Shown here: positions 1 to 64,000 of the stretch, in pieces
Layout of the letters: each line of letters begins with the position of its first letter
How positions within the stretch are numbered: position 1 is the stretch's first letter
DNA from: a bacterium
GTDB lineage: Bacteria > Pseudomonadota > Alphaproteobacteria > Rs-D84 > CACZYB01
NCBI GenBank assembly: GCA_024692925.1
Contig: JAILLX010000088.1
Span: forward strand, 152 to 64,151
Length of the DNA: 64,000 nucleotides
Direction: 5' to 3'
Notes under the pieces: model-generated
Seen by the model: the letters and a program-made list of their open reading frames with translations, nothing else
What the model was told of the DNA's origin: nothing
Database searches by the model: none
Program-made: the position numbers and the translations under genes

Positions 1-95
1 GGACCAGGACAACCAGTAAGTACAGTTGCACCCCAAACTATTGATGCCAAAATAGCAGTAGCTTTTGCTTTATTTCTTTTAGAGATTTTATTCAT
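1..95 (-). CDS. N-terminus of a lipoprotein/secreted protein; partial, continues beyond the window start
   Basis: Reverse-complement reads MNKISKRNKAKATAILASIVWGATVLTGCPG... (signal peptide with lipobox-like LTGC); ATG at 93-95. Confidence 0.4.
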   Translation of the reverse strand, partial: MNKISKRNKAKATAILASIVWGATVLTGCPG

Positions 96-307
96 CTTAT
101 TCTCCTTGTTTTTCATTATATAATAATAAATCATAGCAAAGAATATTTAATTTGTCAACTATTTTGTCAAAGTCCATATTCTTATACACTTATGCCTCAT
201 TATAACATAAAATATGTCTAAAAAAAAGACTTTTTTACAAAAATACTTTTACTTGCTTTTTATATTGGGATACTATAAAATTCGAATAAATATAAACGGA
301 GATAAAA

Positions 308-1537
308 ATGTATAGTGTAAAATCAGATTTCTTAAATATTCTTATGGAACGTGGACTTTTTAATCAATCAAGTGATTTGGAAGGTTTGGATAAAAAACTT
401 TGCTCTGGACCACAAATTGCATATTGGGGAACTGACCCAACAGCCGACAGTCTTCATATCGGAAATCTTGCATCACTTACAATGTTAAGATGGTGGCAAA
501 AAACCGGAAACAAACCTATTGTTTTGGTTGGTGGTGCAACTGGACGAATTGGTGATCCATCCGGCCGTTCAAGTGAAAGACCTATGATGACTGATGAAAT
601 TTTTGCTAAAAACCTTGAAGGAATAAAGAAATCTGCGGGCAAGTTTTTTAATTTTGGAACCGGCAAATCCGATGCAATTATAGTAAATAACTATGATTGG
701 TTCAAAGATATTACATATATGGATTTTTTAACAAAATACGGACGTTTTTTTTCTGTAAATGAAATGCTTAAACGTGAAAGTGTAAAGTTAAGACTTGACC
801 GTGAACAACCACTTTCATTTTTGGAATTTAACTATTCACTTTTTCAGGCATACGATTTTGTTGAAATACACAAAAATTATGGTGCAATAGTTCAATTTGG
901 TGGTGGCGATCAATGGGGAAATATTGTTTCCGGTGTTGATCTTGGTAAAAAGTTTGGTATAGAGTTATTTGCCCTTACAACCCCACTTATCACTGATGCA
1001 AATGGTGTAAAGTTTGGAAAATCTATGGGAAATGCAATTTGGCTTAACGAAGAAAAACTTTCATCCTACGATTACTATCAATTCTGGCGTAATGTAGATG
1101 ACAGGGATGTTGAAAAGTTATTAAAAATATTTACAGACCTTCCAATGGATGAAATTTTGAAACTTGCAAAACTTCAGGGTGCAGAAATCAACGAAGCAAA
1201 AAAGATTTTAGCATTTGAAGCAACAAAACTTTGTCGTGGTGAAGAAGAAGCTAAAAAAGCCGAAGCAACTGCAAAGGAAACATTCGAAAATGGCGGTATG
1301 GGTCAAGATTTGCCTACATTTGAAATGGCTTCTGATTTAAACATCATTGATGCCCTTGTATCAACATCACTTTGCAAATCAAAAAGTGATGCAAGACGAA
1401 TGATTACTGCAGGTGCAATTTCGGTAAATGGTGAAAAAATTACTGATGATAAGTTTTTAATTTCAAAATCTATGGCAACCGATGGCAAAATCTTACTTTC
1501 CAGCGGAAAAAAGAACAAGGCTGTACTAAAGGTATAA
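308..1537 (+). CDS. tyrS: tyrosyl-tRNA synthetase
   Basis: 409 aa; class I HIGH motif (SLHIGNLASL) and KMSKS-like KFGKSMGN; C-terminal S4-like domain. Confidence 0.93.
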   Translation: MYSVKSDFLNILMERGLFNQSSDLEGLDKKLCSGPQIAYWGTDPTADSLHIGNLASLTMLRWWQKTGNKPIVLVGGATGRIGDPSGRSSERPMMTDEIFAKNLEGIKKSAGKFFNFGTGKSDAIIVNNYDWFKDITYMDFLTKYGRFFSVNEMLKRESVKLRLDREQPLSFLEFNYSLFQAYDFVEIHKNYGAIVQFGGGDQWGNIVSGVDLGKKFGIELFALTTPLITDANGVKFGKSMGNAIWLNEEKLSSYDYYQFWRNVDDRDVEKLLKIFTDLPMDEILKLAKLQGAEINEAKKILAFEATKLCRGEEEAKKAEATAKETFENGGMGQDLPTFEMASDLNIIDALVSTSLCKSKSDARRMITAGAISVNGEKITDDKFLISKSMATDGKILLSSGKKNKAVLKV

Positions 1538-1544
1538 TAAAAAT

Positions 1545-2129
1545 ATGATTTATGTAATACGTCACGGTGAAACTGACTTAAATAAAATTGCTATTATGCA
1601 AGGTGGTGGAACAAACCCTCCACTTAATGAATTAGGTCATAAACAAGCGTTCGAACGTGGGCAAACTTTGGTCAACCTTGGGATTGAAAAAATTTATTGT
1701 TCTGATTTAATAAGGACCAAACAAACTGCGGATGAAATGAATAAATCTCTTAACCTTCCCATTACATACAACTCACTTCTTCGTGAAACATATTATGGTA
1801 TTATGGAAGGAAAAATGGAATCAGTAATAAATTCTAATCCTGCACTTCGTGCTATCTGCGATGCAATTGACAATGGCGATAATGATGCTCATTTCAAAGA
1901 TGGGGAAAGCCGTAATATGTCCGCAAGTCGTTTTGTAAAATTTCTTAAAACTCTTGATGACAAGACAAAAAATCTCCTTATCGTGACACATGGTGGTATT
2001 CTTCGCAATTACCTTAAGGTATATGGGAACATTGATTTTAAGGTTTCAAATTGTGGTGGAGCAAGTTTTGATTTGGATAAAAACCTTTGCCCTATAAATA
2101 TCACATTAATTGGAAAAGCCAGAGAATAA
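1545..2129 (+). CDS. histidine phosphatase family protein (phosphoglycerate-mutase-like)
   Basis: N-terminal RHGETD(L)N catalytic motif and VTHGG motif. Confidence 0.8.
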   Translation: MIYVIRHGETDLNKIAIMQGGGTNPPLNELGHKQAFERGQTLVNLGIEKIYCSDLIRTKQTADEMNKSLNLPITYNSLLRETYYGIMEGKMESVINSNPALRAICDAIDNGDNDAHFKDGESRNMSASRFVKFLKTLDDKTKNLLIVTHGGILRNYLKVYGNIDFKVSNCGGASFDLDKNLCPINITLIGKARE

Positions 2130-2220
2130 AAACCTATTAAAATTTTCATTTTCCCTATTGAAAAACAGAATATACCTCCCTATATAAAAAGGTATAAATA
2201 AAAAAAATCGGAGGTATATT

Positions 2221-2511
2221 ATGAATTTTAAACCATTATTTAATAATATTCTTGTTGAAAGAATGGAAGAAGAAACTACTACAAAGGGTGGTATAATTAT
2301 TCCTGATACTGCAAAGGAAAAACCATCACGTGGTCGTGTATTGGCTGTTGGTGAAGGTACTACATTTGAAAATGGAAACACAATACCTATGCGTGTAAAG
2401 GTTGGTGATATTGTTCTTTTCTCAAAATGGGGTGGAACCGAAATCAAACTTGATGGCAAAGACAGACTTATTATGAAAGAAACTGACGTTCTTGGAATTA
2501 TAAACGAATAA
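2221..2511 (+). CDS. groES: co-chaperonin GroES
   Basis: 96 aa; MNFKPL..ILVER...KGGIIIPDTAKEKP..G.VLAVGEG; immediately upstream of groEL; RBS ggagg before ATG. Confidence 0.95.
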   Translation: MNFKPLFNNILVERMEEETTTKGGIIIPDTAKEKPSRGRVLAVGEGTTFENGNTIPMRVKVGDIVLFSKWGGTEIKLDGKDRLIMKETDVLGIINE

Positions 2512-2520
2512 GGAGATTAA

Positions 2521-4179
<1,659 letters not shown>

Positions 4180-4202
4180 AAATTCAACCCTCCTTATAAA
4201 AC

Positions 4203-4233
4203 TTCCCCGATTCATTTCGGGGAGTTTTTTTAT
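4203..4233 (+). terminator. rho-independent terminator after groEL
   Basis: ccccga...tcgggg hairpin followed by T-run. Confidence 0.6.
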
Positions 4234-4297
4234 TTTAATTTTGCCAACAAAAAAGAGCTTCCTAAGAAGCCCTTTTAAACTAAAATACAATTAACAA

Positions 4298-4573
4298 TTA
4301 TTTGTTAACAGCATCTTTCAAAGTTTTACCAGCTTTGAATTTTGGTTGTACAGATGCTGGGATCTTAATTTCTTCACCAGTTCTTGGGTTGTGACCCTTT
4401 GTTGCTTTTCTCTTAGAAACTGAGAATGTACCAAAACCAATAAGTTTTACTTCTTCTTTTTTCTTCAAAGCTTTTGTTACAACATTGATGAAAGCTTCAA
4501 CAACTTCAGATGTTTTTGCTTTTGAAAGATCTGTTGCTTCTGCAATAGCATTGATGATATCATTTTTATTCAT
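4298..4573 (-). CDS. hup: HU family DNA-binding protein
   Basis: 91 aa; MNKNDII..IA....LSK; GFGTF..SKRKA..G.NPRTGEEI.IPA signature arm. Confidence 0.9.
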   Translation of the reverse strand: MNKNDIINAIAEATDLSKAKTSEVVEAFINVVTKALKKKEEVKLIGFGTFSVSKRKATKGHNPRTGEEIKIPASVQPKFKAGKTLKDAVNK

Positions 4574-4787
4574 AGTATATCTCCTTTTTAAGTTTTTACC
4601 TTTTCTTATGCATTGATTTTCAACACATACCTAGATTCTAACTATTAAAACACGCATAAGTCAACAAAAAAAGTTCAAAAAACCCTAAAAAACCCTTATT
4701 TTTTCCAAAAAAACGGGTTTTTTAACCTAAATTTTATGATTTGTCCCTATTTTTCAAATAAAAATACAGTCAAAAATCAAAGATTCT

Positions 4788-5426
4788 CTAATACAATCCA
4801 TCATAAATCTTGGCTTTTCCAGACTTAACTTCACCCGAAACTTGCAAGAAATATTTTGAATCATAAAGAGCCGCACCATCATCATTTGTTGAACATTTAT
4901 AATATGCGTCATCAGTCTTTTTATCACGACAATCCACATAAACACCATTACTAATAACATCATCCAACGAAACACGATTTGTTGCCAAAGCAAGAAGTAC
5001 TTCTGCGAATGCAAGAATAATAACACCTATAACAAGCATTGCAATATGCATCCACTTCATATCCCCTTCATACGAAGCCTTTACAAAAATCCACAAAATC
5101 ATAAACACCGCAGCAACATAAATAAGGCGTCTGAATTGTAAAAATAGTTTTTCCGCCCTTTGCACAAATTTTTTCCATGGACCAAGGTCAGCTTCACCAA
5201 AATGCAAATCACGAACCGAGCAATATGCCTCTAAATTTTCAGATTTTTTTGGTGCATTTTTCAAAACATTTGGACAATGAGTTTTTATCCTTTTTACCAT
5301 ATCATCAGTAAAACGAAAAGTCTGTGTATTAGTCGAAGAACGATGATATGTTGTCCTTCTTCTTTGTGCCATAGATGGACTTGCAATAAACAAAGCTAAC
5401 ATCAAAAACAAAATAAACTTTTTCAT
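4788..5426 (-). CDS. hypothetical secreted/membrane protein
   Basis: 212 aa; N-terminal signal peptide (MKKFILFLMLALFIASPSMA), internal hydrophobic helices; no recognisable catalytic motif. Confidence 0.45.
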   Translation of the reverse strand: MKKFILFLMLALFIASPSMAQRRRTTYHRSSTNTQTFRFTDDMVKRIKTHCPNVLKNAPKKSENLEAYCSVRDLHFGEADLGPWKKFVQRAEKLFLQFRRLIYVAAVFMILWIFVKASYEGDMKWMHIAMLVIGVIILAFAEVLLALATNRVSLDDVISNGVYVDCRDKKTDDAYYKCSTNDDGAALYDSKYFLQVSGEVKSGKAKIYDGLY

Positions 5427-5480
5427 TTTACATCTCCTATAAAAAACATATTAACACAAATACGCCCTGATTGCAAATAT

Positions 5481-6698
5481 TTATTCAGTAATTGACTTTA
5501 TTTCATTATTAGTTTCTATACCAATATCCTTTACCGTTTTGGCACCCAAAGCCTTCATATCTTCGGCAATAGAAATTGCATTCCCCCTTCCACTGGAAAG
5601 TTGTTTATACGCTTCTTCGTATGCCTTTCTTGCGGAACTAAGTCCTTTATCAATACCTTCCATATTACCGACAAAGCCAACCAATTTATCGTAAAGTTGC
5701 CCTGCCTTATCCGCAATCTTACTTGCATTTTGATTTTGTTTTTCAATATTCCACAAATTTTTCACAGTCCTAAGTATTGGAAGTATTGATGACGGCGTTG
5801 TAATTGCAACATTGTTTTTATAAGCATTATCATAGATTGTATTATCACCCTTTAATGCCTCAATATATGCATGTTCATTCGGAATAAACATAAATACGAA
5901 ATCAAGACTATTATCTTTCAAAAGTTTTTGATATTCCTTTGTCGAAAGTTCGGAAATATGTTTTTTAATTGAAGAAATATGAAGTTCCAAACAACGTTTT
6001 CTTTCTGCATCATCTTCGGATTTTACATAATCGACATAGTTGGAAATAGAAACCTTTGAATCGACAATAAGTTTTTTTCCATCCGGAAGAGAGATTATAC
6101 AATCCGGACGAAGATTTTCGCCATCTTCTCCCTTCAAATTAAATTGCATTTGATAATCTCTACCTTCTAAAAATCCAGCCATATCCAAAATGTTTTTAAG
6201 TTGGTTTTCACCCCAATCCCCCTGAATTTTGCTATTACCCTTTAATGCCTTCACCAAATCATCAGCATTTTTCGAAAGGGTTGTATTCATATTTTTTAAA
6301 TCTTCCAAATTCTTTTTTAAAAAACCTTTATCTTCCCTATTTATTTCATTTGTTCGTTCAATAAGGCTTTTAAAATTATTTATATCAGTTTTAAATGGAT
6401 TAAGTATAACCGACAAATTTTCTTTCTGTTCCCTATCTAAATCCGCCTTTTGATTTTTAAGAACTTTGTTGGAAATATTTTCAAATTTTTCCTCCATAGT
6501 TTTTTGCATATTCAAAAGATTATTCGAAACATTTTCCTTTTCAGTTTTCAAAATAAACTCTAATTTTTCCTTTTCAAATTTAAGTTTTAAAAAGGCATCT
6601 TTTATCTTATTTTTTTCATTAAAAGCCAAATACCAATTCAAAGATGCGATTATCGAAACTATGACAAAGACTATTAGTAAAATTGTTGATATTTCCAT
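5481..6698 (-). CDS. rmuC: DNA recombination protein RmuC
   Basis: 405 aa; N-terminal TM helix, long coiled coil, C-terminal RmuC-type region (FVFMFIPNEHAYIEAL..ITTPSSILPILRTV). Confidence 0.8.
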   Translation of the reverse strand: MEISTILLIVFVIVSIIASLNWYLAFNEKNKIKDAFLKLKFEKEKLEFILKTEKENVSNNLLNMQKTMEEKFENISNKVLKNQKADLDREQKENLSVILNPFKTDINNFKSLIERTNEINREDKGFLKKNLEDLKNMNTTLSKNADDLVKALKGNSKIQGDWGENQLKNILDMAGFLEGRDYQMQFNLKGEDGENLRPDCIISLPDGKKLIVDSKVSISNYVDYVKSEDDAERKRCLELHISSIKKHISELSTKEYQKLLKDNSLDFVFMFIPNEHAYIEALKGDNTIYDNAYKNNVAITTPSSILPILRTVKNLWNIEKQNQNASKIADKAGQLYDKLVGFVGNMEGIDKGLSSARKAYEEAYKQLSSGRGNAISIAEDMKALGAKTVKDIGIETNNEIKSITE

Positions 6699-6766
6699 TT
6701 TTATACCTTATATTATTAATTATCGAACAAATTATACTAACAATTTATAAAAAAAGAAAGATTAAA

Positions 6767-7306
6767 GTGGATAATAAACAAAAATTAACATTGGTAATTG
6801 AACCTGATCCAATACTTCATCAAATTTCAGAAAAGGTTGAAAATATCACCGCTGATTTGGATGATATTTTAAATGAAATGGCTGATATTATGGGACAATT
6901 TGATGGTATCGGGCTTGCCGCACCACAGGTTGGAATCCTAAAACGTATGATTATAATTGATGCCGAAACCATTGCACGTGAAGAAAAAACTTCTCTTCCT
7001 GAAAAAAGGTATCTTAAAATCATAAATCCTGAAATAATCGAAGTATCAAAGGAAACCTGTCTAAAAGAAGAAGGTTGTCTTTCACTTCCAACAATTTATT
7101 ACACTGTTGAACGTCCGGAAAAAATCACTATCAAATACTTTGATGAATCAGGTAAGGAAACAAAACTTTCTGCAAATGGACTTTTGGCACGTTGTATTGA
7201 ACACGAAATTGACCACCTAAACGGAAAAATTTTCATCGATTATGTTGGCCCAATGAAAAGAAAACTTGCACTTTCAAAATTAAGAAAGATGAAACCAAGA
7301 AAATGA
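6767..7306 (+). CDS. def: peptide deformylase (start reassigned to in-frame GTG; the listed ORF start overlaps rmuC)
   Basis: GIGLAAPQVG, EGCLS and HEIDHLNG motifs. Confidence 0.88.
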   Translation: MDNKQKLTLVIEPDPILHQISEKVENITADLDDILNEMADIMGQFDGIGLAAPQVGILKRMIIIDAETIAREEKTSLPEKRYLKIINPEIIEVSKETCLKEEGCLSLPTIYYTVERPEKITIKYFDESGKETKLSANGLLARCIEHEIDHLNGKIFIDYVGPMKRKLALSKLRKMKPRK

Positions 7307-7707
7307 TAGAAATAAAAACAACAAAGCAATTTTTAAAAAAAGATTTATTTGAATTATTCAATGCATCAAATTGGGATAGTGCAAAGTATACAACCATACT
7401 TAAAACTGCATTTAAAAATTCATCCAATGTAATTTCTGCATGGGATAATGAAAAACTTGTAGGAATAATTCGTGATTTAGATGATAAGGTATGGAATGCA
7501 AACATTGATTGCCTATTAATACATCCGGAATACAGACGAAATGGTATCGGAACAAAATTATTAACAACCATGCTTGATTTATTAAAAAATATTCAGTACA
7601 TAACCATCGCACCAAACGAACGTGAAACTTTTGCTTTTTACGAAAAATTTGGTTTCAAAGAAGTAAGCTCTGGTTGTTGTTTACAATTAAGTAATATTGA
7701 AAAATAA
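7303..7707 (+). CDS. GNAT family N-acetyltransferase
   Basis: 134 aa; acetyl-CoA binding R..G.G motif (YRRNGIGTKLL); lies between def and fmt. Confidence 0.65.
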   Translation: MIEIKTTKQFLKKDLFELFNASNWDSAKYTTILKTAFKNSSNVISAWDNEKLVGIIRDLDDKVWNANIDCLLIHPEYRRNGIGTKLLTTMLDLLKNIQYITIAPNERETFAFYEKFGFKEVSSGCCLQLSNIEK

Positions 7708-7718
7708 GGGTATAAATA

Positions 7719-8672
7719 ATGAACGATAAAGAAATTTTAGAAACAAATTCAAAAGAAAAATTAAAAATAGTATTTATGGGAACACCTGATTTCGCTGTAC
7801 CTGCACTTAAAAAATTGATTGAAAGACATAATGTCATCAGTGTTTTTACTAAAGAAGCAAAACCTGTTGGTCGCAATATGGTTTTAACAAAATCCCCTGT
7901 GCAAGTTGTTGCCGAAGAATACGGCATTCCTGTTCAAACACCAAAAAATTTCAAGGATGTTTTAAGTATAACAAAGGTTCAAATGTTCCATCCTGATATG
8001 ATTATAGTTTGTGCATACGGTGTAATTCTTCCGGAACGTGTTCTTGATATTCCACGTCTTGGATGTATAAATATCCACGCATCAATTCTACCTCGTCATC
8101 GTGGAGCCAACCCAATCCAAAGGGCAATTATGGCTGGCGACAGAATGGCTGGTGTCACAATTATGAATATGGATAAAGGTGTTGATACTGGTTCTATGCT
8201 TCTAAAGGATGCAATTCCTGTACCCCAAGATATGACCTATGGCGAATTGGAAAATGCGTTAAGTGAAATGGGCGGAAACCTTATTATCGAATATCTTGAT
8301 AATATGGATAACATTTTACCACAACGTCAACCTCGGGAATTTACTCTTGCTCCAAAATTGGAAAAAGAAGAAGCAATAATAAATTGGGAAAAAAATGCAA
8401 CAACTATTCATAATTTAGTTCGTGGTCTTTCGCCATATCCTTATGCAAAATTCACCCACAACGATAATGTAATAAAGTTGATAAAAAGTGAGGTTGTAAA
8501 GGAAACTACTGATAAACCTGCTGGTACAGTATTAAGCAATGATTTGCAAATTGCATGTGGCGAAGGAACTGTATTAAAGATTCTTTCCGTACAAAAGGCT
8601 GGCGGTAAAATCATAGATACAAAATCATTCCTTAACGGATATAAAATTGAAATTGGCGAAGTATTAAAATAA
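7719..8672 (+). CDS. fmt: methionyl-tRNA formyltransferase
   Basis: 317 aa; IVFMGTPDFAVP N-terminus and formyltransferase core; def-fmt linkage. Confidence 0.93.
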   Translation: MNDKEILETNSKEKLKIVFMGTPDFAVPALKKLIERHNVISVFTKEAKPVGRNMVLTKSPVQVVAEEYGIPVQTPKNFKDVLSITKVQMFHPDMIIVCAYGVILPERVLDIPRLGCINIHASILPRHRGANPIQRAIMAGDRMAGVTIMNMDKGVDTGSMLLKDAIPVPQDMTYGELENALSEMGGNLIIEYLDNMDNILPQRQPREFTLAPKLEKEEAIINWEKNATTIHNLVRGLSPYPYAKFTHNDNVIKLIKSEVVKETTDKPAGTVLSNDLQIACGEGTVLKILSVQKAGGKIIDTKSFLNGYKIEIGEVLK

Positions 8673-9415
8673 TGGTTAAATATTTTTTGGAAATAGAATA
8701 TGTCGGCACAAATTATTCTGGGTGGCAAATCCAAGATAATTCCCCATCTATTGAAGGTGCAATTGAAACCGCAATCCAAAAATTTTGTGGGGAAAAGACT
8801 CTTGTATATTCCAGCGGAAGAACTGATGCTGGTGTCCACGCAATCAAAATGCCTGCACATATTGAGCTTTCAAAAGAATATGACCCTTATAAAATTTTGA
8901 TGGGTGTGAATTTCCATCTTAAGGATGCCGGCCATACAATTTCTATTTTAACTGTAAAAAAAGTTGATGACGATTTTCACGCAAGGTTCAGTTGCAAAAA
9001 ACGACACTATATATACAAAATTTTAAACCGCCCTACCCGTCCAGTAATTGAAGAAAATCGTGCATGGTGGGTATATAATGAATTGGATGTTGATTTTATG
9101 AATAAGGTTGCACAACACCTTCTTGGCAAACACGATTTTTCAACTTTTCGTGCTGCTGAATGTCAGGCAAAATCACCAATCAAAACACTTGATGAAATAA
9201 GAGTTGAAAAAAATGGTGATGAAATTGACATCATCGTTTCTGCACAATCATTTTTACATCATCAAGTAAGAAATATGGTCGGAACTCTTGTCCTTATTGG
9301 AAAACACAAATGGACCGAACAAGATTTTATTGACGCATTCAATGCTTGTGATCGTCGCCGTGGTGGACCAACTGCCCCTGCATGCGGACTTTATTTTAAT
9401 TATGCCGAGTACTAA
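8672..9415 (+). CDS. truA: tRNA pseudouridine(38-40) synthase TruA
   Basis: 247 aa; YVGTNYSGWQ.Q and SSGRTDAGVHA catalytic Asp motif. Confidence 0.93.
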   Translation: MVKYFLEIEYVGTNYSGWQIQDNSPSIEGAIETAIQKFCGEKTLVYSSGRTDAGVHAIKMPAHIELSKEYDPYKILMGVNFHLKDAGHTISILTVKKVDDDFHARFSCKKRHYIYKILNRPTRPVIEENRAWWVYNELDVDFMNKVAQHLLGKHDFSTFRAAECQAKSPIKTLDEIRVEKNGDEIDIIVSAQSFLHHQVRNMVGTLVLIGKHKWTEQDFIDAFNACDRRRGGPTAPACGLYFNYAEY

Positions 9416-9416
9416 A

Positions 9417-9665
9417 ATGCCAAAACAAATTTTTCAAATACATCTTTGCCCCAATTCCAAAAAAGATAAAATCGCCGGAACATTCAACGGCAAAATAAAA
9501 ATTTCCATCACTGCACAACCCATTGATGGAAAGGCAAACGAAGCCCTCATTAAATTTTTATCAAAAAAATTTCATATTTCGAAAAGTTCCATTGAAATAT
9601 TAAAGGGGCTAACCTCCCGTGAAAAAACTATTTCAATCGATTCGGAAAACGAAATAAAAATGTAA
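9417..9665 (+). CDS. DUF167/YggU family protein
   Basis: In-frame ATG 2 nt after the truA stop; ...ITAQPIDGKANEALIKFLSKKF...SSIEILKG..SREK motif pattern typical of UPF0235. Confidence 0.7.
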   Translation: MPKQIFQIHLCPNSKKDKIAGTFNGKIKISITAQPIDGKANEALIKFLSKKFHISKSSIEILKGLTSREKTISIDSENEIKM

Positions 9666-9917
9666 TTATTTTTTCTTCCAATTTCTTTCTAATTCAGAAA
9701 TAATTTCTTTTGCACTAACACCTATGGCATGAGCTACATCCAAAAATTCTATTACATCAAGACGTCTGTCGCCATTTTCATATTTTGAAATATATGATTG
9801 ATTTTTATGCAATACATCAGCCAATTTTTTCTGTGTAAGGCCCATTCTTTTTCTTGCATTAAAAATAAGTTTTAAAAAAAGTTTATTATTATCATTTAAT
9901 TGTCTTGTCATTTTCAA
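9666..9917 (-). CDS. XRE-family helix-turn-helix transcriptional regulator
   Basis: 83 aa; LTQKKLADVLHKNQSYISKYENGDR HTH_3-type motif. Confidence 0.8.
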   Translation of the reverse strand: MKMTRQLNDNNKLFLKLIFNARKRMGLTQKKLADVLHKNQSYISKYENGDRRLDVIEFLDVAHAIGVSAKEIISELERNWKKK

Positions 9918-10048
9918 ATCCTCCGTTAATTAAGATTATACAAAAGTATCCTTTAAATGCAATACCATAATTGATACCGACTCTAATAAAAAATTATTCT
10001 AAATTTTCAAAAAAACAAAGAAGTTGAAATTCAAAAAAATAAACAAAA

Positions 10049-10303
10049 TTACTTTTTCCCCTTTCTAATCATATTTTTTATAAAGGAAACAAGATATCGT
10101 TCTCCCTCTAAAAATCTTAATTCTGCATCACTTGATGTTGGCGACAAATAGCGATTAAGTGTAATTGAAACCAAATATTCCAAAACTTTTTTTCCACAAT
10201 CAGTATTAAAAGTTTTTACAAAATAAATAGGCATAACTTCTAACTCTTTTTTAAAATCTTTATCTTCCAATAAATCATTCATTCCTAATAAATCCTTTTT
10301 CAT
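10049..10303 (-). CDS. hypothetical protein (start reassigned to MKKDLLG)
   Basis: ORF with G-rich RBS; no recognisable motif; last gene of the minus-strand phage-like block. Confidence 0.35.
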   Translation of the reverse strand: MKKDLLGMNDLLEDKDFKKELEVMPIYFVKTFNTDCGKKVLEYLVSITLNRYLSPTSSDAELRFLEGERYLVSFIKNMIRKGKK

Positions 10304-10372
10304 AATTTCCCCCATAAATAAAAAAGGGTACCTTTTAAAAAGATACCCTATAAAAAATAATAACAAAAATTT

Positions 10373-11032
10373 TTATATAAATATTTGACCAGTCATTTTA
10401 AGTGTCTTTGGAAATGCTTTAAGACTACTGTTTCCACTTACAAAAATATGACCATTAACAAAATTATTTCCTGCAAAACTTAATGCTTCCGAATTAATAA
10501 GGTATATATTTCCAATCACATGGAAATTTTTCGGAATTTTTACAAAGTTAATATCTTTGATATACAAATCACCTTCGATTCGCACATTGGATTTAAGATA
10601 TTCCAAATGTCCCTTTGTAAACAAAACATTACCACTTATAACCTTAACTTTTGACGAAGATTTTTTAAATTTCACAACATTAGTTTTCTTCGAAGTCAAA
10701 ACTTGTTTACGGCAATTTTTACCATTACAAAGCAACTTTGCCTTATTCAAATATCTATCGCTTGCATAATTTTTAAGACCCGCAGAAAGAGGAATTCCTC
10801 TTTTAAACTCAACACCATCATCATAAACAAAATTAACTTTCGTAGGTCTTGCAAAAGGAACAAAAATATTTTCTGGTTTATCTTCTTTATTAGCCTTTAT
10901 ATAAGCACGAATTTCCGCCTTTTTAACTTCTTTTGCTGATTTTTTATAAGTTTTCATATAAACAAAACCACCCAAAATCATCAAAAATAATCCGGTAAAA
11001 ACAAGCATATATCTTTTTTGTTCAGTATTCAT
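10373..11032 (-). CDS. membrane-anchored hypothetical protein with C-terminal repeat-like region
   Basis: 219 aa; N-terminal TM helix; C-terminal N/I/G-rich repetitive segment (leucine-rich-repeat-like). Confidence 0.45.
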   Translation of the reverse strand: MNTEQKRYMLVFTGLFLMILGGFVYMKTYKKSAKEVKKAEIRAYIKANKEDKPENIFVPFARPTKVNFVYDDGVEFKRGIPLSAGLKNYASDRYLNKAKLLCNGKNCRKQVLTSKKTNVVKFKKSSSKVKVISGNVLFTKGHLEYLKSNVRIEGDLYIKDINFVKIPKNFHVIGNIYLINSEALSFAGNNFVNGHIFVSGNSSLKAFPKTLKMTGQIFI

Positions 11033-11111
11033 AATAACACCTTTTGGTTCAATTTATAGCTATAATTTATCCTCAAAATATTTATTTGTCAACTATTTTG
11101 TTTATTTTTTG

Positions 11112-11981
11112 TCATATTTTAAAATCAGTCCTAATTTTAAATGGAATATTAGGCAATTTCCGCACATTTCTTATTCTTCCACCAACAACAGCCGGCATTT
11201 TCACAGGCTCAGCCAAAATTGCACCAGCAACACTATCCAAACCATCATCATGAACATTGCTATCAACATTCCAGTCTGTAAATTCGCCAATAAACGGAGT
11301 ATTTTTCACTGATTCGTTCACAAAAAGATAGCCCGCAGACACAACCGCATCAAACGCATCCAAAATCCTAAGCTCCTTTGAAACCTTTGAAGTTTTTGCA
11401 ACAACAACCGTATCAATTCCCATTTTCAAAAGTTCGGATCTTAAAAACTCTGGTAAAAATTTACCAATACCATTACTTTCAACATTAATAAGCGGTACAA
11501 AATTTCTTTTTAAAAATCGCCCAACACTTTGACATTGATATCGTGCAGATTGCACATCCTCGCCGTCCTTAAAATAAAGATATTCCACATCATGCAGGTA
11601 ATACCGCCCATCTTCATCAATGAAAACAACTGACACAACCGAACCATCACCATTTTTGGAACCATACGCCGGATCCCACCAACAAGACATACTGATAATT
11701 CGTTTATCCATAATGGAAAAGAAAAGTTCCCTATTCCGCTCCTCTCGTTTTATCTCGGCATCATAGAATGAAAGTTTATTCACATCAAACCTTCCATCAC
11801 TAATATCAACCGGACAAAGCATCATCTGGGCTGAAAATTTTTTCATACCAACTGATTTTTTAAGTTGTTCTATTTTCTCCAACGGAAACTTTTCTTCCCA
11901 AACTGACTTTCCATTTTCAATAACCGGAATTTTCAAGACATCATAACCAATCAAAAAAGCATCGAAAACATCATCACTCAT
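11112..11981 (-). CDS. phage terminase large subunit, C-terminal nuclease (RNase H-like) domain only
   Basis: 289 aa; WWDPAYGSKNGDGSVVSVV (beta1 catalytic Asp) and C-terminal HDDGLDSVAGAI terminase signature; ATG overlaps the portal stop (ATGAGTGA). Confidence 0.8.
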   Translation of the reverse strand: MSDDVFDAFLIGYDVLKIPVIENGKSVWEEKFPLEKIEQLKKSVGMKKFSAQMMLCPVDISDGRFDVNKLSFYDAEIKREERNRELFFSIMDKRIISMSCWWDPAYGSKNGDGSVVSVVFIDEDGRYYLHDVEYLYFKDGEDVQSARYQCQSVGRFLKRNFVPLINVESNGIGKFLPEFLRSELLKMGIDTVVVAKTSKVSKELRILDAFDAVVSAGYLFVNESVKNTPFIGEFTDWNVDSNVHDDGLDSVAGAILAEPVKMPAVVGGRIRNVRKLPNIPFKIRTDFKI

Positions 11982-13485
11982 TTTTTACATCAATCAAATT
12001 TTCCGGCACAGAAAATGTCTTTGCAAGCCACAATGCAACCGCCTTTTTATCGACAATATTTGTTGCCTCTGTCCCAAGTTCAGAAAGAGCCTTTATCCAT
12101 GCCAAAATATTTTCCGCATCACGCACCGCCTGATTTTTTGCAAGTGGTGATTGATACTTCAAATCAACCTCATGCCCATCAATAAATATGTCTTCTATCT
12201 CACCCCTGCGTTTCAAAATTGAAACCGCACGAAGAATAACCGGCGTCAAAAATTCAGATTGAAGTCGGCCATATGTTGCACCCAAAATTCGGCTCATCTG
12301 ATTTGTTCGTTCAATAACTTCTGTCGCAGTCATCTTTGCCGAATTAAAAGATAAAATTTGATCCACCAAAAGACTGTGATTTATCTTTGCCCTTAAATCC
12401 GAAAGGACCAATTGCGAAACATCGAAATCCGCACCGGTCCTAAGTGGTGTAAGCCCACTTGACCCCACCGCCTTTGGAATAATTGTTCCCGGAGCCAAAG
12501 TAATATTTTCGATATTAAGGACACCATCATCATCCGCTTGCCAAACACCACTTACTGCAATTGATGCATTTTTAAGGATAAGTTCCACCACCTTATTTGC
12601 AGTTTTTATATCAGGCAAAGCACTCATCACCGGCGATCTTCCATAAATTTCTGATGGTACTTTCATCCATCTGAAACAAATGAACGGTGAGTTTGCAAAC
12701 ACCCCTGTTTTAAGGACAAATTTATGCCCAAGTTTAAGACAATTATTTTCATCAATTACGAATGCAACATAATTATAACCCTGTTGCCCACATGCATTTA
12801 TCCTTGGCAAAACAGCTTCTATCACCGTCACCATTTCATCCGGATTTTTATTTATATATGAAAGTTGTACTTCATCAAATTCAAAATTTGAAAACCTTAA
12901 TTTCAAATTCAAAAGTGAAAGATTTGTCCTTCTGAAAACCGTATCCAACTTACCATTCAAATTTTCCTCTAATGCAATTTCATTCATTGGCACCGCAGTA
13001 AATTTGAATGCAGAAACATCACCAACCTGATTTTCTTCCATAAGCATTACCGCAGTTCCAATAGTAATCAAATCCAAATAACACTGATGAGCTTCCACAT
13101 AAAAATTTGATCTATCGAAATGAGATTGCAAAGTTTTTTGTATCTTTTCCAATTGTTTGTATTTTTCGGATTTTGTATCTGCATCATCAATCACATCAAC
13201 ACCAAACCCAAGTCCAAACCATCGTGACCATGGTGGAGTAAGTTCCGATAAAATACTTCCTGCTAATTTTGCAACACCACTTTCCGCAGTCGAATCAAAA
13301 ATATCAGGACTTTTCTTTTTTGAATATTGCCCACCGGTAAAAAGTCCACCTTTTTGTGGCAAGGCAAAATCATAACATTCATTCCAATCTGGTTCCCACT
13401 CCAACCTTTTTTCCATTGCCAATTTGTATCTTGAATAAATTTTTTCAAGTTCCATTTCATCAACAACATATCTGTTTTCAAGCAT
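11974..13485 (-). CDS. T7 gp8-like head-to-tail connector (portal) protein
   Basis: 503 aa; alignable by eye to T7 gp8 (D..DSTAESGVAKLAG..L..L.PPW region; conserved YGRS motif in VPSEIYGRSPVMSAL). Confidence 0.8.
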   Translation of the reverse strand: MLENRYVVDEMELEKIYSRYKLAMEKRLEWEPDWNECYDFALPQKGGLFTGGQYSKKKSPDIFDSTAESGVAKLAGSILSELTPPWSRWFGLGFGVDVIDDADTKSEKYKQLEKIQKTLQSHFDRSNFYVEAHQCYLDLITIGTAVMLMEENQVGDVSAFKFTAVPMNEIALEENLNGKLDTVFRRTNLSLLNLKLRFSNFEFDEVQLSYINKNPDEMVTVIEAVLPRINACGQQGYNYVAFVIDENNCLKLGHKFVLKTGVFANSPFICFRWMKVPSEIYGRSPVMSALPDIKTANKVVELILKNASIAVSGVWQADDDGVLNIENITLAPGTIIPKAVGSSGLTPLRTGADFDVSQLVLSDLRAKINHSLLVDQILSFNSAKMTATEVIERTNQMSRILGATYGRLQSEFLTPVILRAVSILKRRGEIEDIFIDGHEVDLKYQSPLAKNQAVRDAENILAWIKALSELGTEATNIVDKKAVALWLAKTFSVPENLIDVKNE

Positions 13486-13507
13486 ATTAAACCCCTTTTC
13501 TTAAATT

Positions 13508-13542
13508 AAAAAAATCCCTTTAAGATAAAATTCTTAAAGGGA
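13508..13542 (-). terminator. rho-independent terminator downstream of ftsZ (minus strand)
   Basis: tccctttaag/cttaaaggga 10-bp stem followed by T-run on the minus strand. Confidence 0.6.
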
Positions 13543-13563
13543 GGTTAAAAAAAATTATAACTA

Positions 13564-15252
13564 TTATTTACTGCTATTATCCTTTTTAAATATTGCCGGA
13601 ATATGCATAGTTTCTTCCATTTTTTGCAACATTTCCATAATATCAGTTTGTTGAGCTTCTTGCTTTTGTTCTTCAAGTCCGCCCGCTAAAAATACGACAT
13701 TATCATCTTCGTGTTTTTCAGTTTTTTCCAATGCTTTCACTTCTAAATTTTCAGATTTCGAAAGCTTTGAATCATCATCACCGAATGTATCAACATCATC
13801 AAAGAAATTATCCTCTTTTGATTCGCCAAGCATATCAAAAAATGATGACAAAGGACTTTTCTTTTTTCCATTACCGCCGTTTGGATCGGTTGGATCATCA
13901 TCGCCATTATCATCATCTTTTTTTGAAACTTCAGCCTCATTCTTTTTTGTAATTTCTTCGGCTTCACGATTTATAAAATCGTCAATACTAAGTGATTCAT
14001 TTTTTTTCATAAAAGCGTCAAAACTATTATCTTCGGTTTGTCCCATATCCTTAAACAAACTTTCAGGTTCAGTTTTTTCATTATCCAAAACAAGTTCGTT
14101 TGCCCCAAGTTCATCAATTGCGACCGAAGGGTCTTTTTCAAATGTTTCGTTATCTATTGGCAAAGGTTTTTCTTCGACTTTTTTCTCTTCCTTTCTATCC
14201 GAAGAAAGAGAAGTCATAAAATCATTCACAACAGGTTTTGTCGCAAAAACATTACCATTTGAAACTGCTTCAGAAAGCCCAGTTGCAATAATCGCCACCT
14301 TTAAATTTTCGCCCATATTTGCATCAAAGCAAGTACCAAGATAAAAGTTTGTTTCATCGCCATCAATTTCACGTCTGATGCTATTCATCACCTCGGCTGG
14401 TTCATCCAAAGAAAGGTTTTCCGGATTCGCAGTAATATTCACCAAAACCGACCTTGCCCCCCTTATATCATTACCGGAAAGCATTGGGTTTTGCAAAACG
14501 CCACTTACTGCCTTAATCGCCCTATCCTCACCACTTTGAACTGATGTACCGATAAGGGTTCTTCCACTTTCCTCCATAACCGCACGAATATCCGCAAAAT
14601 CAAGGTTTATTGTACCTGGGATACGGATTAAATCAGTAATATTTTTCACCCCTTCATAAAGGACATTATCCGAAACCTTAAACGCATTCAAAAATGTCAT
14701 TTGCTTTCCCGCAACATGATAAAGGTTTTGATTAGGAAGCACGATATAAGAGTCCACATTTGGAACCAACTTTGCAATTGCATCGTTTGCAATTTTTTCC
14801 TTTTTCTTTCCTTCAAATTCAAACGGAGTAGTAATAATCGCCACGGTCAAAATTCCCTTTTCCCGAGCAAGCCCAGCAATCACCGGCATTGCACCACTAC
14901 CTGTACCGCCACCCATACCAGCAGTCAAAAAAAGTATATTAGTATTTTTAATTATATCAGAAATTTCGCCACTTGATTCTTCGGCTGCCTTCTGCCCAAC
15001 TTCTGGCCTTGAACCGGCACCAAACCCCTTGGTTGTCTGTTTACCAAGTTGAATTTTTTTCGAAGCCTTTGATTGAATAAGCGATTGTGCATCCGTATTT
15101 GCCACAACAAAATCGACACCATCGATTCCCTGACTAATCATATTATTTACGGCATTACAACCAGCCCCACCAACACCCATTACGGTAATTCGTGGAATAA
15201 AATTTTGAATTTCGTCGTCATTTGATTTATATCCGAAATTTCCTTCAATCAT
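13564..15252 (-). CDS. ftsZ: cell division GTPase FtsZ (long acidic C-terminal linker)
   Basis: 562 aa; ITVMGVGGAGCNAV, tubulin signature LFLTAGMGGGTGSGAMPVIA, NLDFADIRAVM; C-terminal HIPAIFKK resembles conserved DIPAFLR peptide. Confidence 0.92.
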   Translation of the reverse strand: MIEGNFGYKSNDDEIQNFIPRITVMGVGGAGCNAVNNMISQGIDGVDFVVANTDAQSLIQSKASKKIQLGKQTTKGFGAGSRPEVGQKAAEESSGEISDIIKNTNILFLTAGMGGGTGSGAMPVIAGLAREKGILTVAIITTPFEFEGKKKEKIANDAIAKLVPNVDSYIVLPNQNLYHVAGKQMTFLNAFKVSDNVLYEGVKNITDLIRIPGTINLDFADIRAVMEESGRTLIGTSVQSGEDRAIKAVSGVLQNPMLSGNDIRGARSVLVNITANPENLSLDEPAEVMNSIRREIDGDETNFYLGTCFDANMGENLKVAIIATGLSEAVSNGNVFATKPVVNDFMTSLSSDRKEEKKVEEKPLPIDNETFEKDPSVAIDELGANELVLDNEKTEPESLFKDMGQTEDNSFDAFMKKNESLSIDDFINREAEEITKKNEAEVSKKDDDNGDDDPTDPNGGNGKKKSPLSSFFDMLGESKEDNFFDDVDTFGDDDSKLSKSENLEVKALEKTEKHEDDNVVFLAGGLEEQKQEAQQTDIMEMLQKMEETMHIPAIFKKDNSSK

Positions 15253-15398
15253 AATCTCCCCCTTTTGACTTCATTCCCTAAGTATACCATAAAAAAAGCA
15301 AAAAGTTAAGATATAAAAAGCAAAAACGAAAAATATTTTTATTGACTAATCAGAACCAAACACATCCATTCCGGACTTGATTTGGAATCCACAAAAAA

Positions 15399-15908
15399 TT
15401 ATTCGCTAATACTTACATTTGACAAAGCATTATTGCAATCTTCTGCCTTATCCATAAGTTCAGCAAGTTCCTTTGTCGATGATGCCGAAAGTGCCACCGA
15501 AACCAGATTTGCACCTGTCGCCACACCCGAAGCAATAGTCGATGCCAACCGCAAATTTTTCAACTTTGCATTATTATCTTTGTTTATATTTGTCTCAGAT
15601 TTTGCATTAGCTTTTTCACCAATTGCTATATTGTCTTTTTCTTCATTAGCCTTAATAATCTTGCCCGCCTTTAACGCAGCCATTGTGGATGTAGTCGCAC
15701 CAACACCACTTGCCACGGTCGCAACACCCGATGTCACACTGGTTCCAATTGATTTTGATTTCACTTCATTAAGCACAGATTTATCAAACACACAAGTGGA
15801 AATTACCGCCTCTATATTCTCAGCCTGCTTTTTAATTTTTGTGGAAGAAAGCTTTGCCTCCGCCCCAGTTGATACAAAAGCCAACAAAACCAAAATTAAT
15901 TTTTTCAT
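15399..15908 (-). CDS. secreted Gly/Ala/Thr-rich protein
   Basis: 169 aa; signal peptide; GVATVASGVGATTS / GVATGANLVS glycine-zipper-like segments; stop abuts the start of the upstream 553-aa gene. Confidence 0.45.
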   Translation of the reverse strand: MKKLILVLLAFVSTGAEAKLSSTKIKKQAENIEAVISTCVFDKSVLNEVKSKSIGTSVTSGVATVASGVGATTSTMAALKAGKIIKANEEKDNIAIGEKANAKSETNINKDNNAKLKNLRLASTIASGVATGANLVSVALSASSTKELAELMDKAEDCNNALSNVSISE

Positions 15909-17569
15909 TATTCTTCTCCATAACTTTCAAGTTCAGCATTATAAGAGTTGTAAAGCAATTTCAATGCCGACATTTTTGACTCACATTCTTGCAAATGCGA
16001 AAGTGCAGAATCCGCAGTCGCAACCGCTGCCAAAGAAAGAGCAAATGTTCCACCCGATGTTAAAAGTGACCCAGCATTAAGTCCCGCCTGTACCCAATCC
16101 AAAGTATGCGAAGTCTTTACATTGCTATCCACCGACTTTTCGATACTTTTTCTTTGAGAAATCTTACTATTGTTTTCTTCTATCTTTTTAATTCTATTCT
16201 CAAGAAGAACTAAACTATCAGTCATATTTGTTAAACCAGTATCGCTAACATAATTAGATGGATTATTTCTTGCATCACTCCAAATCTCAACAGAAATATT
16301 ATCAGCTTCATTTTTCAACTCTGCATACCTTTTTTCATAAGATTTATCAAATTTATCCTTAGAATCATAACTCAAACCATAAGACTGAATTCTTGCCTTA
16401 CAAGAACCTGCTATCTTATCATCGACAAATTCAGGTTTTTTATTATTATCCAACTTTGTATACTTTTTACATTCAGTAATTTTACTTCCATCATTAGACC
16501 ATTTTACACCACCCATTTCACCTTCAAATTTTAAGAAATCGAAAGTTTTTTCATTAACTTTTTTCTCGACTTCTTTATCATTAAGATTTACTCCTAAGTC
16601 CTTCTTTTTTTCTGCAATCTTAGATTCAAGCTCTTCTTTTGCTCTTAATACACAACCCAATTTTTCTGTTGCAAGCTTGCTCTCATCTAACTTAGTACTT
16701 TCAACCAGACTAAGATCTATCGAAGATTTACAATCATCCTTAGTCGACTTATCTTCTTCACCAGAAACATCTGTTATTTTATTATACTGTTCTATTTTCT
16801 TGCCTACCTCGTTGGTCTTCTTAACATTCACAACACCAACTGCGGTTGCACCACCCGAAAGCAACATACCACCAACCGAAAGCCCAGTCGACCAACCAAG
16901 TTGACCTTTCAACTTTTCCATATCGTCATAAAATGCCGAGCAAGAAGACTTTGCATCATTTATCGCACTAACAATCTTTGGCACAAATTCCGCCACATCA
17001 ACAAACTGTTCATAATCAAATGACATATAGTTCACATCGACATCCGACCTTACAATTTTTAAACGGCGGGAAAGTGCAAATGTTTCAAGTTGAGATTTGC
17101 TTGCCTCCACCAATTCAATTGTATACGAATACCCTGCAAGCAATGGCTGACATTCGAACCCAGCCTCTGCACTATACGAAACAATATCCCCAGATGATGA
17201 AATTCCGGTTAGTTTCATATACGGACCAAAGCAAAGTGTTTCATTAAGCCCTGCTGATCCATTTGATTTATAATATGCCGAAACACTAGGGAGCAACATC
17301 GTCGCCAAATCATACTTCACATCATACCTAAGTTTTGTATCAAAAACCGCAGAGTCGGCAATAAACCTATGTGTCGAAGTTTGTATTGATGAACCTGACG
17401 ATGAACTACTTGAACTGGAAGATGAAGTCGATGACCTACTTGCCCTTAATTCAGATGATGATGTTGCACGTTTCGAAGATCTTGTACTTTTCTTCTTTTT
17501 TGCAAAGGCACCATCGCCCAACCCAAGGCAAAGACTTAAAACCAAACCAGAAACAATAACTTTTCTCAT
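15908..17569 (-). CDS. secreted coiled-coil protein with basic Ser/Arg-rich N-terminal module
   Basis: 553 aa; signal peptide, KKKKSTRSSKRATSSSELRASRSS, poly-Ser, long coiled coil, Gly-rich hydrophobic segments; paralogous to 47176..48756. Confidence 0.5.
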   Translation of the reverse strand: MRKVIVSGLVLSLCLGLGDGAFAKKKKSTRSSKRATSSSELRASRSSTSSSSSSSSSSGSSIQTSTHRFIADSAVFDTKLRYDVKYDLATMLLPSVSAYYKSNGSAGLNETLCFGPYMKLTGISSSGDIVSYSAEAGFECQPLLAGYSYTIELVEASKSQLETFALSRRLKIVRSDVDVNYMSFDYEQFVDVAEFVPKIVSAINDAKSSCSAFYDDMEKLKGQLGWSTGLSVGGMLLSGGATAVGVVNVKKTNEVGKKIEQYNKITDVSGEEDKSTKDDCKSSIDLSLVESTKLDESKLATEKLGCVLRAKEELESKIAEKKKDLGVNLNDKEVEKKVNEKTFDFLKFEGEMGGVKWSNDGSKITECKKYTKLDNNKKPEFVDDKIAGSCKARIQSYGLSYDSKDKFDKSYEKRYAELKNEADNISVEIWSDARNNPSNYVSDTGLTNMTDSLVLLENRIKKIEENNSKISQRKSIEKSVDSNVKTSHTLDWVQAGLNAGSLLTSGGTFALSLAAVATADSALSHLQECESKMSALKLLYNSYNAELESYGEE

Positions 17570-17696
17570 TCCAATTCTCCCATAAATATATTAAACATAG
17601 TACCATATTTTTGGACATAATCCAAGCAATATTTGAAAAAATTTACTTTTTTTGTTGCGTTTTAGTAAAATATCGGTTATAAACTATACATCCGAT

Positions 17697-17772
17697 GGCG
17701 AGGTAGCTCAGTTGGTAGAGCAAAGGACTGAAAATCCTTGTGTCGGCAGTTCGATTCTGCCCCTAGCCACCA
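17697..17772 (+). tRNA. tRNA-Phe (GAA)
   Basis: Cloverleaf by hand: acceptor GGCGAGG/CCUAGCC (one G4.A69 mismatch), D-loop AGUUGGUAG, anticodon loop cuGAAaa, T-loop UUCGAUU, encoded CCA. Confidence 0.88.
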
Positions 17773-17779
17773 TAAATTC

Positions 17780-17810
17780 ACTCCCCACTGTTTTGTGGGG
17801 AGTTTTTTTA
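17780..17810 (+). terminator. rho-independent terminator after tRNA-Phe
   Basis: ctccccac...gtggggag hairpin + T-run. Confidence 0.6.
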
Positions 17811-17828
17811 TTTCGAAAAATGATTATT

Positions 17829-19016
17829 TTATTTTGAATTATATTCCGATATTCCAAGGAAATCCTCTAATTTTACTGATCCTTTTTTTAAACTTTCCGT
17901 TCCCTTTACAAACATATTGTCACAATCAAGATATCCCTTTAAACGAGTCTGAAGTTCAGAATACCAAGGTTTTTCCTTTAATCCATTAAGTATAAATTTC
18001 AAATTTTCATTCATTTTATTTGAATGATTACGAATAGTCATATCCAAAAATGGGTTATAATCCTTAATACTACTTTCGGAATGTATTTCCGCTATCTTTG
18101 CAAAAGCCGAATACATATCAAAATTTAGTTTACTTCCATCAACAATGCTATTCATAATACTTTTACGCATTGAAAAAAACACACCACCAGAAGTCAAAGT
18201 TTTATAGACATTATCAATATTTTCATCCATTAACTTTTCATTAAACTCAATCAATGAAAGCCCTTCATCTTCCAACCTACTTTCCAAAGATTCGGAATGG
18301 GATTTATTACCACCATCACCCTTTAACCCCATATCATTTGCAATACTTGCAACCTTCACAGAAACATCATCTTCATGGGAAGATACAAATTTTTTCCCCA
18401 TTTCACCCAATGAAAGTTTTACAACATTATCCCTCAAAATATGAAACAATATAGAATTTTTTTCCTCATCCGATTTTGCATTTTCATAATCGAATTTAGT
18501 ATAATAATCAGCTACCTCTAAAATCTGTTTTACCTCATCTTCTGTATAATTCGAAGTTTTATAAACAGCAGAGTTTTTGCCAATTTCATACAATTTATCC
18601 CCTTTTTGTACTGGCTTAACAATAAAGGCATTATCAGGCAACACCAATCCCGTATCAGGATTAGGAATAAACCATGTATCATCTACCGAAACACTTTGTG
18701 GATTTACATTTTTACTAACCAACTCATTATATGGTATCAACACTACAAAAGGAGTTTTATCCCAATTCCCAGCCATATGAGATGTTACCACTTGATTTAA
18801 TGTTACATGCACACTAGCCCTAGGAAGCTTATAATCCGTAGCCATACCAGTAGTTTCAATATATCGCTCGCCATTCAAATTAACCTTTGGCTCATACTTT
18901 GTTGCATGAACACAAACCCAATTTTTCACATCAGACATATAGTCCACTTTGGCTTTTTTATCTTTTAATTCAAAAGATTCTACTTTTTCTAATAATTCCA
19001 TTTTTGCTCCTATCAA
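17829..19016 (-). CDS. hypothetical protein
   Basis: 395 aa intact ORF, no recognisable motifs; lies between the terminase ATPase half and tRNA-Phe. Confidence 0.45.
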   Translation of the reverse strand: MIGAKMELLEKVESFELKDKKAKVDYMSDVKNWVCVHATKYEPKVNLNGERYIETTGMATDYKLPRASVHVTLNQVVTSHMAGNWDKTPFVVLIPYNELVSKNVNPQSVSVDDTWFIPNPDTGLVLPDNAFIVKPVQKGDKLYEIGKNSAVYKTSNYTEDEVKQILEVADYYTKFDYENAKSDEEKNSILFHILRDNVVKLSLGEMGKKFVSSHEDDVSVKVASIANDMGLKGDGGNKSHSESLESRLEDEGLSLIEFNEKLMDENIDNVYKTLTSGGVFFSMRKSIMNSIVDGSKLNFDMYSAFAKIAEIHSESSIKDYNPFLDMTIRNHSNKMNENLKFILNGLKEKPWYSELQTRLKGYLDCDNMFVKGTESLKKGSVKLEDFLGISEYNSK

Positions 19017-20083
19017 AACCCAAAATTATTATAGCATTTTTACAAATCAAAAAACAATAATTAAAAAAAGCAAATATTCCATTCAATTCTAAAGGTAATC
19101 ATTAAAAATATCCTCCATATTTTAAACGAAAAACCAACACAAAAACACCCAACATTTTCCAATCCTCAAATCCATATTGTTCATTTATTGACAAATATTT
19201 ATTTTAGTCCTAAAAATTTGAGAATTCTCGAAAAAAAATAACAAAAAAGTGATTTTTTTATTTGAAATTTAAAAATTAAATTGCTAAAAAAGAACTATGT
19301 TTCGACCGATTCGAGAATCGATTCTATTTTTTACAAAAAGAATCGGTTTTTAAAGTGCTTTTTCTAGTGATTTTTCACTAGACAATTTGATTTTTCAAAA
19401 AGAATCTTAAAATTTTTAACTGATTGATTTTACAGTAAAATTTTTTGTTTTTCTTAGTTTAAAAAGTTGCCAAAAAAAGAATCGCTTGACTTTTTTTGTC
19501 GAGTAGTTTAAGAATCTAGCTATGAAACGAATTTGAAATATATTTTTAAGTTTGTTTTCACAGTTATTCCCTGTTGCGTTCCTTTTCTCTCCTTTCCTCC
19601 TTCTCTCCTCGCAACGGGGAATTTTTTTTATCTTGAGCAAGATATCCGAGTAAACAACCTTCCCTTGCCATTGCAAAGCAAAGGCGTGACAATCCATAAT
19701 AAGACAAACACATCTACTGTCACCCTGAACTTGTTTCAGGGTCCAGATCCCGAAATAAATTCGGGATGACCAAAGTTGGCGGAAATATCCCACTTTACCA
19801 TTACGAGAAATCCTAGAATTGCTGGTTTGTATACTCGGTTGGCTCCGATAAAAAAATCCCTTAAGTCGAGGAGAGAGAGAAAATAAGGAGGGAATGACTT
19901 AAGGGATATACTGGCTTTCACCAGACTTGCCGAAATGAGGGGTCGTCTCGGCAAATTTTGTTTTCGTATTAACGAATTGACTTCATTATACAAATTTATT
20001 TTTCTTTGTCAATATATTTTTGAAAAAAATTTTTATTTGTATAATATTTTTAATTTTTTCAGTAAAATCAATAGGTTTTTATT
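19017..20083. promoter_or_regulatory. ~1.07 kb non-coding region: AT-rich iterated AAAAAGAATC repeats and palindromes, then a GC-richer block of long hairpins
   Basis: AAAAAGAATC at 19335, 19397, 19474 (+AAGAATC 19509); palindromes gagaattctc, gaatcgattc, ctagtga-N5-tcactag; hairpins 19569-19619 and 19858-19905 with complementary CT-/GA-rich 28-31 nt loops. Confidence 0.5.
19719..19743. repeat. palindromic hairpin repeat, copy A (gtcaccctgaacttgtttcagggtc)
   Basis: Same unit as at 41931, 42046, 42377; stem carries a compensatory change (ccctgaa/ttcaggg vs tcctgaa/ttcagga); preceded by shared 18-nt box aatccataataagacaaa (19691-19708). Confidence 0.7.
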
Positions 20084-20683
20084 CTAAGTTTTATAAATTG
20101 TATCCAATGTATGAGGTGTCCCAATAAAAATTTGCATACCATTTGGCACCAAAATAAAGCTATATTCCAAAAGTTTCTCTCTCAAATCTTGTCTTTTTTG
20201 AAAAGTATCGCAATTTTTTGGTACCTCCACATCATCACAAATCACAACATCAGCCCTACTTCCCGTAGCATTAGACATAAGTCCCACCGCCATCATAGAT
20301 GGATCCCGCAAAGCCACATCACGTGCCACGGTAAAACTTCCCGACGCCCACTCTGATTTTTTCTCAGGTCTAATTTCTTCTAACAAAGGAAAAGTTTCAA
20401 TAATTCGCTTAACATTTCTGACCATCTTTTTTGCCAAAACTGTATCCGCCGCAACCACTAAAATCCTAAGGTTCGGATTAGTATATAAAAGCCACGCACA
20501 AAACACACCAACTATTGTTGACTTTCCACTACTTCGAAACGCCATCAAAAGACCTTTTTTATTTTCAGATTTGTAAATATTCAAAAGCCACTTTGCAATA
20601 CGTATATGGTGCGATGGTGTCGAAAGTCCCTGAAATTTATTCCAATCCAAAAGGAATTTTTCAAAATCAACTTTTTCAACCAT
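20084..20683 (-). CDS. phage terminase large subunit, N-terminal ATPase domain only
   Basis: 199 aa; Walker A AFRSSGKST, ILVVAADTVLAKK, Walker B GSRADVVICDDVE, IFIGTPHT: matches Terminase_6N-type ATPase core; ORF stops after the ATPase domain. Confidence 0.82.
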   Translation of the reverse strand: MVEKVDFEKFLLDWNKFQGLSTPSHHIRIAKWLLNIYKSENKKGLLMAFRSSGKSTIVGVFCAWLLYTNPNLRILVVAADTVLAKKMVRNVKRIIETFPLLEEIRPEKKSEWASGSFTVARDVALRDPSMMAVGLMSNATGSRADVVICDDVEVPKNCDTFQKRQDLREKLLEYSFILVPNGMQIFIGTPHTLDTIYKT

Positions 20684-20684
20684 T

Positions 20685-21110
20685 TTATACTATATTCAAA
20701 TCACCAAATGAATCCAACAAATCCAAACTTTTCTTTCGCATAGTCAAAAGATTTTTATTTTTCTTATAGTTATAATTTATATCATTCGAAGCCAAAGCAA
20801 GATCGGAAAAATATTCCTTATTTTTAATTTCATCCTCTGCTTCTCTTTCCATACTACCAAGAAGGACTGCCGAAGACCCATCTGTAAAATCCACACCATT
20901 TGATGCCATCTTTGCTTTTTTACTTGCAACTTTTGATTTAAGAAGGTTTCTTTTTTCCTCCTCATAAAGTTCTTGTTTTTTCCTTAAATTATCCTCTTGA
21001 ATCTTTGCTTCTTTTTTTGCTAATTTTTTTGATTTTTTAGCATCTTGTATATCCATCACGGTTTTCGCAGCAGAAACAACTCCACCAATCACCGCAGCCG
21101 TAGTTCCCAT
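20685..21110 (-). CDS. hypothetical coiled-coil protein (position of T7 gp13-like internal/assembly protein)
   Basis: 141 aa; follows the gp12-like gene as gp13 does in T7; no direct motif. Confidence 0.35.
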   Translation of the reverse strand: MGTTAAVIGGVVSAAKTVMDIQDAKKSKKLAKKEAKIQEDNLRKKQELYEEEKRNLLKSKVASKKAKMASNGVDFTDGSSAVLLGSMEREAEDEIKNKEYFSDLALASNDINYNYKKNKNLLTMRKKSLDLLDSFGDLNIV

Positions 21111-21122
21111 AATAAATACCTC

Positions 21123-22997
21123 CTATCTTATTACATCAACCAACATTGACATATTTAAAATTTTTAATTTACAAGGAGCCGAACTTTGAATTTTAAACAA
21201 AGGAATTTGGTAATTTTTAACAAAACCTTTTCCACGAATTTTTACATCACCAGAAAAATATTCATCATTAAGAATTATATTTTTAAGTCCCGCCCCTGTA
21301 TCTACTTCCAACTTTTCTGTATCCATAAGTCGTAAATTAAGTTCCAACAGTCTTACCGCCTTTGGAATAAAGCTTGAACCAACAAACAAAGGTAAAGGAC
21401 AAAAGATATGAGTAAAAGGAAGCCCAACAACAATATTTTTACAAGGCTTCGGCAAACTAACTTCATTATTTTCCACCCGTAAATTATAAATTTCACCATC
21501 CGCAACAACTACTACATCTTTATTATTTAAAAAGTCCAAATCAGTAATAGTCGAAATTTCCGTTATCGAAGATATTTTCTTTGCTTTATCAAGAAATAAA
21601 TCTTCATCAAAAACTTCTAAACTATAGGTTCCATCTCGTTCCACAACGACATAAACTTTATCAAATAACACAGCCAACGATTTAAACTTTCCATTGGTTT
21701 TATATTGCACCCACGCATTTGTATTATGACTTTTGTTTATAAGAAGTACTGCCAAAGTTCCATCTTCCTGTACAACATAAAGCCTTCGTTTTTTAACATT
21801 ATAATCTTGTTCCAATGGATTATTAAGAAGATGTGACGAAAGCAAAATTAAATCTTCGGATGAATAATTTTCACTTAAATCGCCATAGAAAAACTCTCTT
21901 ATTTCCTTTTTATTTCTTGCCACAAAAATTGTTGAACCTTCTACAAATTTCGGAGCAATATACCTATCATCCACCGACCCAATTTTTGTTTGTTGACTAA
22001 CACTGATATTCGACGGAGTAATCGGATTCCCAACAACCATCCATTCGGAATCAGATGTAAAAACTTGTAAATGTTTACCGGCAAAAACCGAAACTATTTG
22101 ATTACGCTTGTCTGAAAAAATATCAAATTCAATAGCTTCATCATCAAGTCCACTTCCCAAATCGAAATTAAAGTATTCACCAATTTTTGAAAACCACAAC
22201 CTATTTTTTAAAACATCAGTTCCACCAATCACAAGTCTGTTTTGATAAAAAGCAATACTTGCCGGATATCCACTTTTCTCAGAAAATGCCTGTTCTTGCC
22301 AATTTGCATCTGCATCTTTTGAATTCAAATCCACATTAACAGTTGCATTTGCAACACGTCCCGTAGAAACAGAATTTATCAGTATTTCTCCACCATTTAT
22401 CAAAATCTTCACACCGACATAAATACTGGAAAACAAAGATTGACTTGCCACAATTTTTATTTCCCCAGTTGTCCCATTAGGTGTCAATGTAATCCCTTCG
22501 GTACCATCAATTCTTGTATACGGTTCACACGAATATCCATATGTCGGATGTTTAGGATATATCCAAAAAGCAATAGTCCATGTTCCAACCAACTTATTAT
22601 ACCTAATAATCCGAGGCGGAATAAAAGGATGAACCAAATACAAAGTTTGTCCCTTTTGCACCCATCGCATCTTTGGCAAATCAGAAAGAGTATACGGTGA
22701 ATCTAATGTAGTCACAAACTCACCATTTTTATTAAAAATATCAATATATTCATCTCTGAAAAAAAGTAAAAACATACTGTCTTCGGAATATTCAAAGGCA
22801 ATAATTTTCCCATTTGATTCCAAACTTGAAACAAATTTCAAACCGCTTCGTCTTTCAATACCACCTGTCTGAATCACATCAAAATTAGTAAGGTTCATCG
22901 CCGAACTTCTGTATGCCGAAATATTTCCACGCCCAAACAAATTTCGTGAAAGTTCGCCAAACGAAAAATCATTATAAGTAATACTTTGTTTTGCCAT
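21123..22997 (-). CDS. T7 gp12-like tail tubular protein B
   Basis: 624 aa; KNRLWFSKIGEYFNFDLGSGLDDEAIEFD aligns to T7 gp12 RNRLGFLSG..AKYFNFYP..LSDDDPID; gene order gp11-gp12 preserved. Confidence 0.7.
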   Translation of the reverse strand: MAKQSITYNDFSFGELSRNLFGRGNISAYRSSAMNLTNFDVIQTGGIERRSGLKFVSSLESNGKIIAFEYSEDSMFLLFFRDEYIDIFNKNGEFVTTLDSPYTLSDLPKMRWVQKGQTLYLVHPFIPPRIIRYNKLVGTWTIAFWIYPKHPTYGYSCEPYTRIDGTEGITLTPNGTTGEIKIVASQSLFSSIYVGVKILINGGEILINSVSTGRVANATVNVDLNSKDADANWQEQAFSEKSGYPASIAFYQNRLVIGGTDVLKNRLWFSKIGEYFNFDLGSGLDDEAIEFDIFSDKRNQIVSVFAGKHLQVFTSDSEWMVVGNPITPSNISVSQQTKIGSVDDRYIAPKFVEGSTIFVARNKKEIREFFYGDLSENYSSEDLILLSSHLLNNPLEQDYNVKKRRLYVVQEDGTLAVLLINKSHNTNAWVQYKTNGKFKSLAVLFDKVYVVVERDGTYSLEVFDEDLFLDKAKKISSITEISTITDLDFLNNKDVVVVADGEIYNLRVENNEVSLPKPCKNIVVGLPFTHIFCPLPLFVGSSFIPKAVRLLELNLRLMDTEKLEVDTGAGLKNIILNDEYFSGDVKIRGKGFVKNYQIPLFKIQSSAPCKLKILNMSMLVDVIR

Positions 22998-23005
22998 TAC
23001 TCCTC

Positions 23006-23569
23006 CTATTTTCTTGCATCAATCAAAGAAAAATTTTTCAAAGATTCTGTTGTTTGTTGCATACCATCTATTGATTTTGCTTCTTTTATTTCAGAATTAA
23101 AAAGCCTGTAAAATAATGAATATTTTGATGTATCATTCAAAAGAGAAATCGAAAGTTCGGCAGCCATCAAATAAATAAATGATGAAACAAAAAGTGGTGA
23201 AAAACAATCCTCTCCTACATCAGAAATATACTCAAGTTCCACTTCTTCATCATTACAAAACAAATAGCTCCCTGCAATTTTGTATTTTACTCCTGATGAA
23301 ATTTTCACCGCCCTTAAAAAATCAGCCGGAAGAATATATGCATAACTGTAATCATAACGATTAACATCATCAGCCCTTGTCAACAACGCTGTTTTCAAGG
23401 CAAAACTCCACGCATAAAGGCAAAGAAGTTTTTGTTTTAATCCCAAATAAATACTTTCACAAATTTCCGATTCAACAGTTCCATCTTCAAAAGAAGTTAT
23501 CGAATTCGCCCCAATTTTATTAAGGGCTTTTGAACATAATTCAATATTTGAAAAACTCATATTACTCAC
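23006..23569 (-). CDS. T7 gp11-like tail tubular protein A
   Basis: 187 aa; N-terminus ELCSKALNKIGANSITSFEDG aligns to T7 gp11 [23 protein letters not shown]; size matches (196 aa). Confidence 0.65.
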   Translation of the reverse strand: MSNMSFSNIELCSKALNKIGANSITSFEDGTVESEICESIYLGLKQKLLCLYAWSFALKTALLTRADDVNRYDYSYAYILPADFLRAVKISSGVKYKIAGSYLFCNDEEVELEYISDVGEDCFSPLFVSSFIYLMAAELSISLLNDTSKYSLFYRLFNSEIKEAKSIDGMQQTTESLKNFSLIDARK

Positions 23570-23615
23570 CTTTTCCCTTTTTAAAAAAAGGGGGTCATTG
23601 CCCCCTTAAAATTTA

Positions 23616-23861
23616 CTAAACAACAGAAGATATACTTACTACACCCGCAGTAATCGCACTTACAACAAATATAGTTGTTTCCATTGTTCCATTTATAGAA
23701 GAAGATACAACAATCAAATCACCAACATTATAAATATTTGCAACATCGTTAAAATATCCTGATGTTGAAACAACACTCTTTGCATCTTCTGTTTTATAAT
23801 GCCACAAAGTAAAACCATTCGCATACGCAAGAACAGATAAATTTTTTGAATTCATACTCAT
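23616..23861 (-). CDS. hypothetical small protein between the capsid and tail tubular A genes
   Basis: 81 aa intact ORF; hydrophobic C-terminus. Confidence 0.35.
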   Translation of the reverse strand: MSMNSKNLSVLAYANGFTLWHYKTEDAKSVVSTSGYFNDVANIYNVGDLIVVSSSINGTMETTIFVVSAITAGVVSISSVV

Positions 23862-23896
23862 TTTATTTTTTCCTTTCCTTTTTTTATTTATAAAGC

Positions 23897-24727
23897 CTAA
23901 GCAATTGTTGCATCATCATCGCAAAGGATTTTTACAATACCTAAATTATCAATAAGTTTTGCACCCTGACTCATACAATTTGATACGAAATGAGATGCTC
24001 TTTCGCCATGCCATGAAATATCAGTTTTTACATCACAACCTGATGCATGACCTATTGCATTTTTGTGATAAATAAAGCAACTACGATTACCATCAGCAAT
24101 TGGCAAAGAATTATGTAAAATCCAATTAATTCCCATCCATTTTCTTGATTCTGTACCTTTCAAAAGAGGATATGAATCACCAACATAATCAGCACTGGAA
24201 AATTCTTCCATACTTAAAAGTTCATTCCATTGATGCACACCAACAACACCAAATCTTTGGCCATCATCCGGCACATCATTTGCATTTAAAAATTCTAATG
24301 CTTCAAAAATTTTTGATTTAGTAAGACCTGTTGAACCGGCACTAACCGCATTTGTTGCTTTATCAAGTTCTGAAATAATAAGTTCATCACTTTTTCTTCC
24401 CAAAGCATACGCACCAGCCGATGCAACAACTCTTCTTTCATCAATGTTTGTTTTAAGTTCATCAAGCTCGTCAACCCAATCCCCAGCATAGTAATCAGTA
24501 AGTACACATTCAACTGGTGTATGATCCAAATTCATCACTGGAACAAGTCCGTGTCTTGATTTAGTCGAAGCAATCCCCTTACCAATTTTTTGAAAAGTTG
24601 TTGAACTACCTCTTACATCATTTTTTGTTCTAACTGTTGAACGAAGTTTTGTTCCCATTTGTTGAAAAGCAAGGTGAACTTCCGCTTCGAATTGTTTTAT
24701 AAATACATTATCAATAGATACTGACAT
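23897..24727 (-). CDS. T7 gp10-like major capsid protein (HK97 fold)
   Basis: 276 aa; FEAEVHLAFQQ..RSTVRTKNDVRGSSTTFQKIGKG..ASAGAYALGRKSDELIISEL aligns to T7 gp10A FGGEVLTAF..SVTTSRHMVRSISSGKSAQFPVLGR..SQLGESLAMAADGAVLAEI. Confidence 0.78.
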   Translation of the reverse strand: MSVSIDNVFIKQFEAEVHLAFQQMGTKLRSTVRTKNDVRGSSTTFQKIGKGIASTKSRHGLVPVMNLDHTPVECVLTDYYAGDWVDELDELKTNIDERRVVASAGAYALGRKSDELIISELDKATNAVSAGSTGLTKSKIFEALEFLNANDVPDDGQRFGVVGVHQWNELLSMEEFSSADYVGDSYPLLKGTESRKWMGINWILHNSLPIADGNRSCFIYHKNAIGHASGCDVKTDISWHGERASHFVSNCMSQGAKLIDNLGIVKILCDDDATIA

Positions 24728-24835
24728 ATTTTAATCTCCTATATTTTATTAAAAAAAAGAGCAATATTTCTATTACCCAAACAAAAAATCCGCCTTGAAA
24801 CCAAGACGGATAAAAGTATAATTAAATCTTAAATT

Positions 24836-25396
24836 TTATTTTTTTACTTTTGTAATAATTGGTTCAATTCCCCTTACAATTCCATGCATCGAAGATATTG
24901 TAAACAAAACAGAAGCAAAAAATAGTACGAAAATTTGCACCGAAGATTCAATCAACTGTTTCGAATATTTTGTTAAAACCAAAAGATCTGTGTAAAACAA
25001 AATTGCAAATGCGAATGATACCAAAAATGAAACCAAAAGTTCGTATTTAAAAGATTTATTAAACACATATTCTATCTTTAATTTTTTCGATTTAATCATA
25101 ACATATTTTAAAATACCACACACAATAATAAAAGGCATAAATACTTTCACAATATTAAAAATTGCATCCACAACACCAATAAACATTATTTCGATTGGGT
25201 TCATTGCAAATCCAACAAGTTTATAAGTTTCCAACTTTTTAACAAAGGATTGTGTAAAGCATAAAATTACAGAAAGTACCAATACTGTTTTAATTATTGC
25301 ACCGGTATGATTATAAAAAAATCCCAACAATTTTCCAAAAAACGAAGATTTTTTATTTTCCTGTTTTCTGGTCTTGTTGGGATCCGAAACTACCAA
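24836..25396 (-). CDS. hypothetical polytopic membrane protein
   Basis: 186 aa; ~4 hydrophobic helices. Confidence 0.45.
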   Translation of the reverse strand: MVVSDPNKTRKQENKKSSFFGKLLGFFYNHTGAIIKTVLVLSVILCFTQSFVKKLETYKLVGFAMNPIEIMFIGVVDAIFNIVKVFMPFIIVCGILKYVMIKSKKLKIEYVFNKSFKYELLVSFLVSFAFAILFYTDLLVLTKYSKQLIESSVQIFVLFFASVLFTISSMHGIVRGIEPIITKVKK

Positions 25397-25404
25397 AGAA
25401 ATTT

Positions 25405-25839
25405 CTACTTCTTTGCTACTTTTTTTTTTGCTACTGGTTTAACAGCTTTCTTAACAGAAGCAACTTTTACAGCAGCTTTCTTAACAACGATTTTCTTTTT
25501 TGCTGGAGCTTTTACTGCAACTTTTTTTGCAGGAGCTTTTTTAGCAACTACTTTTTTAGCAGGAGCCTTTTTAACAGCAACCTTTTTAGCAGGAGCTTTT
25601 TTAGCAACTACTTTTTTAGCAGGTGCTTTTTTAACAGCAACTTTTTTTGCAACTACTTTTTTTGCTGGAGCTTTTTTAACAGCTACTTTTTTAGCAGGTG
25701 CCTTTTTAGCAGGAGCTTTCTTAACAGTAACTTTTTTTACTTCAACTTTTTTAACAGTAGTTTTTTTAACTTCAACTTTTTTTGCAGCTGGTTTTTTAGC
25801 AGCAGGTTTTACAGTTTTTTTAATTATACTTTTAAACAT
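25405..25839 (-). CDS. histone H1-like / Hc1-like Lys-Ala-rich DNA-binding protein (start reassigned to MFKS with AAGGAG RBS)
   Basis: ~144 aa; almost entirely KKAPAKKV(A/V)V decapeptide repeats; pI strongly basic. Confidence 0.72.
   Translation of the reverse strand: MFKSIIKKTVKPAAKKPAAKKVEVKKTTVKKVEVKKVTVKKAPAKKAPAKKVAVKKAPAKKVVAKKVAVKKAPAKKVVAKKAPAKKVAVKKAPAKKVVAKKAPAKKVAVKAPAKKKIVVKKAAVKVASVKKAVKPVAKKKVAKK
25440..25830. repeat. tandem ~30-nt coding repeats inside the H1-like gene
   Basis: gcaggagcttttttagcaactacttttttag... repeated >8x; the antisense ORFs 25297..25909 are artefacts of this repeat. Confidence 0.75.
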
Positions 25840-25929
25840 AATTCTCTCCTTAATTAAAACAAAAGACAATTACAATATACCACATAAAAAAGAATACTGC
25901 AATACTTAAATTAAAAAAATGCAAAAAAA

Positions 25930-26523
25930 TTATTCATCACCATACAAAAATTTAAAACCATCATCAACTTTTTTTATAAAATTTTTATCATTATCTCTCC
26001 AATATTTTGGATCCTTCATCATCTCTTTTAATTTTTCTTCTGTAATGACATCAGCAACTTCACCAGATTTTGCCATAACTTTTGGTTCACCCGAAGTCAT
26101 CATATTGTAAAGTGCAATCACGCCATAAAAAGATGTATTCAAAGATTGATAAATTTCAGCCGGTAAATTTTTATCAGCCCACAAAGAAATTTGTCGTGCA
26201 ATTTCATCAAATCTTTCTTCACCACCAAAATAATTTTCAAGCTTTGATAATTCTTTGTAAAGTTTAAATTCATTAACAACTTCCCTGATTTTTGGAATCA
26301 TAATTTCCGCAGCCAAATCATAAACAAGTTGTGCCTGTTCATTTGTAAATCCTGCAACTTTAAGCCTTTTGTTTACCTCTTCATCAATTGTTAAAAATTG
26401 GCTGTGAAGAACTATTTCATATCCCTTTTCTGCACCATCAGTTTTAAGTGCCAAATCCAAAATATCTTTGTTTGGATTAGTTTGCTTTTCATCCTGTTTT
26501 ATTTCAATTTTTTTATCTTCCAT
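25930..26523 (-). CDS. acidic helical protein, possible capsid scaffolding protein
   Basis: 197 aa; acidic, helical; position upstream of the capsid gene as gp9 is in T7; no direct motif. Confidence 0.3.
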   Translation of the reverse strand: MEDKKIEIKQDEKQTNPNKDILDLALKTDGAEKGYEIVLHSQFLTIDEEVNKRLKVAGFTNEQAQLVYDLAAEIMIPKIREVVNEFKLYKELSKLENYFGGEERFDEIARQISLWADKNLPAEIYQSLNTSFYGVIALYNMMTSGEPKVMAKSGEVADVITEEKLKEMMKDPKYWRDNDKNFIKKVDDGFKFLYGDE

Positions 26524-26637
26524 TTTTACCTCTATATAATTTAGTTTTCAAAAAATCAAACAACTCTATTAAAAAGAAATATTTGAATTTTCGTTTTTTA
26601 AATATTAACTTTAAAAGGAAACAAAGTTTCGACATAC

Positions 26638-26850
26638 TTATTTTTTTTTAGAATTTAGTTCATCGATTTTTGTTTGCAAACTGTCGGTAAGTTCACGACC
26701 CAAAAATATCACTCCGAACAAAGGAATAATAATCTGAAGTAAATCAATCAAACTTACATCGCCAACCAAATACATCGCAATACAAGAAATAAAACTTACA
26801 ACTGATGTGACCAAAGTTTTTTTATTTTTTAAGCAACCACCAATATTCAT
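26638..26850 (-). CDS. possible holin-like small membrane protein (start at internal MNIGG)
   Basis: ~70 aa; two TM helices followed by charged C-terminus (..LTDSLQTKIDELNSKKK). Confidence 0.3.
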   Translation of the reverse strand: MNIGGCLKNKKTLVTSVVSFISCIAMYLVGDVSLIDLLQIIIPLFGVIFLGRELTDSLQTKIDELNSKKK

Positions 26851-26866
26851 AATAACTCCTTTATTT

Positions 26867-27331
26867 TTACACATAAACATCAAAGAAAGAAAAACCATCC
26901 ACAATAAATTTTGGTTTAACATTGTTTGTTAAAAGATGGCTTTCCAATTTTTTATGAAAAGACAAAATATTTGAAAACTCTTCTTTTAAATTTCCACTTA
27001 ACACTTCATTTGCAATCTTTAAACATTTTTTGAAAACAGAATTATCAACACAAATTTCATCCATCATTTTCAAATTTTTCCAACATCGAAGTGATGTAAG
27101 TTCACTAACCATATTTGGTACATCATCAGAAATTTCCGCCTCAAAAATAAATCTGTTCATCAAAGTATTTGCAATCAATTCAATAAATTTATCACTTGGA
27201 TTTTTTGTTATTGCAAACAAAGTCTTTGCAAAAATAAATTTATTGATATTAGAATTAAGTTTAAGTTTTTTTATAAAATTTTTCTTTTCACCAACAATCA
27301 ATTTATTTACCTCCTGAAATTTTTTCCTCAA
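26867..27331 (-). CDS. hypothetical protein
   Basis: 154 aa ORF; no motifs. Confidence 0.35.
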   Translation of the reverse strand: MRKKFQEVNKLIVGEKKNFIKKLKLNSNINKFIFAKTLFAITKNPSDKFIELIANTLMNRFIFEAEISDDVPNMVSELTSLRCWKNLKMMDEICVDNSVFKKCLKIANEVLSGNLKEEFSNILSFHKKLESHLLTNNVKPKFIVDGFSFFDVYV

Positions 27332-27599
27332 TACGCAAAAGATGAGCCGTCAGTCTGTTTTCCACATCTTTCAAACAAGAAATAGATGCATAATTAACTG
27401 CGACATCAACCCTAAAGGAGGCAAGATTTTCAATCAAAGTAATTACATCTTTTTTTGATTTTGCCTCTACCTCCTTTACATAATTTTGCAAAAGGTAAAT
27501 ACTATTTTTCAAAAGCCAAAACCCACCCGCAAACAATGGAATTTCGACAACACTTATCCACCAGGATAAATTTATATTTTCCATTTTCACCCCCAACAA
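27303..27599 (-). CDS. hypothetical protein with N-terminal TM helix and coiled coil
   Basis: 98 aa; WWISVVEIPLFAGGFWLL TM segment. Confidence 0.35.
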   Translation of the reverse strand: MLGVKMENINLSWWISVVEIPLFAGGFWLLKNSIYLLQNYVKEVEAKSKKDVITLIENLASFRVDVAVNYASISCLKDVENRLTAHLLRIEEKISGGK

Positions 27600-27814
27600 T
27601 TTATGATTTTCGACCTAATGGGATAAGGAAATAATTTGCAAGAAAAGAAATTCATTGCAAACTTTTAAAACAACTTAAAAAAGAAATAAAAACGAAAAAG
27701 ACAAAGATTACTTTGGATATACTTATCCCATTAGTTGCCAAACACTATACCACATTTTTATCAAATTGTCAAGAACAAAATTGGAACAAATTTATTTTTC
27801 AAAACAAAAATCTG

Positions 27815-28315
27815 CTATAAATCAAGGCAATACCTTGAGTTTTTAAGGATAATATTTTTTTGTTTTCCAGTAATTTCTTCGATTTTTTTCCTTAAATTAT
27901 AGATATGCGTAGCCAAACTTTTCATCTGGGATTCGGTATTTTTTGAAAAAATCGCAATCGCCAAATCAGATGCCAAAATACCATCACTATTATTCATCAA
28001 TAACGAAAGAATTTTCACCTCTATATCCGTAAGCAATGCAACCTTATCACAAAATTTCATTTGTTTTAATTTTTGATTTAATGACATATTTCCAAATACA
28101 ATATCAACATTTTCACTTATCTTTGAAACCAAGTAAAATATATCAACCGGCTTTTCAAATACCATAGTTTCATTTACAACAATCCTGTCACCCAAATCAT
28201 CAAATACAAAATCCCCAGACCCCCTATCCACAACCTTAAATCCAAAAGTTGTAAATAAATCAGCAAAAGTCTGATACAAAATTTTATCGTCTATATTTAA
28301 ACAAATTGTCTTCAT
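27815..28315 (-). CDS. OmpR/PhoB-type winged-helix regulator with degenerate receiver-like N-terminus
   Basis: 166 aa; C-terminus LTDIEVKILSLLMNN.DGILASDLAIAIF......MKSLATHIYNLRKKIEEIT..KNIILKNSRYCL matches trans_reg_C; N-terminal alpha/beta region without the canonical phospho-Asp context. Confidence 0.6.
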   Translation of the reverse strand: MKTICLNIDDKILYQTFADLFTTFGFKVVDRGSGDFVFDDLGDRIVVNETMVFEKPVDIFYLVSKISENVDIVFGNMSLNQKLKQMKFCDKVALLTDIEVKILSLLMNNSDGILASDLAIAIFSKNTESQMKSLATHIYNLRKKIEEITGKQKNIILKNSRYCLDL

Positions 28316-28396
28316 AACTCCCTATTATAAAATATAAACTTGTATTTATAAAGTAAAAAATGTATAATAGGAACATATTAATAAAGGAGATAAAAA

Positions 28397-29023
28397 ATGA
28401 AAAATTTTATAAAAGTTTTATCAATAGTTTCACTTCTTGCTGGTTGTAGTGCAGCTTACACACAAATGTCGAAAAGTGATATGGAAATCAAAACCAATAT
28501 GACAAAGACAATATGGCTTACACCAACAAACCCTGCTGACACAACAATCTTTGTTCAAAGCAGAAATACTTCTGATAACAAATCATTCAATGATTTAGGA
28601 AAATATATAAAAGTTGCATTAGAAGAAAAGGGCTATCAAACAACAAACAATCCAAAAACTGCAACATTCGTTCTTCAGGCAAATGTCCTAAAGGCTATAC
28701 TTTACAACAAGAGCATAAGCGAAGATAAGGCATCATCCGATGCATCAGTAGCAGCCCTTGGAACTGGACTTCTTGTTGGAAGAAAAAATAACGATTTGAC
28801 AAGTGTTCTTGCCGGTGCTGGTGCTGGACTTGCAACAATGTATTTCGATGCAAAAACAAAGGATGCAACCTACATTGTACAAGTTGATATAAGAATTTTA
28901 GAGGGAAAAACTCCATACACAACTGTTCTTAATTTAGAGGCATCCCAAGTAAACCTTGCACCAGAAGACGCAACTTCAAAGATAAAAGAAAACATTGCTA
29001 ATTCATTATCTGGTTTATTCTAG
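28397..29023 (+). CDS. traT: TraT-like outer-membrane lipoprotein (complement resistance/surface exclusion family)
   Basis: 208 aa; lipobox LLAGCS; MEIKTNMTKTIWLTPTN..TIFVQSRNTSDNK aligns to F-plasmid TraT LEVKTQMSETIWLEP..TVFLQIKNTSDKD; ..QANVLKA.. conserved. Confidence 0.78.
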   Translation: MKNFIKVLSIVSLLAGCSAAYTQMSKSDMEIKTNMTKTIWLTPTNPADTTIFVQSRNTSDNKSFNDLGKYIKVALEEKGYQTTNNPKTATFVLQANVLKAILYNKSISEDKASSDASVAALGTGLLVGRKNNDLTSVLAGAGAGLATMYFDAKTKDATYIVQVDIRILEGKTPYTTVLNLEASQVNLAPEDATSKIKENIANSLSGLF

Positions 29024-29043
29024 TATAAAGAAAGGTAAAAAAT

Positions 29044-29074
29044 TTCCCCATCATAAGGTGGGGATTTTTTATTT
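29044..29074. terminator. bidirectional rho-independent terminator between traT-like and tsaB
   Basis: tcccca...tgggga hairpin flanked by A-run and T-run. Confidence 0.55.
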
Positions 29075-29656
29075 TGCCTTAACCTTTGCATAATGCGGTT
29101 TAATATAGGTTGGTTCAATTGGTTTCTGTTCAAAAGTTGACTTATCAAAAGTTTTTTCCACCTGCAAAAGCACCTTTTCAACATTTACCTTTAAATCAAA
29201 ATAAACAAATTCCAGCGGATGAAAGTTTTCTTTTTTTACAAGTTTACCTTCCTCCAACAACTTTCCATCACACGAAAATTTTGCAACAAAAAGTTCCGAC
29301 ATCCCAGACGGAATTGCAATATAAAAATCTTCACCTTTTTTTTCTACCTCATCCATCACAGAATAAAGCAATGCCGTAAAGTTATTAAGGGTTATAACTG
29401 GCACACCAACCGCAATATTAAACCCTTTCACCACCGAAAGCCCAAGCCTTATCCCTGTAAATGACCCCGGACCAGACAAACACACAATAAAATCCAAATC
29501 TGAAATTTTATTTTTTCCTAAAGCCTCACTAATCAAAGGAAAAATTTTTTCTGATTGTTGAACCTGATTGGAACTTTCGACCAAATTAAACTTGTCGCCA
29601 TCTTTAAACCCAAGGCTTAAATTTTTTTCCACAGTATTTATATATAAACTTTTCAT
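29069..29656 (-). CDS. tsaB: tRNA threonylcarbamoyladenosine biosynthesis protein TsaB (start at MKSLYI)
   Basis: GPGSFTGIRLG motif characteristic of YeaZ/TsaB. Confidence 0.82.
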   Translation of the reverse strand: MKSLYINTVEKNLSLGFKDGDKFNLVESSNQVQQSEKIFPLISEALGKNKISDLDFIVCLSGPGSFTGIRLGLSVVKGFNIAVGVPVITLNNFTALLYSVMDEVEKKGEDFYIAIPSGMSELFVAKFSCDGKLLEEGKLVKKENFHPLEFVYFDLKVNVEKVLLQVEKTFDKSTFEQKPIEPTYIKPHYAKVKAK

Positions 29657-29724
29657 ATTTTGGTTGACCCTTTTACTTTTCGTTATTATAATATCAAAAG
29701 GTGAGGAAAAAACAAGAGGGAAAA

Positions 29725-30672
29725 ATGGCAAATAAAAAAATCGATTCCGAAAGATATAATTTACCTGTGACTATTAAAGAGCTTGGCTCGTTCGCAACAA
29801 CATTGTTTGAATTTTCAACCGATGCAATGCTTGTATTGGATGCAGTTGGAAAAATTTCCGCAATAAACACTGCACTTTGCAACCTTATCGGTGATGAAAA
29901 GGAAAATATCATCGGTCGTATTCCAGACTTTTTATTTGCTGGACAATCTGATGTTTCATCATACAAAAATTTCATCCGTGATTTAATAAGTAATGGTTAT
30001 TGGTCAGGTCAAGTTTTCGGAAGAAATAAATCCGGTGCTGTTATTCCATTGGATTTACATTTTTCTGCGGTCTATAACGAACTTGGGGAGGCAAATCATT
30101 ATGTTGGAATTTGCTCTTCAATCTATTCTTATATATCACAAATGAACGAAATTTCGTTTGATCCAAACATTGATCCACTTACAAAAATTTACAACGCCAA
30201 CGCATTTTTGCACCGTTTGGAACATAATATTCACAAGATTGAAAAGGATATGTCTGTCCTTTCCCTTCTTTATATTGATATTGATAATTTCCACGAACTT
30301 GCAAAACAGGATAACTACCACGCAGGCGACATAATTCTTAAAAACCTTGGCTCTACACTTAAGGAAACATTGGAAGAAAGTGATACTGTTGCACGATTAA
30401 AAGGTGATATTTTCTGTGTTATAATACAGGATATTTATACACAAGAAAGTATTGATGAAATGGTAAACAAGATTTTTGCAAAAATTACAAAACCTTATGT
30501 CTTACACCCAAAAATTGAAAAAGTTTCCATCAGTATTGGTGTTGCAACATTCCCAATTTCTGGCGAAACACCACAAAACTTGCTTGCATCTGCCGCATCC
30601 GCCGCAAAGGAAGCAAAGGTCAAGGGTGGAAATCAAATTTCATACCACAAATTGTTAACTGATATTGAATAA
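29725..30672 (+). CDS. PAS domain / degenerate GGDEF domain protein (start at MANKK after an AGAGGG RBS)
   Basis: GGDEF fold (RLKGDIFCVI, ...SISIGVATFP) but the signature is KGDIF instead of GGDEF; N-terminal PAS-like segment. Confidence 0.7.
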   Translation: MANKKIDSERYNLPVTIKELGSFATTLFEFSTDAMLVLDAVGKISAINTALCNLIGDEKENIIGRIPDFLFAGQSDVSSYKNFIRDLISNGYWSGQVFGRNKSGAVIPLDLHFSAVYNELGEANHYVGICSSIYSYISQMNEISFDPNIDPLTKIYNANAFLHRLEHNIHKIEKDMSVLSLLYIDIDNFHELAKQDNYHAGDIILKNLGSTLKETLEESDTVARLKGDIFCVIIQDIYTQESIDEMVNKIFAKITKPYVLHPKIEKVSISIGVATFPISGETPQNLLASAASAAKEAKVKGGNQISYHKLLTDIE

Positions 30673-31533
30673 TTAAATTTTCTTTGAAAGTTCAAAAAAC
30701 ATCTCTGGGCTGATTTCTTCGGCCCTTTGTGTTTCTTTTATCCCAAGCACAGAAAATACTTTAAGCATTTCCTCTGCACTTGCAAATAATGGTTTAAGTG
30801 TTGAACGAACCATCTTTCTTCGTTCGGAAAATGCCTGTTTTACAACTTCGGTAAGTTTAAGCAAAAGTTCAGTTGATGGTTGAGTTGGTTTCGCACGAAA
30901 TTCCACAATACACGAAGTCACCTTTGGTGCCGGAGTAAAACAAGTCCTTGGCACTTTAAACAAAATTTTTACATCATTGGTAATTTGAGATACAATTGAA
31001 ATTCTGCCATAATCTTTTGTTTTTGGTTTTGCAGTAATTCTTTCCCCAACTTCCAATTGAAACATCAATGTCATAGAGTTAATAATATCCGCATCAAAAA
31101 GCCACTTCGCAGTCAAAGGTATTGAAACATTATACGGAAGATTTGCACAAATTCTGAAATCACAATCACTTGCATATTTAGATTTCAACATCTTAAAATC
31201 CACCAAAAGAGCATCAGATTCAATAATTTCCAACCTGTCGCCGTATGTTTGTTGAAGTTCCTTTAAAATACCGATTGCCCTGTTATCAAGTTCTATTGCA
31301 ATAACTTTTTTTGCATTATTTTTAAGCAAAGCTCGTGTAAGTCCAGCCGGTCCAGAACCAACCTCCACAACAACAGAATTTTGGATATTTGGAACCGATT
31401 TTGCGATTTTATCAGTCAAATTCAAATCCAAAATAAAATTTTGCCCCAATGATTTTAATGCTTTTAAATTATATCTTTCTATAAAATCCGAGATAGGAGG
31501 CAATCCATCATAATAATTTTCTGTCATCTTCAA
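30673..31533 (-). CDS. rsmA: 16S rRNA (adenine1518/1519-N6)-dimethyltransferase RsmA/KsgA
   Basis: 286 aa; GQNFILD, VVEVGSGPAGLTRALL SAM-binding motif, NLPYNVS. Confidence 0.9.
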   Translation of the reverse strand: MKMTENYYDGLPPISDFIERYNLKALKSLGQNFILDLNLTDKIAKSVPNIQNSVVVEVGSGPAGLTRALLKNNAKKVIAIELDNRAIGILKELQQTYGDRLEIIESDALLVDFKMLKSKYASDCDFRICANLPYNVSIPLTAKWLFDADIINSMTLMFQLEVGERITAKPKTKDYGRISIVSQITNDVKILFKVPRTCFTPAPKVTSCIVEFRAKPTQPSTELLLKLTEVVKQAFSERRKMVRSTLKPLFASAEEMLKVFSVLGIKETQRAEEISPEMFFELSKKI

Positions 31534-31601
31534 TTCTGTTGTTTTTTAGTTAACCTTATGGTATAATAACCTAAGTTTTTGAAATAAGAAAGGAGAAAAT
31601 T

Positions 31602-32102
31602 ATGAAATTTAAAAATGATATGGGTCGTTCCATGATGGAAATGATACTTTACCTTGGTTTAATTGTGGTTCTTACTGCATCAACACTAAAGATGTACGCT
31701 GACTCTGTTGAAAAAACCCGTATAATAAAATTTGAAAATCAGGTTGATGATTTAAGGGAGTATGTAAACACCTATTTCCTTGGCCGTCCACTTCCTACTG
31801 ATAACAATGTATATAAAACATCATTTGCAAATGCTATTGGCGGAACAACAAAACTTGATGACCCTTGGGGTGGTGTAATTACCCTAAAAACAATAGATGC
31901 AAATAAAAGTTTCAGTATGACCTTTACTGGCAAGGATCAAAAAACTTGCATCAACATTGGTAATACCTTACTTACAAAGGACAGTTTTTCTGTCACAATT
32001 GGTTCTGTTGCTCTTACTGGTGACAATTTAACTATTGCAAAGGTTGCCGAAAATTGTAAAACAACAAATAACACAATTATTGGTTCGTTTTATAAGAACT
32101 AA
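31602..32102 (+). CDS. prepilin-type N-terminal cleavage/methylation domain protein (pilin/pseudopilin-like)
   Basis: 166 aa; ..DMG|RSMMEMILYLGLIVVLTAS: Gly followed by Glu at +5 and a hydrophobic helix, the class III signal peptide pattern. Confidence 0.45.
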   Translation: MKFKNDMGRSMMEMILYLGLIVVLTASTLKMYADSVEKTRIIKFENQVDDLREYVNTYFLGRPLPTDNNVYKTSFANAIGGTTKLDDPWGGVITLKTIDANKSFSMTFTGKDQKTCINIGNTLLTKDSFSVTIGSVALTGDNLTIAKVAENCKTTNNTIIGSFYKN

Positions 32103-32278
32103 ACCTTAAAAAATACTTGATTTTTTTGAAAAGGTGGTGTACATTTACATCACCTTTCTGTTTGATAGATTCTTTTGAAATATGAAAAGGATTATTTTCA
32201 AGCGGATAATTCAAAGGATTTTGGCGGGCGTCAAAATTTAAAATTAAAACCTTTGAAAACCCATAAGGAGTATAAATT

Positions 32279-32623
32279 ATGGCATTTTACGAAACAGTAT
32301 TTGTTTTGAGACAAGATTTAACTTCACAACAAGTTGAAGATATTTCTAAAGATTTCAAAAAAATACTTTCCGATGGTAAGGCAAAATTACTTAAGGAAGA
32401 AAACTGGGGACTTCGTTCTCTTGCTTATAAAATCAACAAAAATAAAAAAGGTCATTATGTTCTTTTGGAAACAGAAGCACCTGCATCTGCAATTTCTGAA
32501 TTCGAAAGAAAGTTGGGCTTAAACGAAAACGTTTTAAGGTTTATGACAATTAAACTTGATAAACCATCCGAAGGTCCATCACCTATACTTTCACAAAAAG
32601 ATACAAAAGATGAAAGGAAATAA
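32279..32623 (+). CDS. rpsF: 30S ribosomal protein S6
   Basis: 114 aa; [14 protein letters not shown]...; rpsF-rpsR-rplI operon. Confidence 0.9.
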
Positions 32624-32625
32624 AA

Positions 32626-32850
32626 ATGGCTATTCAAGAAAAAGTTATGAGAAAGAAAACAGATCCTTTAAAATCAGTTAACATTGATTATAAAGATGTA
32701 AAACTTCTAAGAAAATTTATTTCTGAACGTGGTAAAATTGTTCCAAGAAGAATTTCTGGTACATCTGCAAAAAGTCAAAGACAACTTGCAAATGCAATTA
32801 AACGTGCAAGATATATTGCATTATTACCATACGTTGCAAACAATGAATAG
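32626..32850 (+). CDS. rpsR: 30S ribosomal protein S18
   Basis: 74 aa; ..[45 protein letters not shown]. Confidence 0.9.
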
Positions 32851-32859
32851 GAGATAAAA

Positions 32860-33462
32860 ATGGAAGTTATTTTATTAGAAAAAGTTGGTAAACTTGGTCA
32901 TCTTGGTGACAAGGTTACTGTAAAAGATGGTTATGCAAGAAATTTCCTTATTCCTACAGGTAAAGCTTTGCGTGTGACAAAGGCAAACATCGAAATGTTC
33001 GAAGCACAAAAGGCTGAACTTGCAAAGAAAAGTGAAGAAGCTAAAAAAGTTGCTGAAACAATTTCTGCAAAAATCAATGGTAAATCTTTCGTTGTGATAA
33101 GACAAGCTGGCGACACTGGTCACCTTTATGGTTCTGTTTCAACACGTGATTTGGCTGCTGTTTTCAAAGCTGCTGGTGCTGATGTTGATTACACAAAAAT
33201 CACAATTGATACACCTATCAAAGAAATTGGTATTTACGAAGTAAAGGTTGCATTGCACCCTGAAATTGTTGATACTGTAAAAATTAACGTTGCAAGATCA
33301 GAAGAAGAAGCAAAAGTTGCTGAAATCACTGCTGAAAAAGAAGCTAAACTTGCTAAAGAAAAAGCTGAAAAAGCAAAAGCTGAAGCAAAGGCTGAAAAAG
33401 AAGCAAAAGAAGCTGAACTTGCAAAGGCTTCTGCTGAAAAGAAAGAAGAAGCAAACGCTTAA
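32860..33462 (+). CDS. rplI: 50S ribosomal protein L9 with Lys/Ala/Glu-rich C-terminal extension
   Basis: 200 aa; MEVILLEKVGKLGHLGDKVTVKDGYARNFLIP... Confidence 0.88.
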   Translation: MEVILLEKVGKLGHLGDKVTVKDGYARNFLIPTGKALRVTKANIEMFEAQKAELAKKSEEAKKVAETISAKINGKSFVVIRQAGDTGHLYGSVSTRDLAAVFKAAGADVDYTKITIDTPIKEIGIYEVKVALHPEIVDTVKINVARSEEEAKVAEITAEKEAKLAKEKAEKAKAEAKAEKEAKEAELAKASAEKKEEANA

Positions 33463-33483
33463 TTTGATTTTCTTTATAAAATT

Positions 33484-33512
33484 ATCCCCTCATTTTTCGA
33501 GGGGATTTTTTA
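33484..33512 (+). terminator. rho-independent terminator after rplI
   Basis: tcccctc...gagggga + T-run. Confidence 0.6.
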
Positions 33513-33594
33513 TTTCAGTAAATATATTTCAGTAAATATTATCAAAAAAATACCCCAGCCAAACCGACTGGGGATAAAACTTAAAAACAAGAAA

Positions 33595-33774
33595 TTAATC
33601 TCTTGTATATCTGCATTTCCAACCATTAGCCTTGTTTGTCTTCATAAAGCCATGGATATCATCAGTTGTTCGGATTGTTTGACCACCCTTTGTGCATTCA
33701 GCACCAGAAATTGTTCCTGCAAAAACATCCGAAGCAATTATTGAAAACAATGCAACTATAAATAATTTTTTCAT
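33595..33774 (-). CDS. small secreted protein (59 aa, 2 Cys), below the ORF-track length cutoff
   Basis: Hand translation MKKLFIVALFSIIASDVFAGTISGAECTKGGQTIRTTDDIHGFMKTNKANGWKCRYTRD*; signal peptide. Confidence 0.3.
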   Translation of the reverse strand: MKKLFIVALFSIIASDVFAGTISGAECTKGGQTIRTTDDIHGFMKTNKANGWKCRYTRD

Positions 33775-33840
33775 TTTATACTCCTTCTATTTTATTAGAA
33801 TACATTCTTATTTTATCATAATTTATTTTTTCAGTCAAAT

Positions 33841-33870
33841 AAAAAAATCGCCCTTAAAAACCAAGGGCGA
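33841..33870 (-). terminator. rho-independent terminator after the lipoprotein gene (minus strand)
   Basis: tcgccctt/aagggcga stem then T-run on the minus strand. Confidence 0.55.
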
Positions 33871-33890
33871 CTTTCTAAACTTTGTTGAAA

Positions 33891-35042
33891 TTATTTTTCG
33901 AATACACGAACTTCATCAAAATCAACATTTTCAGTCTTCATTGTGATTGCAACACGACTTGCAGGAAGACCCATTTCAGTCAAAGCATTCATAACAGCCT
34001 TAACATCTTTCTTTACATTTGCAGAAGGTTTTCCCTGAGGAGCAACACCAACAACTTCAAATGTAGCAGATGGATTTCTTTCCAATGAACGGCTTAATGC
34101 TTGATAAAGTGGTTCTTCGAATTCAACATTTGTCTTGTCAAATTTTACAACAGCAATAGGTCTTACAGCAACAGGTGCAGATACCTTTTCAACAACAGAT
34201 ACTGGTGCACGCATTGGAACCATAACGTTTCTGTCTTCCTTTACCATTGGTTGTCTTCTAGGAGCAGGAGCTCTTCTTGAAGCATAGCCATATTCTTGTT
34301 CATTTTCTTCCATGAAAGCATTGTATGCATCATCACTTGAGAACATTGAACCACCGTTTGCAAAGAAATCAGTTGATGAACCGCCCATACCATAAAGTTT
34401 TCCGTTCTTTATGTTAAGTGCAACATCATTAAGGTTGTATTTTTCATTTTCAACATATGCTTGTTGTCTTTCTGCTTCGGCATTAAGTTGACGAGCAAAG
34501 ATTGAAATATTTGAACCAATTTGTTTTGCTTCTTCTTCCAATGATTTCAATTGTTTGTGTTCATCTTCTGTTGCACCACGGATTTTGTATGATGCTTGGA
34601 TAGAACCAACCATATAGTCAACCATTGATTGATCAGATTCTACATCTGCAACAAGTCTTTTTATATCAAAAGCAATGTTGTTAATTTTTTCAAGTTTTGC
34701 ACGTGCTTCTTTCCATTCATCCATAAGTTCAGGATTTCCTGGTGTTGTGCCAAGTTGCAATTTTGAATTGATTTGAGCAACAGCACTTCTGTAGTCAGAA
34801 ACAGCAGTGTTTGTTTCGTTTCTCATAACTTGCAAAGCATCTTTTCTGCCATCAACAAGTTTTTTAAGTTCTGCTTGTTCAGAGCCAAAATTTGCAATTT
34901 TATTTTTGATAAAAGTACCATCAAATGCAGTTGATGATTCTTTTGCTGGTTTAGATGTTTCACTACCTGCGAATAATGTATCAGATGTTGAAGAACAAGC
35001 ACCCAAAACAACTACTGAAAGTAATGCTATAAGTTTTTTCAT
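33891..35042 (-). CDS. hypothetical lipoprotein with coiled-coil region
   Basis: 383 aa; lipobox VLGACSS; central coiled coil; Pro/Arg-rich linker; C-terminal domain of unknown type. Confidence 0.5.
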   Translation of the reverse strand: MKKLIALLSVVVLGACSSTSDTLFAGSETSKPAKESSTAFDGTFIKNKIANFGSEQAELKKLVDGRKDALQVMRNETNTAVSDYRSAVAQINSKLQLGTTPGNPELMDEWKEARAKLEKINNIAFDIKRLVADVESDQSMVDYMVGSIQASYKIRGATEDEHKQLKSLEEEAKQIGSNISIFARQLNAEAERQQAYVENEKYNLNDVALNIKNGKLYGMGGSSTDFFANGGSMFSSDDAYNAFMEENEQEYGYASRRAPAPRRQPMVKEDRNVMVPMRAPVSVVEKVSAPVAVRPIAVVKFDKTNVEFEEPLYQALSRSLERNPSATFEVVGVAPQGKPSANVKKDVKAVMNALTEMGLPASRVAITMKTENVDFDEVRVFEK

Positions 35043-35135
35043 TTGATAACCCCTTTGTGTTAAAGTTAATACCTGTTTTTATTTACAGTTGTTTAAATAA
35101 TAAAATATTTCTTTAAAAAAAGCAACATTTTCTTA

Positions 35136-35753
35136 TTATTTTTTTACATATTTCTTTATATAGTTAACAGCCTCTTTTGGAGTTTTAACTATTTTGAAAA
35201 ATTTTTTATTAGTTTCGGGAATAAATCCTGTTGAAATTAACGAGTCAACCAACTTTTCAAATGGTTTGAAAAAACCATCTACATCCAACAAGATAAGAGG
35301 TTTTTTAACAATATCTTTACCAAGTTTTTCCGGATCCTTGCTTCCGAAAAGTTTGTTATGTTTTGCAATTATTTCTTTGCTAACAAGTATTTCAAATAAC
35401 TCGTCAAATGTTCCAAATCCACCAGGAGAAACAATAAAAGCATCTGACGCATCAATAAATCCGCGTTTTCTTAGTTGTATATTTTTAACTATTTCAAATT
35501 TTGTTCCCTTAATAGGTTCTTCGAAATCAGCAATAATTTTTGTTGTAATACCAAAAATTTTACCCTTTAATGCCAAAACGCCATTGGCAACTTTTCCCAT
35601 TAAACCTTTTCCACCGGCACCATAAACAAGACGCATATTGTTTTTTGCAATAAGGTTGCCAACTTCTGCTACAACATCAGCATATTTTTTCTTATTACCC
35701 AATTCTGCACCACAAAAGACACATACAGAAATTTTCTTTTTTAAAATAGACAT
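35136..35753 (-). CDS. LOG family protein (cytokinin riboside 5'-monophosphate phosphoribohydrolase-like, TIGR00730)
   Basis: 205 aa; YGAGGKGLMG and SPGGFGTFDELFE (PGGxGTxxE) motifs. Confidence 0.85.
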   Translation of the reverse strand: MSILKKKISVCVFCGAELGNKKKYADVVAEVGNLIAKNNMRLVYGAGGKGLMGKVANGVLALKGKIFGITTKIIADFEEPIKGTKFEIVKNIQLRKRGFIDASDAFIVSPGGFGTFDELFEILVSKEIIAKHNKLFGSKDPEKLGKDIVKKPLILLDVDGFFKPFEKLVDSLISTGFIPETNKKFFKIVKTPKEAVNYIKKYVKK

Positions 35754-35874
35754 TTAGAGATTCCTTCTTATTAAAAAAATTTAACCATTTTCTATAATAT
35801 CAAATTTTATGCACTCTTTCAATAAAATACTTATTGATTTTTTAGAAAATGTCGTATATACTGTCTGCCATAAC

Positions 35875-35948
35875 GGTCGGTTGGCAGAGAGGCTATGCAG
35901 AGGACTGCAAATCCTTGTACACTGGTTCGAATCCGGTATCGACCTCCA
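35875..35948 (+). tRNA. tRNA-Cys (GCA)
   Basis: Acceptor GGUCGGU/AUCGACC, 3-bp D-stem with G13.A22 as in other tRNA-Cys, anticodon loop cuGCAaa, T-loop UUCGAAU, encoded CCA. Confidence 0.82.
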
Positions 35949-35973
35949 ACTTTATTTTTAAAGGAGTAAATTT

Positions 35974-36498
35974 TTGGCTGATAAAAACAATAGCTTATCG
36001 CTTAATGTAAATGAAAAAATTCGCGCTCGCGAAGTTCGCTTGATAAATCAAAATGGTGATAATGTTGGTATCGTTTCTGTGTCAGAAGCATTGAATATGG
36101 CACGCGATGCTGGACTTGATCTTCTTGAAATCTCACCACAGGCAAATCCACCTGTATGCAAAATTATGGACTATGGCAAGTGGAAGTATGAGGAACAAAA
36201 AAAACAATCAGAGGCGAAAAAGGCACAAAAGGTTGTTGAAACAAAAGAACTTAAAATCCGCCCAAACATTGATGTTCATGATTTTCAGGTTAAAATCAAG
36301 GCTGCAACTCGTTTTATTGAGGATGGAAACAAGGTTAAATTCACCGTTCGTTTCAAAGGTCGTGAAATCACAAATCAGGATTCCGGCATCCAACTTTTAA
36401 ACAGGGTTAAGGCTGAACTTGGCGATATTATAAAGGTTGATAAGGAACCAATGATGGAAGGCAGACAGATGATAATGTTTGTTGTTCCAAATAAATAA
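35974..36498 (+). CDS. infC: translation initiation factor IF-3
   Basis: 174 aa; IRAREVRLINQNGDNVGIVS..AL..A...GLDLLEISP.A.PPVCKIMDYGK. Confidence 0.9.
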   Translation: MADKNNSLSLNVNEKIRAREVRLINQNGDNVGIVSVSEALNMARDAGLDLLEISPQANPPVCKIMDYGKWKYEEQKKQSEAKKAQKVVETKELKIRPNIDVHDFQVKIKAATRFIEDGNKVKFTVRFKGREITNQDSGIQLLNRVKAELGDIIKVDKEPMMEGRQMIMFVVPNK

Positions 36499-36503
36499 AA
36501 TTT

Positions 36504-36531
36504 ACCCCGCCACAAGGTGGGGATTTTTTTT
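36504..36531 (+). terminator. rho-independent terminator after infC
   Basis: accccgcc...ggtgggga + T-run. Confidence 0.6.
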
Positions 36532-36599
36532 GATTTTCTTCTCATAGCAAAAACCTCCAAAATGTGCTATCTTTCTTTCAAGTGAAGGAGGAAAGATTT

Positions 36600-37196
36600 A
36601 TGGCAAATATTTTACTTATCTATGGTCATCCAAAAACACCAACCAGTTTTAATTTTGCATTAAAGGAAAAACTTGTTTCTGCGATAAAAAATAAGGGACA
36701 TAACATTCTTGTTCGTGATTTGTATGAGGTAAGTTTTAATCCGCTTTTGTCATCTGAAGATTTGGCAAAATTGCATAATAATGAAATTCCCGAAGATATA
36801 AAACAAGAGCAAGAATTCATAAAAAATGCTGATGTGATAATTTTCATTTATCCAATATGGTGGGCAGGAAGTCCCGCAATCATAAAGGGTTATATTGACC
36901 GAGTATTTTCCTATGGTTTTGCATATATGTATAAGGGGAGTAAAGTAGTCGGACTTTTGACTGATAAACGAGCTATTGTAATAAATTCTAATGGTTCACC
37001 CTATGACTTTTATAAAAACGAAGGATTCTATAGTGCCATTAAAAAAACTGTTGATGAAGGAATTTTCAAATTCTGTGGTTTTAAAAGGGTAAAACATCTT
37101 TTCTTTGGTGGGATTATGAATAAAACTATGGAAGAAAAAGATGAAAATATAAAACAGGCGATTGATGAAACAATTATCGAGATAGAGGCAAAATAA
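36600..37196 (+). CDS. flavodoxin-like fold NAD(P)H dehydrogenase (quinone) family protein (start at MANILLIYGHP after an AGGAGG RBS)
   Basis: ILLIYGHPK...SFN..L motif typical of Flavodoxin_2/NQO-like proteins. Confidence 0.65.
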   Translation: MANILLIYGHPKTPTSFNFALKEKLVSAIKNKGHNILVRDLYEVSFNPLLSSEDLAKLHNNEIPEDIKQEQEFIKNADVIIFIYPIWWAGSPAIIKGYIDRVFSYGFAYMYKGSKVVGLLTDKRAIVINSNGSPYDFYKNEGFYSAIKKTVDEGIFKFCGFKRVKHLFFGGIMNKTMEEKDENIKQAIDETIIEIEAK

Positions 37197-37197
37197 A

Positions 37198-37230
37198 ATT
37201 CCCCACCAAAGATGGGGAATTTTTTCTTTT
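37198..37230 (+). terminator. rho-independent terminator
   Basis: ttccccacc...gatggggaa + T-run. Confidence 0.55.
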
Positions 37231-37242
37231 AAACAGATACAA

Positions 37243-37947
37243 TTAGAATTGTACGCCATATTTCAATGTAAGAACATTGTCTATATCATCGATTTTTGCT
37301 TCATGAGTATAAGCCAATGACCATAGACCACCCTTTAGGTAATTTACTTGTGCAGTCACAGCCATTGAATTTTCATCATCTTGACCATACCAAGAGAATT
37401 CATCAACAATTGTATATTTAAGTCCAAGACTTGCAGATACACGATCATCAAATGAGTATGCACCTTCTAAACCAAGAACTATATTGTTTGTATCTGTATA
37501 ATCTTTTACATCGATATGTTCAACACCTGCTTGTGCAGCAAGAGTATATTTCTTTGTTTGTTTACCGAATTTCAAACCAGCATCCCATGCAGTATAATCA
37601 CCGATAACATCTTCATCTATTGCTGTTTGATAATGAGCATAGATATCAGAAATGAATGAACCTGATGAAAGTCTGTATGCACCACCAATGTTGAATGAAC
37701 CAAAGCCGTCTTCACCATCTTCTTTATCTTGATCGATATAGTTTACAAAGCCGTCAACAACCAATCTGTTTGTAATACCATAACCAAACTTTTGTTGCAA
37801 AGTATATTCTGTATCAGCTTTTGCAACTGATGTTTTTGAATAAAGTTTACCTTTTGCAGGTGCATAAAGTGGATCTTCCACATTTGCATTTGCAGCAGAT
37901 GAAACAGCTAAAACAGCAAGTAATGATAATAATGATATTTTTTTCAT
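37243..37947 (-). CDS. outer-membrane beta-barrel protein (porin/OmpW-like)
   Basis: 234 aa; signal peptide ending AANA; alternating amphipathic strands; C-terminal ...TLKYGVQF with terminal Phe. Confidence 0.6.
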   Translation of the reverse strand: MKKISLLSLLAVLAVSSAANANVEDPLYAPAKGKLYSKTSVAKADTEYTLQQKFGYGITNRLVVDGFVNYIDQDKEDGEDGFGSFNIGGAYRLSSGSFISDIYAHYQTAIDEDVIGDYTAWDAGLKFGKQTKKYTLAAQAGVEHIDVKDYTDTNNIVLGLEGAYSFDDRVSASLGLKYTIVDEFSWYGQDDENSMAVTAQVNYLKGGLWSLAYTHEAKIDDIDNVLTLKYGVQF

Positions 37948-38038
37948 ATTATATCTCCTTTTTTTAGTTTAACATACAAGATTTTCACCCTGTTGATAAG
38001 AATCTTATCCTAAAACAAGAAGATTGTAAAGAGTTTAT

Positions 38039-38821
38039 TTATCTTGAAAAATCAGTACTTTTGGATAATTGATTATCCATTTTCAAAAGTTCAAGCAACT
38101 TATTTTTACCCATTTCGAACATCTCGTCACGGCTTTTTGAAATATCATCCGACAATGCAATTTCAGTATTATCAGTTGGGGTTGAAACAACCTCCTCCTG
38201 TGGCATTGCGAAACTTGGTACTTCATCAACCTTTGTTTCAGGTTCTGAAAACGCTGGCACATCGGACATATTTTCAATAACCTCCTCCATAACCGGAGTA
38301 AATTCAGGAACTGCAAATTCAATATTATCCCCCAAATCCAATTCAGCTTCTGCCTTTTTAATTTCATCTGATGAAAAATCAACTGATGGTACAGAAAATT
38401 CCGGAACATCAGCAACACTATTTTCTTGTGGCATAGAAAAACTTGGCACTTCCTCCGCCATCTCCTCCTGTAGCATTGCGAAACTTGGTACTTCCTCAAC
38501 CTTTGTTTCAGGTTCCGAAAATGCTGGCACATCATCAACCTTAACTTCGTTTTGCACAGGATTTTCAGCAGTTTCTTTTACTTCTGGTTTTACTTCAACC
38601 TGACCATTTTCCAAACGGCTTCGTATTTCATTGACAAGTTGTTGATGCCTATCCTTAACAGAAATTTCTTCATCCTTTTTACGGCTTTCACCATAGCCAT
38701 CAGCCCATCTTGTTTTAAGTGGTTCCACATTCATAACGGATCTCATTTGTTCATCAGTAAGCCCGTATGATTTTTTCATATTTTCATATTCTTCAAGTGG
38801 TACTTGTCTTACTTCAGCCAT
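38039..38821 (-). CDS. acidic protein with internal ~80-aa tandem repeats (start at MAEVRQ)
   Basis: DVPAFSEPETKVEEVPSFAM.QEE... repeated twice; strongly acidic; no known domain. Confidence 0.45.
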   Translation of the reverse strand: MAEVRQVPLEEYENMKKSYGLTDEQMRSVMNVEPLKTRWADGYGESRKKDEEISVKDRHQQLVNEIRSRLENGQVEVKPEVKETAENPVQNEVKVDDVPAFSEPETKVEEVPSFAMLQEEMAEEVPSFSMPQENSVADVPEFSVPSVDFSSDEIKKAEAELDLGDNIEFAVPEFTPVMEEVIENMSDVPAFSEPETKVDEVPSFAMPQEEVVSTPTDNTEIALSDDISKSRDEMFEMGKNKLLELLKMDNQLSKSTDFSR

Positions 38822-38875
38822 AAAAAATTCTCCTTCTAAAACAGAAGTATAACACAAAAAATTTTTTATTTCAAA

Positions 38876-40141
38876 TTATTTAGAAAGTTTCAATTTTATT
38901 GTATCAAGGTCATAAATACCTTCACATTTTCCAAGACCCGCAACCGTAATTTTTGATGAAAAAATTTTCTGTGCAGTATTTTTTATATCATCCAGCGAAA
39001 GTGATTCAATAAGTTGTATTGACTCAGAAAACGGAATATGCTTTCCAAAGTGTTGCATTTGACGACCCAAAACCCTTGCCCTTGCAGTTGAATTTTCCAA
39101 ACTCATTAACACACTGGACTTATAACTTATCTTTGCACGTTCAAATTCACGTTCAGTAATACCATCACAAATCTTTAAAATTTCACCGGCTGTTGCATCA
39201 ATAACCTTGTTAATCTTTTCCGGTACGGTGGAAGTATAAATATAAAAATGTCCGGTATCGGAATAATTACTTACACTTGAATATATTGTGTAAACAAGGT
39301 TGTGTTTTTCCCTTACCTCTTGGAAAAGTCGGGATGACATTCCCCCGCCAAGGGTATTGCAAAGAATGTTTTCACAAAAAACTTCTTTCCTGTCAAAAAG
39401 GTTTGTTGCTTCGAACCCAAGCATAAGGTGTACTTGCTCCAAATCTTTGTTTTTGATAAAGTACCCACCCTCGTATTTTGCAGGTGGTGTTGGTGGACAT
39501 CCAGCCACAGTCAAATTTGTGAAATATTTTTTTGCAAGTTCAATAACTTTTTCCTCATCAAAATTTCCTGATACCACAAGGAAAAGTTTATCGGCACAAT
39601 AATTTGTTTTGATATAGGATTTAAGCATATCCGGAGTAATAGAACGTATCGTTTCATCAGTACCCAAAATTGCCCGCCCAAGTGGTTGGTTTGGATATGC
39701 CACCTCGCCATAGTAATCATAAATCACATCATCCGGAGTATCCAGCGAGCTATAATATTCCTGTAAAATAACATTCCTTTCCTTCGAAGTTTCATTTTCA
39801 TCGAAAACAGAGTTTTGAATAATATCCGCCAAAATATCAATGCTTACTTCTAAATATTCCTTTAATGTTTTGGTATAAAAAAAGGTATGATCCTTTGAGG
39901 TATAGGCGTTAATATCGCCCCCAATATCTTCGATAATTTCAGCAATATCCTTATATGTTTTAGTAGTAGTCCCCTTAAAAGCCATATGTTCCAAAAAGTG
40001 TGAAATTCCGTTAATTTCCTTTGTTTCATTACGTGAACCAACACTTGCCCACACACCACAAAAAACCGTTTCAATCGAAGGGTTAAAATCCGACACAACC
40101 GTAAATCCATTTTCCAACTTTGTAATTCTTACATTCTTCAT
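38876..40141 (-). CDS. M16 family zinc metallopeptidase (pitrilysin/processing-peptidase-like)
   Basis: 421 aa; inverted zinc motif HFLEHMAFKGT (HxxEH). Confidence 0.85.
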   Translation of the reverse strand: MKNVRITKLENGFTVVSDFNPSIETVFCGVWASVGSRNETKEINGISHFLEHMAFKGTTTKTYKDIAEIIEDIGGDINAYTSKDHTFFYTKTLKEYLEVSIDILADIIQNSVFDENETSKERNVILQEYYSSLDTPDDVIYDYYGEVAYPNQPLGRAILGTDETIRSITPDMLKSYIKTNYCADKLFLVVSGNFDEEKVIELAKKYFTNLTVAGCPPTPPAKYEGGYFIKNKDLEQVHLMLGFEATNLFDRKEVFCENILCNTLGGGMSSRLFQEVREKHNLVYTIYSSVSNYSDTGHFYIYTSTVPEKINKVIDATAGEILKICDGITEREFERAKISYKSSVLMSLENSTARARVLGRQMQHFGKHIPFSESIQLIESLSLDDIKNTAQKIFSSKITVAGLGKCEGIYDLDTIKLKLSK

Positions 40142-40268
40142 AACACACCTCTTTTTAATGATAGTAAAATAGTATCACCTGCCCTGATTAAAATCAAATA
40201 AAAAAGTATTTACAATAAGTATTATATACTTTATACTTTAAGAAAATAAGTCACAAAAAGGAGAAAAA

Positions 40269-41864
40269 ATGTTAAACAAAAGAAGCATAGGAAAAATTTT
40301 ACTTTCTGTTTTTGTAATATCATCACTACTTATTACTGGTGATAGTATTGTAAATGCAGCAAAGAAAAGATCATCAAAACGTGCAAGTAGCACATCAAAC
40401 AAAAAGAAAACTTCATCAAAAAAATCCGGTTCAAAACGTTCGGCAAGTTCTAAATCATCGAAACGTGCCGCAAGTACAAATTCACGTCGTGCCGCAAGTA
40501 CAAATTCCCGCCGTGCCGCACGAACAAACTCTCGCCGTGCTGCCGCTGCTGCACGAAGAATTTCTGGTGCAACAACATCAACTGCTTCCACATCAAAAAG
40601 GTCATCGGGTAATCAATGTCCTGTTGGAAGAGTAGTAAGATATGCTTCTGATGAACAAACATATTATTATGCAAGAAAGAAAACTTGTACTGCACCTGAA
40701 AATGCACACGAAGAATCATGGGATTCAAGTTCTAATTTAAAAAAGATGGCATGGATCGAAGCATCCGAAGCTGTATACTTCACCTGTGATGAAAATTTCA
40801 CAAAAAAGGGAACTGCATGTATCGATGCATACGGTATTTGCCCTCTTGATACTGCACTTGAAAAATCAGGAAAGGATTACATAAATCCAAATACGGATGA
40901 GGCTTGCTCTGCTCCGGAAAAATCAATTTTATCAAAACTTACTGATGAGGAAGCCGAAAACGCAGGATACGATTCCGCATATAAATTCTCTTGCCCTGAA
41001 AATTATTATTCAAGCGAGTTAACAGCTGGATACATTGCACAATGTAATGAATGCCCTGATGGATATACTGCACCTGCTGGTTCCACATCAAAGGATGCCT
41101 GTGTAAATCCATTGGATAAGGTATCATGCGATGCCGGAAACGGATATGTCGATGGCACATGTACCCCATGTGCTGCTGGTACTTTCTCTCTTGGTGGAAA
41201 GACACAATGTAATACTTGTCTTGCAACAGGTGTTGCGACATGTGATGCCACAAATGGAAAGGCTTTGACCTGTAAGACTGGCTATTATATGAGTGATGGT
41301 AATTGCGTAGCAGAAAAATCTTGTGGTACAGGGGCTGCGACATGTGATAAATCTACTGGAAAAGCAACAAAATGTAATGGTGGTTATAAGTTGTTAAGCA
41401 ACGGTACATGTGAAATTTGTCCTGCTGGTACTTATGCAAGGGCTGGTTCACAAGTATGTTCTCCATGTAATGATTACTACTGGTCTAACCCTGGTTCTGC
41501 ATCTTGCGGTCGAATTCAAATTAAAATTACTTACTCTCATTGGAACAATGACAATGAAGCAGGAAGAACTTGTGCCGCTTCAAAACAACAATGGTTTAAC
41601 GCTGGAACAACTGTTCAATGTAATAATGCAACATTTGGTGACCCTGCGGTAGGTCGTGGTAAGGGTTGTGGTGCCGAATGTGCTCACCTTTCAAGTGAAG
41701 GACAAACCATTGAACTTGGTTCATGCCGAAAACTTCCATGTGATATTTACGGAAGAAGTGGCGACAGAACTATAAAACTTAATGCTGATGGTACCGCTGA
41801 TGGTAAGGGTTCTGGTTGGTCCAATACTTACAGCAGGGTTTCATCAAATATGGTAAGATGGTAA
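40269..41864 (+). CDS. secreted cysteine-rich repeat protein with basic Ser/Arg/Ala-rich N-terminal module
   Basis: 531 aa; signal peptide; KRASSTSNKKKTSSKK...STNSRRAASTNSRRAARTNSRRAAAAARR; >40 Cys in repeated C..C(P).G.Y(.A.AG....C..C) units resembling eukaryotic furin-like/GCC2-GCC3/VSP-type repeats. Confidence 0.55.
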   Translation: MLNKRSIGKILLSVFVISSLLITGDSIVNAAKKRSSKRASSTSNKKKTSSKKSGSKRSASSKSSKRAASTNSRRAASTNSRRAARTNSRRAAAAARRISGATTSTASTSKRSSGNQCPVGRVVRYASDEQTYYYARKKTCTAPENAHEESWDSSSNLKKMAWIEASEAVYFTCDENFTKKGTACIDAYGICPLDTALEKSGKDYINPNTDEACSAPEKSILSKLTDEEAENAGYDSAYKFSCPENYYSSELTAGYIAQCNECPDGYTAPAGSTSKDACVNPLDKVSCDAGNGYVDGTCTPCAAGTFSLGGKTQCNTCLATGVATCDATNGKALTCKTGYYMSDGNCVAEKSCGTGAATCDKSTGKATKCNGGYKLLSNGTCEICPAGTYARAGSQVCSPCNDYYWSNPGSASCGRIQIKITYSHWNNDNEAGRTCAASKQQWFNAGTTVQCNNATFGDPAVGRGKGCGAECAHLSSEGQTIELGSCRKLPCDIYGRSGDRTIKLNADGTADGKGSGWSNTYSRVSSNMVRW

Positions 41865-41885
41865 TCATAATATAACTAATAAAAA

Positions 41886-41916
41886 GACCCTGAAATTCAT
41901 TCAGGGCCTTTTTTTG
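41886..41916 (+). terminator. terminator-like hairpin (degenerate member of the hairpin repeat family) after the Cys-rich gene
   Basis: gaccctgaa attcat ttcagggcc + T-run. Confidence 0.5.
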
Positions 41917-41930
41917 TCGCATAATACCTT

Positions 41931-41955
41931 GTCATCGTGAACTTGTTTCAGGATC
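41931..41955. repeat. palindromic hairpin repeat, copy B (gtcatcgtgaacttgtttcaggatc)
   Basis: Matches copies at 19719, 42046 and 42377(rc). Confidence 0.65.
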
Positions 41956-42045
41956 TAAAACTAATATCCTGTCATTGCGAACCTCACAGTGGCACGGTAA
42001 TCCATAATAAGACAAATATATCCTTTGTCACACTTATATATAATT

Positions 42046-42070
42046 GTCATCCTGAACTTGTTTCAGGATC
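42046..42070. repeat. palindromic hairpin repeat, copy C, overlapping the 3' end/stop of the GIY-YIG gene; preceded by the 18-nt box taatccataataagacaaa (41998-42016)
   Basis: gtcatcctgaacttgtttcaggatc; 8-bp stem atcctgaa/ttcaggat with 5-nt loop. Confidence 0.7.
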
Positions 42071-42360
42071 TAAAACAAACTATCATACAAATCATTAAAA
42101 TCTGGATTTTTACTTTTAATTAAATTTATCTTCCAATCTCTGTGCCAATTTTTAAGTTGTCGTTCTCTTGAAACCATAAGATAAGGATCATCATAAATTT
42201 CATAATAAACAAGTTTTTCAACATTATATTTTTTTGAAAATCCTTTAAAAATTTTATTTTTATGTTCATAAATTCTTTTTTGTAAATCTGATGTAGAACC
42301 AATATAAAATACATTATTTTTTAAATTCGTTAAAATATAAATATAATATTGTTTTGACAT
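42070..42360 (-). CDS. small GIY-YIG nuclease domain protein (YhbQ/UPF0213-like); start reassigned to ATG (MSKQYY)
   Basis: ~96 aa; YYIYILTN (GIY), FYIGST (YIG), R.YEH motif. Confidence 0.8.
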   Translation of the reverse strand: MSKQYYIYILTNLKNNVFYIGSTSDLQKRIYEHKNKIFKGFSKKYNVEKLVYYEIYDDPYLMVSRERQLKNWHRDWKINLIKSKNPDFNDLYDSLF

Positions 42361-42376
42361 ATTTTTTAATCTCAAA

Positions 42377-42401
42377 GATCCTGAAACAAGTTCAGGATGA
42401 C
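42377..42401. repeat. palindromic hairpin repeat, copy D in inverted orientation, 17 nt upstream of the GIY-YIG start
   Basis: gatcctgaaacaagttcaggatgac = reverse complement of copy C. Confidence 0.7.
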
Positions 42402-42433
42402 CCTCCCCTCTATCATTATAAAAGACTACTCTT

Positions 42434-43681
42434 CTACTGATACCTTAATGCCTCAATCGGATCAAGTTTTGTTGCCTTAATCGCAGGGAAAATTCCTGAC
42501 GCAATTCCAACAACAATTGCAACTGAAAATGAAATTATCACGGTAAGCATTGATATTGGCACATTCTTTTCCAACAAAACGCCAACAACTTGCGATATAC
42601 CAATACCCAAAACCATTCCAACCATACTTCCAATAAACGAAATCAAAATCGCCTCCAAAAGGAATTGATAAAGTATATAGGAATTTTTCGCACCAATCGC
42701 CTTTCGTATACCAATCTCACGCGTACGTTCGGTCACGGAAACAAGCATCATATTCATAATACCAATACTTCCAACAATAAGGGATATCGAAGCAATCGAC
42801 GCCAACAAAATCGAAAGATATGTTCCAACCGACTTTACAGTTTCGACCATCTCGGTCATATCATCCACCCTAAAATCATTTTCCGCACCAGGTTTAAGAC
42901 GTCGAGATTCGCGTAGGGCATTTTCAATATACTTTTTTGCCTTTGAAATATTTTTATCACTATCCACCTGTGCCATAATATAGCTTACACGATTCGGAAT
43001 ATAACTTCCCCTAATACGTCTACGATAAGTTGTCACCGGCATAATCACAGTTTCGTCCCTGTCGACGCCACCCATACCTTGACCCTTTGCCTTTAACACA
43101 CCCTTTACAATAAACGGAATATTACTTACACGCACAGTTTTCCCAATCGCACTTTCACCACCTGGGAAAAGATTCGCTTCAATAGTTTTTCCAATCAACA
43201 CATAAGCCTGTGCCGATTTCACATCACGTTCGGAAAGTCCCTCGCCTCGTTCAATCTCCCACTTTCCAGTAGAAAGATAATCCGGAGTCGACGCAACAAT
43301 TGATGCGGTATAATTTTCATTTCCATAAATAATTTGTGCCGTACCATTAACAATAGGCGACACTGCCTTTATATATTTAAGTTTTCTTATCACATCCGCA
43401 TCACCAGTTTTAACCACAGTTTGCCCACCACTTTTCACACCCGACGTTGCAACAAATTCCGGTCTGATAAGCAAAAGATTACTTCCCATTCCGGCGAAAC
43501 TGTCGTTAATCATATTCTGTACAGTTTGCCCCGCCGCAACCATAATCACAACTGCACACACACCAATAATGATACCAAGTGTTGTCAAAAACGAACGAAG
43601 TTTATTTGACTTTATCGAAATCCAAGACTCACGAAAAACAGCATTGGACATATGAATTTTTTGATCAAGTTTTTCTTCCAT
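42434..43681 (-). CDS. ABC transporter permease, MacB/LolE (FtsX) family
   Basis: 415 aa; N-terminal TM, large periplasmic domain, three C-terminal TMs; MacB-like architecture. Confidence 0.82.
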   Translation of the reverse strand: MEEKLDQKIHMSNAVFRESWISIKSNKLRSFLTTLGIIIGVCAVVIMVAAGQTVQNMINDSFAGMGSNLLLIRPEFVATSGVKSGGQTVVKTGDADVIRKLKYIKAVSPIVNGTAQIIYGNENYTASIVASTPDYLSTGKWEIERGEGLSERDVKSAQAYVLIGKTIEANLFPGGESAIGKTVRVSNIPFIVKGVLKAKGQGMGGVDRDETVIMPVTTYRRRIRGSYIPNRVSYIMAQVDSDKNISKAKKYIENALRESRRLKPGAENDFRVDDMTEMVETVKSVGTYLSILLASIASISLIVGSIGIMNMMLVSVTERTREIGIRKAIGAKNSYILYQFLLEAILISFIGSMVGMVLGIGISQVVGVLLEKNVPISMLTVIISFSVAIVVGIASGIFPAIKATKLDPIEALRYQ

Positions 43682-44388
43682 TATCGTTTTCCCTTAAATT
43701 CACTTACCGGACCATCATAATGCACGACACCATCAATTATGTAAATAAGGCGTTTTGCAAAATCCGCAATATCCGGTTCATGCGTGACAAGAACAATAGT
43801 TTTTCCATCTTCGTTTAATTTTTGGAAAAGGTTCATAATTTCAACCGAAGTTTTTGTATCCAAATTTCCGGTTGGTTCATCCGCCAAAATAAGTTTTGGA
43901 TTATTGATAAGTGCACGTGCAATTGCAACCCTTTGTTGCATACCACCCGAAATCTGACTTGGAAATCTATCAACAAAATCCTTTAGCCCAACATGTTCAA
44001 GCATCTCCCTTGCCCGTTTATGTTGAGTATCCAAATCATACCCCGCATAAATAAGAGGAATTGAAACATTATCAAGCAAAGATCTTTTCATCAAAAGGTT
44101 AAACCCCTGAAACACAAAACCGATTTTTTCACTTCGAACATTTGCAAGCTGGTCATCATTCATTCCCGATACAACTTCGCCACCAATTTTATAAACACCT
44201 GATGTCGGAGTATCAAGACAACCAAGCGTATTCATAAGAGTGGACTTACCACTTCCACTTGGTCCCATAATTGCAACAAATTCACCTTCTTCTATTGAAA
44301 AATTTACATCCTTTAAAACAGGATACGGATCCCCAACAGCCATAGGATAACTTTTATATAAATGTTCTACTTCTATAACTTTTGCCAT
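43681..44388 (-). CDS. ABC transporter ATP-binding protein (MacB/LolD-type)
   Basis: 235 aa; Walker A GPSGSGKST, signature LSGGMQQRVAIARAL, Walker B LILADEPTGNLD. Confidence 0.9.
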   Translation of the reverse strand: MAKVIEVEHLYKSYPMAVGDPYPVLKDVNFSIEEGEFVAIMGPSGSGKSTLMNTLGCLDTPTSGVYKIGGEVVSGMNDDQLANVRSEKIGFVFQGFNLLMKRSLLDNVSIPLIYAGYDLDTQHKRAREMLEHVGLKDFVDRFPSQISGGMQQRVAIARALINNPKLILADEPTGNLDTKTSVEIMNLFQKLNEDGKTIVLVTHEPDIADFAKRLIYIIDGVVHYDGPVSEFKGKR

Positions 44389-44398
44389 AGGTCTTTTC

Positions 44399-45613
44399 CT
44401 ACATCATTGGTGGACCACGTCTATTTCTTCCGCCGAACGATGATGACTTTTTTGATTTTTTAGCTTTAAGTTCACCCTCATACAAAAAATCAGAAATAAT
44501 CATATCCCCATCTTTTAATTCCGAAGATATAATTTCAGTAATCGCACCATTTGTAATACCCTTTACAACCTTAACTGCTCTTATATCTTTTTCACCTTTT
44601 TTAAAGGTATAAACAAATGTTTCATTAGGAAGCAATGTTTTATTTTCCGGATAGATTATATAGCTTTGCAATGCCTCATCTGGTTTAAATTGAAGAACAT
44701 AATTTTCAATAGAAAGGACATTATTTTTTCTTAATGTATCCACATCAACAAACGCAGTCATCCCCGGAAGAAGTTTTCCTTCCTTATTATCGATTTTTAT
44801 AATAACATTATAGATAACAACATTTTGTTCAGTTGTTGGATTAAGTCGCACCTGATCCACAACACCATGGAATGTTTCAACCGGAAAAGCATCAACCGTA
44901 AAATCTACATTCTGACCTTTTTTTATATTACCAATATCCGCCTCTGAAATACTCGCTTCAATCTGCATTTTAGTTAAATCTTCCGCAATAGTAAAAAGTG
45001 TTGGTGCAGAAAATGACGAAGCAATAGTTTGCCCTTCCTCCACATCCTTTGAAATAACGACACCCGATACCGGAGATTTAATTTCAGCATATTCAATATT
45101 GCGTTTGCTTCGTTCATTATTTGCCTTTGCCGCAATATAATCAGCCTCCGCACTTGCCAAATCAGTCACAGCTTGATCCAATTCAAATTTTGCAATATAT
45201 CCCTCATTAAACAAAGACTCGGTTCTTTCTTTATCAAGCCTTGCTAAATCAAACTTTGCCTTTGCCTGAGCCATCTTTGCCTCAGTCGAATTTATATCTT
45301 CAATCAAAAGGGATTTATCAATTTGTGCAAGAAGTTGTCCTTCCTTCACCTCTGCATTATAATCAACATAAATCTTGTCAACTATACCTGAAACTTGTGC
45401 ACCAACAGACACAACATTCACCGGATTTATTGTACCAGTTGCACTTACTGATGAATGCACATCTTGATTTGATAACTTTGCAAATTCAAAAAGTTCTGGT
45501 TTAAGGTTAAGTGGTTTATTTCTTCCAAAAAAAAGTTTATATGCACCAAATATGGCACCCAAAATAATAATTGAAACTATAACTTTCTTTTTATTTACAT
45601 TTTCTAAAACCAT
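44399..45613 (-). CDS. HlyD/MacA-family periplasmic adaptor (membrane fusion protein)
   Basis: 404 aa; N-terminal TM, coiled-coil hairpin, beta-barrel/lipoyl-like C-terminal region. Confidence 0.78.
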   Translation of the reverse strand: MVLENVNKKKVIVSIIILGAIFGAYKLFFGRNKPLNLKPELFEFAKLSNQDVHSSVSATGTINPVNVVSVGAQVSGIVDKIYVDYNAEVKEGQLLAQIDKSLLIEDINSTEAKMAQAKAKFDLARLDKERTESLFNEGYIAKFELDQAVTDLASAEADYIAAKANNERSKRNIEYAEIKSPVSGVVISKDVEEGQTIASSFSAPTLFTIAEDLTKMQIEASISEADIGNIKKGQNVDFTVDAFPVETFHGVVDQVRLNPTTEQNVVIYNVIIKIDNKEGKLLPGMTAFVDVDTLRKNNVLSIENYVLQFKPDEALQSYIIYPENKTLLPNETFVYTFKKGEKDIRAVKVVKGITNGAITEIISSELKDGDMIISDFLYEGELKAKKSKKSSSFGGRNRRGPPMM

Positions 45614-45628
45614 CTAGCCTCCAATATT

Positions 45629-47011
45629 TTATTTTAGTTCACCAAGATTTTTTAAATTAAGTTCACCCGCTGATTTAAGAAGGGCAACCTTTGCAGTATA
45701 AAGTCCATACTGTGCAGCAATAAGTTCCTGTCTTGCAGAAAGAAGTTTTGATTGTGCTTCCATAAGACTTATAATATCGCCTTTTCCTGCCTTAAATGAA
45801 CCAAGGGCAACCCTTTCGTTTTCAACTGCACTTTCAAAAAGTTTCTTTGCAATAGTAAGAGCTTTTACACTTGTCTTATAACCATTATACGCGGTCACAA
45901 CACTAAGTTCGACATCTTGTTCTAATTGTTTCAAAGCCTCTTTGTCTGCTGCATATTGATATTTTGCATTACGGAGCGAATAAGTATTTTCAAATCCAGT
46001 AAATATTGGCATAGAAATTTTTACACCCAAAGCCCAATAATCTTGATCTTTTTCCAAACTATTTACTTCTGGATCAACATCAGTCCATGTTCTTGAACCA
46101 AATGCAGAAATCGTTGGGAAATAAGTTGCACTTGCCGATCTTACACCTGCATAACTTGCCTTAACTACCGCAGCCTTTGCCTGTAAATCAGGTCTTTTTG
46201 CCAAAGCAAGTTTCACCAAATCATCAACTGATTTATTAATAAGTTCATCTGTTGTATCAGCAAATGATTGAACAAGTCTTATCTCCTGTGATGGAGGAAG
46301 TCCCAAATAACTTGCAAGTTTTGCATTTGCGGTAATTACAACTTGCTCTTGCTTTGTCACCTGAAGTTGTGCCTGTGCATAAGCAGTTTCCGCCTGCAAA
46401 GTATCAGCCTTTGATGACATTCCTAATTCAAACTTTTTACTTGCAAGTTCAAACGATTTCAAACTTGCCTCTTCATTTGCCTTAACCGCAGCCAATTCCT
46501 CCACCGCAGAAAGAGCATCATAATATGCAACTATTGTATCGTATGCAACCTGTTGCAAAGTATTATTGTATTGAAAATTCATCGAATTCATTGATTGAAA
46601 AGTTTTTTCAACCGCAGATTCTCTTTTTCCAAAATCATACAAAAGCCAACTAAGTGATAAACCAGCCTCTGCCCCCTTTGAAACAGTTTCAACACCATCT
46701 GGATTTACCATATAATTTGTTGAATCAGATTTTGTATAACCCGCACTTGCATTTATTTGTGGAAGATATGAACCCAATGTTCCCTTATACGCAGTTTCAC
46801 CAACCTTTGTTGAAAGCCAAGCCTGTCTTGTTGTCGGATTATTGCACATAGCAAGTTCAATTACATCAGCCAAGTTAAGTGCATCCTTTGTCACATCCTT
46901 TGTAATATTACAAGAACTACTAATATTAACACTTTTATTTTCTACATTTTCCGAAGCCATAACATTTGTTGATAAAAGCAAAGCCATAGCCAATATTGAT
47001 ACTTTTTTCAT
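45629..47011 (-). CDS. TolC-like outer-membrane efflux protein (start at MKKVSIL)
   Basis: Signal peptide; two internally repeated helical-hairpin halves typical of the OEP family. Confidence 0.72.
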   Translation of the reverse strand: MKKVSILAMALLLSTNVMASENVENKSVNISSSCNITKDVTKDALNLADVIELAMCNNPTTRQAWLSTKVGETAYKGTLGSYLPQINASAGYTKSDSTNYMVNPDGVETVSKGAEAGLSLSWLLYDFGKRESAVEKTFQSMNSMNFQYNNTLQQVAYDTIVAYYDALSAVEELAAVKANEEASLKSFELASKKFELGMSSKADTLQAETAYAQAQLQVTKQEQVVITANAKLASYLGLPPSQEIRLVQSFADTTDELINKSVDDLVKLALAKRPDLQAKAAVVKASYAGVRSASATYFPTISAFGSRTWTDVDPEVNSLEKDQDYWALGVKISMPIFTGFENTYSLRNAKYQYAADKEALKQLEQDVELSVVTAYNGYKTSVKALTIAKKLFESAVENERVALGSFKAGKGDIISLMEAQSKLLSARQELIAAQYGLYTAKVALLKSAGELNLKNLGELK

Positions 47012-47175
47012 AAAAATTACTCCTTTATACATATCCTTTAATTATAGTTTAAAAAGAAAATAGTGTCAAATTATTTAAACTCCTATATCTAAGTTTTTAT
47101 TATTTTTGTCATTAACTTAACAAAAAAATAAACCCCATACAAAAAGCACGGGGTTTAAGAAGTACCAAAAAAAAG

Positions 47176-48756
47176 TTATTGTGCAGAATTTAACGCATCA
47201 AGACAATCCTTTGCCATATCTGCATCTTTTTCCACCTTTGAAATTGCCACCACAGAAAGTGCAGTTGACGCACCCGAAGTACCGGTTGTCACACCTGCCA
47301 ATATTGTTGTAGCAAGGTTCAAATTCTTTTCTTTCTTTTTTCCCTTTTCGGAATCATCAGAACGAACCTTATCATTATTTGCCATAATTGATGTCACAGT
47401 ACCAGCACCAGCCGTAGCAGTTCCAACTGATGAAATAATACCTGATGCCAACATAACATTTGAAACTTTTTCAATATTTTTTTCATCAAACGGAGAACAT
47501 TTTTCTGCAATATTTGATGCAAGTTTATATGTTGCATCTTCGATTGACATTTCTTCGGCTTCGAACTCTGCTTTTATTTGTTTAAGTTCTGCAATTTTCG
47601 CATTACATGTAGCCATTCTTTTTACCAAAGTTTTCGCCCTACCTGTTGAAACAAATGATGAAACAGTTGATACAGTCGAAGTAGCAGTTGCACCTGCCAT
47701 AAGTCCAGTTCTTATATTACCCAAAGTTTTTGAAGTTTGTTCATCCTTTGAATTTTTTAAATTATTTCGTGCATTAACTTCATCAACCTTTGCCTGTAAT
47801 GTTGTTTCGTTATCTTTTTCCGCATCATAGGATGCAAGTTTTCCAGACAATTCTTCAGTATTAGAAATTGATGAATATGGTTCAAGTTTTTGCAATGCAT
47901 CATATTGTTGTCTAAGAATATTTGCATTAACCGACGGACCTTCTTCAAAAGGATTAAGATCTACCTTACCAACTTCTTTAAAATATTGACCATAAAGTTC
48001 ATCAATTTTCTTTGCTTCTTCAATCATTTTTTCATTATCTTCAGCATTTTTAGCTTCATCAAAAGCAAACCATGCTTCACCAACCACACCTTTTACTTCA
48101 TCAATTTTTTCTTGTGTAAGCTCATCTTTTACCAAAGCAATTTCTTGACTATTTTCGATTCGTTTATCAACTGAACCCTTTACCAAACTTACTGCCAATG
48201 CACCACCCGCAGCCATTGTTCCCAAACCGGATGATACTGTTGTTGCGGTTGCCCATCCTCTTATCACAGCCAAATCATCTGCAATTCCTGAACATGCACT
48301 TGATGCTTCGGTAAGTTTAGCAGCAAATTTTGTTTTAAGTGCATTTAATGCTTTTGAAGATTTAAGTTCTGATTTCAACGCATTATTTTCCATTGTCAAT
48401 TGTTGTTCAGTAGAAAGTGCTGTACCATCTGCATTTGTGACAGAAGAAGAAACTGAACCATCCGAATATGTTTGTGTTGTTGTTATTGTACCATCAGCAT
48501 TTACAACAGTATTTGTTGAAACCAAAGTGGCTGGTTCCGGAGTTGCCACAACATTTTCTGGTACCACAGGTACCACAGTATCAGTTGTTGTATAAATTGC
48601 AGTAGTAGAACTAGCCGCAAGTTTTGAAGCCGATGCCGCCCTACGTCTTTTTGCAGTATACCTGTTTGTTTTTGCATCCGCAGTTAATGGAAATACTATA
48701 ATTTCATTCAAAATAATAGCACTTAAAGTAAGAATACTTATTTTTTTATTTTTCAT
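47176..48756 (-). CDS. secreted coiled-coil protein with basic N-terminal module and Gly/Ala/Thr-rich segments
   Basis: 526 aa; signal peptide; RRRAASASKLAASS; GLGTMAAGGALAVS, GTATAGAGTVTS, GVTTGTSGASTALS; paralogue of 15908..17569. Confidence 0.5.
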   Translation of the reverse strand: MKNKKISILTLSAIILNEIIVFPLTADAKTNRYTAKRRRAASASKLAASSTTAIYTTTDTVVPVVPENVVATPEPATLVSTNTVVNADGTITTTQTYSDGSVSSSVTNADGTALSTEQQLTMENNALKSELKSSKALNALKTKFAAKLTEASSACSGIADDLAVIRGWATATTVSSGLGTMAAGGALAVSLVKGSVDKRIENSQEIALVKDELTQEKIDEVKGVVGEAWFAFDEAKNAEDNEKMIEEAKKIDELYGQYFKEVGKVDLNPFEEGPSVNANILRQQYDALQKLEPYSSISNTEELSGKLASYDAEKDNETTLQAKVDEVNARNNLKNSKDEQTSKTLGNIRTGLMAGATATSTVSTVSSFVSTGRAKTLVKRMATCNAKIAELKQIKAEFEAEEMSIEDATYKLASNIAEKCSPFDEKNIEKVSNVMLASGIISSVGTATAGAGTVTSIMANNDKVRSDDSEKGKKKEKNLNLATTILAGVTTGTSGASTALSVVAISKVEKDADMAKDCLDALNSAQ

Positions 48757-48789
48757 AATAAAGACCTTTCCTTCTTTGTTAACTAATAA

Positions 48790-49060
48790 ACGTCTTATTC
48801 AAAAAGGCGGGGAGTTCGAAAAGTCATATAACCTGAAACGACTTCTTTGATCTTTAAGGGAAAACCCTCTGAACATACATCAAAGACTCCCCATTTATTT
48901 TATGGGGAAGATTATCGGGGCATAACAAAAGATATTATGCCACGCAGGTTATTTTGAGCTTTCGACAGCCCGTATCCTCTCGAATACTAGGAACAGAACC
49001 TCTCCATTCCATAGGACTAATAGTACCATAATTTTGCATTATTGTAAATAAGAATTTGAT
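48790..49060. ncRNA. candidate structured non-coding element (family unidentified) in the divergent intergenic region upstream of dut
   Basis: GC-richer than surroundings; nested helices ggggagt..tctttgat..(gggaaaaccc)..atcaaaga..actcccc; ggggcataa-N10-ttatgcc; no ORF of 60 aa or more. Confidence 0.25.
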
Positions 49061-49107
49061 TTTCAAAATCCCTATGCTAAACTTTGAAAAAAAGAAAAGG
49101 AGTTATT

Positions 49108-49572
49108 ATGCCAAAAGTAAATGCAAAAATTTTATATCTTTCAAATTATGATAAATCATGGGGACCTATGACCTATGCTCATCCAACCGATACCGGATTC
49201 GATATTCGTGCATGCAATACCGAAGACATTGTTGTAAACAAGGGCGAACGTGTTATTGTCCCAGCGGGATTTAAAATTATGCCACAGGATGGCTTTGCAC
49301 TTCAAATCCGTGCCAGAAGTGGTAATGCTTTCAAACTTGGGCTTTCTATGCCAAACGGACTTGGCACCATAGACAATGGCTACCTTGGGGAAATAGGTGT
49401 TTTAGTCGTAAACGTTGGAAATGAACCCTTTACCATCACCCGTGGTATGAAAATTGCCCAAGGCGTTGTCGAACCAGTTTACCAATTCGAATTCGAAGAA
49501 GTTTTTGACGAAAAAGATTTAGGTTCATCCATTAGGGGTACTAGCGGTTTTGGTTCAACCGGCACAAAATAA
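49108..49572 (+). CDS. dut: dUTP diphosphatase (start at MPKV after an AAGGAG RBS)
   Basis: GFDIRA, RSG, GTIDNGYLGEIGV and C-terminal RGTSGFGSTG motifs. Confidence 0.9.
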   Translation: MPKVNAKILYLSNYDKSWGPMTYAHPTDTGFDIRACNTEDIVVNKGERVIVPAGFKIMPQDGFALQIRARSGNAFKLGLSMPNGLGTIDNGYLGEIGVLVVNVGNEPFTITRGMKIAQGVVEPVYQFEFEEVFDEKDLGSSIRGTSGFGSTGTK

Positions 49573-49669
49573 AGACTTTATTTATAAATCTTCATAAATA
49601 AAATGTTGACAAAAATATTTTTATTTTATAAAATAACCTCATTATAAATTCTTTTTAAAAGAGGTTATT

Positions 49670-51067
49670 ATGGAACTTATAAGGCGTAATTCTTTTTTTG
49701 GTTCTCTTGTTATATCATACAAGGAACTTTTTCCAGAAGGAATTGATGAACGAATTGGTGTGTCAAAAGAACACATTACAAAAATTGGAAAAAGGGTATC
49801 TCATACAAAAGAAAATATTTATGGATGGGAAGAAAATATTATTTCTTCACAAATAGATTTTAATAAACCTATATTACTTTGCCTTGGTGGTTCAGGCATT
49901 GATGAAAATAAACTTGCAAACGGTATTGCTAAACTTTCCCAAGAACTTATTGGAAGAAAAAATATTAATGACAAAGAAGTACAAATCCTATCTGCTGTAT
50001 ATCCAAAAGATGTGCAAATGCTTGGCGAAGAACGCAAACAATTCAAACTTGGTCAAAAACGCAACAGAGTTGATTATATCTATGCAGTATATGATACAAT
50101 TTTTTTACCAATTTTATTTAGCAATTACCAAAAACAACATGCCCTATTTGAAATATCAAGAAATTTCCCAGGTGTCAGTTTAAACATAGAAGGTAAATCC
50201 GTATCTATACCACAGGCTATACAAGACCTAAAAATAGAAGGTTTCGATTCCATAAAGAAAAAACTCAGAAACATAACAATACTTTCACATTGTCATGGTT
50301 CATTTGTCGCATGCGAATTAATAAATTATTTGCGTGAGGATTTAGAAACACTTCAATTTTCTAATAACAAGATAAACGAGTTATTAGGTGAAATTACAAA
50401 TATTATGCTAAGCCCTCGTGATGGTGTCCAAAGAATAGAAGGACCTCTTAATATTGGGTTCACCCTTGCATCAGACAATCTTGAAGGTGGCATCACCGAA
50501 CAAATACGTAAGGGTAAAAATACATCCGTTTCTGATTTCACAGATAAACTTTTATCAAATAAAATAAAAGGAAGTGATACCTTTTATTTCAAATATGGCT
50601 CATTATACAATTTTTGGGATACTGATAAATTTGGTGCTGATTTCAGATTTGTAAAAGATTATGACGAAGACGGAATGTCTTACTCTCCTTCTGATATGAT
50701 TTACAGAGAAGTTTTTATGGGAAATCATTTTCATCTTTTTGAAAATTATTGCTCTATTACTGGAAAATATGACGAAGAAGGTATTGGTACTATCTCAAAA
50801 AATGAAATAGGAAGAAATTTCACAAAAATAATTGCAAAGACTTTACAAAATGCGATTTCTCTTTCTGCACTTGGTGCAAAACGTACATTAAAAGAAGTAA
50901 TTTCCAACGAAACTGAACTTGGCTTCCGTCAAGGTACAGATTCAGAAAATCCTCATTTCAAAAATGTAAAATTCGATGGAAATTTAGAAGATTTTGCACA
51001 CACCTATGAATTAAAAATTGCAAACAAAGTAAAAAATATTCCTATTGATACACAAAATCAAAGATAG
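49670..51067 (+). CDS. hypothetical protein (possible alpha/beta-hydrolase-like core, weak)
   Basis: 465 aa intact ORF; ILSHCHGSF resembles a nucleophile-elbow context; no firm assignment. Confidence 0.4.
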   Translation: MELIRRNSFFGSLVISYKELFPEGIDERIGVSKEHITKIGKRVSHTKENIYGWEENIISSQIDFNKPILLCLGGSGIDENKLANGIAKLSQELIGRKNINDKEVQILSAVYPKDVQMLGEERKQFKLGQKRNRVDYIYAVYDTIFLPILFSNYQKQHALFEISRNFPGVSLNIEGKSVSIPQAIQDLKIEGFDSIKKKLRNITILSHCHGSFVACELINYLREDLETLQFSNNKINELLGEITNIMLSPRDGVQRIEGPLNIGFTLASDNLEGGITEQIRKGKNTSVSDFTDKLLSNKIKGSDTFYFKYGSLYNFWDTDKFGADFRFVKDYDEDGMSYSPSDMIYREVFMGNHFHLFENYCSITGKYDEEGIGTISKNEIGRNFTKIIAKTLQNAISLSALGAKRTLKEVISNETELGFRQGTDSENPHFKNVKFDGNLEDFAHTYELKIANKVKNIPIDTQNQR

Positions 51068-51069
51068 AA

Positions 51070-51384
51070 CTAATCGTGATGGTGGTGACAGTGGCAATCA
51101 CAGTCATCATCTTCACAATGACATTCTTCGCATTCACAATCTTCGTGACAATCACAATCATCATCTTCGGCGAAAACTTCCTCTTCTGATGCTCCCGCCT
51201 CCATTAAGGCTTGCTTTTTCTTATCAATTTTTACATTAACCGAAGCATATTCATCCTCAAAACCATACTTTTTAGCAATAGCTTCATTTTCTATAAATTT
51301 AGAAATTTCATCTTCGGAAAGACCCATTTCCCTTGCTTTTTTAATAATTTCTTCTGTTGTCATTTTATAACCTTTCGTTTGCAA
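51070..51384 (-). CDS. small protein with Cys/His/Asp-rich metal-binding-like C-terminal tail
   Basis: ~100 aa; C-terminus DDDCDCHEDCECEECHCEDDDCDCHCHHHHD. Confidence 0.5.
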   Translation of the reverse strand: MQTKGYKMTTEEIIKKAREMGLSEDEISKFIENEAIAKKYGFEDEYASVNVKIDKKKQALMEAGASEEEVFAEDDDCDCHEDCECEECHCEDDDCDCHCHHHHD

Positions 51385-51474
51385 ATATTTTACCGAAAAT
51401 TAAATATAAATCAATAAGAAAAAAGTTCTTGCAATTTAAAAAATATATTATATAATTATCCTATCTTTTGGGTT

Positions 51475-51551
51475 GGGTGACTAGCTCAGTTGGCTAGAGC
51501 ATCTCGTTTACACCGAGGAGGTCTGGGGTTCGAGTCCCTAGTCACCCACCA
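51475..51551 (+). tRNA. tRNA-Val (TAC)
   Basis: Acceptor GGGUGAC/GUCACCC, D-loop AGUUGGCUAG, anticodon loop uuUACac, T-loop UUCGAGU, encoded CCA. Confidence 0.88.
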
Positions 51552-51675
51552 TTCTTCACAATCATCATTATTTAATAAAAAATCAAACGGTTTAGCTATT
51601 GAAAATAAGTATTGAATTAACAAAATCCTTGCAAAAAAAAATATGTTAGGGTATCTTTACCTTTGTTTTATGGCT

Positions 51676-51751
51676 GTCCCTATCGTCTAGAGGCCTAGGA
51701 CACAAGATTCTCATTCTTGCAACATGGGTTCGACTCCCATTAGGGATACCA
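51676..51751 (+). tRNA. tRNA-Glu (CTC anticodon)
   Basis: GUCCCUAUCGUCUAGAGGCCUAGGACA... closely matches bacterial tRNA-Glu; anticodon loop uuCUCau; encoded CCA. Confidence 0.82.
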
Positions 51752-51845
51752 AATTTTAATGTCGCTTGCCAATATCGGAAACAACCTTGCTTACTTCTAA
51801 ACTCCTCACTAACACCGTTCGTCGTTAAGGTTGCGCAAGAACGTT

Positions 51846-51896
51846 TTCGACTCCCATTAGGGATACCAAATCTTAATATCGCTTGCCAATATCGGA
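51846..51896 (+). pseudogene. partial tandem duplicate of tRNA-Glu 3' end plus ~28 nt of its downstream flank
   Basis: 49/51 nt identical to 51729..51779 (ttcgactcccattagggatacca + aaat(t/c)ttaat(g/a)tcgcttgccaatatcgga); no intact 5' half. Confidence 0.55.
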
Positions 51897-51985
51897 TTAC
51901 TTTACACACCATTTCCAAGGCAAATTGAAATTTGTAAAAAATACCCCTTTAAAACAAAGGGGTAATATTTTATTTAATACTAAAC

Positions 51986-52591
51986 CTATTTTATATCTTC
52001 ACGATTTGTAATAACTTTATCAATCAAGCCAAAGTTCAAAGCCTCTTCTGCACTCATAAAATTATCACGTTCAACCGCTCTTTCAACTTCTTCAATAGGT
52101 CTATTACAATGTTCACTGTAAAGTTTATTCATACGCTTGCGAATATTAAGTATCTCCCTTGCATGAATTTCTATATCCGTAGCCTGTCCCTGAAAACCAC
52201 CCAAAGGTTGATGTATCATAATCCTTGAGTTTGGAAGAGAAAATCTTTTTCCCTTTGCACCACCGGCAAGAAGGAATGAACCCATCGAACATGCCTGACC
52301 AATACAAAGAGTTGCAACATCAGGTTTAATATATTGCATAGTATCATAAATTGCCATACCCGAAGTAATCACACCACCAGGAGAATTGATATACATATAA
52401 ATATCCTTATCCGGATTTTCAGATTCCAAAAATAAAAGCTCAGCCACAATCAAACTTGCCGATGCATCATTTACTTCACCATTTAAAAAGACGATTCTTT
52501 CCTTCAATAGCCTTGAAAATATATCATAACTTCTCTCCCCACGGCCAGTTTGTTCCACAACCATAGGAACCAAATCCATTTTTTCGTTCAT
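51986..52591 (-). CDS. clpP: ATP-dependent Clp protease proteolytic subunit
   Basis: 201 aa; catalytic Ser context [11 protein letters not shown], His IMIHQPLGG. Confidence 0.95.
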
Positions 52592-52739
52592 AATTTACTC
52601 CTTTGTTTATTTTATAAGTGTATTATACATTTTTTTCTTGCAATTTCAAAGAAAAATATGTAAAATGTACATACATTCTTGAAATCGAAAAGAGTGGGAG
52701 CCGAAAAGCCCCGCTTTTTTTAATAACTAAAGGAATAAA

Positions 52740-53255
52740 ATGTTAATAAACGAAAAAATTGAAAGTATTTTAGAATCCACCGCAAGGGAATATGGCCTTA
52801 ATATTGTACAGGTTTCATATTTAAGACAGACTTTACAAATTTTGGTTGAAAAAATTGATTTGTCCCCTGTCGGTGTTGATGAAATTGAAAAGGCAAGCAA
52901 GGCTTTCTCTGCTATCCTTGATGTTGAGGATTTAATAAAGGATAAATATATGCTTGAGGTAAGTTCTGCGGGAATGGATCGTCCACTTGTAAAACTTGCT
53001 GATTACACTCGTTTCTGTGGTCGTGATGTAAAGCTCGAACTTAAAATGCCCCGTAATTCCGAGGATAACCGCAAGCGACTAAAAGGAAAAATTACAAAAG
53101 TTGAAGGTTCAAAAATATTTTTGGAAACAACTTTGGATGAAAAATTACAAACTGTTGATTTCGAGTTTGATAATGTTTTGAAATGCAAACTTTTAATCTC
53201 AGATGATTTTATTAAACAACTTTTAAAAGAAGATAAAAACGAAAGGAAAAAATAA
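52740..53255 (+). CDS. rimP: ribosome maturation factor RimP
   Basis: 171 aa; LEVSSAGMDRPL motif; directly upstream of nusA. Confidence 0.85.
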   Translation: MLINEKIESILESTAREYGLNIVQVSYLRQTLQILVEKIDLSPVGVDEIEKASKAFSAILDVEDLIKDKYMLEVSSAGMDRPLVKLADYTRFCGRDVKLELKMPRNSEDNRKRLKGKITKVEGSKIFLETTLDEKLQTVDFEFDNVLKCKLLISDDFIKQLLKEDKNERKK

Positions 53256-53257
53256 AA

Positions 53258-54799
53258 ATGTATAAATCTTTATCTTTGCCAAGACCTGAACTTGTTGCTA
53301 TTGCAAACAGTGTTAGTTTAGAAAAAAATATTGATGCAGAAATTGTTTTCAAATCATTAGAAGCAGCCGTTGAAAAAGTTGCAAAAAACAAATATGGTTA
53401 TGACTACAATATCATCGCTCATATCGATAGAAAAGATGGTAAAATCACTATTATCAAAAGACTTACTGTTGTTGGTGATAAAATTGTTGATGAAAATGGT
53501 GAAGAAATTCCATTCGATTCTAACACTATGATTTCAGTTAAGGATGCAAAGAAAAAAGATGCAAGTTTAGAAGAAGGTTCTTTTGTTGATGAAGAATTGC
53601 TTCCTGTTGATTTTGGTCGTTCAAATTTTCAGGCTGTTCGTCAAATAGTTCTTCAAAAAATTAAATCCGCAGAAAAGGAAAAAGAATTTGCTGAATTTTC
53701 TGATAAAGGTTTAACTGTAATCAATGGTATCGTAAAACGTAATGAATACGGTGTTGTTTATGTTGATATCAATGGAAAAGCCGAAGGTATTATCAAAAGA
53801 AACGAAGGTATTCCTCGTGAAAATCTTCATGTTGGTGACAGAATTCGTGCATTGATTCTTGAAGTAAAAAGGGATAACAATGGCCCACAAATTTTCTTAA
53901 CACGTTCACATCCAATGTTCTTGGCTAAACTTTTTGAAGCTGAAATTCCAGAAGTTTACGAAGGTGTTATCGAAGTAAAATCTGTTGCACGTGATCCTGG
54001 TTCAAGGGCAAAAGTTGCTGTTCTTGCAAAAGAAGCATCTCTTGATCCTGTTGGTGCATGTGTTGGTATGAAAGGAAGCCGTATTCAAAACATCGTAAAC
54101 GAACTTGCTGGTGAAAAAATTGATGTTATTGAATGGACCGAAAACGTTGCAAACTTGGCTGTTGAAGCATTGGCTCCTGCAAAAGTTGTAAAAGTTATCG
54201 TTGACGAAGAAGCAAAGAAAATCGAAGCTGTTGTTGAAGATGATCAACTTTCACTTGCAATTGGTCGTCACGGTCAAAACGTACGTTTGGCATCACAACT
54301 CCTTGGTTGGGGTATTGATGTTCTAAGTGAAGAACAATCTTCTGAAAAACATCAAAAAGAAGTTAAGGAAAAAACAGATAAATTTATTTCTGCCCTCGAC
54401 ATCGATGATGTTATCGCACACCTTTTGGTTGTAGAAGGTTTCACAAGCATCGAAGAAATTGCATTTGTTTCAATTGATGAACTTAAAGCAATTGAAGGAT
54501 TCGATGAAGATTTGGCAAACGAACTTCAATCCCGTGCAAAGGCATTTGTTGAAAAACAAAAGAAAGAATTTGAAACTGAATCAAAGAAAATTGGTATCGA
54601 CAATACCCTTGTTTCATTCGATGGTTTAAGCCAAGAAATGATTTTAAAACTTGGTCAAAATGGTGTTAAAACATTGGATGACTTGGCTGACCTTGCTTCT
54701 GATGAACTTGTTGAAATTCTTGGCAAAGATTCAATGAATGAAAAAGAAGCTGAACAAATCATTATGAAAGCAAGAGAACATTGGTTCGAAAATAAATAA
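53258..54799 (+). CDS. nusA: transcription termination/antitermination factor NusA
   Basis: 513 aa; S1 and tandem KH domains (..GMKGSRIQNIV..), C-terminal acidic repeats. Confidence 0.95.
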   Translation: MYKSLSLPRPELVAIANSVSLEKNIDAEIVFKSLEAAVEKVAKNKYGYDYNIIAHIDRKDGKITIIKRLTVVGDKIVDENGEEIPFDSNTMISVKDAKKKDASLEEGSFVDEELLPVDFGRSNFQAVRQIVLQKIKSAEKEKEFAEFSDKGLTVINGIVKRNEYGVVYVDINGKAEGIIKRNEGIPRENLHVGDRIRALILEVKRDNNGPQIFLTRSHPMFLAKLFEAEIPEVYEGVIEVKSVARDPGSRAKVAVLAKEASLDPVGACVGMKGSRIQNIVNELAGEKIDVIEWTENVANLAVEALAPAKVVKVIVDEEAKKIEAVVEDDQLSLAIGRHGQNVRLASQLLGWGIDVLSEEQSSEKHQKEVKEKTDKFISALDIDDVIAHLLVVEGFTSIEEIAFVSIDELKAIEGFDEDLANELQSRAKAFVEKQKKEFETESKKIGIDNTLVSFDGLSQEMILKLGQNGVKTLDDLADLASDELVEILGKDSMNEKEAEQIIMKAREHWFENK

Positions 54800-54820
54800 T
54801 AAAAGTAAAAGAGGTATTTT

Positions 54821-57307
54821 ATGGCTGAAAAATTAACATTAAAACTTGGAACTAAACTAAGTTCTTCCGCATCACGTGGTGGTATCGAAGTTGAAGTTAT
54901 TAAGAAAAGACGTGTATTTTCAAATGCTGGAAATACCTCTGAAACTTCAACGGCTCCTACTATCTCCAAACAGGAACAAGAACAGGCGGATAAACTTAAA
55001 TCCATTCTTGAAAATGCCCGAAAGATAGAAGAACAATCAAAAGCCGAAGCTGAAAAAGAAGCCGAAGTTGAACGTGAACGTCAGGCATTAATTGAAAAAG
55101 AAAGAAAGGAACAAGAAGAACTTCAAAAACAAGCACAGGAGGTATTGGAAGAAACAAAACCTACTCCTGCCCCTGTTGAATCTTCTCCTGCTCCAATAGA
55201 AGAAAAATCTGAACCTCAAGAAAAGGTAAAATATAAAAAGAACAAAGACGCATACGAAGATGATGACGAAGAAGAAGATTCATCAAATGGAAAGAAAAAA
55301 ACATCTGATAAAAATAAATCTTCAAAAAAATTCTCTGATAGAAAGATGAATTTTTCAAATGTTGTTGTTTCAAGTAGCGATCTTGATTTCGATGATGACG
55401 ATGATGAGCAAGAAGAACGCTCTGCATCTTTGACATCAGCAATGGAATTTGTTGGCACACACCAACACCGTCGTTCATTTGCTTCTATAAAAAGACAAAA
55501 GGAAAAAAATTACCGTAAATTTATGGAACATCAGGAACCAAAGGAAGTTCAAAAAACTTATCACGAAGTTATTCTTCCTGAAACAATTACAGTTAAGGAT
55601 TTGGCTATCCGTATGGCTGAAAAAAGTAGTGATGTTATAAAAACTATGATGAAACTTGGTATTATGGCAACAATTAACCAAGTTATTGATGCCGATACTG
55701 CTGAACTTATCGTTATGGAATTTGGTCATACTGTGAAACGTGTTTCCGATGCTGATACAATTACATCTATTTTGAAAAACGATACCGAAGATGCGGTATG
55801 GCAACCTCGCCCACCTGTTGTGACAGTAATGGGACACGTTGACCATGGTAAAACTTCACTTCTTGACGCATTCAGACAAACTGATGTCGTAAGTGGTGAA
55901 GCTGGCGGTATCACACAACACATTGGTGCATACCAAATCACAAACAAAACTGGTCGTAAGATTACATTCATTGATACACCAGGGCACGAAGCATTCTCTG
56001 CAATGCGTGCACGTGGTGTGAATGTGACTGATATTGTTATTTTGGTTGTTGCTGCAAACGATGGTATTATGCCACAAACTGTTGAGGCTATTAACCATGC
56101 AAAGGCAGCAAAGGTTCCAATGATTGTTGCAATTAACAAAATCGATTTACCAGAAGCAAACCCAGAAAAGGTTCGTATGGAACTTTTACAACACGGTTTG
56201 GTTGTTGAAAAACTTGGTGGGGATGTCCTTGATGTTGAAATCTCGGCAAAGAAAAAACTCAACCTTGATAAACTCGAAGAACTTCTTCTTCTCCAGGCTG
56301 ATGTTTTGGAATTAAAGGGAAATACTGCGGGTCACGCAACTGGTGCTGTTATCGAAGCAAAAATGGAACAAGGTCGTGGTTCAACCGCAACCGTTTTGGT
56401 TCAAAAGGGTATCCTTAAAAAAGGTGATATTTTCGTATCTGGTTCATCCGTTGGTCGTGTTCGTGAACTTCTTGATGAATTCGGCAAAAAGGTACAAAAG
56501 GCCGAACCATCACAACCTGTTGTTGTCCTTGGGTTCGAAGGAACACCTGTTGCAGGTGATGACTTTGTCGTTGTTGAATCTGATGCAAAGGCTCGTGAAG
56601 TTGCAGAATACAGAAAACGCAAAGAAAAAGAACGCCAAATGGTTGCTAAAAAATCCAACTGGCAGGAACTTTTCCAAAATATTAAAGAAGGTAAAGCTGA
56701 AACTCTTCCTGTTATTATTAAGGCAGATACCCAAGGTTCAGCCGAAGCTATTGCCGATTCGCTTTTGAAAATCAAATCTGAAAAGGTAAAGGTCCAAGTT
56801 ATGCACTCTGGCGTTGGTGCGATAAATGAATCCGATATAACATTGGCAAAAACTACTGGTGCAGTTGTTCTTGGTTTCAATGTTCGTGCAAATACTAATG
56901 CAAAGGATCAGGCAAAACACGATGATGTCGATATTCGCTACTATTCAGTTATTTATAATATGATTGATGATGTAAAAGTATTGATGTCCGGACTTCTTGC
57001 TCCTGTTATCAAGGAAAACTTTATTGGTTACGCCGATGTTCTTCAGGTATTCAACGCTGGTAAGGCAAAGGCTGCCGGCTGTAAGGTAACCGAAGGTATC
57101 GTTAAAAAAGGTTGTGGCGTTCGTATGCTTCGTGATAATGTTGTTATCTTCGAAGGAAAACTTGCTCAACTTAAACGTATGAAAGAAGATGTGAAAGAAG
57201 TTCGTTCCGGTATGGAATGTGGTATTTCATTTGAAAACTTTAATGATATACTTCCTGGTGACAGGCTTGAATGTTTCGAAACCGAAGAAGTCAAAGCAAC
57301 ACTTTAA
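54821..57307 (+). CDS. infB: translation initiation factor IF-2
   Basis: 828 aa; G-domain VVTVMGHVDHGKTSLLD, DTPGHEAF, NKID; nusA-infB linkage. Confidence 0.95.
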   Translation: MAEKLTLKLGTKLSSSASRGGIEVEVIKKRRVFSNAGNTSETSTAPTISKQEQEQADKLKSILENARKIEEQSKAEAEKEAEVERERQALIEKERKEQEELQKQAQEVLEETKPTPAPVESSPAPIEEKSEPQEKVKYKKNKDAYEDDDEEEDSSNGKKKTSDKNKSSKKFSDRKMNFSNVVVSSSDLDFDDDDDEQEERSASLTSAMEFVGTHQHRRSFASIKRQKEKNYRKFMEHQEPKEVQKTYHEVILPETITVKDLAIRMAEKSSDVIKTMMKLGIMATINQVIDADTAELIVMEFGHTVKRVSDADTITSILKNDTEDAVWQPRPPVVTVMGHVDHGKTSLLDAFRQTDVVSGEAGGITQHIGAYQITNKTGRKITFIDTPGHEAFSAMRARGVNVTDIVILVVAANDGIMPQTVEAINHAKAAKVPMIVAINKIDLPEANPEKVRMELLQHGLVVEKLGGDVLDVEISAKKKLNLDKLEELLLLQADVLELKGNTAGHATGAVIEAKMEQGRGSTATVLVQKGILKKGDIFVSGSSVGRVRELLDEFGKKVQKAEPSQPVVVLGFEGTPVAGDDFVVVESDAKAREVAEYRKRKEKERQMVAKKSNWQELFQNIKEGKAETLPVIIKADTQGSAEAIADSLLKIKSEKVKVQVMHSGVGAINESDITLAKTTGAVVLGFNVRANTNAKDQAKHDDVDIRYYSVIYNMIDDVKVLMSGLLAPVIKENFIGYADVLQVFNAGKAKAAGCKVTEGIVKKGCGVRMLRDNVVIFEGKLAQLKRMKEDVKEVRSGMECGISFENFNDILPGDRLECFETEEVKATL

Positions 57308-57310
57308 AAA

Positions 57311-57337
57311 AACCTCCCATCTGGGAGGTTTTATTTT
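57311..57337. terminator. bidirectional terminator between convergent infB and parE
   Basis: cctccca tc tgggagg hairpin flanked by A-run/T-run. Confidence 0.6.
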
Positions 57338-57338
57338 A

Positions 57339-59318
57339 TTAAATATCCAAATCTTTGGTAAACTTTGCTCCTTCCTGAATAAATCGAAAACGATAATCCG
57401 GATTTTTACCCATAAGATTCGCAACCAAGTTTTTCGTATTTTGCAAATCTTCCAATCCCTCTTCTGTCTTTGGTGGAATTTCGATTCGCAAAAGTTGTCT
57501 TGTTTTTGGATCCATTGTTGTTTCCTTCAACTGTGATGGCATCATTTCACCAAGACCTTTGAATCGATTAATTTCAACTTTCTTACCTTTGAAATGCTTT
57601 GCAATAATCCTATCTTTTTCTTCATCATCCATCGCATAGAACGAAGTCTTTCCATCCGTCACCTTAAAAAGAGGAGGAAGAGCAATATAAAGATGTCCAT
57701 TTTGAATCAAATCAGGCATCTGTTCAAGGAAAAATGTCATAAGAAGGGAGGCAATATGTGCACCATCCACATCGGCATCAGTCATAATAATAACCCTGTC
57801 GTAACGAAGTTTATCTTCGTTATAATCACGACCAACACCACAACCAATCGCCTCTGTAATATCTTGAATTTCCTTGTTTGCCTGAAGTTTTTCATTACTC
57901 GAACTTGCAACATTCAAAATTTTACCACGAAGTGGAAGTATCGCCTGTGTAAGTCGGTTTCTTGCCTGCTTTGCCGAACCACCCGCAGAATCTCCCTCAA
58001 CAATAAACATCTCTGTATCACTTCTATCCTTACTCGAACAATCAGCAAGTTTTCCCGGAAGACGAAGTTTTTTCGTAGGAGTTTTACGAAGTGTTTCCTT
58101 TAATTTTTTAAGTTTCAACCTTGCTTCACTTTTTTCAACTATATAATCAAGCAAAAGGTTTGCTTCCTTTGGATTCGATGTAAGGTAATAATCGAAATAA
58201 TCCTTTACCGCATTATCAACTAACCTTGTTGCCTCAGCCGATGAAAACTTTTCCTTTGTCTGGCCCTGAAATTGTGGATTTTTGAAAAACAAAGATAAAA
58301 TCACAACTGCATCATCAAAAACATCTTCGGTAATAACATTTGAAAACTTTTTATTTCCAACCATATCCGCAAAATTTTTAAGACTCCTAAGCACTGCTGA
58401 TTTAAGTCCGGATTCGTGTGTTCCACCTTCTGGTGTTGGAATAGTATTACAGTAAGAATTTAAAAATCCACCATCATTTCCCTCTTCGTGCGGAGTATCA
58501 ATCCACGACATCGCAACCTCAACCTTTCCCATTTCGGATGCAAGATTCGATTCGCTATAGAAAATATTTGAAACGACTTGTGGCCTTGTTTTAATAGTTT
58601 CAGCCAAATAATCTTTAATTCCATTTGGAAAACAAAGCACAGTTTCCGCCGGCACATTTCCATCCTGTGGAAGCAAAGATTCGTCACACTTCCAATTTAT
58701 TTTTACCCCTTTAAAAAGGAACGCCTTTGACCTTATCATTCTGTAAAGTCGCAAAGGTTTAAATATATTATTTTCCCCAAAAATTTCAGCATCAGGTTTA
58801 AATGTAATCTTTGTTCCCCGTGTCTTTGTCTTTCCAATAATTTCCAACTTTGTTTGTGGAATACCACGTGAATATTTTTGTGAATAAATATTTCCATCAC
58901 GGAAAACTTCCACATTCATAAATTCAGAAAGTGCATTCACAACCGATGATCCCACACCATGAAGTCCACCCGATGTTTGATAAACTTTATTCGAAAACTT
59001 TCCACCACTATGAAGTGTAGTCAAAATAACTTCCAACGCAGATTTTTCTGGATACTTTGGATGATTATCAACCGGAATACCACGACCATTATCTGTCACA
59101 CAAATTGTATTATCAGGAAAAAGTTCCACCCAAATTTCGTTTGCAAAACCTGCACCAACTTCATCCATGGAATTATCAACAATTTCCGAAACCAAATGAT
59201 GAAGTGCAGTTGCATCAATACCACCAATATACATACCTGGACGAAGTCTTACTGGCTCCAAACCTTCTAAAACTTGAATATCCTTTGCTGAATATGAACT
59301 TTCTACCATAATACTCAC
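57339..59318 (-). CDS. parE: type IIA topoisomerase ATPase subunit, most likely topoisomerase IV subunit B (ParE) by length
   Basis: 659 aa; LEGLEPVRLRPGMYIGG, GHKL ATPase and Toprim (EGDSAGGSAKQ) motifs; too short for alphaproteobacterial GyrB. Confidence 0.75.
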   Translation of the reverse strand: MSIMVESSYSAKDIQVLEGLEPVRLRPGMYIGGIDATALHHLVSEIVDNSMDEVGAGFANEIWVELFPDNTICVTDNGRGIPVDNHPKYPEKSALEVILTTLHSGGKFSNKVYQTSGGLHGVGSSVVNALSEFMNVEVFRDGNIYSQKYSRGIPQTKLEIIGKTKTRGTKITFKPDAEIFGENNIFKPLRLYRMIRSKAFLFKGVKINWKCDESLLPQDGNVPAETVLCFPNGIKDYLAETIKTRPQVVSNIFYSESNLASEMGKVEVAMSWIDTPHEEGNDGGFLNSYCNTIPTPEGGTHESGLKSAVLRSLKNFADMVGNKKFSNVITEDVFDDAVVILSLFFKNPQFQGQTKEKFSSAEATRLVDNAVKDYFDYYLTSNPKEANLLLDYIVEKSEARLKLKKLKETLRKTPTKKLRLPGKLADCSSKDRSDTEMFIVEGDSAGGSAKQARNRLTQAILPLRGKILNVASSSNEKLQANKEIQDITEAIGCGVGRDYNEDKLRYDRVIIMTDADVDGAHIASLLMTFFLEQMPDLIQNGHLYIALPPLFKVTDGKTSFYAMDDEEKDRIIAKHFKGKKVEINRFKGLGEMMPSQLKETTMDPKTRQLLRIEIPPKTEEGLEDLQNTKNLVANLMGKNPDYRFRFIQEGAKFTKDLDI

Positions 59319-59415
59319 CTCTTTAAATTACTTGAAAACTATACTTTTTTTATTTGCAAAAGGCAAGTTTTTTTAATAAACTAAAAAGCAATAAAAAAAG
59401 AAAGGGAGATAAAAA

Positions 59416-61056
59416 GTGAATTTCGAAGAAATACAAAGTTATAATCAATTAAAAAAACATTCTGTGTTTTTAAGCGATGCTACAATTTACAGTTTATTTA
59501 AACAAGACAAAGACAGATTTTCAAAATTTTCACAATCATTCAGCGACATACTTTTTGACTTTTCAAAAAATTTAATTGATGAAAAAGCATTTGACCTTCT
59601 TTTAAAAAGTGCCGAACAATTAGAATTAAAAGAAAAAATTCGTGATATGTTTGATGGTGTAAAAATCAACTCTACCGAAAGACGAAGCGTTCTTCATACC
59701 GCACTTCGTTCAAAATCCCAAAGCATAAAGGTTGATGGTAAAAACATTATGGATGATATAAAATCCACAAACAAAGCAATGTATACCTTTGCTGAAAATG
59801 TTCGAAATGGTGTTTTCAAGGGAATAAATGGAACAAGGATTCTTGATGTCGTAAATATCGGCATTGGTGGTTCATACCTTGGTCCACTTATGGCAACCGA
59901 AGCACTTAAACCATACAAAACACCACTTATTAACTTTCATTTTGTTTCAAATGTTGATGGTACTGATATAAAGGAAACATTAAAAAAGTTATCACCTGAA
60001 ACAACATTATTCATAATCGCAAGTAAAACTTTTACAACTGATGAAACAATGACAAACGCCGAAACTGCAAAGGAATGGATTGTAAAAACATTAGGTCAAA
60101 ATGCCATAGGTTATCATTTCTGTGCCGTAAGTTCCAATGTCGATTTGGCTGTGAAATTTGGTATAAAGAAAGAAAATATTTTTGGATTCGGCAACTATGT
60201 TGGTGGAAGATATTCTATGTGGGGTCCAATCGGTCTTCCATTGCTTATTGCAATTGGTTCTGAAAAATTTAATGAATTTCTTGATGGTGCAAGAAAAGCT
60301 GATGAGCATTTTCTAAACACTCCATTTGAAAAAAACATTCCTGTTATTATGGCACTTCTTTCTATATGGAATGTTAATTTTTTGGGAATCACCGCCGAAG
60401 CCGTACTTCCATACGATAATTATTTAAGATATGTTCCACTATATCTTCAACAACTTGTCATGGAAAGTAATGGTAAATCCATTGACAGAAACGGCAAACC
60501 TGTTTCATATAAAACCTGCCCTGTTGTATTTGGTGAAGTTGGTACCAACGGACAACATTCATTCTATCAACTTTTGCATCAGGGAACAGAAAAGATTCTT
60601 TGTGATTTCATACTTCCTGTAATTTCACATAATGAAACTGGTATGCATCAAGAAAAACTTCTTGCAAATGGCATTGCCCAAACCGAAGCATTGATGAAGG
60701 GTAAATCACCAAAAGAAGTATTTGAAGAATTAAAGGAACAAAAACTTTCCGATGCCGAAATTGCAAAACTTTTACCATACAAAGTTTTTACCGGCAACCG
60801 TCCATCAAACACATTTTTAATAAAGGAAATAACACCTGAAACATTCGGAATGTTAATTGCTTTTTACGAACATAAAACTTTCGTAGAAGGTGTATTTTGG
60901 AACATTAATTCATTCGATCAATTCGGTGTTGAACTTGGCAAACAACTTGCAAAAAGAGTTTTAACAGATTTACAAAATCCATCAATGGATTTATTGAATG
61001 AATACGATTCTTCTACTGCAAGTTTAATTGAAATAGTAAAGGATATAAGAAAATAA
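59416..61056 (+). CDS. pgi: glucose-6-phosphate isomerase
   Basis: 546 aa; ..INSTERRSVLHTALR.., GIGGSYLGP, ..QLVMESNGK.. PGI signatures. Confidence 0.9.
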   Translation: MNFEEIQSYNQLKKHSVFLSDATIYSLFKQDKDRFSKFSQSFSDILFDFSKNLIDEKAFDLLLKSAEQLELKEKIRDMFDGVKINSTERRSVLHTALRSKSQSIKVDGKNIMDDIKSTNKAMYTFAENVRNGVFKGINGTRILDVVNIGIGGSYLGPLMATEALKPYKTPLINFHFVSNVDGTDIKETLKKLSPETTLFIIASKTFTTDETMTNAETAKEWIVKTLGQNAIGYHFCAVSSNVDLAVKFGIKKENIFGFGNYVGGRYSMWGPIGLPLLIAIGSEKFNEFLDGARKADEHFLNTPFEKNIPVIMALLSIWNVNFLGITAEAVLPYDNYLRYVPLYLQQLVMESNGKSIDRNGKPVSYKTCPVVFGEVGTNGQHSFYQLLHQGTEKILCDFILPVISHNETGMHQEKLLANGIAQTEALMKGKSPKEVFEELKEQKLSDAEIAKLLPYKVFTGNRPSNTFLIKEITPETFGMLIAFYEHKTFVEGVFWNINSFDQFGVELGKQLAKRVLTDLQNPSMDLLNEYDSSTASLIEIVKDIRK

Positions 61057-62820
61057 ATGTCTATCAGAGTATTATCACAAAATTTAATAAACCAAATTGC
61101 TGCTGGTGAAGTAATCGAACGCCCAGCCAGTGTTGTAAAAGAACTTATGGAAAACTCAATTGATGCTGGTGCAACAAAAATTGAAATTACTGTTCGTGAT
61201 GCCGGTAAATCATATATTTGTGTTTGTGATAATGGTTCTGGTATGAACAAAGATGATTTACAAAGTTGTATTCTTCGTCATGCGACATCAAAACTTCCAA
61301 CCGATGATTTGATGAACATAAATTACCTTGGATTCCGTGGCGAAGCGATTCCATCTATCGCCTCTGTTTCAAAAATGAAAATTACAACAAACGATGGCAA
61401 TGAATGTTGGTGTTTGGAAATAGAAAACGGCGATGTAAAAAAACTTTCTCCGGCAAGTAATACAAAGGGAACAAAAATTGAAGTTTCAAATTTATTTTAT
61501 ACCGTTCCTGCACGACTTAATTTTTTAAAAACTGATCGTGGCGAAATGTCAACTATAATTGATACAGTCGAAAGAATTGCCCTTTGCCATCCAGATAAAA
61601 CTTTTATCTTAAATGATACTTTGGTACTTCGCCCAACAGATAAACTTTCACGTGTATGTTCCGTCCTTGGAAAAGATTTTAAACAAAATGCGATTGAGGT
61701 AAATGCCGAAGCACACAACCTTAAAATCGAAGGGTTTATTTGTCGCCCAACATATACAAAGGGAACATCTGCAAACCAATATCTTTATGTCAATGGTCGA
61801 AGCCTAAAAGATAAACTTTTATTCGGTGCATTAAAGGCTGGATATATGGATACAATGGAAAAGGGTAAATACCCAAGTGTTTGTCTTTGGCTTACTATTC
61901 CTAACTCTGATATTGATGTAAACGTCCATCCGCAAAAGGCCGAGATTCGTTTTAAGGAACAAGGTTTAATTCGTGGTGTTCTTATAAATGTAATAAGAAA
62001 ACATATTGCCGAAGCTCCGGTAAACCCAAATGTTATAAATTTAAAAGATTCGTTTAAACCACAAAGTTTTAATTCGAAAATTTTGGATTTGAATACTAAT
62101 GTACAACAAAATAATTTTTCCCAAACTTCAAACAATTTTAATTTTGTTGCAGAAAATGTTCAAACATCATTTGATAATAAAATTTTACCACTAAGTATAA
62201 ACAAGGAAACAATCGCAACTGATTCGCCTGCTGACTATATTACTTATCCACTTGGAACTGCACGTGGACAATTGCATAATACCTACATTATTTCACAAAC
62301 AACTGATGGTATTGTTATTGTGGACCAACACGCATGCCACGAAAGATTAGTTTATGAAAAAATCAAACGACAACTCGCCGAAGGTGGTATCAAACGTCAA
62401 ATTATGCTTATACCTGAAATTGTTGAACTTGGTGAAAAAAAGGCAGGTGCAGTTTTAGATATTGCCGATGAACTTGAAAAATTTGGTTTACTTATCGAAG
62501 AATTTGGCAAAGGTGCCATTGTGATTCGTGAAATGCCATCACTTCTTGGTGATGCTGATTTGCAGGGATTAATCAAACAAATTGCCGAAGATATTGATGA
62601 CTTGAATAAGGCAAAAATTCTTGAAAATAAAATTGCAATGATGGCAAAAACTTATGCGTGTCATACCTCGATTCGTGCCGGTAAAACATTAACCATTGAT
62701 GAAATGAACGAACTTTTAAGACAGGTCGAAGCATCCGAAAATGCGGGCGAATGTAATCACGGTCGACGTGCCTATATCAAAATGAATCTTTATGATTTAG
62801 GAAAACTTTTCGACAGATAA
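61057..62820 (+). CDS. mutL: DNA mismatch repair protein MutL
   Basis: 587 aa; N-terminal GHKL ATPase (IAAGEVIERPASVVKELMENSIDAGA, DNGSGM) and C-terminal dimerisation domain. Confidence 0.9.
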   Translation: MSIRVLSQNLINQIAAGEVIERPASVVKELMENSIDAGATKIEITVRDAGKSYICVCDNGSGMNKDDLQSCILRHATSKLPTDDLMNINYLGFRGEAIPSIASVSKMKITTNDGNECWCLEIENGDVKKLSPASNTKGTKIEVSNLFYTVPARLNFLKTDRGEMSTIIDTVERIALCHPDKTFILNDTLVLRPTDKLSRVCSVLGKDFKQNAIEVNAEAHNLKIEGFICRPTYTKGTSANQYLYVNGRSLKDKLLFGALKAGYMDTMEKGKYPSVCLWLTIPNSDIDVNVHPQKAEIRFKEQGLIRGVLINVIRKHIAEAPVNPNVINLKDSFKPQSFNSKILDLNTNVQQNNFSQTSNNFNFVAENVQTSFDNKILPLSINKETIATDSPADYITYPLGTARGQLHNTYIISQTTDGIVIVDQHACHERLVYEKIKRQLAEGGIKRQIMLIPEIVELGEKKAGAVLDIADELEKFGLLIEEFGKGAIVIREMPSLLGDADLQGLIKQIAEDIDDLNKAKILENKIAMMAKTYACHTSIRAGKTLTIDEMNELLRQVEASENAGECNHGRRAYIKMNLYDLGKLFDR

Positions 62821-62883
62821 AAACTCCTTGCTTTTAATCACGATTCTGTGTATTATATATGTATAAAATATAAGGAGGATAAT

Positions 62884-63234
62884 ATGAAAAAATTTTTATT
62901 TGGTATAGTTGCATCGCTTTCACTTTTTGCATGTTCAACCGCTGAAAAACCTGCACTCGAAGTTGTAGAAGATAGACAAATTGAATCCGCTATTCCTCAG
63001 GAGTTCATATCTGCATTCACTGAAAGTTCAAATGAAACATGTATTGAAAGCGGTAATGATATAAATGATTGCCAATGTTATTCAAACGAAATTGTTTCAA
63101 CATTTACAGCCAATGATTTTTCAAAGATTATCGATTCTATAAATAACTCCGAAGATTTTAATGAAATTGTTCAGGATCCAGAAATCGGACCAAAAATAAT
63201 TAATGCTTCAATAAAATGTTTTAATAAAGATTAA
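62884..63234 (+). CDS. hypothetical lipoprotein (start at MKKFLFG after AAGGAGG)
   Basis: Lipobox SLFACS; 4 Cys; small. Confidence 0.45.
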   Translation: MKKFLFGIVASLSLFACSTAEKPALEVVEDRQIESAIPQEFISAFTESSNETCIESGNDINDCQCYSNEIVSTFTANDFSKIIDSINNSEDFNEIVQDPEIGPKIINASIKCFNKD

Positions 63235-63242
63235 AAAAAATT

Positions 63243-63268
63243 TCCCCCTCTAATCAGAGGGGGTTTTA
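63243..63268 (+). terminator. rho-independent terminator
   Basis: ccccctc taat cagaggggg hairpin + T-run. Confidence 0.55.
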
Positions 63269-63285
63269 ATTACAATCAATAAACA

Positions 63286-63900
63286 TTAATGTGCAAAGAT
63301 ATCATCTTCACCAAAACCATTCAAATCCAAAGCACACCTTGTTGGTAAAAATTTAAAGGCATCCTTTGCATAATCCAAACGATTCTCTCTTTTTAACTTT
63401 TCAATTAAAATATCCTTGATTCGGTGAAGATATTCCACATCACCCGCCGCATATTTAATTTGTTTTTCCGAAAGATGAGGCACCGCCCAATCACTTGTTT
63501 GTTCATCCTTATTCAAATCGATATCAAACATTTCTTTTACCAAAGCCTTTAAACTATGTTTATCAGTCGATGTTCTGGAAAGTTTTGACGCAATCTTTGT
63601 GCAAAAAATCGGAGCCACATCCACACCCAAACATTTTTTAATCATTGCAACATCAAACCTTGCAAAATGAAAAATTTTTTCAATCTTTGGATTCGCAAGT
63701 AATGATTTTAAATTAGGACAATTATACGGAGGATTAACTTTTACAACATAAATAATTCCCTTCCCATCCGTAAGCTGTACAACACAAAGTCTATCCCTAA
63801 GCATAGAAAGCCCAGTCGCTTCTGTATCCACAGCAATAGATTTTGAAAATTTAAGATTCTTTGGAAGATCTCCTTCTAAATATATGATTTTATTTTCCAT
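63286..63900 (-). CDS. rnd: 3'-5' exonuclease domain protein (RNase D-like, DEDDy family)
   Basis: 204 aa; AVDTEATGL exo I motif, FHFARFD, Y..D motif. Confidence 0.78.
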   Translation of the reverse strand: MENKIIYLEGDLPKNLKFSKSIAVDTEATGLSMLRDRLCVVQLTDGKGIIYVVKVNPPYNCPNLKSLLANPKIEKIFHFARFDVAMIKKCLGVDVAPIFCTKIASKLSRTSTDKHSLKALVKEMFDIDLNKDEQTSDWAVPHLSEKQIKYAAGDVEYLHRIKDILIEKLKRENRLDYAKDAFKFLPTRCALDLNGFGEDDIFAH

Positions 63901-64000
63901 TTTTACACCTCATAAAATTTTACATAAAAACATTATAGTATGATTCTTAAATCAAAGCAAGAAACAATTTACCGATTCTTTCCCAAAAAATCTAAGGTTT

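Follow-up and report, generated by a model that had tools for sequence, protein, structure and literature searches.

The window analysed here, a stretch of 64,000 nucleotides, comes from a gut or rumen alphaproteobacterial MAG, a relative of the reduced-genome Candidatus Enterousia / Rs-D84 group. It raises the question of what role is played by a dense run of basic residues that directly follows the signal peptide in three encoded proteins, and whether these proteins belong to a single family. Rs-D84 genomes are smaller than 1 Mb and lack amino-acid, nucleotide and lipid biosynthesis as well as respiration, from which a dependence of these bacteria on partner cells has been inferred (PMC12306168). 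The original prediction described three paralogous secreted proteins sharing a basic N-terminal module. The respective open reading frames, here denoted genes A, B and C, are all present with the boundaries and the exact sequences that it gave, and each is preceded by a Shine-Dalgarno-like sequence.

The basic segment behind the signal peptide

In all three proteins, the predicted succession of a signal peptide and a K/R-rich, S/A/T-rich segment is real. The N-terminus of A consists of MRKVIVSGLVLSLCLGLGDGAFA and, beyond the predicted cleavage site, KKKKSTRSSKRATSSSELRASRSS, which is followed by poly-Ser; the corresponding sequences are MKNKKISILTLSAIILNEIIVFPLTADA and KTNRYTAKRRRAASASKLAASS in B, and ...GDSIVNA and AKKRSSKRASSTSNKKKTSSKKSGSKRSASSKSSKRAASTNSRRAASTNSRRAARTNSRRAAAAARR in C. 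A heuristic scan for a basic n-region, a hydrophobic core of 10-15 aa and small residues at positions -3 and -1 calls Sec/SPase I signal peptides in A (AFA/K), B (ADA/K), C (VNA/A) and also in the small protein S that is encoded next to A (AEA/K), and this feature is retained in the homologues. Lipoprotein signals (SPase II; lipobox [LVI][ASTVI][GAS]C) were considered and rejected: A contains LSLC with Leu at -1 and a Cys that is not conserved in the orthologues, and the signal regions of B, C and S contain no Cys. Tat signals were rejected as well, given that the n-regions (MRK, MKNKK and MLNKRSIGK) lack the S/T-R-R-x-F-L-K motif and that the arginine clusters are located after, not before, the hydrophobic core.

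The modules of A, B and C span 22-69 residues, with 32-38% K/R and at most one D/E, and are rich in S/A/T (Table 1). A scan of 17,624 windows of 24 aa across 66 non-overlapping ORFs, with thresholds of at least 7 K/R, no more than 1 D/E and at least 10 S/A/T, detected qualifying segments in A, B and C only, each beginning at residue 15-23; across the window proteome as a whole, K+R make up 12.8% and D+E 13.3%. Among the other window ORFs with signal-peptide-like N-termini, the net charge of the first 30 mature residues lies between -4 and +1, with three exceptions, namely a VirB2-like ORF (4788-5426; +5/+6), a membrane protein (10373-11032; +5) and a MacA-like membrane protein (44399-45613; +3).

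The combination of a signal peptide and a basic segment is found in all listed orthologues of A, in which the K/R-rich pattern K[KR]K.S.RA.KR..VRA is kept at the module position, in nearly all full-length homologues of C, and in 51 of the 52 long-form homologues of B, compared with none of the 31 short forms. Across orthologues of the three body types, the head remains at the same position down to ~31% identity. Because the position is conserved and the module is confined to A, B and C among the window ORFs, generic compositional bias, an explanation raised in the original prediction, does not account for it. What is conserved is the composition and not the sequence: identity across comparisons is 13-66% for the basic head compared with 42-80% for the repeat units and, among the closer orthologues of A (~50% identity), 33-66% in the module compared with 58-74% in the repeat units. 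The AF2 model of B has pLDDT below 50 over residues 7-59, that is, predicted disorder.

Low sequence identity of the module is also consistent with functionless low-complexity drift, whereby slippage-prone K/R/S/A repeats would be tolerated at a disordered N-terminus. Pointing in the same direction, a 24-bp tandem repeat (3.2 copies; 40464-40540) that encodes RAASTNSR units builds part of the C module, and the number and sequence of the repeats vary among the C homologues. Nevertheless, drift is very unlikely considering that the position and charge bias are shared by all the A orthologues and nearly all long-form B homologues, that acidic residues are almost excluded, that every other window ORF lacks the segment, and that close homologues of B have an identical module although their spacers differ.

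A profile covering the first 58 aa, with the C family in the seed, was searched against 1.84 billion representatives. This search, which the original prediction had proposed, recovered the A/B-family proteins only. Because even the seeded C family was missed, the profile neither supports nor excludes the presence of the module elsewhere, and it is unproven that the C module and that of A and B share an origin. Additional proteins with a signal peptide and a basic segment bear other or very divergent bodies.

Table 1. Features of genes A, S, B and C in the window (a slash marks the predicted cleavage site)
Feature	Position	Strand	Residues and content	Basis
Gene A	15908..17569	-	553 aa; signal peptide, basic module, poly-Ser, conserved N-domain, repeat unit 1 with large variable Cys-containing insert	ORF, orthologues P0104-P0124, alignment, hhalign to B family
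A signal peptide	17501..17569	-	aa 1-23: MRK, hydrophobic core, AFA/K	Sequence, heuristic scan, conserved in orthologues
A polybasic module	17429..17500	-	aa 24-47 (KKKKSTRSSKRATSSSELRASRSS), 24 aa, 38% K/R, 1 D/E	Composition, window scan
A poly-Ser/Thr spacer	17378..17428	-	aa 48-64	Sequence, alignment, composition
A-family-specific conserved N-domain	16979..17377	-	aa 65-197, 2 conserved Cys	Orthologue alignment
A repeat unit 1	15911..16978	-	Cys210 and uncharged segment 224-247; variable insert 256-478; uncharged segment 499-519 and Cys529	BLASTP, hhalign, segment statistics
Gene S	15399..15908	-	169 aa; separate signal peptide (aa 1-18) and repeat unit 2 (Cys39, two G/A/S/T-rich segments, Cys157); basic module absent	BLASTP and hhalign to B
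Gene B	47176..48756	-	526 aa; signal peptide, basic module, spacer, two tandem repeat units	ORF, 103 homologues, AF2 model, neighbour Pfam matches
B signal peptide	48673..48756	-	aa 1-28, …PLTADA/K	Sequence, heuristic scan
B polybasic module	48607..48672	-	aa 29-50 (KTNRYTAKRRRAASASKLAASS), 22 aa, 32% K/R, 0 D/E	Composition, window scan; pLDDT <50
B T/V/P-rich spacer	48412..48606	-	aa 51-115; small predicted 3-strand sheet aa 78-107	AF2 model
B body	47179..48330	-	aa 143-526; unit 1: C155, segments 167-192 and 350-372, C384; unit 2: C420, segments 434-459 and 481-506, C518	Invariant Cys/motifs, hhalign, segment statistics
Gene C	40269..41864	+	531 aa; signal peptide aa 1-30, long basic repeat region, Cys-rich body (32 Cys)	ORF, homologues P0125-P0142
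C polybasic module	40359..40559	+	aa 31-97 (69 aa in the composition count), 35% K/R, 0 D/E	Composition, window scan
C Cys-rich repeat	41115..41330	+	aa 283-354; common to N-terminal part of B-family paralogue P0089, same MAG	BLASTP 41% identity, E 7e-11

Repeat bodies of A, S and B and the Cys-rich body of C

The body of B is an internal duplication (hhalign 97.5%, E 7.7e-12). The B-type family is defined here by two tandem units, each of which comprises a Cys, a G/A/S/T segment, a loop, another G/A/S/T segment and a second Cys, with the motifs CSGI..L..I.G, K.LGN.RTGL.AG, C.GYD and KEKNLN..NILAG; a Cys-bracketed helical hairpin is thus present twice in tandem in the family body, and each copy contains two uncharged G/A/S/T-rich segments. 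B matches this definition in full, A in unit 1 only and S in unit 2 only, and the body of C is not a member. In BLASTP comparison of A and B (E 1e-4), residues 198-255 of A align to 143-200 of B, and hhalign aligns residues 478-553 to 322-403 (probability 98%, E 6e-14). Similarly, S matches residues 423-522 of B in BLASTP (E 5e-9), and hhalign aligns its residues 30-165 to 411-525 of B (probability 98%, E 1.8e-13). The stop codon of A and the start codon of S overlap (TAATG), and A/S-like gene pairs are also present in L002/L003 and L016. Judging from these alignments, A and the adjacent S are a split B-type protein, with unit 1 in A and unit 2 in S, and A and B are true but distant paralogues in an unannotated multi-copy family.

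Accordingly, of the three proposed paralogues, A and B stand, the small protein S joins them in the same family, and the body of C is unrelated. The description of the bodies of A and B as helical, with uncharged G/A/S/T-rich segments that also occur in S, is borne out by segment statistics, BLASTP, hhalign and the AF2 model; the term glycine-zipper-like turned out to be loose, with 0-2 GxxxG per segment.

Alphaproteobacteria from gut, rumen and termite, Candidatus Enterousia included, contribute 297 loci to the family, with several copies per genome. The basic head of the long forms (51/52) is always accompanied by a long low-complexity spacer, and the short forms lack the head (0/31). These spacers are 68-147 aa long and compositionally conserved, the sole outlier of 225 aa, in P0087, being probably a motif mis-call. 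The region after the head is either a poly-S/T or P/V/T/E-rich low-complexity sequence or a Cys-rich domain. A, S and B evolve much faster than the neighbouring genes, with 50% identity for A and 43% for S compared with 81-83% for the adjacent FtsZ and portal, and 66% for B compared with 85-95% for the adjacent TolC/MacA/MacB.

Searches of Pfam, NCBIfam, PHROGs, PDB sequences and folds gave no match that explains the bodies of A, S and B. In particular, Pfam, NCBIfam and PHROG searches with A, S, B and C, together with Pfam searches with 67 family members, returned only noise at E>1e-3, including chorismate mutase, CT795, spanin2 and coiled-coil families. When single proteins and profiles were compared with PDB sequences, there was no significant match, the weak ones to prefoldin, PACSIN, PfRH5 and henipavirus F being compositional or coiled-coil. 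The AF2 models of B and of the short-form P0083 (pTM 0.45-0.55, moderate confidence) yielded no meaningful TM-score in Foldseek searches against PDB and BFVD. The N-domain of A, likewise, does not belong to a known family, with no Pfam or NCBIfam match and no significant PDB sequence match.

Membership among glycine-zipper proteins (Cdz-like; Gly-zipper_Omp / YMGG / Rick_17kDa_Anti) was rejected given the low GxxxG counts and the lack of Pfam matches at E<=1 for A, S and B and at E<=0.01 among the 67 family members. CdzC and CdzD of Caulobacter are surface-retained glycine-zipper contact-dependent bacteriocins, the small-residue hydrophobic repeats of which are thought to aggregate and insert into membranes (PMC5380434). 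The proteins analysed here are also alphaproteobacterial and contain small-residue hydrophobic repeats. However, the Cdz toxins are 84-86 aa long, with extended GxxxG repeats and dedicated type I export, whereas A, B and S are helical proteins of 169-553 aa with Sec signal peptides, few GxxxG and four conserved Cys, and show no sequence similarity to Cdz.

The Cys-rich body of C contains a repeat that is also found in the B-family paralogue P0089 (Table 1). P0089, as well as P0091 which has the same architecture, combines a signal peptide, a basic head, a C-like Cys-rich repeat and a B-type body. C uses the extension design of A and B; beyond this design, it has in common with the family only the Cys-rich repeat present in other B-family members. 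Pfam matches of the C body to NCD3G, TNFR-like and Ephrin_rec_like families (PF07699, PF23091, PF07562) are sub-threshold (15-25 bits compared with cut-offs of 23-39), and several C homologues have precomputed matches to Ephrin-receptor-like/TNFR-like families.

Export and genomic neighbourhood

The short-form paralogues, in which the same body follows an ordinary signal peptide (AxA/D or AxA/E), speak for export of the B-type body, as do the four invariant Cys of this body and the 32 Cys of C. In E. coli, Sec export is hindered by dense positive charge right behind the signal peptide, and the positive-inside rule favours cytoplasmic retention (PMC9360617); export of the polybasic segment itself is therefore an assumption. 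Under this rule, the N-terminus might be an uncleaved signal anchor flipped by the positive cluster, with a cytoplasmic body and the G/A/S/T segments acting as inner-membrane helices, in line with the net charge of +6 to +12 after the hydrophobic segment compared with +2 to +3 before it. Such an orientation is highly improbable given the canonical AxA sites, the same-body paralogues, in which an ordinary cleavable signal peptide precedes acidic residues, the Cys content, with the invariant residues bracketing each hairpin, the best 19-aa hydrophobicity windows of the segments (1.0-1.5, under the usual TM threshold), and the separate signal peptide of S. Andersson and von Heijne-type experiments reportedly revealed the same hindrance of export by early positive charge. 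If confirmed, export of A, B and C would be a natural exception to the E. coli rule of Sec being blocked by post-signal positive charge, and as such relevant to secretion biology.

A and S are located inside a phage-like (T7-like) cluster. The original prediction associated two members with this cluster, which applies to A but not to a second protein: B and C both flank a MacAB-TolC-type operon. Specifically, a same-strand array (B, TolC-like, MacA-like, ABC, MacB-like) opens with B, upstream of the pump genes, and C is located at the opposite side of this array. A phage structural, lysis or cargo identity of A and S was rejected, with no PHROG match and no A-family members in IMG/VR, where the B family is present in 2 viral contigs only.

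The arrangement of B and the pump is kept in the closest relative, L007, but is absent around the more distant B homologues L004 and L005 and in the other 78 loci. Because the distant homologues lack the linkage, the adjacency may be mere shared synteny, and a general functional link of the family to MacAB-TolC was rejected. Together with the fixed N-terminal position of the module on different bodies, the location of B and C next to the pump is compatible with the basic head and spacer acting as a signal, for sorting or for secretion, in a second step of export through the MacAB-TolC-type pump, another outer-membrane route or vesicle loading, with no tethering involved. We consider this unlikely given the restricted linkage, the location of A and S nowhere near the pump, and the short forms, which have the same body and signal peptide without the module; outer-membrane secretion signals are not known to have such a form.

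Candidate functions of the polybasic head

The roles suggested in the original prediction, namely sorting, anchoring or polyanion binding, are plausible. The favoured reading, tentative and at odds somewhat short of even (roughly 45%), is that the polybasic head is a putative electrostatic polyanion-binding tether on a flexible stalk, by analogy with the basic N-terminal domain of chlamydial OmcB. Cleavage of the signal peptide after export would leave the polycationic head as the free N-terminus, which would bind a polyanionic surface by charge. Candidate targets are LPS, anionic lipids and peptidoglycan in the bacterium's own envelope, or glycans, teichoic acids and nucleic acid of a partner or host. 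The spacer would serve as a flexible stalk that keeps the body at a distance, the body might be either an array of helical hairpins that interacts with membranes or an adhesin-like domain rich in Cys, and the short-form paralogues, lacking the extension, would represent an untethered version. This reading is consistent with the uniqueness and position of the module, its retention in orthologues, the conservation of charge rather than sequence, the coupling of head and spacer, the predicted disorder, the modular reuse and the indications of export of the body, as well as with fast evolution, which is typical of exposed proteins, and with a partner-dependent lifestyle as the context. Against it are the effect of early positive charge on Sec export in E. 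coli, the heuristic nature of the signal-peptide call, the failure of the N-terminal profile to recover the C family, the lack of a fold or family match for the body, and the scarcity of Cardin-Weintraub motifs, with no XBBXBX in the three modules and XBBBXXBX found once each in A and C and not in B.

OmcB, the 60-kDa cysteine-rich outer membrane complex protein, consists of a signal peptide, a variable basic heparin-binding N-domain and a conserved Cys-rich body; C copies this layout, and in A and B, too, a signal peptide and a basic head precede a conserved body. The N-domain of OmcB is basic, has 18-29% sequence identity but conserved charge, and mediates heparan sulfate binding alone (PMC2229832). 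Unlike those of OmcB, the modules described here begin directly at the SPase site, are richer in K/R (26% in OmcB) and contain no XBBXBX, and the bodies differ, with no sequence relationship. Membership of C in the OmcB family was rejected, with no Chlam_OMP6/DUF11-type Pfam match and no PDB sequence match; the likeness is architectural only. The Arg-rich region of Neisseria NHBA binds sulfated glycans and DNA. Another tail of a surface adhesin that binds sulfated glycans is the C-terminal Lys-rich domain of mycobacterial HBHA (PMC2229832). Both are similar to the present modules in being disordered K/R/A/S-rich low-complexity segments on exported or surface proteins but are C-terminal or internal, not immediately post-signal, and belong to unrelated proteins of unrelated bacteria.

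The short forms, which show that the body works without the extension, could also fit a propeptide, that is, a charged soluble leader that would keep a membrane-active body inactive during export and would be clipped later at dibasic sites. Many KR/RR/KK sites are indeed present, and the semi-hydrophobic segments of the body (KD 0.7-1.35) could need masking. A propeptide is quite unlikely, however: no dedicated protease was found beside the genes, save for a trypsin-like neighbour at a few distant loci; the body of the C family does not look membrane-active and yet carries the longest module; and the long, compositionally conserved spacers exceed what a cleavable leader would need. The ClyA-family alpha-pore-forming toxins (ClyA, MakA, YaxAB, AhlB) are elongated helical bundles, the semi-hydrophobic segments of which insert into membranes. 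Several of them are among the weak Foldseek matches (E 0.3-0.9, TM 0.14-0.27, all non-significant and obtained with models of moderate confidence only), with no sequence or profile match.

Returning to the putative tether, the present analysis defines a lineage-specific, multi-copy, fast-evolving exported family with a repeat architecture and a split-gene variant, and a charge-conserved N-terminal extension that is reused on different bodies. Both are candidates for the surface or partner interface of Rs-D84/Enterousia-type gut Alphaproteobacteria, which appear to live off other cells (PMC12306168), and the module peptides and short-form bodies supply simple testable parts. It is rather improbable that the B-type family, with A and S as a two-chain version, goes further and constitutes a contact apparatus that docks on a partner, inserts hairpins and feeds. 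In such an apparatus, the polybasic tails would dock on the anionic surface of the partner cell, and disulfide-stapled small-residue helical hairpins, similar to fusion peptides beside coiled coils, would insert into the partner membrane, forming a pore or junction for the uptake of lipids, nucleotides and amino acids. The weak membrane potential of non-respiring cells might then permit the export of polycationic early-mature regions.

Signal peptide and basic module of A, B and C

The open reading frames of A, B and C, three genes for putative exported proteins, were found exactly where the original prediction placed them (see table), and each is preceded by a Shine-Dalgarno-like sequence. 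All three proteins begin with a canonical Sec-type signal, in which a basic n-region and a hydrophobic core precede an AxA-type site, and cleavage is predicted between GAFA and KKKK in A, LTADA and KTNRY in B, and SIVNA and AKKR in C. The 22-69 residues that follow contain 32-38% K/R and at most one acidic residue, the remainder being S/A/T. When all 24-residue windows (n=17,624) from the 66 non-overlapping ORFs of the window were scanned for at least 7 K/R, at most one D/E and at least 10 S/A/T, such segments were found in A, B and C only, starting at residues 15-23. Among the window's remaining signal-peptide-like ORFs, the net charge of the first 30 mature residues is -4 to +1, with three exceptions, namely two membrane proteins and a VirB2-like ORF (4788-5426, minus strand). 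The latter encodes a 212-aa TrbC/VirB2-pilin-like protein (27.8 bits; gathering score 27.9) with a signal peptide ending in SMA, a short basic stretch, QRRRTTYHRSST, and later two hydrophobic helices.

Coordinates of the A, B and C genes and of phage-like genes in the window
Feature	Position	Strand	Remark
A	15908-17569	minus	553 aa ORF
B	47176-48756	minus	526 aa ORF
C	40269-41864	plus	531 aa ORF
Scaffold	25930-26523		
Capsid	23897-24727		
Tail tubular A	23006-23569		
Tail tubular B	21123-22997		
Internal virion protein	20685-21110		
Portal	11974-13485		
Large terminase, N-part	20084-20683		phrog_38 positions 270-459
Large terminase, C-part	11112-11981		phrog_38 positions 468-712

The module is a real, lineage-restricted feature rather than generic compositional bias, given its positional conservation among homologues of A, C and long-form B. 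A signal peptide, a K/R-rich head and poly-S/T are present in all recovered A orthologues (21 clusters, to ~31% identity), and nearly all full-length C homologues carry long SKRSAS, ARRAAS or KGLRSASS-type repeats behind the signal peptide. B homologues with a recognizable signal peptide and first motif were divided into short forms, with at most 35 aa between the cleavage site and the first conserved Cys, and long forms. The module is absent from all short forms (31/31; first 30 residues with 2.7 K/R and 4.3 D/E on average) and present in 51 of the 52 long forms (8.1 K/R, 0.8 D/E), always with a long low-complexity spacer, which spans 68-147 aa in nearly all of these proteins; the spacer of the sole long form without the module is just 38 aa. 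This co-occurrence indicates that head and spacer are gained or lost as a single unit in the B family. Charge but not sequence is conserved in the head: its identity is 13-66%, versus 42-80% for the conserved units of the body in the same sequence pairs. A profile of the N-terminal 58 residues, searched against 1.84 billion representatives, recovered A/B-family proteins only; the C family was missed although its members were in the seed, a result that bears neither way on a shared origin of the C and A/B modules.

Body family and modular reuse

B matches 103 protein clusters and, among GTDB species representatives, 297 loci, all from uncultured Alphaproteobacteria of rumen, gut and termite gut, including Candidatus Enterousia and MAGs labelled 'Rickettsiales'. 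Genomes carry several copies each, RUG13061 at least five; the window belongs to an NCBI MAG bearing K6F04_ locus tags. Some A/B-family genes occur in MAGs labelled Treponema sp., Bacteroidales or Muribaculaceae (P0108; L016, L019, L022, L056), which probably reflects binning contamination with small alphaproteobacterial contigs. The body family of A, B and the small gene S is unannotated, and no B-family matches were found in Pfam, NCBIfam, PHROG or PDB sequences.

Four Cys are invariant in the B-family alignment, which also has four uncharged stretches rich in G/A/S/T. These are 21-27 aa long and average 0.7-1.35 in Kyte-Doolittle hydrophobicity; their best 19-residue windows score 1.0-1.5, under the usual transmembrane threshold, and each contains just 0-2 strict GxxxG motifs. 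When the two halves of the B body are compared profile to profile (97.5% probability, E 7.7e-12, 30% identity), the body proves to be a tandem duplication of one unit consisting of Cys, segment, loop or insert, segment and Cys. AF2 models of B and one short form are all-helical (pTM 0.45 and 0.55), with high confidence in the polar helices and low confidence in the G/A/S/T segments, and B is predicted to be disordered over its first ~60 residues. Foldseek searches of family models against PDB and viral models gave no meaningful match, and those to ClyA-type toxins are insignificant. A weak match of A residues 468-543, comprising the second G/A/S/T segment and the next helix, to the henipavirus F fusion-peptide/heptad-repeat region (E 0.02) and a match of one B-family member to Pfam Fusion_gly (E 0.0048) reflect compositional resemblance only, not homology.

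By their alignments, A and S together are a split B, with A terminating at the end of unit 1 and S corresponding to unit 2: A 198-255 aligns with B 143-200 (BLASTP), A 478-553 with B 322-403 (hhalign, 98% probability, E 6e-14) and S 30-165 with B 411-525 (hhalign, 98% probability, E 1.8e-13). S has its own signal peptide, and the overlap of the A stop codon with the S start codon (TAATG) suggests translational coupling. Two further parts of A are a conserved N-domain (aa 65-197) and a Cys-containing insert that is large and variable. The pair is kept in RUG13061, and a second, divergent pair is found in locus L016, where three consecutive family genes (1457-4265) encode a B-like long form, a 363-aa protein with post-signal FAAPRGGARARNLGG and, immediately next, a 166-aa S-like protein.

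The original prediction of a paralogous family of A, B and C thus holds for A and B, joined by S, and fails for C, the body of which is unrelated. C is tied to A and B by modular design: at 41% identity (E 7e-11), its Cys-rich repeat (aa 283-354) matches the N-terminal domain of P0089, a paralogue in the same MAG in which a B-type body follows the signal peptide, basic head and Cys-rich repeat, a layout also seen in P0091. Part of the basic region of C is a 24-bp tandem repeat (3.2 copies).

Possible function and alternatives

It is established that the signals are of the exported type, that the disordered head keeps its charge, is coupled to a spacer and is reused on different bodies, and that evolution is fast. 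This anatomy is now clear and testable, and from it we infer a function. After signal-peptide cleavage, the polycationic N-terminus would bind a polyanionic surface, with the spacer as a stalk carrying the body; candidate polyanions are LPS, lipids or peptidoglycan of the cell itself, glycans of a partner or host, and nucleic acid. Alternatively, the head might be a secretion or sorting signal, a propeptide or neutral low complexity. A strongly positive early-mature region conflicts with Sec export in E. coli. It also conflicts with the positive-inside rule (PMC9360617). Speculatively, a weak membrane potential in these non-respiring bacteria could relax this constraint and permit export of such regions. 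A flipped topology of the N-terminus is the best excluded of the alternatives, given that in short-form paralogues this body follows an ordinary signal peptide and that the bodies contain conserved Cys pairs.

Modules of this type are already known in analogues, namely OmcB and HBHA-type basic tails. The closest documented precedent for the proposed surface-binding head is chlamydial OmcB, in which a basic domain behind the signal peptide (26% K/R, 18-29% identity between species) is followed by a conserved Cys-rich body and alone mediates heparan-sulfate-dependent adhesion (PMC2229832). Rs-D84/Enterousia bacteria, whose genomes are below 1 Mb, do not respire, cannot make amino acids, nucleotides or lipids, and are presumed to rely on partner cells (PMC12306168), a lifestyle that makes a role in surface or partner contact attractive.

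Genomic context

B heads a same-strand array that continues with TolC-like, MacA-like, ABC and MacB-like genes, and C stands at the opposite side of this array. The linkage of B is kept only in the closest relative (L007) and is missing around more distant homologues. C is separated from the MacB-like permease gene by a stand-alone 101-aa GIY-YIG nuclease-domain ORF (42070-42375, minus strand). In 17 loci, including L033 (6864-10031), a 1017-1952 aa signal-peptide protein without a Pfam match is encoded directly after a distant short-form B-like gene and is a possible conserved partner of this subfamily. A, S and B diverge much faster than neighbouring genes: identity to the orthologue is 66% for B versus 85-95% for TolC, MacA and MacB, and 50% for A and 43% for S versus 83% for FtsZ and 81% for portal.

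A and S are located between ftsZ and tRNA-Phe within a conserved set of T7/HTVC010P-like podovirus structural genes that flank ftsZ on both sides (11112-27600). No PHROG match was found for A or S and no A family in IMG/VR; both were treated as cellular genes. The large terminase is split, and the ~8 kb between its two parts hold tRNA-Phe, A, S, ftsZ and the portal gene. The gene order is the same in RUG13061 (L002/L003; portal 81% identity), and the nearest phage portals are those of Pelagibacter podophages (31-34% identity). Possibly, the cluster is a domesticated, GTA-like element within a genome of <1 Mb. It is adjoined by a gene for a TraT-like lipoprotein (28397-29023, plus strand; PF05818, E 1e-35).

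Follow-up and report, generated by a model that had tools for sequence, protein, structure and literature searches.

The 64-kb stretch of DNA analyzed here (referred to as the window) is part of the low-GC chromosome of an alphaproteobacterial MAG that carries a domesticated T7-like cluster, and is not a phage. A phage genome or a phage regulatory spacer was ruled out, as the window encodes TyrRS, GroEL, RmuC, Fmt, IF-2, and FtsZ. The GyrB/ParE-type topoisomerase subunit that is likewise encoded in the window and the occurrence of relatives of the locus on contigs of up to 0.8 Mb also count against a phage genome. These relatives are named as Alphaproteobacteria or Rickettsiales MAGs, and a BLAST search of the spacer against GenBank phages gave no match.

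The spacer lies between two minus-strand genes, TerL-N (20084–20683) and an open reading frame (ORF) of 395 aa (17829–19016), and the claim of the first-pass annotation that it holds no credible ORF was borne out. The longest mechanically called ORF, of 125 aa with a GTG start (19416–19793), matches no PHROG or family and was scored as overlapping both of the RNAs described below. TerL-N (PHROG 38, E 3e-42) corresponds to the N-terminal half, with the ATPase, of a T7-like large terminase that is split. Its earlier description as a terminase ATPase gene was correct as to the ATPase, but the gene covers just the N-terminal half and belongs to a domesticated cluster on a bacterial chromosome rather than to a phage. 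Residues 1–197 of TerL-N align to residues 8–207 of the intact Micavibrio TerL, of which TerL-C, the product of orf289 (11112–11981), covers residues 221–500. As judged from these alignments, the spacer starts at the TerL fission point, and the C-terminal half is found 8 kb away, immediately behind the portal gene. The 395-aa ORF was considered as the missing C-terminus, as 199 plus 395 residues come close to the length of T7 gp19; it gave no Pfam, PHROG, or phage tblastn match and was rejected because the real C-terminal half is the product of orf289. A self-splicing intron in TerL was also dismissed, since no group I or II model matches, TerL-C is too distant, and the spacer has promoters and terminators.

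The base composition of the spacer follows the division described before, with an AT-rich first half and a GC-richer second half: GC is 0.17–0.28 in 19000–19550 and again in 19950–20100, and 0.40–0.44 in 19550–19950. Two parts appear to be specific to the lineage. First, 19017–19230 would serve as the upstream region of the lineage-specific 395-aa ORF on the minus strand, with a candidate ribosome-binding site (GGAGcaaaaATG, ATG at 19001); it is not conserved in the related locus L002, which has an unrelated 452-aa ORF at this position. Second, the middle segment (19670–19815) is not conserved in L002 either, gave no BLAST match among plasmids, and is apparently a dispersed-repeat insertion. 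The repeat copy (19691–19752, plus strand) sits between the two terminators and outside both RNAs. The hairpin that had been noticed here as copy A of a repeat family (19721–19742) is indeed this dispersed repeat, which recurs at 41933, 42048, and 42378; the counterparts of the longer repeat copy lie at 41929–42079 and 42378.

Predicted RNA genes sRNA-A and sRNA-B

The spacer most likely contains two conserved, previously undescribed, paralogous sRNA genes, which are convergent in the window. sRNA-B is predicted on the plus strand. Its sigma-70-type promoter (19486–19515) consists of TTGACT (19486–19491), an 18-nt spacer, and AAGAAT (19510–19515); the –10 element shares bases with a GAATC site, and a copy of AAAAAGAATC (19474–19483) adjoins the –35 element. 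The promoter block GCCAAAAAAAGAATCGCTTGACTTTTTTTGTCGA..TTTAAGAATC is nearly invariant across 12 loci, and its core is retained in the GC-rich loci L146 and L149. The transcript, with ends predicted from promoter and terminator, would be approximately 110 nt long (19520–19632) and would fold into a 5′ stem-loop rich in AU, followed by a terminator hairpin. The latter has a 10-bp stem (19569–19578 paired with 19610–19619), a U8 run (19622–19629), and a loop of 31 nt, UUCCUUUUCUCUCCUUUCCUCCUUCUCUCCU (19579–19609), that is pure C/T; the longest pyrimidine run of the window is the 32-nt one.

sRNA-A is predicted on the minus strand. Its promoter (19985–20012) agrees with the consensus at 12 of 12 positions, with TTGACA (20012–20007), a 16-nt spacer, and TATAAT (19990–19985), and it is kept in all relatives immediately past the TerL-N stop. 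The transcript, its ends predicted in the same way, would be approximately 130 nt (19848–19978) with three small stem-loops and a terminator hairpin, whose 10-bp stem (19905–19896 paired with 19867–19858) precedes a U7 run (19856–19850). The terminator loop AUUCCCUCCUUAUUUUCUCUCUCUCCUC (28 nt, 19895–19868) consists of C/U and four A, with no G. The loop of stem-loop 2, GACGACCCCUCAU, is invariant and predicted to be open in both the minimum free energy (MFE) and the centroid structure; the ttgccga..tcggcaa stem listed earlier is this stem-loop seen from the opposite strand.

The two genes share further elements. A box, TTGATTTTACTGAAAAAATT, is found approximately 60 nt 5′ of the sRNA-A –35 element (20050–20077, minus strand) and recurs equally far upstream of the sRNA-B –35 element (19418–19443, plus strand), the pair constituting the inverted repeat I3 (81% complementary); the box is also found upstream of sRNA-A in relatives. 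Behind sRNA-A lies a post-terminator module (CGGAGCCAACCGAGTATACAAACCAGCAATTCTAGGATTTCTCG; 19800–19847, minus strand), truncated in the window, that shares a motif with a related module behind sRNA-B (19632–19668, plus strand). In L002, L090, L094, L119, and L139, this motif, a small hairpin followed by GAGTAtACaAACC, is longer and occurs as a tandem duplication that includes partial copies of the terminator.

Several lines of evidence suggested that the C/U strand encodes genuine structured RNAs, a conclusion that we hold as very probable for the predicted transcripts. First, both hairpins have the features of intrinsic terminators, with G+C-rich 10-bp stems and U-runs directly after them, one on each strand, in agreement with the terminator-like hairpins and CT-rich loops recorded in the first-pass annotation. 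The loops of 31 and 28 nt exceed the 3–8 nt that are typical of intrinsic terminators; a consensus scan for loops of 3–8 nt overlooked both full hairpins and gave just a 6-pair sub-hairpin (19606–19620). Second, the folding is strand-specific: the MFE is –39.8 kcal/mol for sRNA-A and –31.0 kcal/mol for sRNA-B (z –7.35 and –7.54 vs shuffles), compared to z of –3.6 and –2.75 on the opposite strand, and invariant G–U pairs identify the C/U strand as the RNA strand. In both MFE and centroid structures the long loops are predicted to be unpaired.

Third, the alignment with relatives that had been proposed as a check revealed covarying stems in both RNAs. In sRNA-A (14 sequences), 9 of 28 pairs are changed on both sides and 98.5% of cells are paired, and in sRNA-B four pairs are changed on both sides, counts that are partly inherited because the relatives, which are MAG or metagenome contigs, come from roughly 8–10 independent lineages. 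None of 500 shuffles matched the pairing level of sRNA-A, and controls in which the alignment was slid dropped to 25–51%. In sRNA-B, the stem swaps GCG/CGC for GUA/UAC, and in L148 the stem is entirely different with the loop kept; similarly, the sRNA-A stem is wholly replaced in L146 and its loop retained. The sRNA-B loop is identical in nine lineages and matches at 29 of 31 positions in L149. Both terminator loops are G-free and contain CCUCCUU, the anti-Shine-Dalgarno (anti-SD) core.

The covariance-model search that had also been suggested found no Rfam family, and models for known alphaproteobacterial sRNAs matched neither the window spacer (E ≤ 10) nor five relatives (E ≤ 1). A covariance model of sRNA-A, R1, scored relatives at 140–170 bits and the distant L146 at 70 bits; other matches of R1 were dismissed as homologs, the one in L057 being a coding stretch and those in L049, L032, and at 33422 of the window being ordinary short-loop terminators. 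With conserved sigma-70-type promoters of their own, covarying stems, invariant loops, and no Rfam family, the two elements are in line with the pair of convergent small RNAs first proposed. Two known types of RNA were excluded. A CsrB/RsmZ-type sponge with GGA loops on the opposite strand conflicts with the promoters, the U-runs, the invariant G–U pairs, and the folding z-scores. A phi29-type pRNA has no Rfam match, and the G-free, pyrimidine-rich loops, as transcripts of their own strands, would be unable to pair with one another.

Probable control region of sRNA-B

The AT-rich half carries the AAAAAGAATC boxes reported previously, exact at 19335, 19397, and 19474 and present nowhere else in the 64 kb. 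The fourth box, AAGAATC, is also present, with its true start at 19510 instead of 19509. The window-wide expectation for AAAAAGAATC is 1.09 and at least three matches were obtained in 7 of 100 shuffles; the count alone is weak, and it is the clustering that matters. Seven GANTC sites fall in 19308–19516, the densest cluster of the window (the next best has five per 300 nt). A local Markov model predicts 0.87 sites, and none of 5000 simulations reached seven. The GcrA motif is YGAKTCK (PMC4647560), and five of the seven sites fit it as judged by eye. Conserved GANTC sites are placed as at CcrM/GcrA promoters: one of them overlaps the –10 element, and another sits beside the –35 element.

Phylogenetic footprinting over 12 loci delimited a putative control region upstream of sRNA-B (19253–19485, plus strand). 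Its conserved blocks are TTTTTTATTTG, TTAAATTGCTAAAA, GATTCGAGAATCGAT (19308–19322), AAAAGAATCG (19336–19345), TAGACAAT (19380–19387), AAAGAATCTT (19398–19407), and TTGATTTTAC (19424–19433). The palindromes listed earlier, gagaattctc (19220), cgattcGAGAATCgattc (19306–19324), and ctagtga..tcactag (19364–19381), are all present, the last with a spacer of 4 nt and not 5 nt. Among them, conservation in relatives extends just to the GATTC..GAATCGAT block and to TAGACAAT; conservation of gagaattctc and of CTAGTGA..TCACTAG as operators is limited to the closest relatives, and these were set aside.

The architecture had been called iteron- or operator-like. The second half of this description can be kept for the conserved cis-elements of the sRNA-B control region and for the flanks of the –10 and of the position before –35, and the first half was dropped. 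An iteron origin or oriC was rejected, as the core of 7–10 nt recurs at 62- and 77-nt spacing, compared to repeats of approximately 17–22 bp in iterons, and the flanks are TerL-N and an ORF of unknown function. Cumulative GC skew falls on either side of the spacer and plateaus only inside it, with no switch, and there is no rep gene.

The boxes are probably cis-regulatory sites of sRNA-B, as their conservation and position suggest. The AAGAATC boxes correspond to GANTC, the CcrM methylation and GcrA recognition motif of Alphaproteobacteria, and transcription of sRNA-B might be linked to the cell cycle or to the DNA methylation state. That the boxes act through methylation or GcrA is a tentative proposal, with odds of perhaps one in three by our reading of the motifs. 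Compared to the Caulobacter GcrA/CcrM promoters (PMC4647560), the locus shares the clustering of GANTC in and upstream of a sigma-70 promoter and an alphaproteobacterial host, but all sites here are GAWTC inside the longer AAGAATC box. The longer box around the GAWTC sites may be the site of another regulator. An OmpR-type protein is encoded at 27815–28315.

Relatives of the locus

Both RNAs are kept in related metagenome loci. Among 153 sources searched, the loop core of sRNA-B was found in 29 and that of sRNA-A in 34, and every loop-core source with flanks that were read belongs to the split-TerL clade. The loop cores were not found in 80 genome loci (L004–L083), most of which have an intact TerL, and were absent from IMG/VR in pattern scans and from GenBank phages. 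Of the pattern matches in metagenomes, 8 of 40 were real and the others were chance low-complexity matches. sRNA-A comes after TerL-N in every examined split-TerL lineage that has it. In L148, one pyrimidine-loop RNA gene occupies exactly the gap between the ATPase half and the nuclease half, and in several lineages ftsZ is drawn into the same locus. The RNAs mark the TerL fission point, within a T7-like structural cluster of the chromosome in which ftsZ is enclosed as well. If confirmed, they would constitute an sRNA family not described before, from Alphaproteobacteria that are uncultured and for the most part gut-associated, and the covariance model and loop motifs would enable its annotation in MAGs, where the region now counts as empty.

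The relative orientation of the two genes varies by lineage, being tandem in most relatives, convergent here, and divergent in one. Both promoters stay upstream of their RNAs irrespective of the orientation to neighboring genes. Orientation is fixed within clades and is therefore not a matter of phase variation. Pairing or triplex formation between the two loops, which had been put forward as a function, did not hold up, as the tandem arrangement of most relatives places both loops as pyrimidine on one strand and one relative is divergent. The MFE structure of the 431-nt region does pair both loops, but this long-range pairing is not a conserved feature. Because orientation differs between lineages, loop–loop pairing or triplex formation appears to be incidental.

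Possible modes of action

The best explanation overall, to which we assign a probability of roughly 55%, is that of two independently transcribed paralogous sRNA genes with anti-SD-like loops and a GANTC-rich control region. Each gene would run from a sigma-70-type promoter through short 5′ stem-loops to a Rho-independent terminator with a long loop. The open pyrimidine loops would pair in trans with purine-rich ribosome-binding sites of mRNAs, and translation initiation would be blocked, the mode ascribed to sRNAs with C-rich loops such as cuckoo/CcsR/NfeR1, LhrC, and RsaE. For anti-SD pairing itself as the mode of action, our analysis of the loops puts the chances slightly below even. sRNA-A could also arise from the late T7-like operon, as the 3′ end of its transcript, since no terminator belonging to that operon precedes sRNA-A.

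Several known systems are comparable. The cuckoo (alpha-r14) family includes RSs0680/CcsR1-4 in Rhodobacter and SmelC397/NfeR1 in Sinorhizobium (PMC4615179). Like the RNAs described here, these are small multi-hairpin RNAs of alphaproteobacterial hosts with paralogs side by side, variable compensating stems around conserved loops, and anti-SD-like C/U loop motifs, and their presumed mode is occlusion of the ribosome-binding site (PMC4615179). However, the defining cuckoo loop motif CCUCCUCCC is absent here; CCTCCTCCC was not found in the spacer even with one mismatch, and the loops have CCCUCCUU, CCUCCUU, and CCCCUC. Cuckoo loops are 9–27 nt, whereas CCUCCUU here lies within homopyrimidine tracts of 28–31 nt, the motif-bearing hairpin is the terminator itself, and there is no Rfam model match. 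Cuckoo genes are located downstream of a DUF1127 gene, compared to the fission point of a T7-like terminase here. In Listeria, the LhrC terminator loop was identified experimentally as a target-binding site for a G-rich SD region (PMC4132741). LhrC1-5, RsaE, and RNAIII resemble the present RNAs in having CUCCC..UUUU-type motifs in internal and terminator loops, multiple copies, and low GC, and the unpaired C-rich loops of LhrC/RsaE have a counterpart in the two long loops and the stem-loop 2 loop, all predicted open. They come from an unrelated phylum, share no sequence homology, and have short loops, in contrast to the invariant pyrimidine tract of approximately 30 nt here. A terminator loop of such length and invariance, with an anti-SD core, is the extreme feature of the locus.

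A first alternative is that the RNAs are real but act as decoys or sponges of proteins, with their G-free C/U loops binding a protein such as ribosomal protein S1, Rho, or a cold-shock protein and with no pairing to mRNA. S1, Rho (at YC-rich, rut-like sites), and cold-shock proteins bind single-stranded pyrimidine-rich RNA, and the loops are predicted to be unpaired. An anti-SD seed of 6–10 nt leaves the 31 invariant loop nucleotides unexplained across lineages of very different GC: loop B is 29–31/31 identical even where TerL-N identity is 58–63%, which exceeds the need of a short seed. Against this stand the exact anti-SD core in both loops and the known C/U-loop sRNAs of like architecture, which act via base pairing, and we consider decoys an unlikely explanation. 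If confirmed, the RNAs would offer a clean model for distinguishing multiple overlapping seeds from protein decoys as the way in which such loops act.

Much less probable is that the two hairpins serve as nothing but a bidirectional terminator or insulator pair that separates the T7-like late operon from transcription nearby, with incidental loops and no stable regulatory RNA. Both are textbook stem and U-run terminators in convergent arrangement and the TerL-N operon has no other terminator, but each hairpin has a dedicated conserved promoter 110–130 nt upstream, there are additional covarying 5′ stem-loops, the stems drift around loops that do not change, and most relatives have them in tandem instead of convergent.

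Regarding targets of the anti-SD loops, the initiation region of the nearby ftsZ ranks first of 56 by duplex energy for loop B (–22.3 kcal/mol; next –16.3) and second of 56 for loop A. Among 12 neighboring ortholog groups over seven lineages, with genes within approximately 10 kb compared, ftsZ has the best mean duplex energy. Generic SD contexts equal the ftsZ duplex score in 3% of cases, the ftsZ SD being long and purine-rich, and the ftsZ rank is poor in L002, L084, and L088. sRNA-B is directly upstream of ftsZ in L094, L102, and L149. We regard ftsZ as the best local candidate and, at the same time, as an improbable target. A precedent is DicF of the Qin cryptic prophage of E. coli, which pairs with ftsZ at the ribosome-binding site and so represses its translation (PMC5069750). 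DicF is an sRNA of a defective prophage-derived region, and the RNAs here lie between a domesticated T7-like cluster and ftsZ; unlike DicF, to which they have no sequence or structural similarity and no Rfam match, their link to ftsZ consists of weak duplex-energy ranks and synteny.

The same synteny might indicate that sRNA-B is a cis leader or attenuator, in which the GANTC-rich promoter would be the ftsZ promoter and the C/U loop would sequester the ftsZ SD in cis. sRNA-B lies on the same strand 250–700 nt 5′ of ftsZ in L094/L095, L102/L103, and L149, the loop finds its best local match in the initiation region of ftsZ, and in Caulobacter ftsZ is a direct target of GcrA, which binds the methylated ftsZ promoter (PMC4647560). 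However, a strong terminator closes sRNA-B, a tRNA-Phe gene with its own terminator, in either orientation, separates it from ftsZ in L094, and ftsZ of L149 has its own TATAAT just upstream. Furthermore, sRNA-B faces away from ftsZ at a distance of 4 kb in the window, and L146 has sRNA-B with no ftsZ nearby, so that a leader function is very doubtful.

Equally speculative is a role of the RNAs as functional partners of the domesticated T7-like particle system, and not as housekeeping sRNAs of the ordinary kind; they would be an RNA switch or cofactor through which particle production or packaging is coupled to the division of the cell. In one version, ftsZ translation might be shut off on read-through of the late operon, in the manner of DicF, or, more radically, the RNAs might act directly with the split terminase. 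The arrangement of the locus points to a link, open to testing, of small-RNA control and cell division with a particle system derived from a phage; a literature search on the T7-like cluster, the split terminase, or the ftsZ arrangement found nothing relevant.

Finally, a function at the DNA level (a polypurine–polypyrimidine mirror tract that adopts H-DNA or a triplex, a site of recombination or inversion, a pac site, an iteron origin of the T7-like element, or an att site by tRNA-Phe) is the least credible explanation: one strand carries C/T-rich and G/A-rich loops that a single transcript would pair (MFE –137 kcal/mol, z –6.2), orientation differs by lineage, partial duplications exist, and the locus is at the terminase fission point, but the complementary arrangement is lineage-specific, the earlier suggestions of a packaging signal, a replication signal, or an att site gained no support, no rep, integrase, or invertase gene adjoins the spacer, the GC skew has no switch, the repeats of 7–10 nt are below iteron size, and the G–U pairs and strand-asymmetric folding indicate selection on RNA.

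Two structured, probable small-RNA units in the terminase spacer

The first-pass annotation described the spacer between a 395-aa ORF and TerL-N, the N-terminal ATPase half of a split T7-like large terminase, as a region (19017-20083) with no credible ORF, and suggested a pair of convergent small RNAs. All of the spacer features that it listed were present with only trivial corrections to their coordinates, including the GC contrast (0.17-0.28 in the flanks vs 0.40-0.44 in 19550-19950) and the two hairpins, each with a perfect stem of 10 bp; family support was found for none of the spacer ORFs. The longest pyrimidine run of the window is the spacer's 32-nt run.

The convergent pair is supported by promoter, structure and terminator signals for each unit. 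On the minus strand, sRNA-A follows the TerL-N stop with a promoter-like TTGACA-16-TATAAT (20012-19985; 12 of 12 consensus positions), and its predicted body of ~130 nt (~19978-19848) folds into three small stem-loops, then a hairpin with the loop AUUCCCUCCUUAUUUUCUCUCUCUCCUC (loop A), then U7. On the plus strand, the paralogous candidate sRNA-B (~19520-19632) has a promoter-like TTGACT-18-AAGAAT (19486-19515) and a body of ~110 nt ending in a hairpin with the loop UUCCUUUUCUCUCCUUUCCUCCUUCUCUCCU (loop B), followed by U8. Compared to shuffled sequences, the C/U strands of the two units folded with z scores of -7.35 and -7.54, and the opposite strands with z scores of -3.6 and -2.75. Both pyrimidine loops are invariant, predicted to be open, and contain CCUCCUU.

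Relatives, all of them metagenomic, were gathered via TerL-N homologs and one metagenome pattern scan; the E-values of a covariance model built on sRNA-A are rough. In split-terminase lineages at 71-89% TerL-N identity, sRNA-A lies right after TerL-N, and sRNA-B is present in most. Compensatory stem changes were found in the orthologous spacers: RNAalifold predicted 28 pairs from a 14-sequence alignment of sRNA-A, 9 of which were altered on both sides, and sRNA-B, which is less variable, nonetheless showed both-side changes in 4 pairs, counts that rest on ~8-10 independent lineages. In the sRNA-A alignment 98.5% of cells pair, none of 500 shuffles attained the observed values, and pairing fell to 25-51% in a control with slid partners. 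Several of these pairs are invariant or frequent G-U pairs, which become A-C mismatches if read on the other strand.

More distant loci showed the same pattern. In L146 (GC-rich, TerL-N 63% identical), the sRNA-A terminator stem is nearly all replaced (CCCCCGGGTC / GATCCGGGGG) with the loop almost unchanged, and the sRNA-B loop is identical at 31 of 31 positions. sRNA-B persists in L149 (GC-rich, TerL-N 58% identical) together with its promoter core CTTGACTTTTTTTGTC..TAAGAATC and the GANTC cluster upstream, and the lone sRNA gene of L148 has a promoter TTGACA-17-TATAAT, a B-like loop and a stem that is wholly different (CCTAAGGCAC / GTGCCTTGGG). The cores of loops A and B were absent from IMG/VR, from GenBank phages and from L004-L083, a set of 80 genome loci in which TerL is mostly intact; an Rfam scan, which the annotation had named, matched no known family in the window or five relatives. 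Collectively, these results showed that sRNA-A and sRNA-B are two conserved, structured, strand-specific units with promoter-like and terminator-like signals.

The central spacer segment is not conserved in the close relative L002. A dispersed hairpin repeat (CAYCCTGAACTTGTTTCAGGRT with ~40 nt of upstream flank) has one spacer copy within this segment (19691-19752) and three clustered copies near 42 kb (41929-42079 and 42378-42399).

Possible anti-Shine-Dalgarno action of the loops

By analogy with known sRNAs, sRNA-A and sRNA-B would act in trans, with their pyrimidine loops pairing with purine-rich Shine-Dalgarno (SD) regions; we give this reading a probability of roughly 0.45. This is how the alphaproteobacterial cuckoo family works (PMC4615179), and LhrC too, whose own terminator loop has been proven to be a binding site (PMC4132741). 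Compared to the cuckoo/CcsR/NfeR1 and LhrC-type anti-SD sRNAs, sRNA-A and sRNA-B would work alike but belong to neither family: no model matches them, the cuckoo family's defining CCUCCUCCC motif is absent, and it is the terminator hairpin that bears their motif, in a homopyrimidine loop of unusual length. A short seed does not account for ~30 invariant loop nucleotides; the loops may use multiple overlapping seeds, or may bind a protein partner for G-free C/U RNA.

When genes within ~10 kb were ranked as targets of such pairing, the ftsZ initiation region AAAAGGGGGAGAUUAUG took the top rank out of 56 for loop B and the second out of 56 for loop A, and across 7 lineages no other of 12 neighbouring ortholog groups had a better mean energy. 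In three lineages sRNA-B is found just upstream of ftsZ. ftsZ ranks poorly in some relatives, has a long SD, and is equalled in score by 3% of generic SD contexts. A role for ftsZ as local target is unlikely and is kept as a lead only.

Orientation and control of the two units

In most lineages sRNA-A and sRNA-B form a tandem pair on the gene strand, separated by the AT-rich box region. They are convergent in the window and in the relatives closest to it (L002, L003, L119, L128, L134, L139), where the block of AT-rich region, promoter and sRNA-B is inverted, and divergent in L138. The first-pass annotation had called the two loops capable of pairing or of forming a triplex with each other, and the fold of the whole 431 nt does show their long-range pairing; however, their polypurine/polypyrimidine complementarity on one DNA strand is not conserved, and neither is this pairing. 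Because orientation varies between lineages, both are by-products of a lineage-specific inversion.

The same annotation saw iteron/operator-like architecture in the AT-rich half. An alignment of the sRNA-B upstream region from 12 loci revealed a clear footprint, with the conserved blocks TTAAATTGCTAAAA, GATTC-N2-GAATCGAT, AAAAGAATCG, TAGACAAT and TTGATTTTAC and the almost invariant GCCAAAAAAAGAATCGCTTGACTTTTTTTGTCGA..TTTAAGAATC; thus, the boxes are real cis-elements. The AAAAAGAATC box occurs three times and only in the spacer, but its window-wide count is unremarkable (expected 1.09; 7 of 100 shuffles reach 3). One noted box is the sRNA-B -10 region and another adjoins its -35. All are GANTC sites; seven such sites fall within ~205 nt, a density not equalled elsewhere in the 64 kb (0.87 expected locally; none of 5000 simulations reached 7). 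Five of the seven fit YGAKTCK, the GcrA preference in Caulobacter (PMC4647560). The box TTGATTTTAC(A/T)G(T/A)AAAA (inverted repeat I3) lies ~60 nt upstream of the -35 in both promoters, which suggests that they share a regulator. An origin and iterons are both unsupported, given short repeats, the absence of an initiator gene and a GC skew that does not switch.

The linkage of tRNA-Phe to sRNA-B persists in almost all lineages, but its side and orientation vary (window 17697-17772 plus; L084 6318-6390; L094 6469-6541; L138 1444-1516; L149 ~5920-5995). Together with the A/B inversions, this variation identifies the locus as a hotspot of rearrangement; the spacer has no recombinase gene next to it. 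The slot next to tRNA-Phe is a variable gene position: the 395-aa ORF (17829-19016 minus), whose exact sequence is absent from the protein collection and which had no match in Pfam, PHROG or phage tblastn, is replaced in L002 by an unrelated 452-aa ORF. The slot might encode a receptor-binding or fibre protein of the particle. A conserved post-terminator module, often tandemly duplicated, sits after sRNA-A or sRNA-B (L090 6215-6400; L094 5820-6020; L002 7040-7165 minus; L139 6680-6800; window 19800-19847, truncated). It comprises a small hairpin, GAGTAtACaAACCAG..TTCTAAA..GCTAACACCGCTCG..AAGAA and a 3' half-only copy of the pyrimidine-loop terminator, and could be a decayed paralog or read-through RNA.

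Terminase fission in a chromosomal T7-like cluster

The minus strand at 11112-26523 carries a T7-like cluster: scaffold (25930-26523), capsid (23897-24727), tail protein (21123-22997), internal virion protein (20685-21110), the 199-aa TerL-N (20084-20683) and, further downstream, portal (11974-13485) with a 289-aa terminase nuclease-domain protein (11112-11981) directly after it. Micavibrio, Thalassospira and Magnetospirillum encode the large terminase as a single continuous ORF of ~500 aa, as do most of the 80 alphaproteobacterial genome loci. TerL-N aligns to residues 8-207 of Micavibrio TerL and the 289-aa protein to residues 221-500; thus, the spacer starts exactly at a clean gene-fission point. 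Both halves are conserved as ORFs, the second comprising lid and nuclease. The gap between them is 270 nt in L148 (split terminase at 6001-7747), with one pyrimidine-loop sRNA gene inside, 3.3 kb in L151 (split terminase at 5001-9765), with opposite-strand DnaB and HTH genes, and ~8 kb in the window, with ftsZ and the portal gene.

The locus is notable for the position of its RNAs, which lie where the terminase was split, in a chromosomal T7-like cluster that has ftsZ inside it as well; our literature search found no paper on this cluster. Full-length ftsZ (Tubulin and FtsZ_C domains; 13564-15252 minus) lies between TerL-N and portal, away from other division genes, as is kept across several lineages (window, L002, L084-L103, L149). 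The window also encodes TyrRS, GroEL, RmuC, Fmt, IF-2 and a GyrB/ParE-type topoisomerase subunit, which, with the bona fide FtsZ, rule out a phage genome; the window ORFs that were scanned included no phage DNA or RNA polymerase. Alphaproteobacterial genomes, those of Micavibrio, Thalassospira, Magnetospirillum and Terasakiella among them, hold homologues of the cluster's terminase in at least 300 stretches. The cluster looks like a domesticated element, possibly GTA-like.

Immediately upstream of the cluster lies the gene of a 166-aa protein (27815-28315 minus) whose sole domain is Trans_reg_C, an OmpR-type winged-helix DNA-binding domain; this protein is a candidate for regulating the cluster or the sRNA promoters. 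Close downstream of the scaffold gene, ~19+ overlapping copies of a repeat with a 15-nt period form a tandem array (25420-25839) that is probably repetitive coding sequence. Two copies of a 51-nt direct repeat (51729-51779 and 51846-51896) share 96% identity, and the first begins within the 3' end of tRNA-Glu (51676-51751); they resemble the trace of an element that integrated at the tRNA.

Follow-up and report, generated by a model that had tools for sequence, protein, structure and literature searches.

A lysine-rich repeat protein whose gene sits between those for scaffold and capsid in a T7-like cluster of Rs-D84 alphaproteobacteria: a candidate polycation of head assembly or packaging

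The stretch of DNA analyzed here (the window, 64 kb) encodes TyrRS, GroEL, HU, RmuC, Fmt, IF-2 and a GyrB-type topoisomerase. Alongside these housekeeping genes it has a set of phage structural genes, and the window is therefore read as part of a bacterial chromosome in which a T7-like structural cluster is embedded in rearranged form. Within this cluster, a short gene for a lysine-rich protein (the Lys-rich gene) lies between the genes for the scaffolding and major capsid proteins. The relevant features are, in descending order along the window:

Upstream of the scaffolding gene, minus strand: gene for a 98-aa protein (phrog_29007), then genes for a 154-aa protein and a 94-aa transmembrane (TM) protein
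25930..26523, minus strand: gene for the T7-type scaffolding protein (PF05396), immediately upstream of the Lys-rich gene; product acidic, net charge −10
25874..25902, minus strand: sigma-70-type promoter of the Lys-rich gene, predicted from sequence
25842..25851, minus strand: Shine-Dalgarno (SD) sequence AAGGAGAGAA, ending 2 nt before the ATG, its AAGGAG core (25851-25846) 6 nt upstream
25405..25839, minus strand: Lys-rich gene, 144 aa, with N-terminal MFKSIIKK, a variable repeat core and the conserved C-terminal tail KKKIVVKKAAVKVASVKKAVKPVAKKKVAKK
24836..25396, minus strand: gene for a 186-aa predicted membrane protein (TM186), starting 8 nt past the Lys-rich stop codon
24778..24811, minus strand: intrinsic-terminator-like hairpin (10 bp, 5 GC pairs) with T-run, between the Lys-rich/TM186 unit and the capsid gene
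23897..24727, minus strand: major capsid protein gene (PF19821, E=4e-75); product net charge −9
Directly downstream of the capsid gene, minus strand: 81-aa ORF
Downstream of the 81-aa ORF, minus strand: genes for tail tubular proteins A and B (phrog_394 and phrog_376)
20685-21110, minus strand: internal-virion-protein-like ORF (phrog_418)
20084-20683, minus strand: ATPase half of the large terminase
11974-13485, beyond FtsZ: portal (PF12236)
11112-11981, beyond FtsZ with the portal: nuclease half of the large terminase
4307-4576: canonical, tail-less HU of 90 aa (PF00216, E=3e-34)

Past the ATPase half of the terminase the cluster is broken by two unknown proteins, tRNA-Phe and FtsZ (13564-15252). 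No gp15 or gp16 homologues were detected in the cluster with PHROG profiles, and a prohead protease was found there by neither Pfam nor PHROG. The original prediction had considered T7 gp14-16 to be missing; this stands for gp15 and gp16, while the phrog_418 ORF at 20685-21110 is one internal-virion-protein-like gene that the cluster does contain. TM186, for which a family search gave no match, is present in the window's clade only and probably shares a transcript with the Lys-rich gene.

The predicted ORF of 144 aa on the minus strand (25405-25839) was borne out, as were its position two genes upstream of the major capsid gene on the same strand (capsid 23897-24727, the 186-aa ORF between) and an AAGGAG ribosome-binding site at 25851-25846, with the ATG 6 nt further on. 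The protein consists of 39.6% K, 22.9% A, 20.8% V and 7.6% P; its 57 lysines face 2 glutamates, the only acidic residues, giving a net charge of +55 and a pI of 11.3. Lysine periodicity peaks at 5 and 10 residues, and the protein is built from KKxxx pentads (KKAPA, KKVAV, KKVVA). Residues 41-110 read KKAPAKKV(A/V)(V/A), in agreement with the decapeptides claimed earlier; the repeats have the N-terminal MFKSIIKK region on one side and the C-terminal VASVKKAVKPVAK on the other. This composition bears out the description of the protein as a Lys/Ala repeat polycation of H1/Hc2-like type. At the DNA level, the tandem repeats are not the perfect 30-nt ones of the earlier claim: in TRF the periods are 15, 45 and 60 nt and matches amount to 71-78%, copies compared in register share 60-73% identity (units overall 60-78%), and the longest exact direct repeat is one 35-nt stretch with its second copy 60 nt away. 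Synonymous codons vary from repeat unit to repeat unit, and an A10 run lies close to the 3' end of the gene. No second Lys-rich ORF of this type is present within the 64-kb window.

Relatives of the capsid protein with 72-93% identity were found on 214 stretches in one-genome-per-species bacterial assemblies, and a further 53 IMG/VR contigs carry the capsid gene. The best 80 of the 214 are all gut MAGs, labeled Alphaproteobacteria, Rickettsiales or Ca. Enterousia, with one Muribaculaceae and a few given as bacterium or proteobacterium only; the loci bearing the Lys-rich gene were supplied by gut MAGs of termites, ruminants, horses, chickens and humans. The order Rs-D84, which includes Ca. Enterousia, is uncultured, and its members have genomes of <1 Mb (PMC12306168). 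The order scaffold-capsid-gp11-gp12-TerL(N) is constant across the related loci, and the TerL(N)-FtsZ-portal arrangement was found again in loci L005, L007, L008 and L190. In Enterousia, capsid identity is 72-75% versus 25-35% for gp11, gp12 and scaffold. Constant gene order, the recurring TerL(N)-FtsZ-portal arrangement and capsid conservation together point to vertical inheritance under selection, that is, to domestication and not to a prophage. An exact-sequence look-up of the capsid protein returned no record, and the literature searched on Enterousia/Rs-D84 phages or a T7-like gene transfer agent (GTA) gave no account of the locus.

The linkage of the Lys-rich gene to this cluster was followed in the 79 loci that combine a capsid identity of at least 68% with at least 700 nt of upstream flank. 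All 79 contain a Lys-rich ORF (K at least 28%, K+A+V+P above 60%) between scaffold and capsid on the capsid strand; a stricter Lys-rich filter misses 16 loci recovered by the other scans. The slot is empty in 11 of 11 informative phage-like loci with capsid identity of at most 62%, among them those of Pelagibacter phage EXVC031P Hodr (47%) and of a phage scaffold from human faeces (62%). The arrangement portal-scaffold-capsid, with scaffold abutting capsid, was seen in L122-L125, L127, Hodr and L135, where the upstream genes are identifiable. The empty slot in phage-like relatives indicates that the Lys-rich gene came with, or after, domestication. Scanning metagenomes at large for the conserved 5' region of the gene as found in the window clade gave 34 matches. 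Six of these enter a full Lys-rich ORF, each flanked by scaffold, TM186 or capsid; a seventh adjoins scaffold and ends at the contig end, the other 27 are chance matches without a Lys-rich ORF, and the scan found no orthologue outside the cluster. Adjacency of gene and capsid in related genomes, which the original prediction had put forward as a check, is thus kept in 79/79 loci and in 6/6 metagenome orthologues. These comparisons are best explained by a gene that would have been fixed in the head-assembly segment since the common ancestor of Rs-D84 / Ca. Enterousia.

The same loci bear on the idea that the ORF is no gene at all, only a low-complexity AT-rich repeat open in one frame by accident. 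Two opposite-strand frames are open too (plus-strand ORFs 25297-25857 and 25307-25909), and no specific family is matched; these plus-strand ORFs are mirror artefacts of the repeat. Against an accident, none of the 79 loci has a closed Lys frame on the capsid strand, however much the length differs, and the SD at fixed distance, the promoter, the terminators and the N- and C-terminal peptides are all conserved. An accidental frame is hardly credible on this evidence. Because an ORF of the same kind, with open frame, identical position and retained SD, recurs in every one of the 79 loci, it is not a product of chance; the Lys-rich ORF is a real gene.

Orthologues measure 52-164 aa (median 109) and are in frame in 79/79 loci, with a pooled composition of K 38%, A 30%, V 14%, P 10%, R 0.3% and D+E ~0.5%. 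In the window clade it is the core that varies, and both the MFKSIIKK N-terminus and the final ~30 residues (KKIVVKKAAVKVASVKKAVKPVAKKKVAKK) are conserved; Enterousia N-termini read MFGLKKKC, MFFGSKKKC or MAFTFLK, and most Enterousia versions have one to three cysteines, often near the termini. Even where capsid DNA is 97-99% identical, lengths differ (97 vs 52, 118 vs 104 and 118 vs 113 aa), so that the repeat-number comparison proposed at the outset did reveal different copy numbers between close relatives. This pattern points to selection at the protein level on composition and termini, accompanied by rapid in-frame repeat turnover of the kind described for chlamydial Hc2 (PMC2848022). The original prediction had gone further and proposed a contingency locus, in which repeat slippage toggles the Lys-rich gene or the downstream capsid gene. 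The varying repeat number among loci with nearly identical capsid DNA and the A10 run near the 3' end would suit such a switch. The repeat unit is 15 nt, however, and slippage by whole units therefore stays in frame; ORFs are intact in 79/79 orthologues, and DNA units merely 60-78% identical disfavor rapid slippage. As every change in length preserves the frame, the locus shows length polymorphism instead of on/off phase variation, and the switch is very improbable.

The sequence was then considered against known protein families. AF2 run without an alignment predicted no folded domain (mean pLDDT 60, low-confidence strands only). The Pfam HC2 model (PF07382) scored 47.4 bits against a gathering score of 40; this model also annotates tails of HU, RHH, DksA, RsfS and SWIB proteins, and the match is therefore compositional. 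The NCBIfam models for Hc2 (NF038052, 30.6 against a cut-off of 135) and for the Burkholderiales-type histone H1-like protein (NF038053, 53.2 bits against a cut-off of 80) both scored too low. Pfam found neither the PF00538 winged-helix domain (E<0.01) nor an HU domain in the protein, PHROG gave no match, and a PDB sequence search matched only the K/A-rich N-terminus of Streptomyces HrdB. The resemblance to Hc2 and H1 models is one of composition. A large protein search likewise returned only compositional look-alikes, K/A/P tails on HU, RHH, DksA, RsfS and SWIB proteins, and also missed true orthologues; as such searches yield look-alikes only, the presence of the same gene elsewhere is not decidable by homology. 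A tblastn search of 50,697 phage genomes gave no match, a result made uninformative by the BLAST low-complexity filter. An IMG/VR scan for KKAPAKKVAAKK yielded 35 contigs, among which no head-module precedent was found besides the Enterousia loci; elsewhere KKAPAKKVAAKK occurs as a short tail on unrelated proteins or in a 130-aa protein beside an SNF2 helicase. Similar K/A/P modules on other viral contigs are tails on unrelated proteins or lie beside replication genes, not in head modules.

The most fitting description is that of a polycationic, disordered repeat protein that stands alone and has evolved convergently with Hc2, the H1 C-terminal domain and the HupB/MDP1 tail. Chlamydia trachomatis Hc2 measures 165-237 aa, is size polymorphic through pentamer number, and its K/A/P repeats bind and compact DNA (PMC2848022). 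Like chlamydial Hc2 (HctB), the Lys-rich protein is a stand-alone product of Lys/Ala-rich pentamers with copy-number polymorphism. Unlike Hc2, it belongs to another phylum, shows no orthology and is almost free of arginine (R 0.3%); and whereas Hc2 is a developmental-cycle gene of chlamydiae, expressed late in that cycle, the Lys-rich gene sits in a phage-derived head module of an Rs-D84 alphaproteobacterium. The C-terminal domain of eukaryotic linker histone H1 is Lys/Ala/Pro-rich and disordered and condenses DNA by charge neutralization. The Lys-rich protein shares this composition and disorder but is bacterial and lacks the winged-helix globular domain and S/TPKK motifs. The disordered tail of mycobacterial HupB/MDP1 is essential for DNA compaction (PMC5676037, PMC5974015, PMC10810275), and the K/A/P repeat tail of Streptomyces DdbA binds and compacts DNA (PMC3643593). 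The tails of HupB/MDP1, Streptomyces HupS and DdbA have disordered PAKK/KAAK-type repeats like those of the Lys-rich protein and were the top-scoring matches in the protein search; HupB/MDP1-type tails, however, are fused to a folded HU or DksA domain, while here the repeat stands alone and HU is encoded separately. By analogy with these systems, the Lys-rich protein probably binds and neutralizes DNA.

The signals around the gene indicate how it may be expressed. Its predicted promoter sits in the 90-nt spacer 3' of the scaffold gene and comprises a TTGCAG −35 element (25902-25897), a 17-nt spacer and an extended −10 element, TGgTATATT (25882-25874). Alignment shows it to be conserved across the window clade, with TGaTATAAT in L001, and the Enterousia clade has TTTACT-17-TAAAAT in the same place. 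The purine block of the SD before the ATG is kept in nearly all related loci. The extended −10 is shared with a promoter-like site further upstream in the cluster: the 64 kb contain two exact copies of the 10-mer ATGTGGTATA, one in the Lys-rich promoter and the other at 27746-27755, in the promoter-like site before the 98-aa gene. Conservation thus marks the gene as having a putative promoter of its own. No terminator was found in the window between the scaffold and Lys-rich genes, so scaffold transcripts should also read into the latter. Downstream, the terminator-like hairpin lies at 24811-24788, 3' of the TM gene and 5' of the capsid gene, and another lies at 23607-23588, after the capsid/81-aa unit. 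One to three tandem hairpins with differing stem sequences separate the Lys-rich stop from the capsid start in 74/79 related loci, against a chance expectation of ~0.1 per 230 nt. Capsid transcription may depend on a weak promoter of its own or on regulated read-through.

In the Enterousia clade the −10 and the SD are separated by an invariant palindrome, AGAACAAA-N(3-7)-TTTGTTCT. Of the 68 loci (12.8 kb each) with this palindrome, nearly all contain it only once, and its invariance and uniqueness suggest separate regulation of the Lys-rich gene in this clade. LexA sites are direct repeats in alphaproteobacteria and the Cheo box in Gram-positives; the GAAC..GTTC palindrome was considered as a LexA box and set aside, its spacing being unlike either. 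An Rfam search of the region gave no known RNA. The cluster also holds a conserved sRNA candidate.

This architecture raises the alternative of a lineage-specific nucleoid-associated protein, similar to Hc2 or the MDP1 tail, that compacts the cell's own chromosome and whose place in the capsid module is historical. Its task might be global silencing, for instance, or compaction while the cell is dormant or condensed, and it could have arisen de novo from an expanding 15-nt AAA-rich unit in a well-transcribed intergenic region. A conserved promoter of its own, a strong SD and dedicated terminators are typical of a small gene with independent, high expression; the 1-3 hairpins shield the capsid gene from its transcription, and the operator-like palindrome at the Enterousia promoter is gene-specific. 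The sequence look-alikes are all tails of chromosomal DNA-binding proteins (HU, RHH, DksA, RsfS, SWIB), and Hc2 displays the same pentamer-number polymorphism (PMC2848022). For a particle role, plain membership of an operon would be a neater fit than an own promoter and terminators, the terminators before the capsid gene could mean that the Lys-rich gene is expressed when the capsid must stay silent, and its conserved position could in part be mere inertia, the gene being very small and lodged between two others under selection. Nevertheless, the scaffold-capsid position is kept in 79 loci and 6 metagenome orthologues despite differing chromosome context and the insertion of a TM gene, the slot is empty in relatives resembling free phages, and read-through from the scaffold operon is unobstructed. 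The canonical HU at 4307-4576 means, moreover, that the Lys-rich protein is not needed as a basic nucleoid protein. A chromosomal role is the main alternative, and one that we consider rather unlikely.

The data lead us to favor, tentatively and at somewhat less than even odds, a non-specific DNA-binding polycation that was recruited to head assembly or packaging. DNA binding is suggested by composition and by the characterized analogues, while head association and the loading route are what we infer from the setting of the gene. A head role is favored by the strict positional linkage, by the slot being empty in free-phage relatives, by predicted co-transcription with the acidic scaffold, by conserved termini as possible docking signals and by the presence of a separate HU. 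Against it, capsid and scaffold are only slightly more acidic in the loci that bear the Lys-rich gene, with overlapping ranges and a small comparison group, no PHROG family matches the protein, and the similar modules of other viral contigs lie outside head modules.

In the model we propose for this head role, transcription of the gene would start at a strong promoter of its own and also reach it from the scaffold operon by read-through, and translation from a strong, conserved SD would yield an abundant disordered polycation. Contacts between lysines and phosphates would allow sequence-independent nucleic acid binding, with neutralization or condensation. Protein-coated DNA cannot pass a portal, and pre-loading into the procapsid together with the acidic scaffold (net −10) is therefore the most plausible route. 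The hydrophobic N-terminus (MFKSII, MAFTFL, MFGL) or the conserved C-terminal tail may act as the docking element. Inside the head, the protein would act as a counter-ion for incoming DNA, in the manner of T4 internal proteins and polyamines.

T4 provides the nearest precedent for such loading: its heads contain ~1000 internal-protein molecules brought in via the scaffolding core, whose lysines touch DNA phosphates, and a short N-terminal targeting sequence directs IPI-IPIII into the prohead (PMC3012670). The Lys-rich proteins are likewise basic and encoded with head genes (79/79 loci), and they too have a short conserved hydrophobic N-terminus (MFKSII, MAFTFL, MFGLKK). The T4 internal proteins are folded, processed by the prohead protease and chiefly anti-restriction cargo. 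The Lys-rich protein differs in being unstructured, without sequence similarity to them, and encoded in a cluster without a detected prohead protease. The T7 core of gp14, gp15 and gp16 is a structured multi-protein cylinder for DNA ejection. The Lys-rich protein would likewise occupy the head interior, but it shows no likeness to gp14/15/16 by PHROG or Pfam and no AF2 fold. With neither a predicted fold nor similarity, it is not a structural substitute for this core; the suggestion that it replaces the internal core is thus not upheld, as a structured core is not replaceable by an unstructured polycation. A head role also has against it the published view that in tailed phages basic proteins contribute little to DNA charge neutralization and find little room (PMC3281028).

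A polycation could also be directed at the envelope, either as an outer-membrane-permeabilizing lysis accessory of the polylysine or 'disruptin' type or as a particle-surface adhesin for anionic mucus or cells. The operon directly upstream has a weak SleB-type cell-wall-hydrolase match (PF07486, E=1e-4, below cut-off; seen in L029) along with a small TM protein that might be a holin; the window-clade gene precedes, and is probably co-transcribed with, a membrane protein gene, and the habitat is a mucus-rich gut. The protein itself speaks against such a function: signal peptide and amphipathic helix are both absent, proline recurs at intervals of roughly 10 residues, there is no predicted folded domain to serve as an anchor, and its length (52-164 aa) and composition fit DNA-binding tails and not known disruptins. 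The normal place of decoration genes is after the capsid gene, and here that slot is already taken by the 81-aa ORF. An envelope function is accordingly improbable.

H1-like repeat proteins are already known in bacteria. One fixed in a phage-derived head module across an order of reduced-genome symbionts is undescribed in the searched literature, where searches on H1-like proteins in capsids and on Enterousia/Rs-D84 phages gave no description of the locus. The prevailing view is that tailed-phage capsids pack naked DNA, with ions and polyamines neutralizing it and basic proteins playing a minor part (PMC3281028). A histone-like polycation locked into a phage-derived head module would challenge this view, though for a domesticated lineage only, and a head role would offer a handle on how bacteria re-engineer capsids after domestication. 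A more specific form of the head reading, which we regard as doubtful, is that of a GTA-like, T7-derived particle with a dedicated 'protamine' that was acquired at domestication, is loaded in advance together with the scaffold and condenses the DNA cargo. Were this so, it would be the first case of a capsid derived from a tailed phage in which a histone-like protein, beyond ions and polyamines, neutralizes DNA, and the protamine may offset the metabolic poverty of genomes of <1 Mb or a weakened, split terminase. If the protein is instead an ordinary nucleoid protein, it adds one more convergent H1-like repeat protein, and the surrounding cluster becomes the more interesting object. The locus also marks a T7-like element that spans an order of gut alphaproteobacteria with very small genomes and is undescribed in the literature searched, and the cluster is of interest in itself for its split terminase, interleaved housekeeping genes, hyper-conserved capsid and sRNA candidate.

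In these genomes of less than 1 Mb, the phage-derived capsid protein is, as judged by sequence comparison, under unusually strong constraint. Capsid proteins (window 23897-24727; loci L001-L118) are 72-93% identical over more than 200 species genomes, while the scaffold and the tail tubular proteins A and B (gp11 and gp12) from the same loci share only 25-35% identity and FtsZ fragments in capsid-bearing loci 43-80%.

Conserved elements also precede the capsid gene and the lysine-rich repeat gene (25405-25839, minus strand in the window) in Enterousia loci:

About 45 nt 5' of the lysine-rich ATG (e.g. L029 5416-5437; loci L009-L117): palindrome AGAACAAA-N(3-7)-TTTGTTCT
About 230 nt from the lysine-rich stop to the capsid ATG (e.g. 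L029 5758-6000): capsid leader

The palindrome lies between the −10 element and the Shine-Dalgarno sequence (SD) of the lysine-rich gene in 68 Enterousia-type loci, nearly all of which carry a single copy per 12.8-kb locus; it is absent from the window's clade. Throughout these 68 loci its arms are invariant and its centre is variable, suggesting either a protein operator or a 5' hairpin constrained in sequence. The leader is likewise conserved and dense in structure, with two or three terminator-like hairpins whose stems covary, one of them being TTCAGTCAGAT...GTCTGACTGAA-T6, followed on the 3' side by the conserved blocks GGATAATCC, GGACCC and TGGCGC..GCATAACCA. Such an arrangement may provide attenuation or antitermination control over capsid expression. 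The lysine-rich proteins themselves contain one to four cysteines in 66 of 80 orthologues (e.g. L029 5464-5757; L060; L069). In Enterousia these are often grouped close to the termini (MFGLKKKCAC..., ...KKPCAKKACAKKK), reminiscent of the cysteines through which protamines cross-link; the protein of the window itself is cysteine-free.

The large terminase of the window is encoded in two parts, with a cell division gene between them:

11112-11981, minus strand: nuclease half of the large terminase (phrog_38 match)
13564-15252: FtsZ
15908-17569, minus strand: 553-aa protein, between the ATPase half and FtsZ
17829-19016, minus strand: 395-aa protein, between the ATPase half and FtsZ
20084-20683, minus strand: ATPase half of the large terminase (phrog_38 match)

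The break falls at the ATPase/nuclease boundary, and each half remains an intact ORF, the two covering positions 270-459 and 468-712 of phrog_38. The roughly 8 kb between them hold FtsZ, tRNA-Phe and two unknown proteins. There is an 8-nt overlap between the nuclease half and the portal stop. The order ATPase half, FtsZ, portal recurs in L005, L007, L008 and L190, and in no Enterousia locus does the nuclease half follow the ATPase half; in the phage-like locus L125 both halves are present and contiguous. Neither the 553-aa nor the 395-aa protein has a match in Pfam, PHROG or NCBIfam. The former is kept beside the cluster in L002 and L003, and both could be particle components otherwise missing, for instance fibres or ejection proteins.

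Downstream of the ATPase half lie two further elements:

About 19850-20014, minus strand: candidate small RNA, just 3' of the ATPase half, with promoter, hairpins and terminator
19416-19793, minus strand: 125-aa ORF, between the candidate small RNA and the 395-aa gene

Equivalents of the candidate small RNA, which has no match in Rfam, are found in L001 (10711-10893), L002-L006, L010 and L194. Its promoter is a perfect TTGACA-17-TATAAT, two of its three hairpins show compensatory changes, the 28-nt terminator loop AUUCCCUCCUUAUUUUCUCUCUCUCCUC is invariant, and the RNA folds with a z-score of −3.6. The CU-rich loop shows complementarity to SDs rich in purines; target prediction places gp12 (−24.3 kcal/mol), FtsZ, GroEL and the IVP-like ORF (phrog_418) at the top, and the lysine-rich gene 9th of 129. 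The 125-aa ORF looks spurious as a gene, yet related loci match its translation at 50-79% whichever orientation is read, which suggests a conserved element that is non-coding or read in another frame.

A second, GC-rich lineage (L119-L121, from IMG/VR) has a capsid 60% identical and a differently rearranged gene order (terminase nuclease half ... capsid, gp11, gp12, portal). These loci show no scaffold match and no lysine-rich gene upstream of the capsid, and may represent an independent domestication.

Smaller ORFs accompany the structural genes of the window:

23616-23861, minus strand: 81-aa ORF, directly 3' of the capsid gene and 5' of the terminator at 23607-23588
24836-25396, minus strand: TM186, a 186-aa multi-pass membrane protein without family match
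26638-27331, minus strand (L029 4056-4738): 149-154-aa protein and small TM protein, 5' of the scaffold

TM186 is inserted between the lysine-rich and capsid genes, starting 8 nt past the lysine-rich stop and sharing its terminator, and is confined to the window's clade (L001-L008, L010, L178, L181, L185, L194, L200). The 81-aa product is a candidate decoration or head-completion protein, and a gene of similar size stands at the same post-capsid position in Pelagibacter phage Hodr. The 149-154-aa protein and its small TM partner may form an endolysin/holin pair within one operon, the L029 version of the former having a weak match, below the cut-off, to the SleB-type cell-wall hydrolase family PF07486 (E=1e-4).
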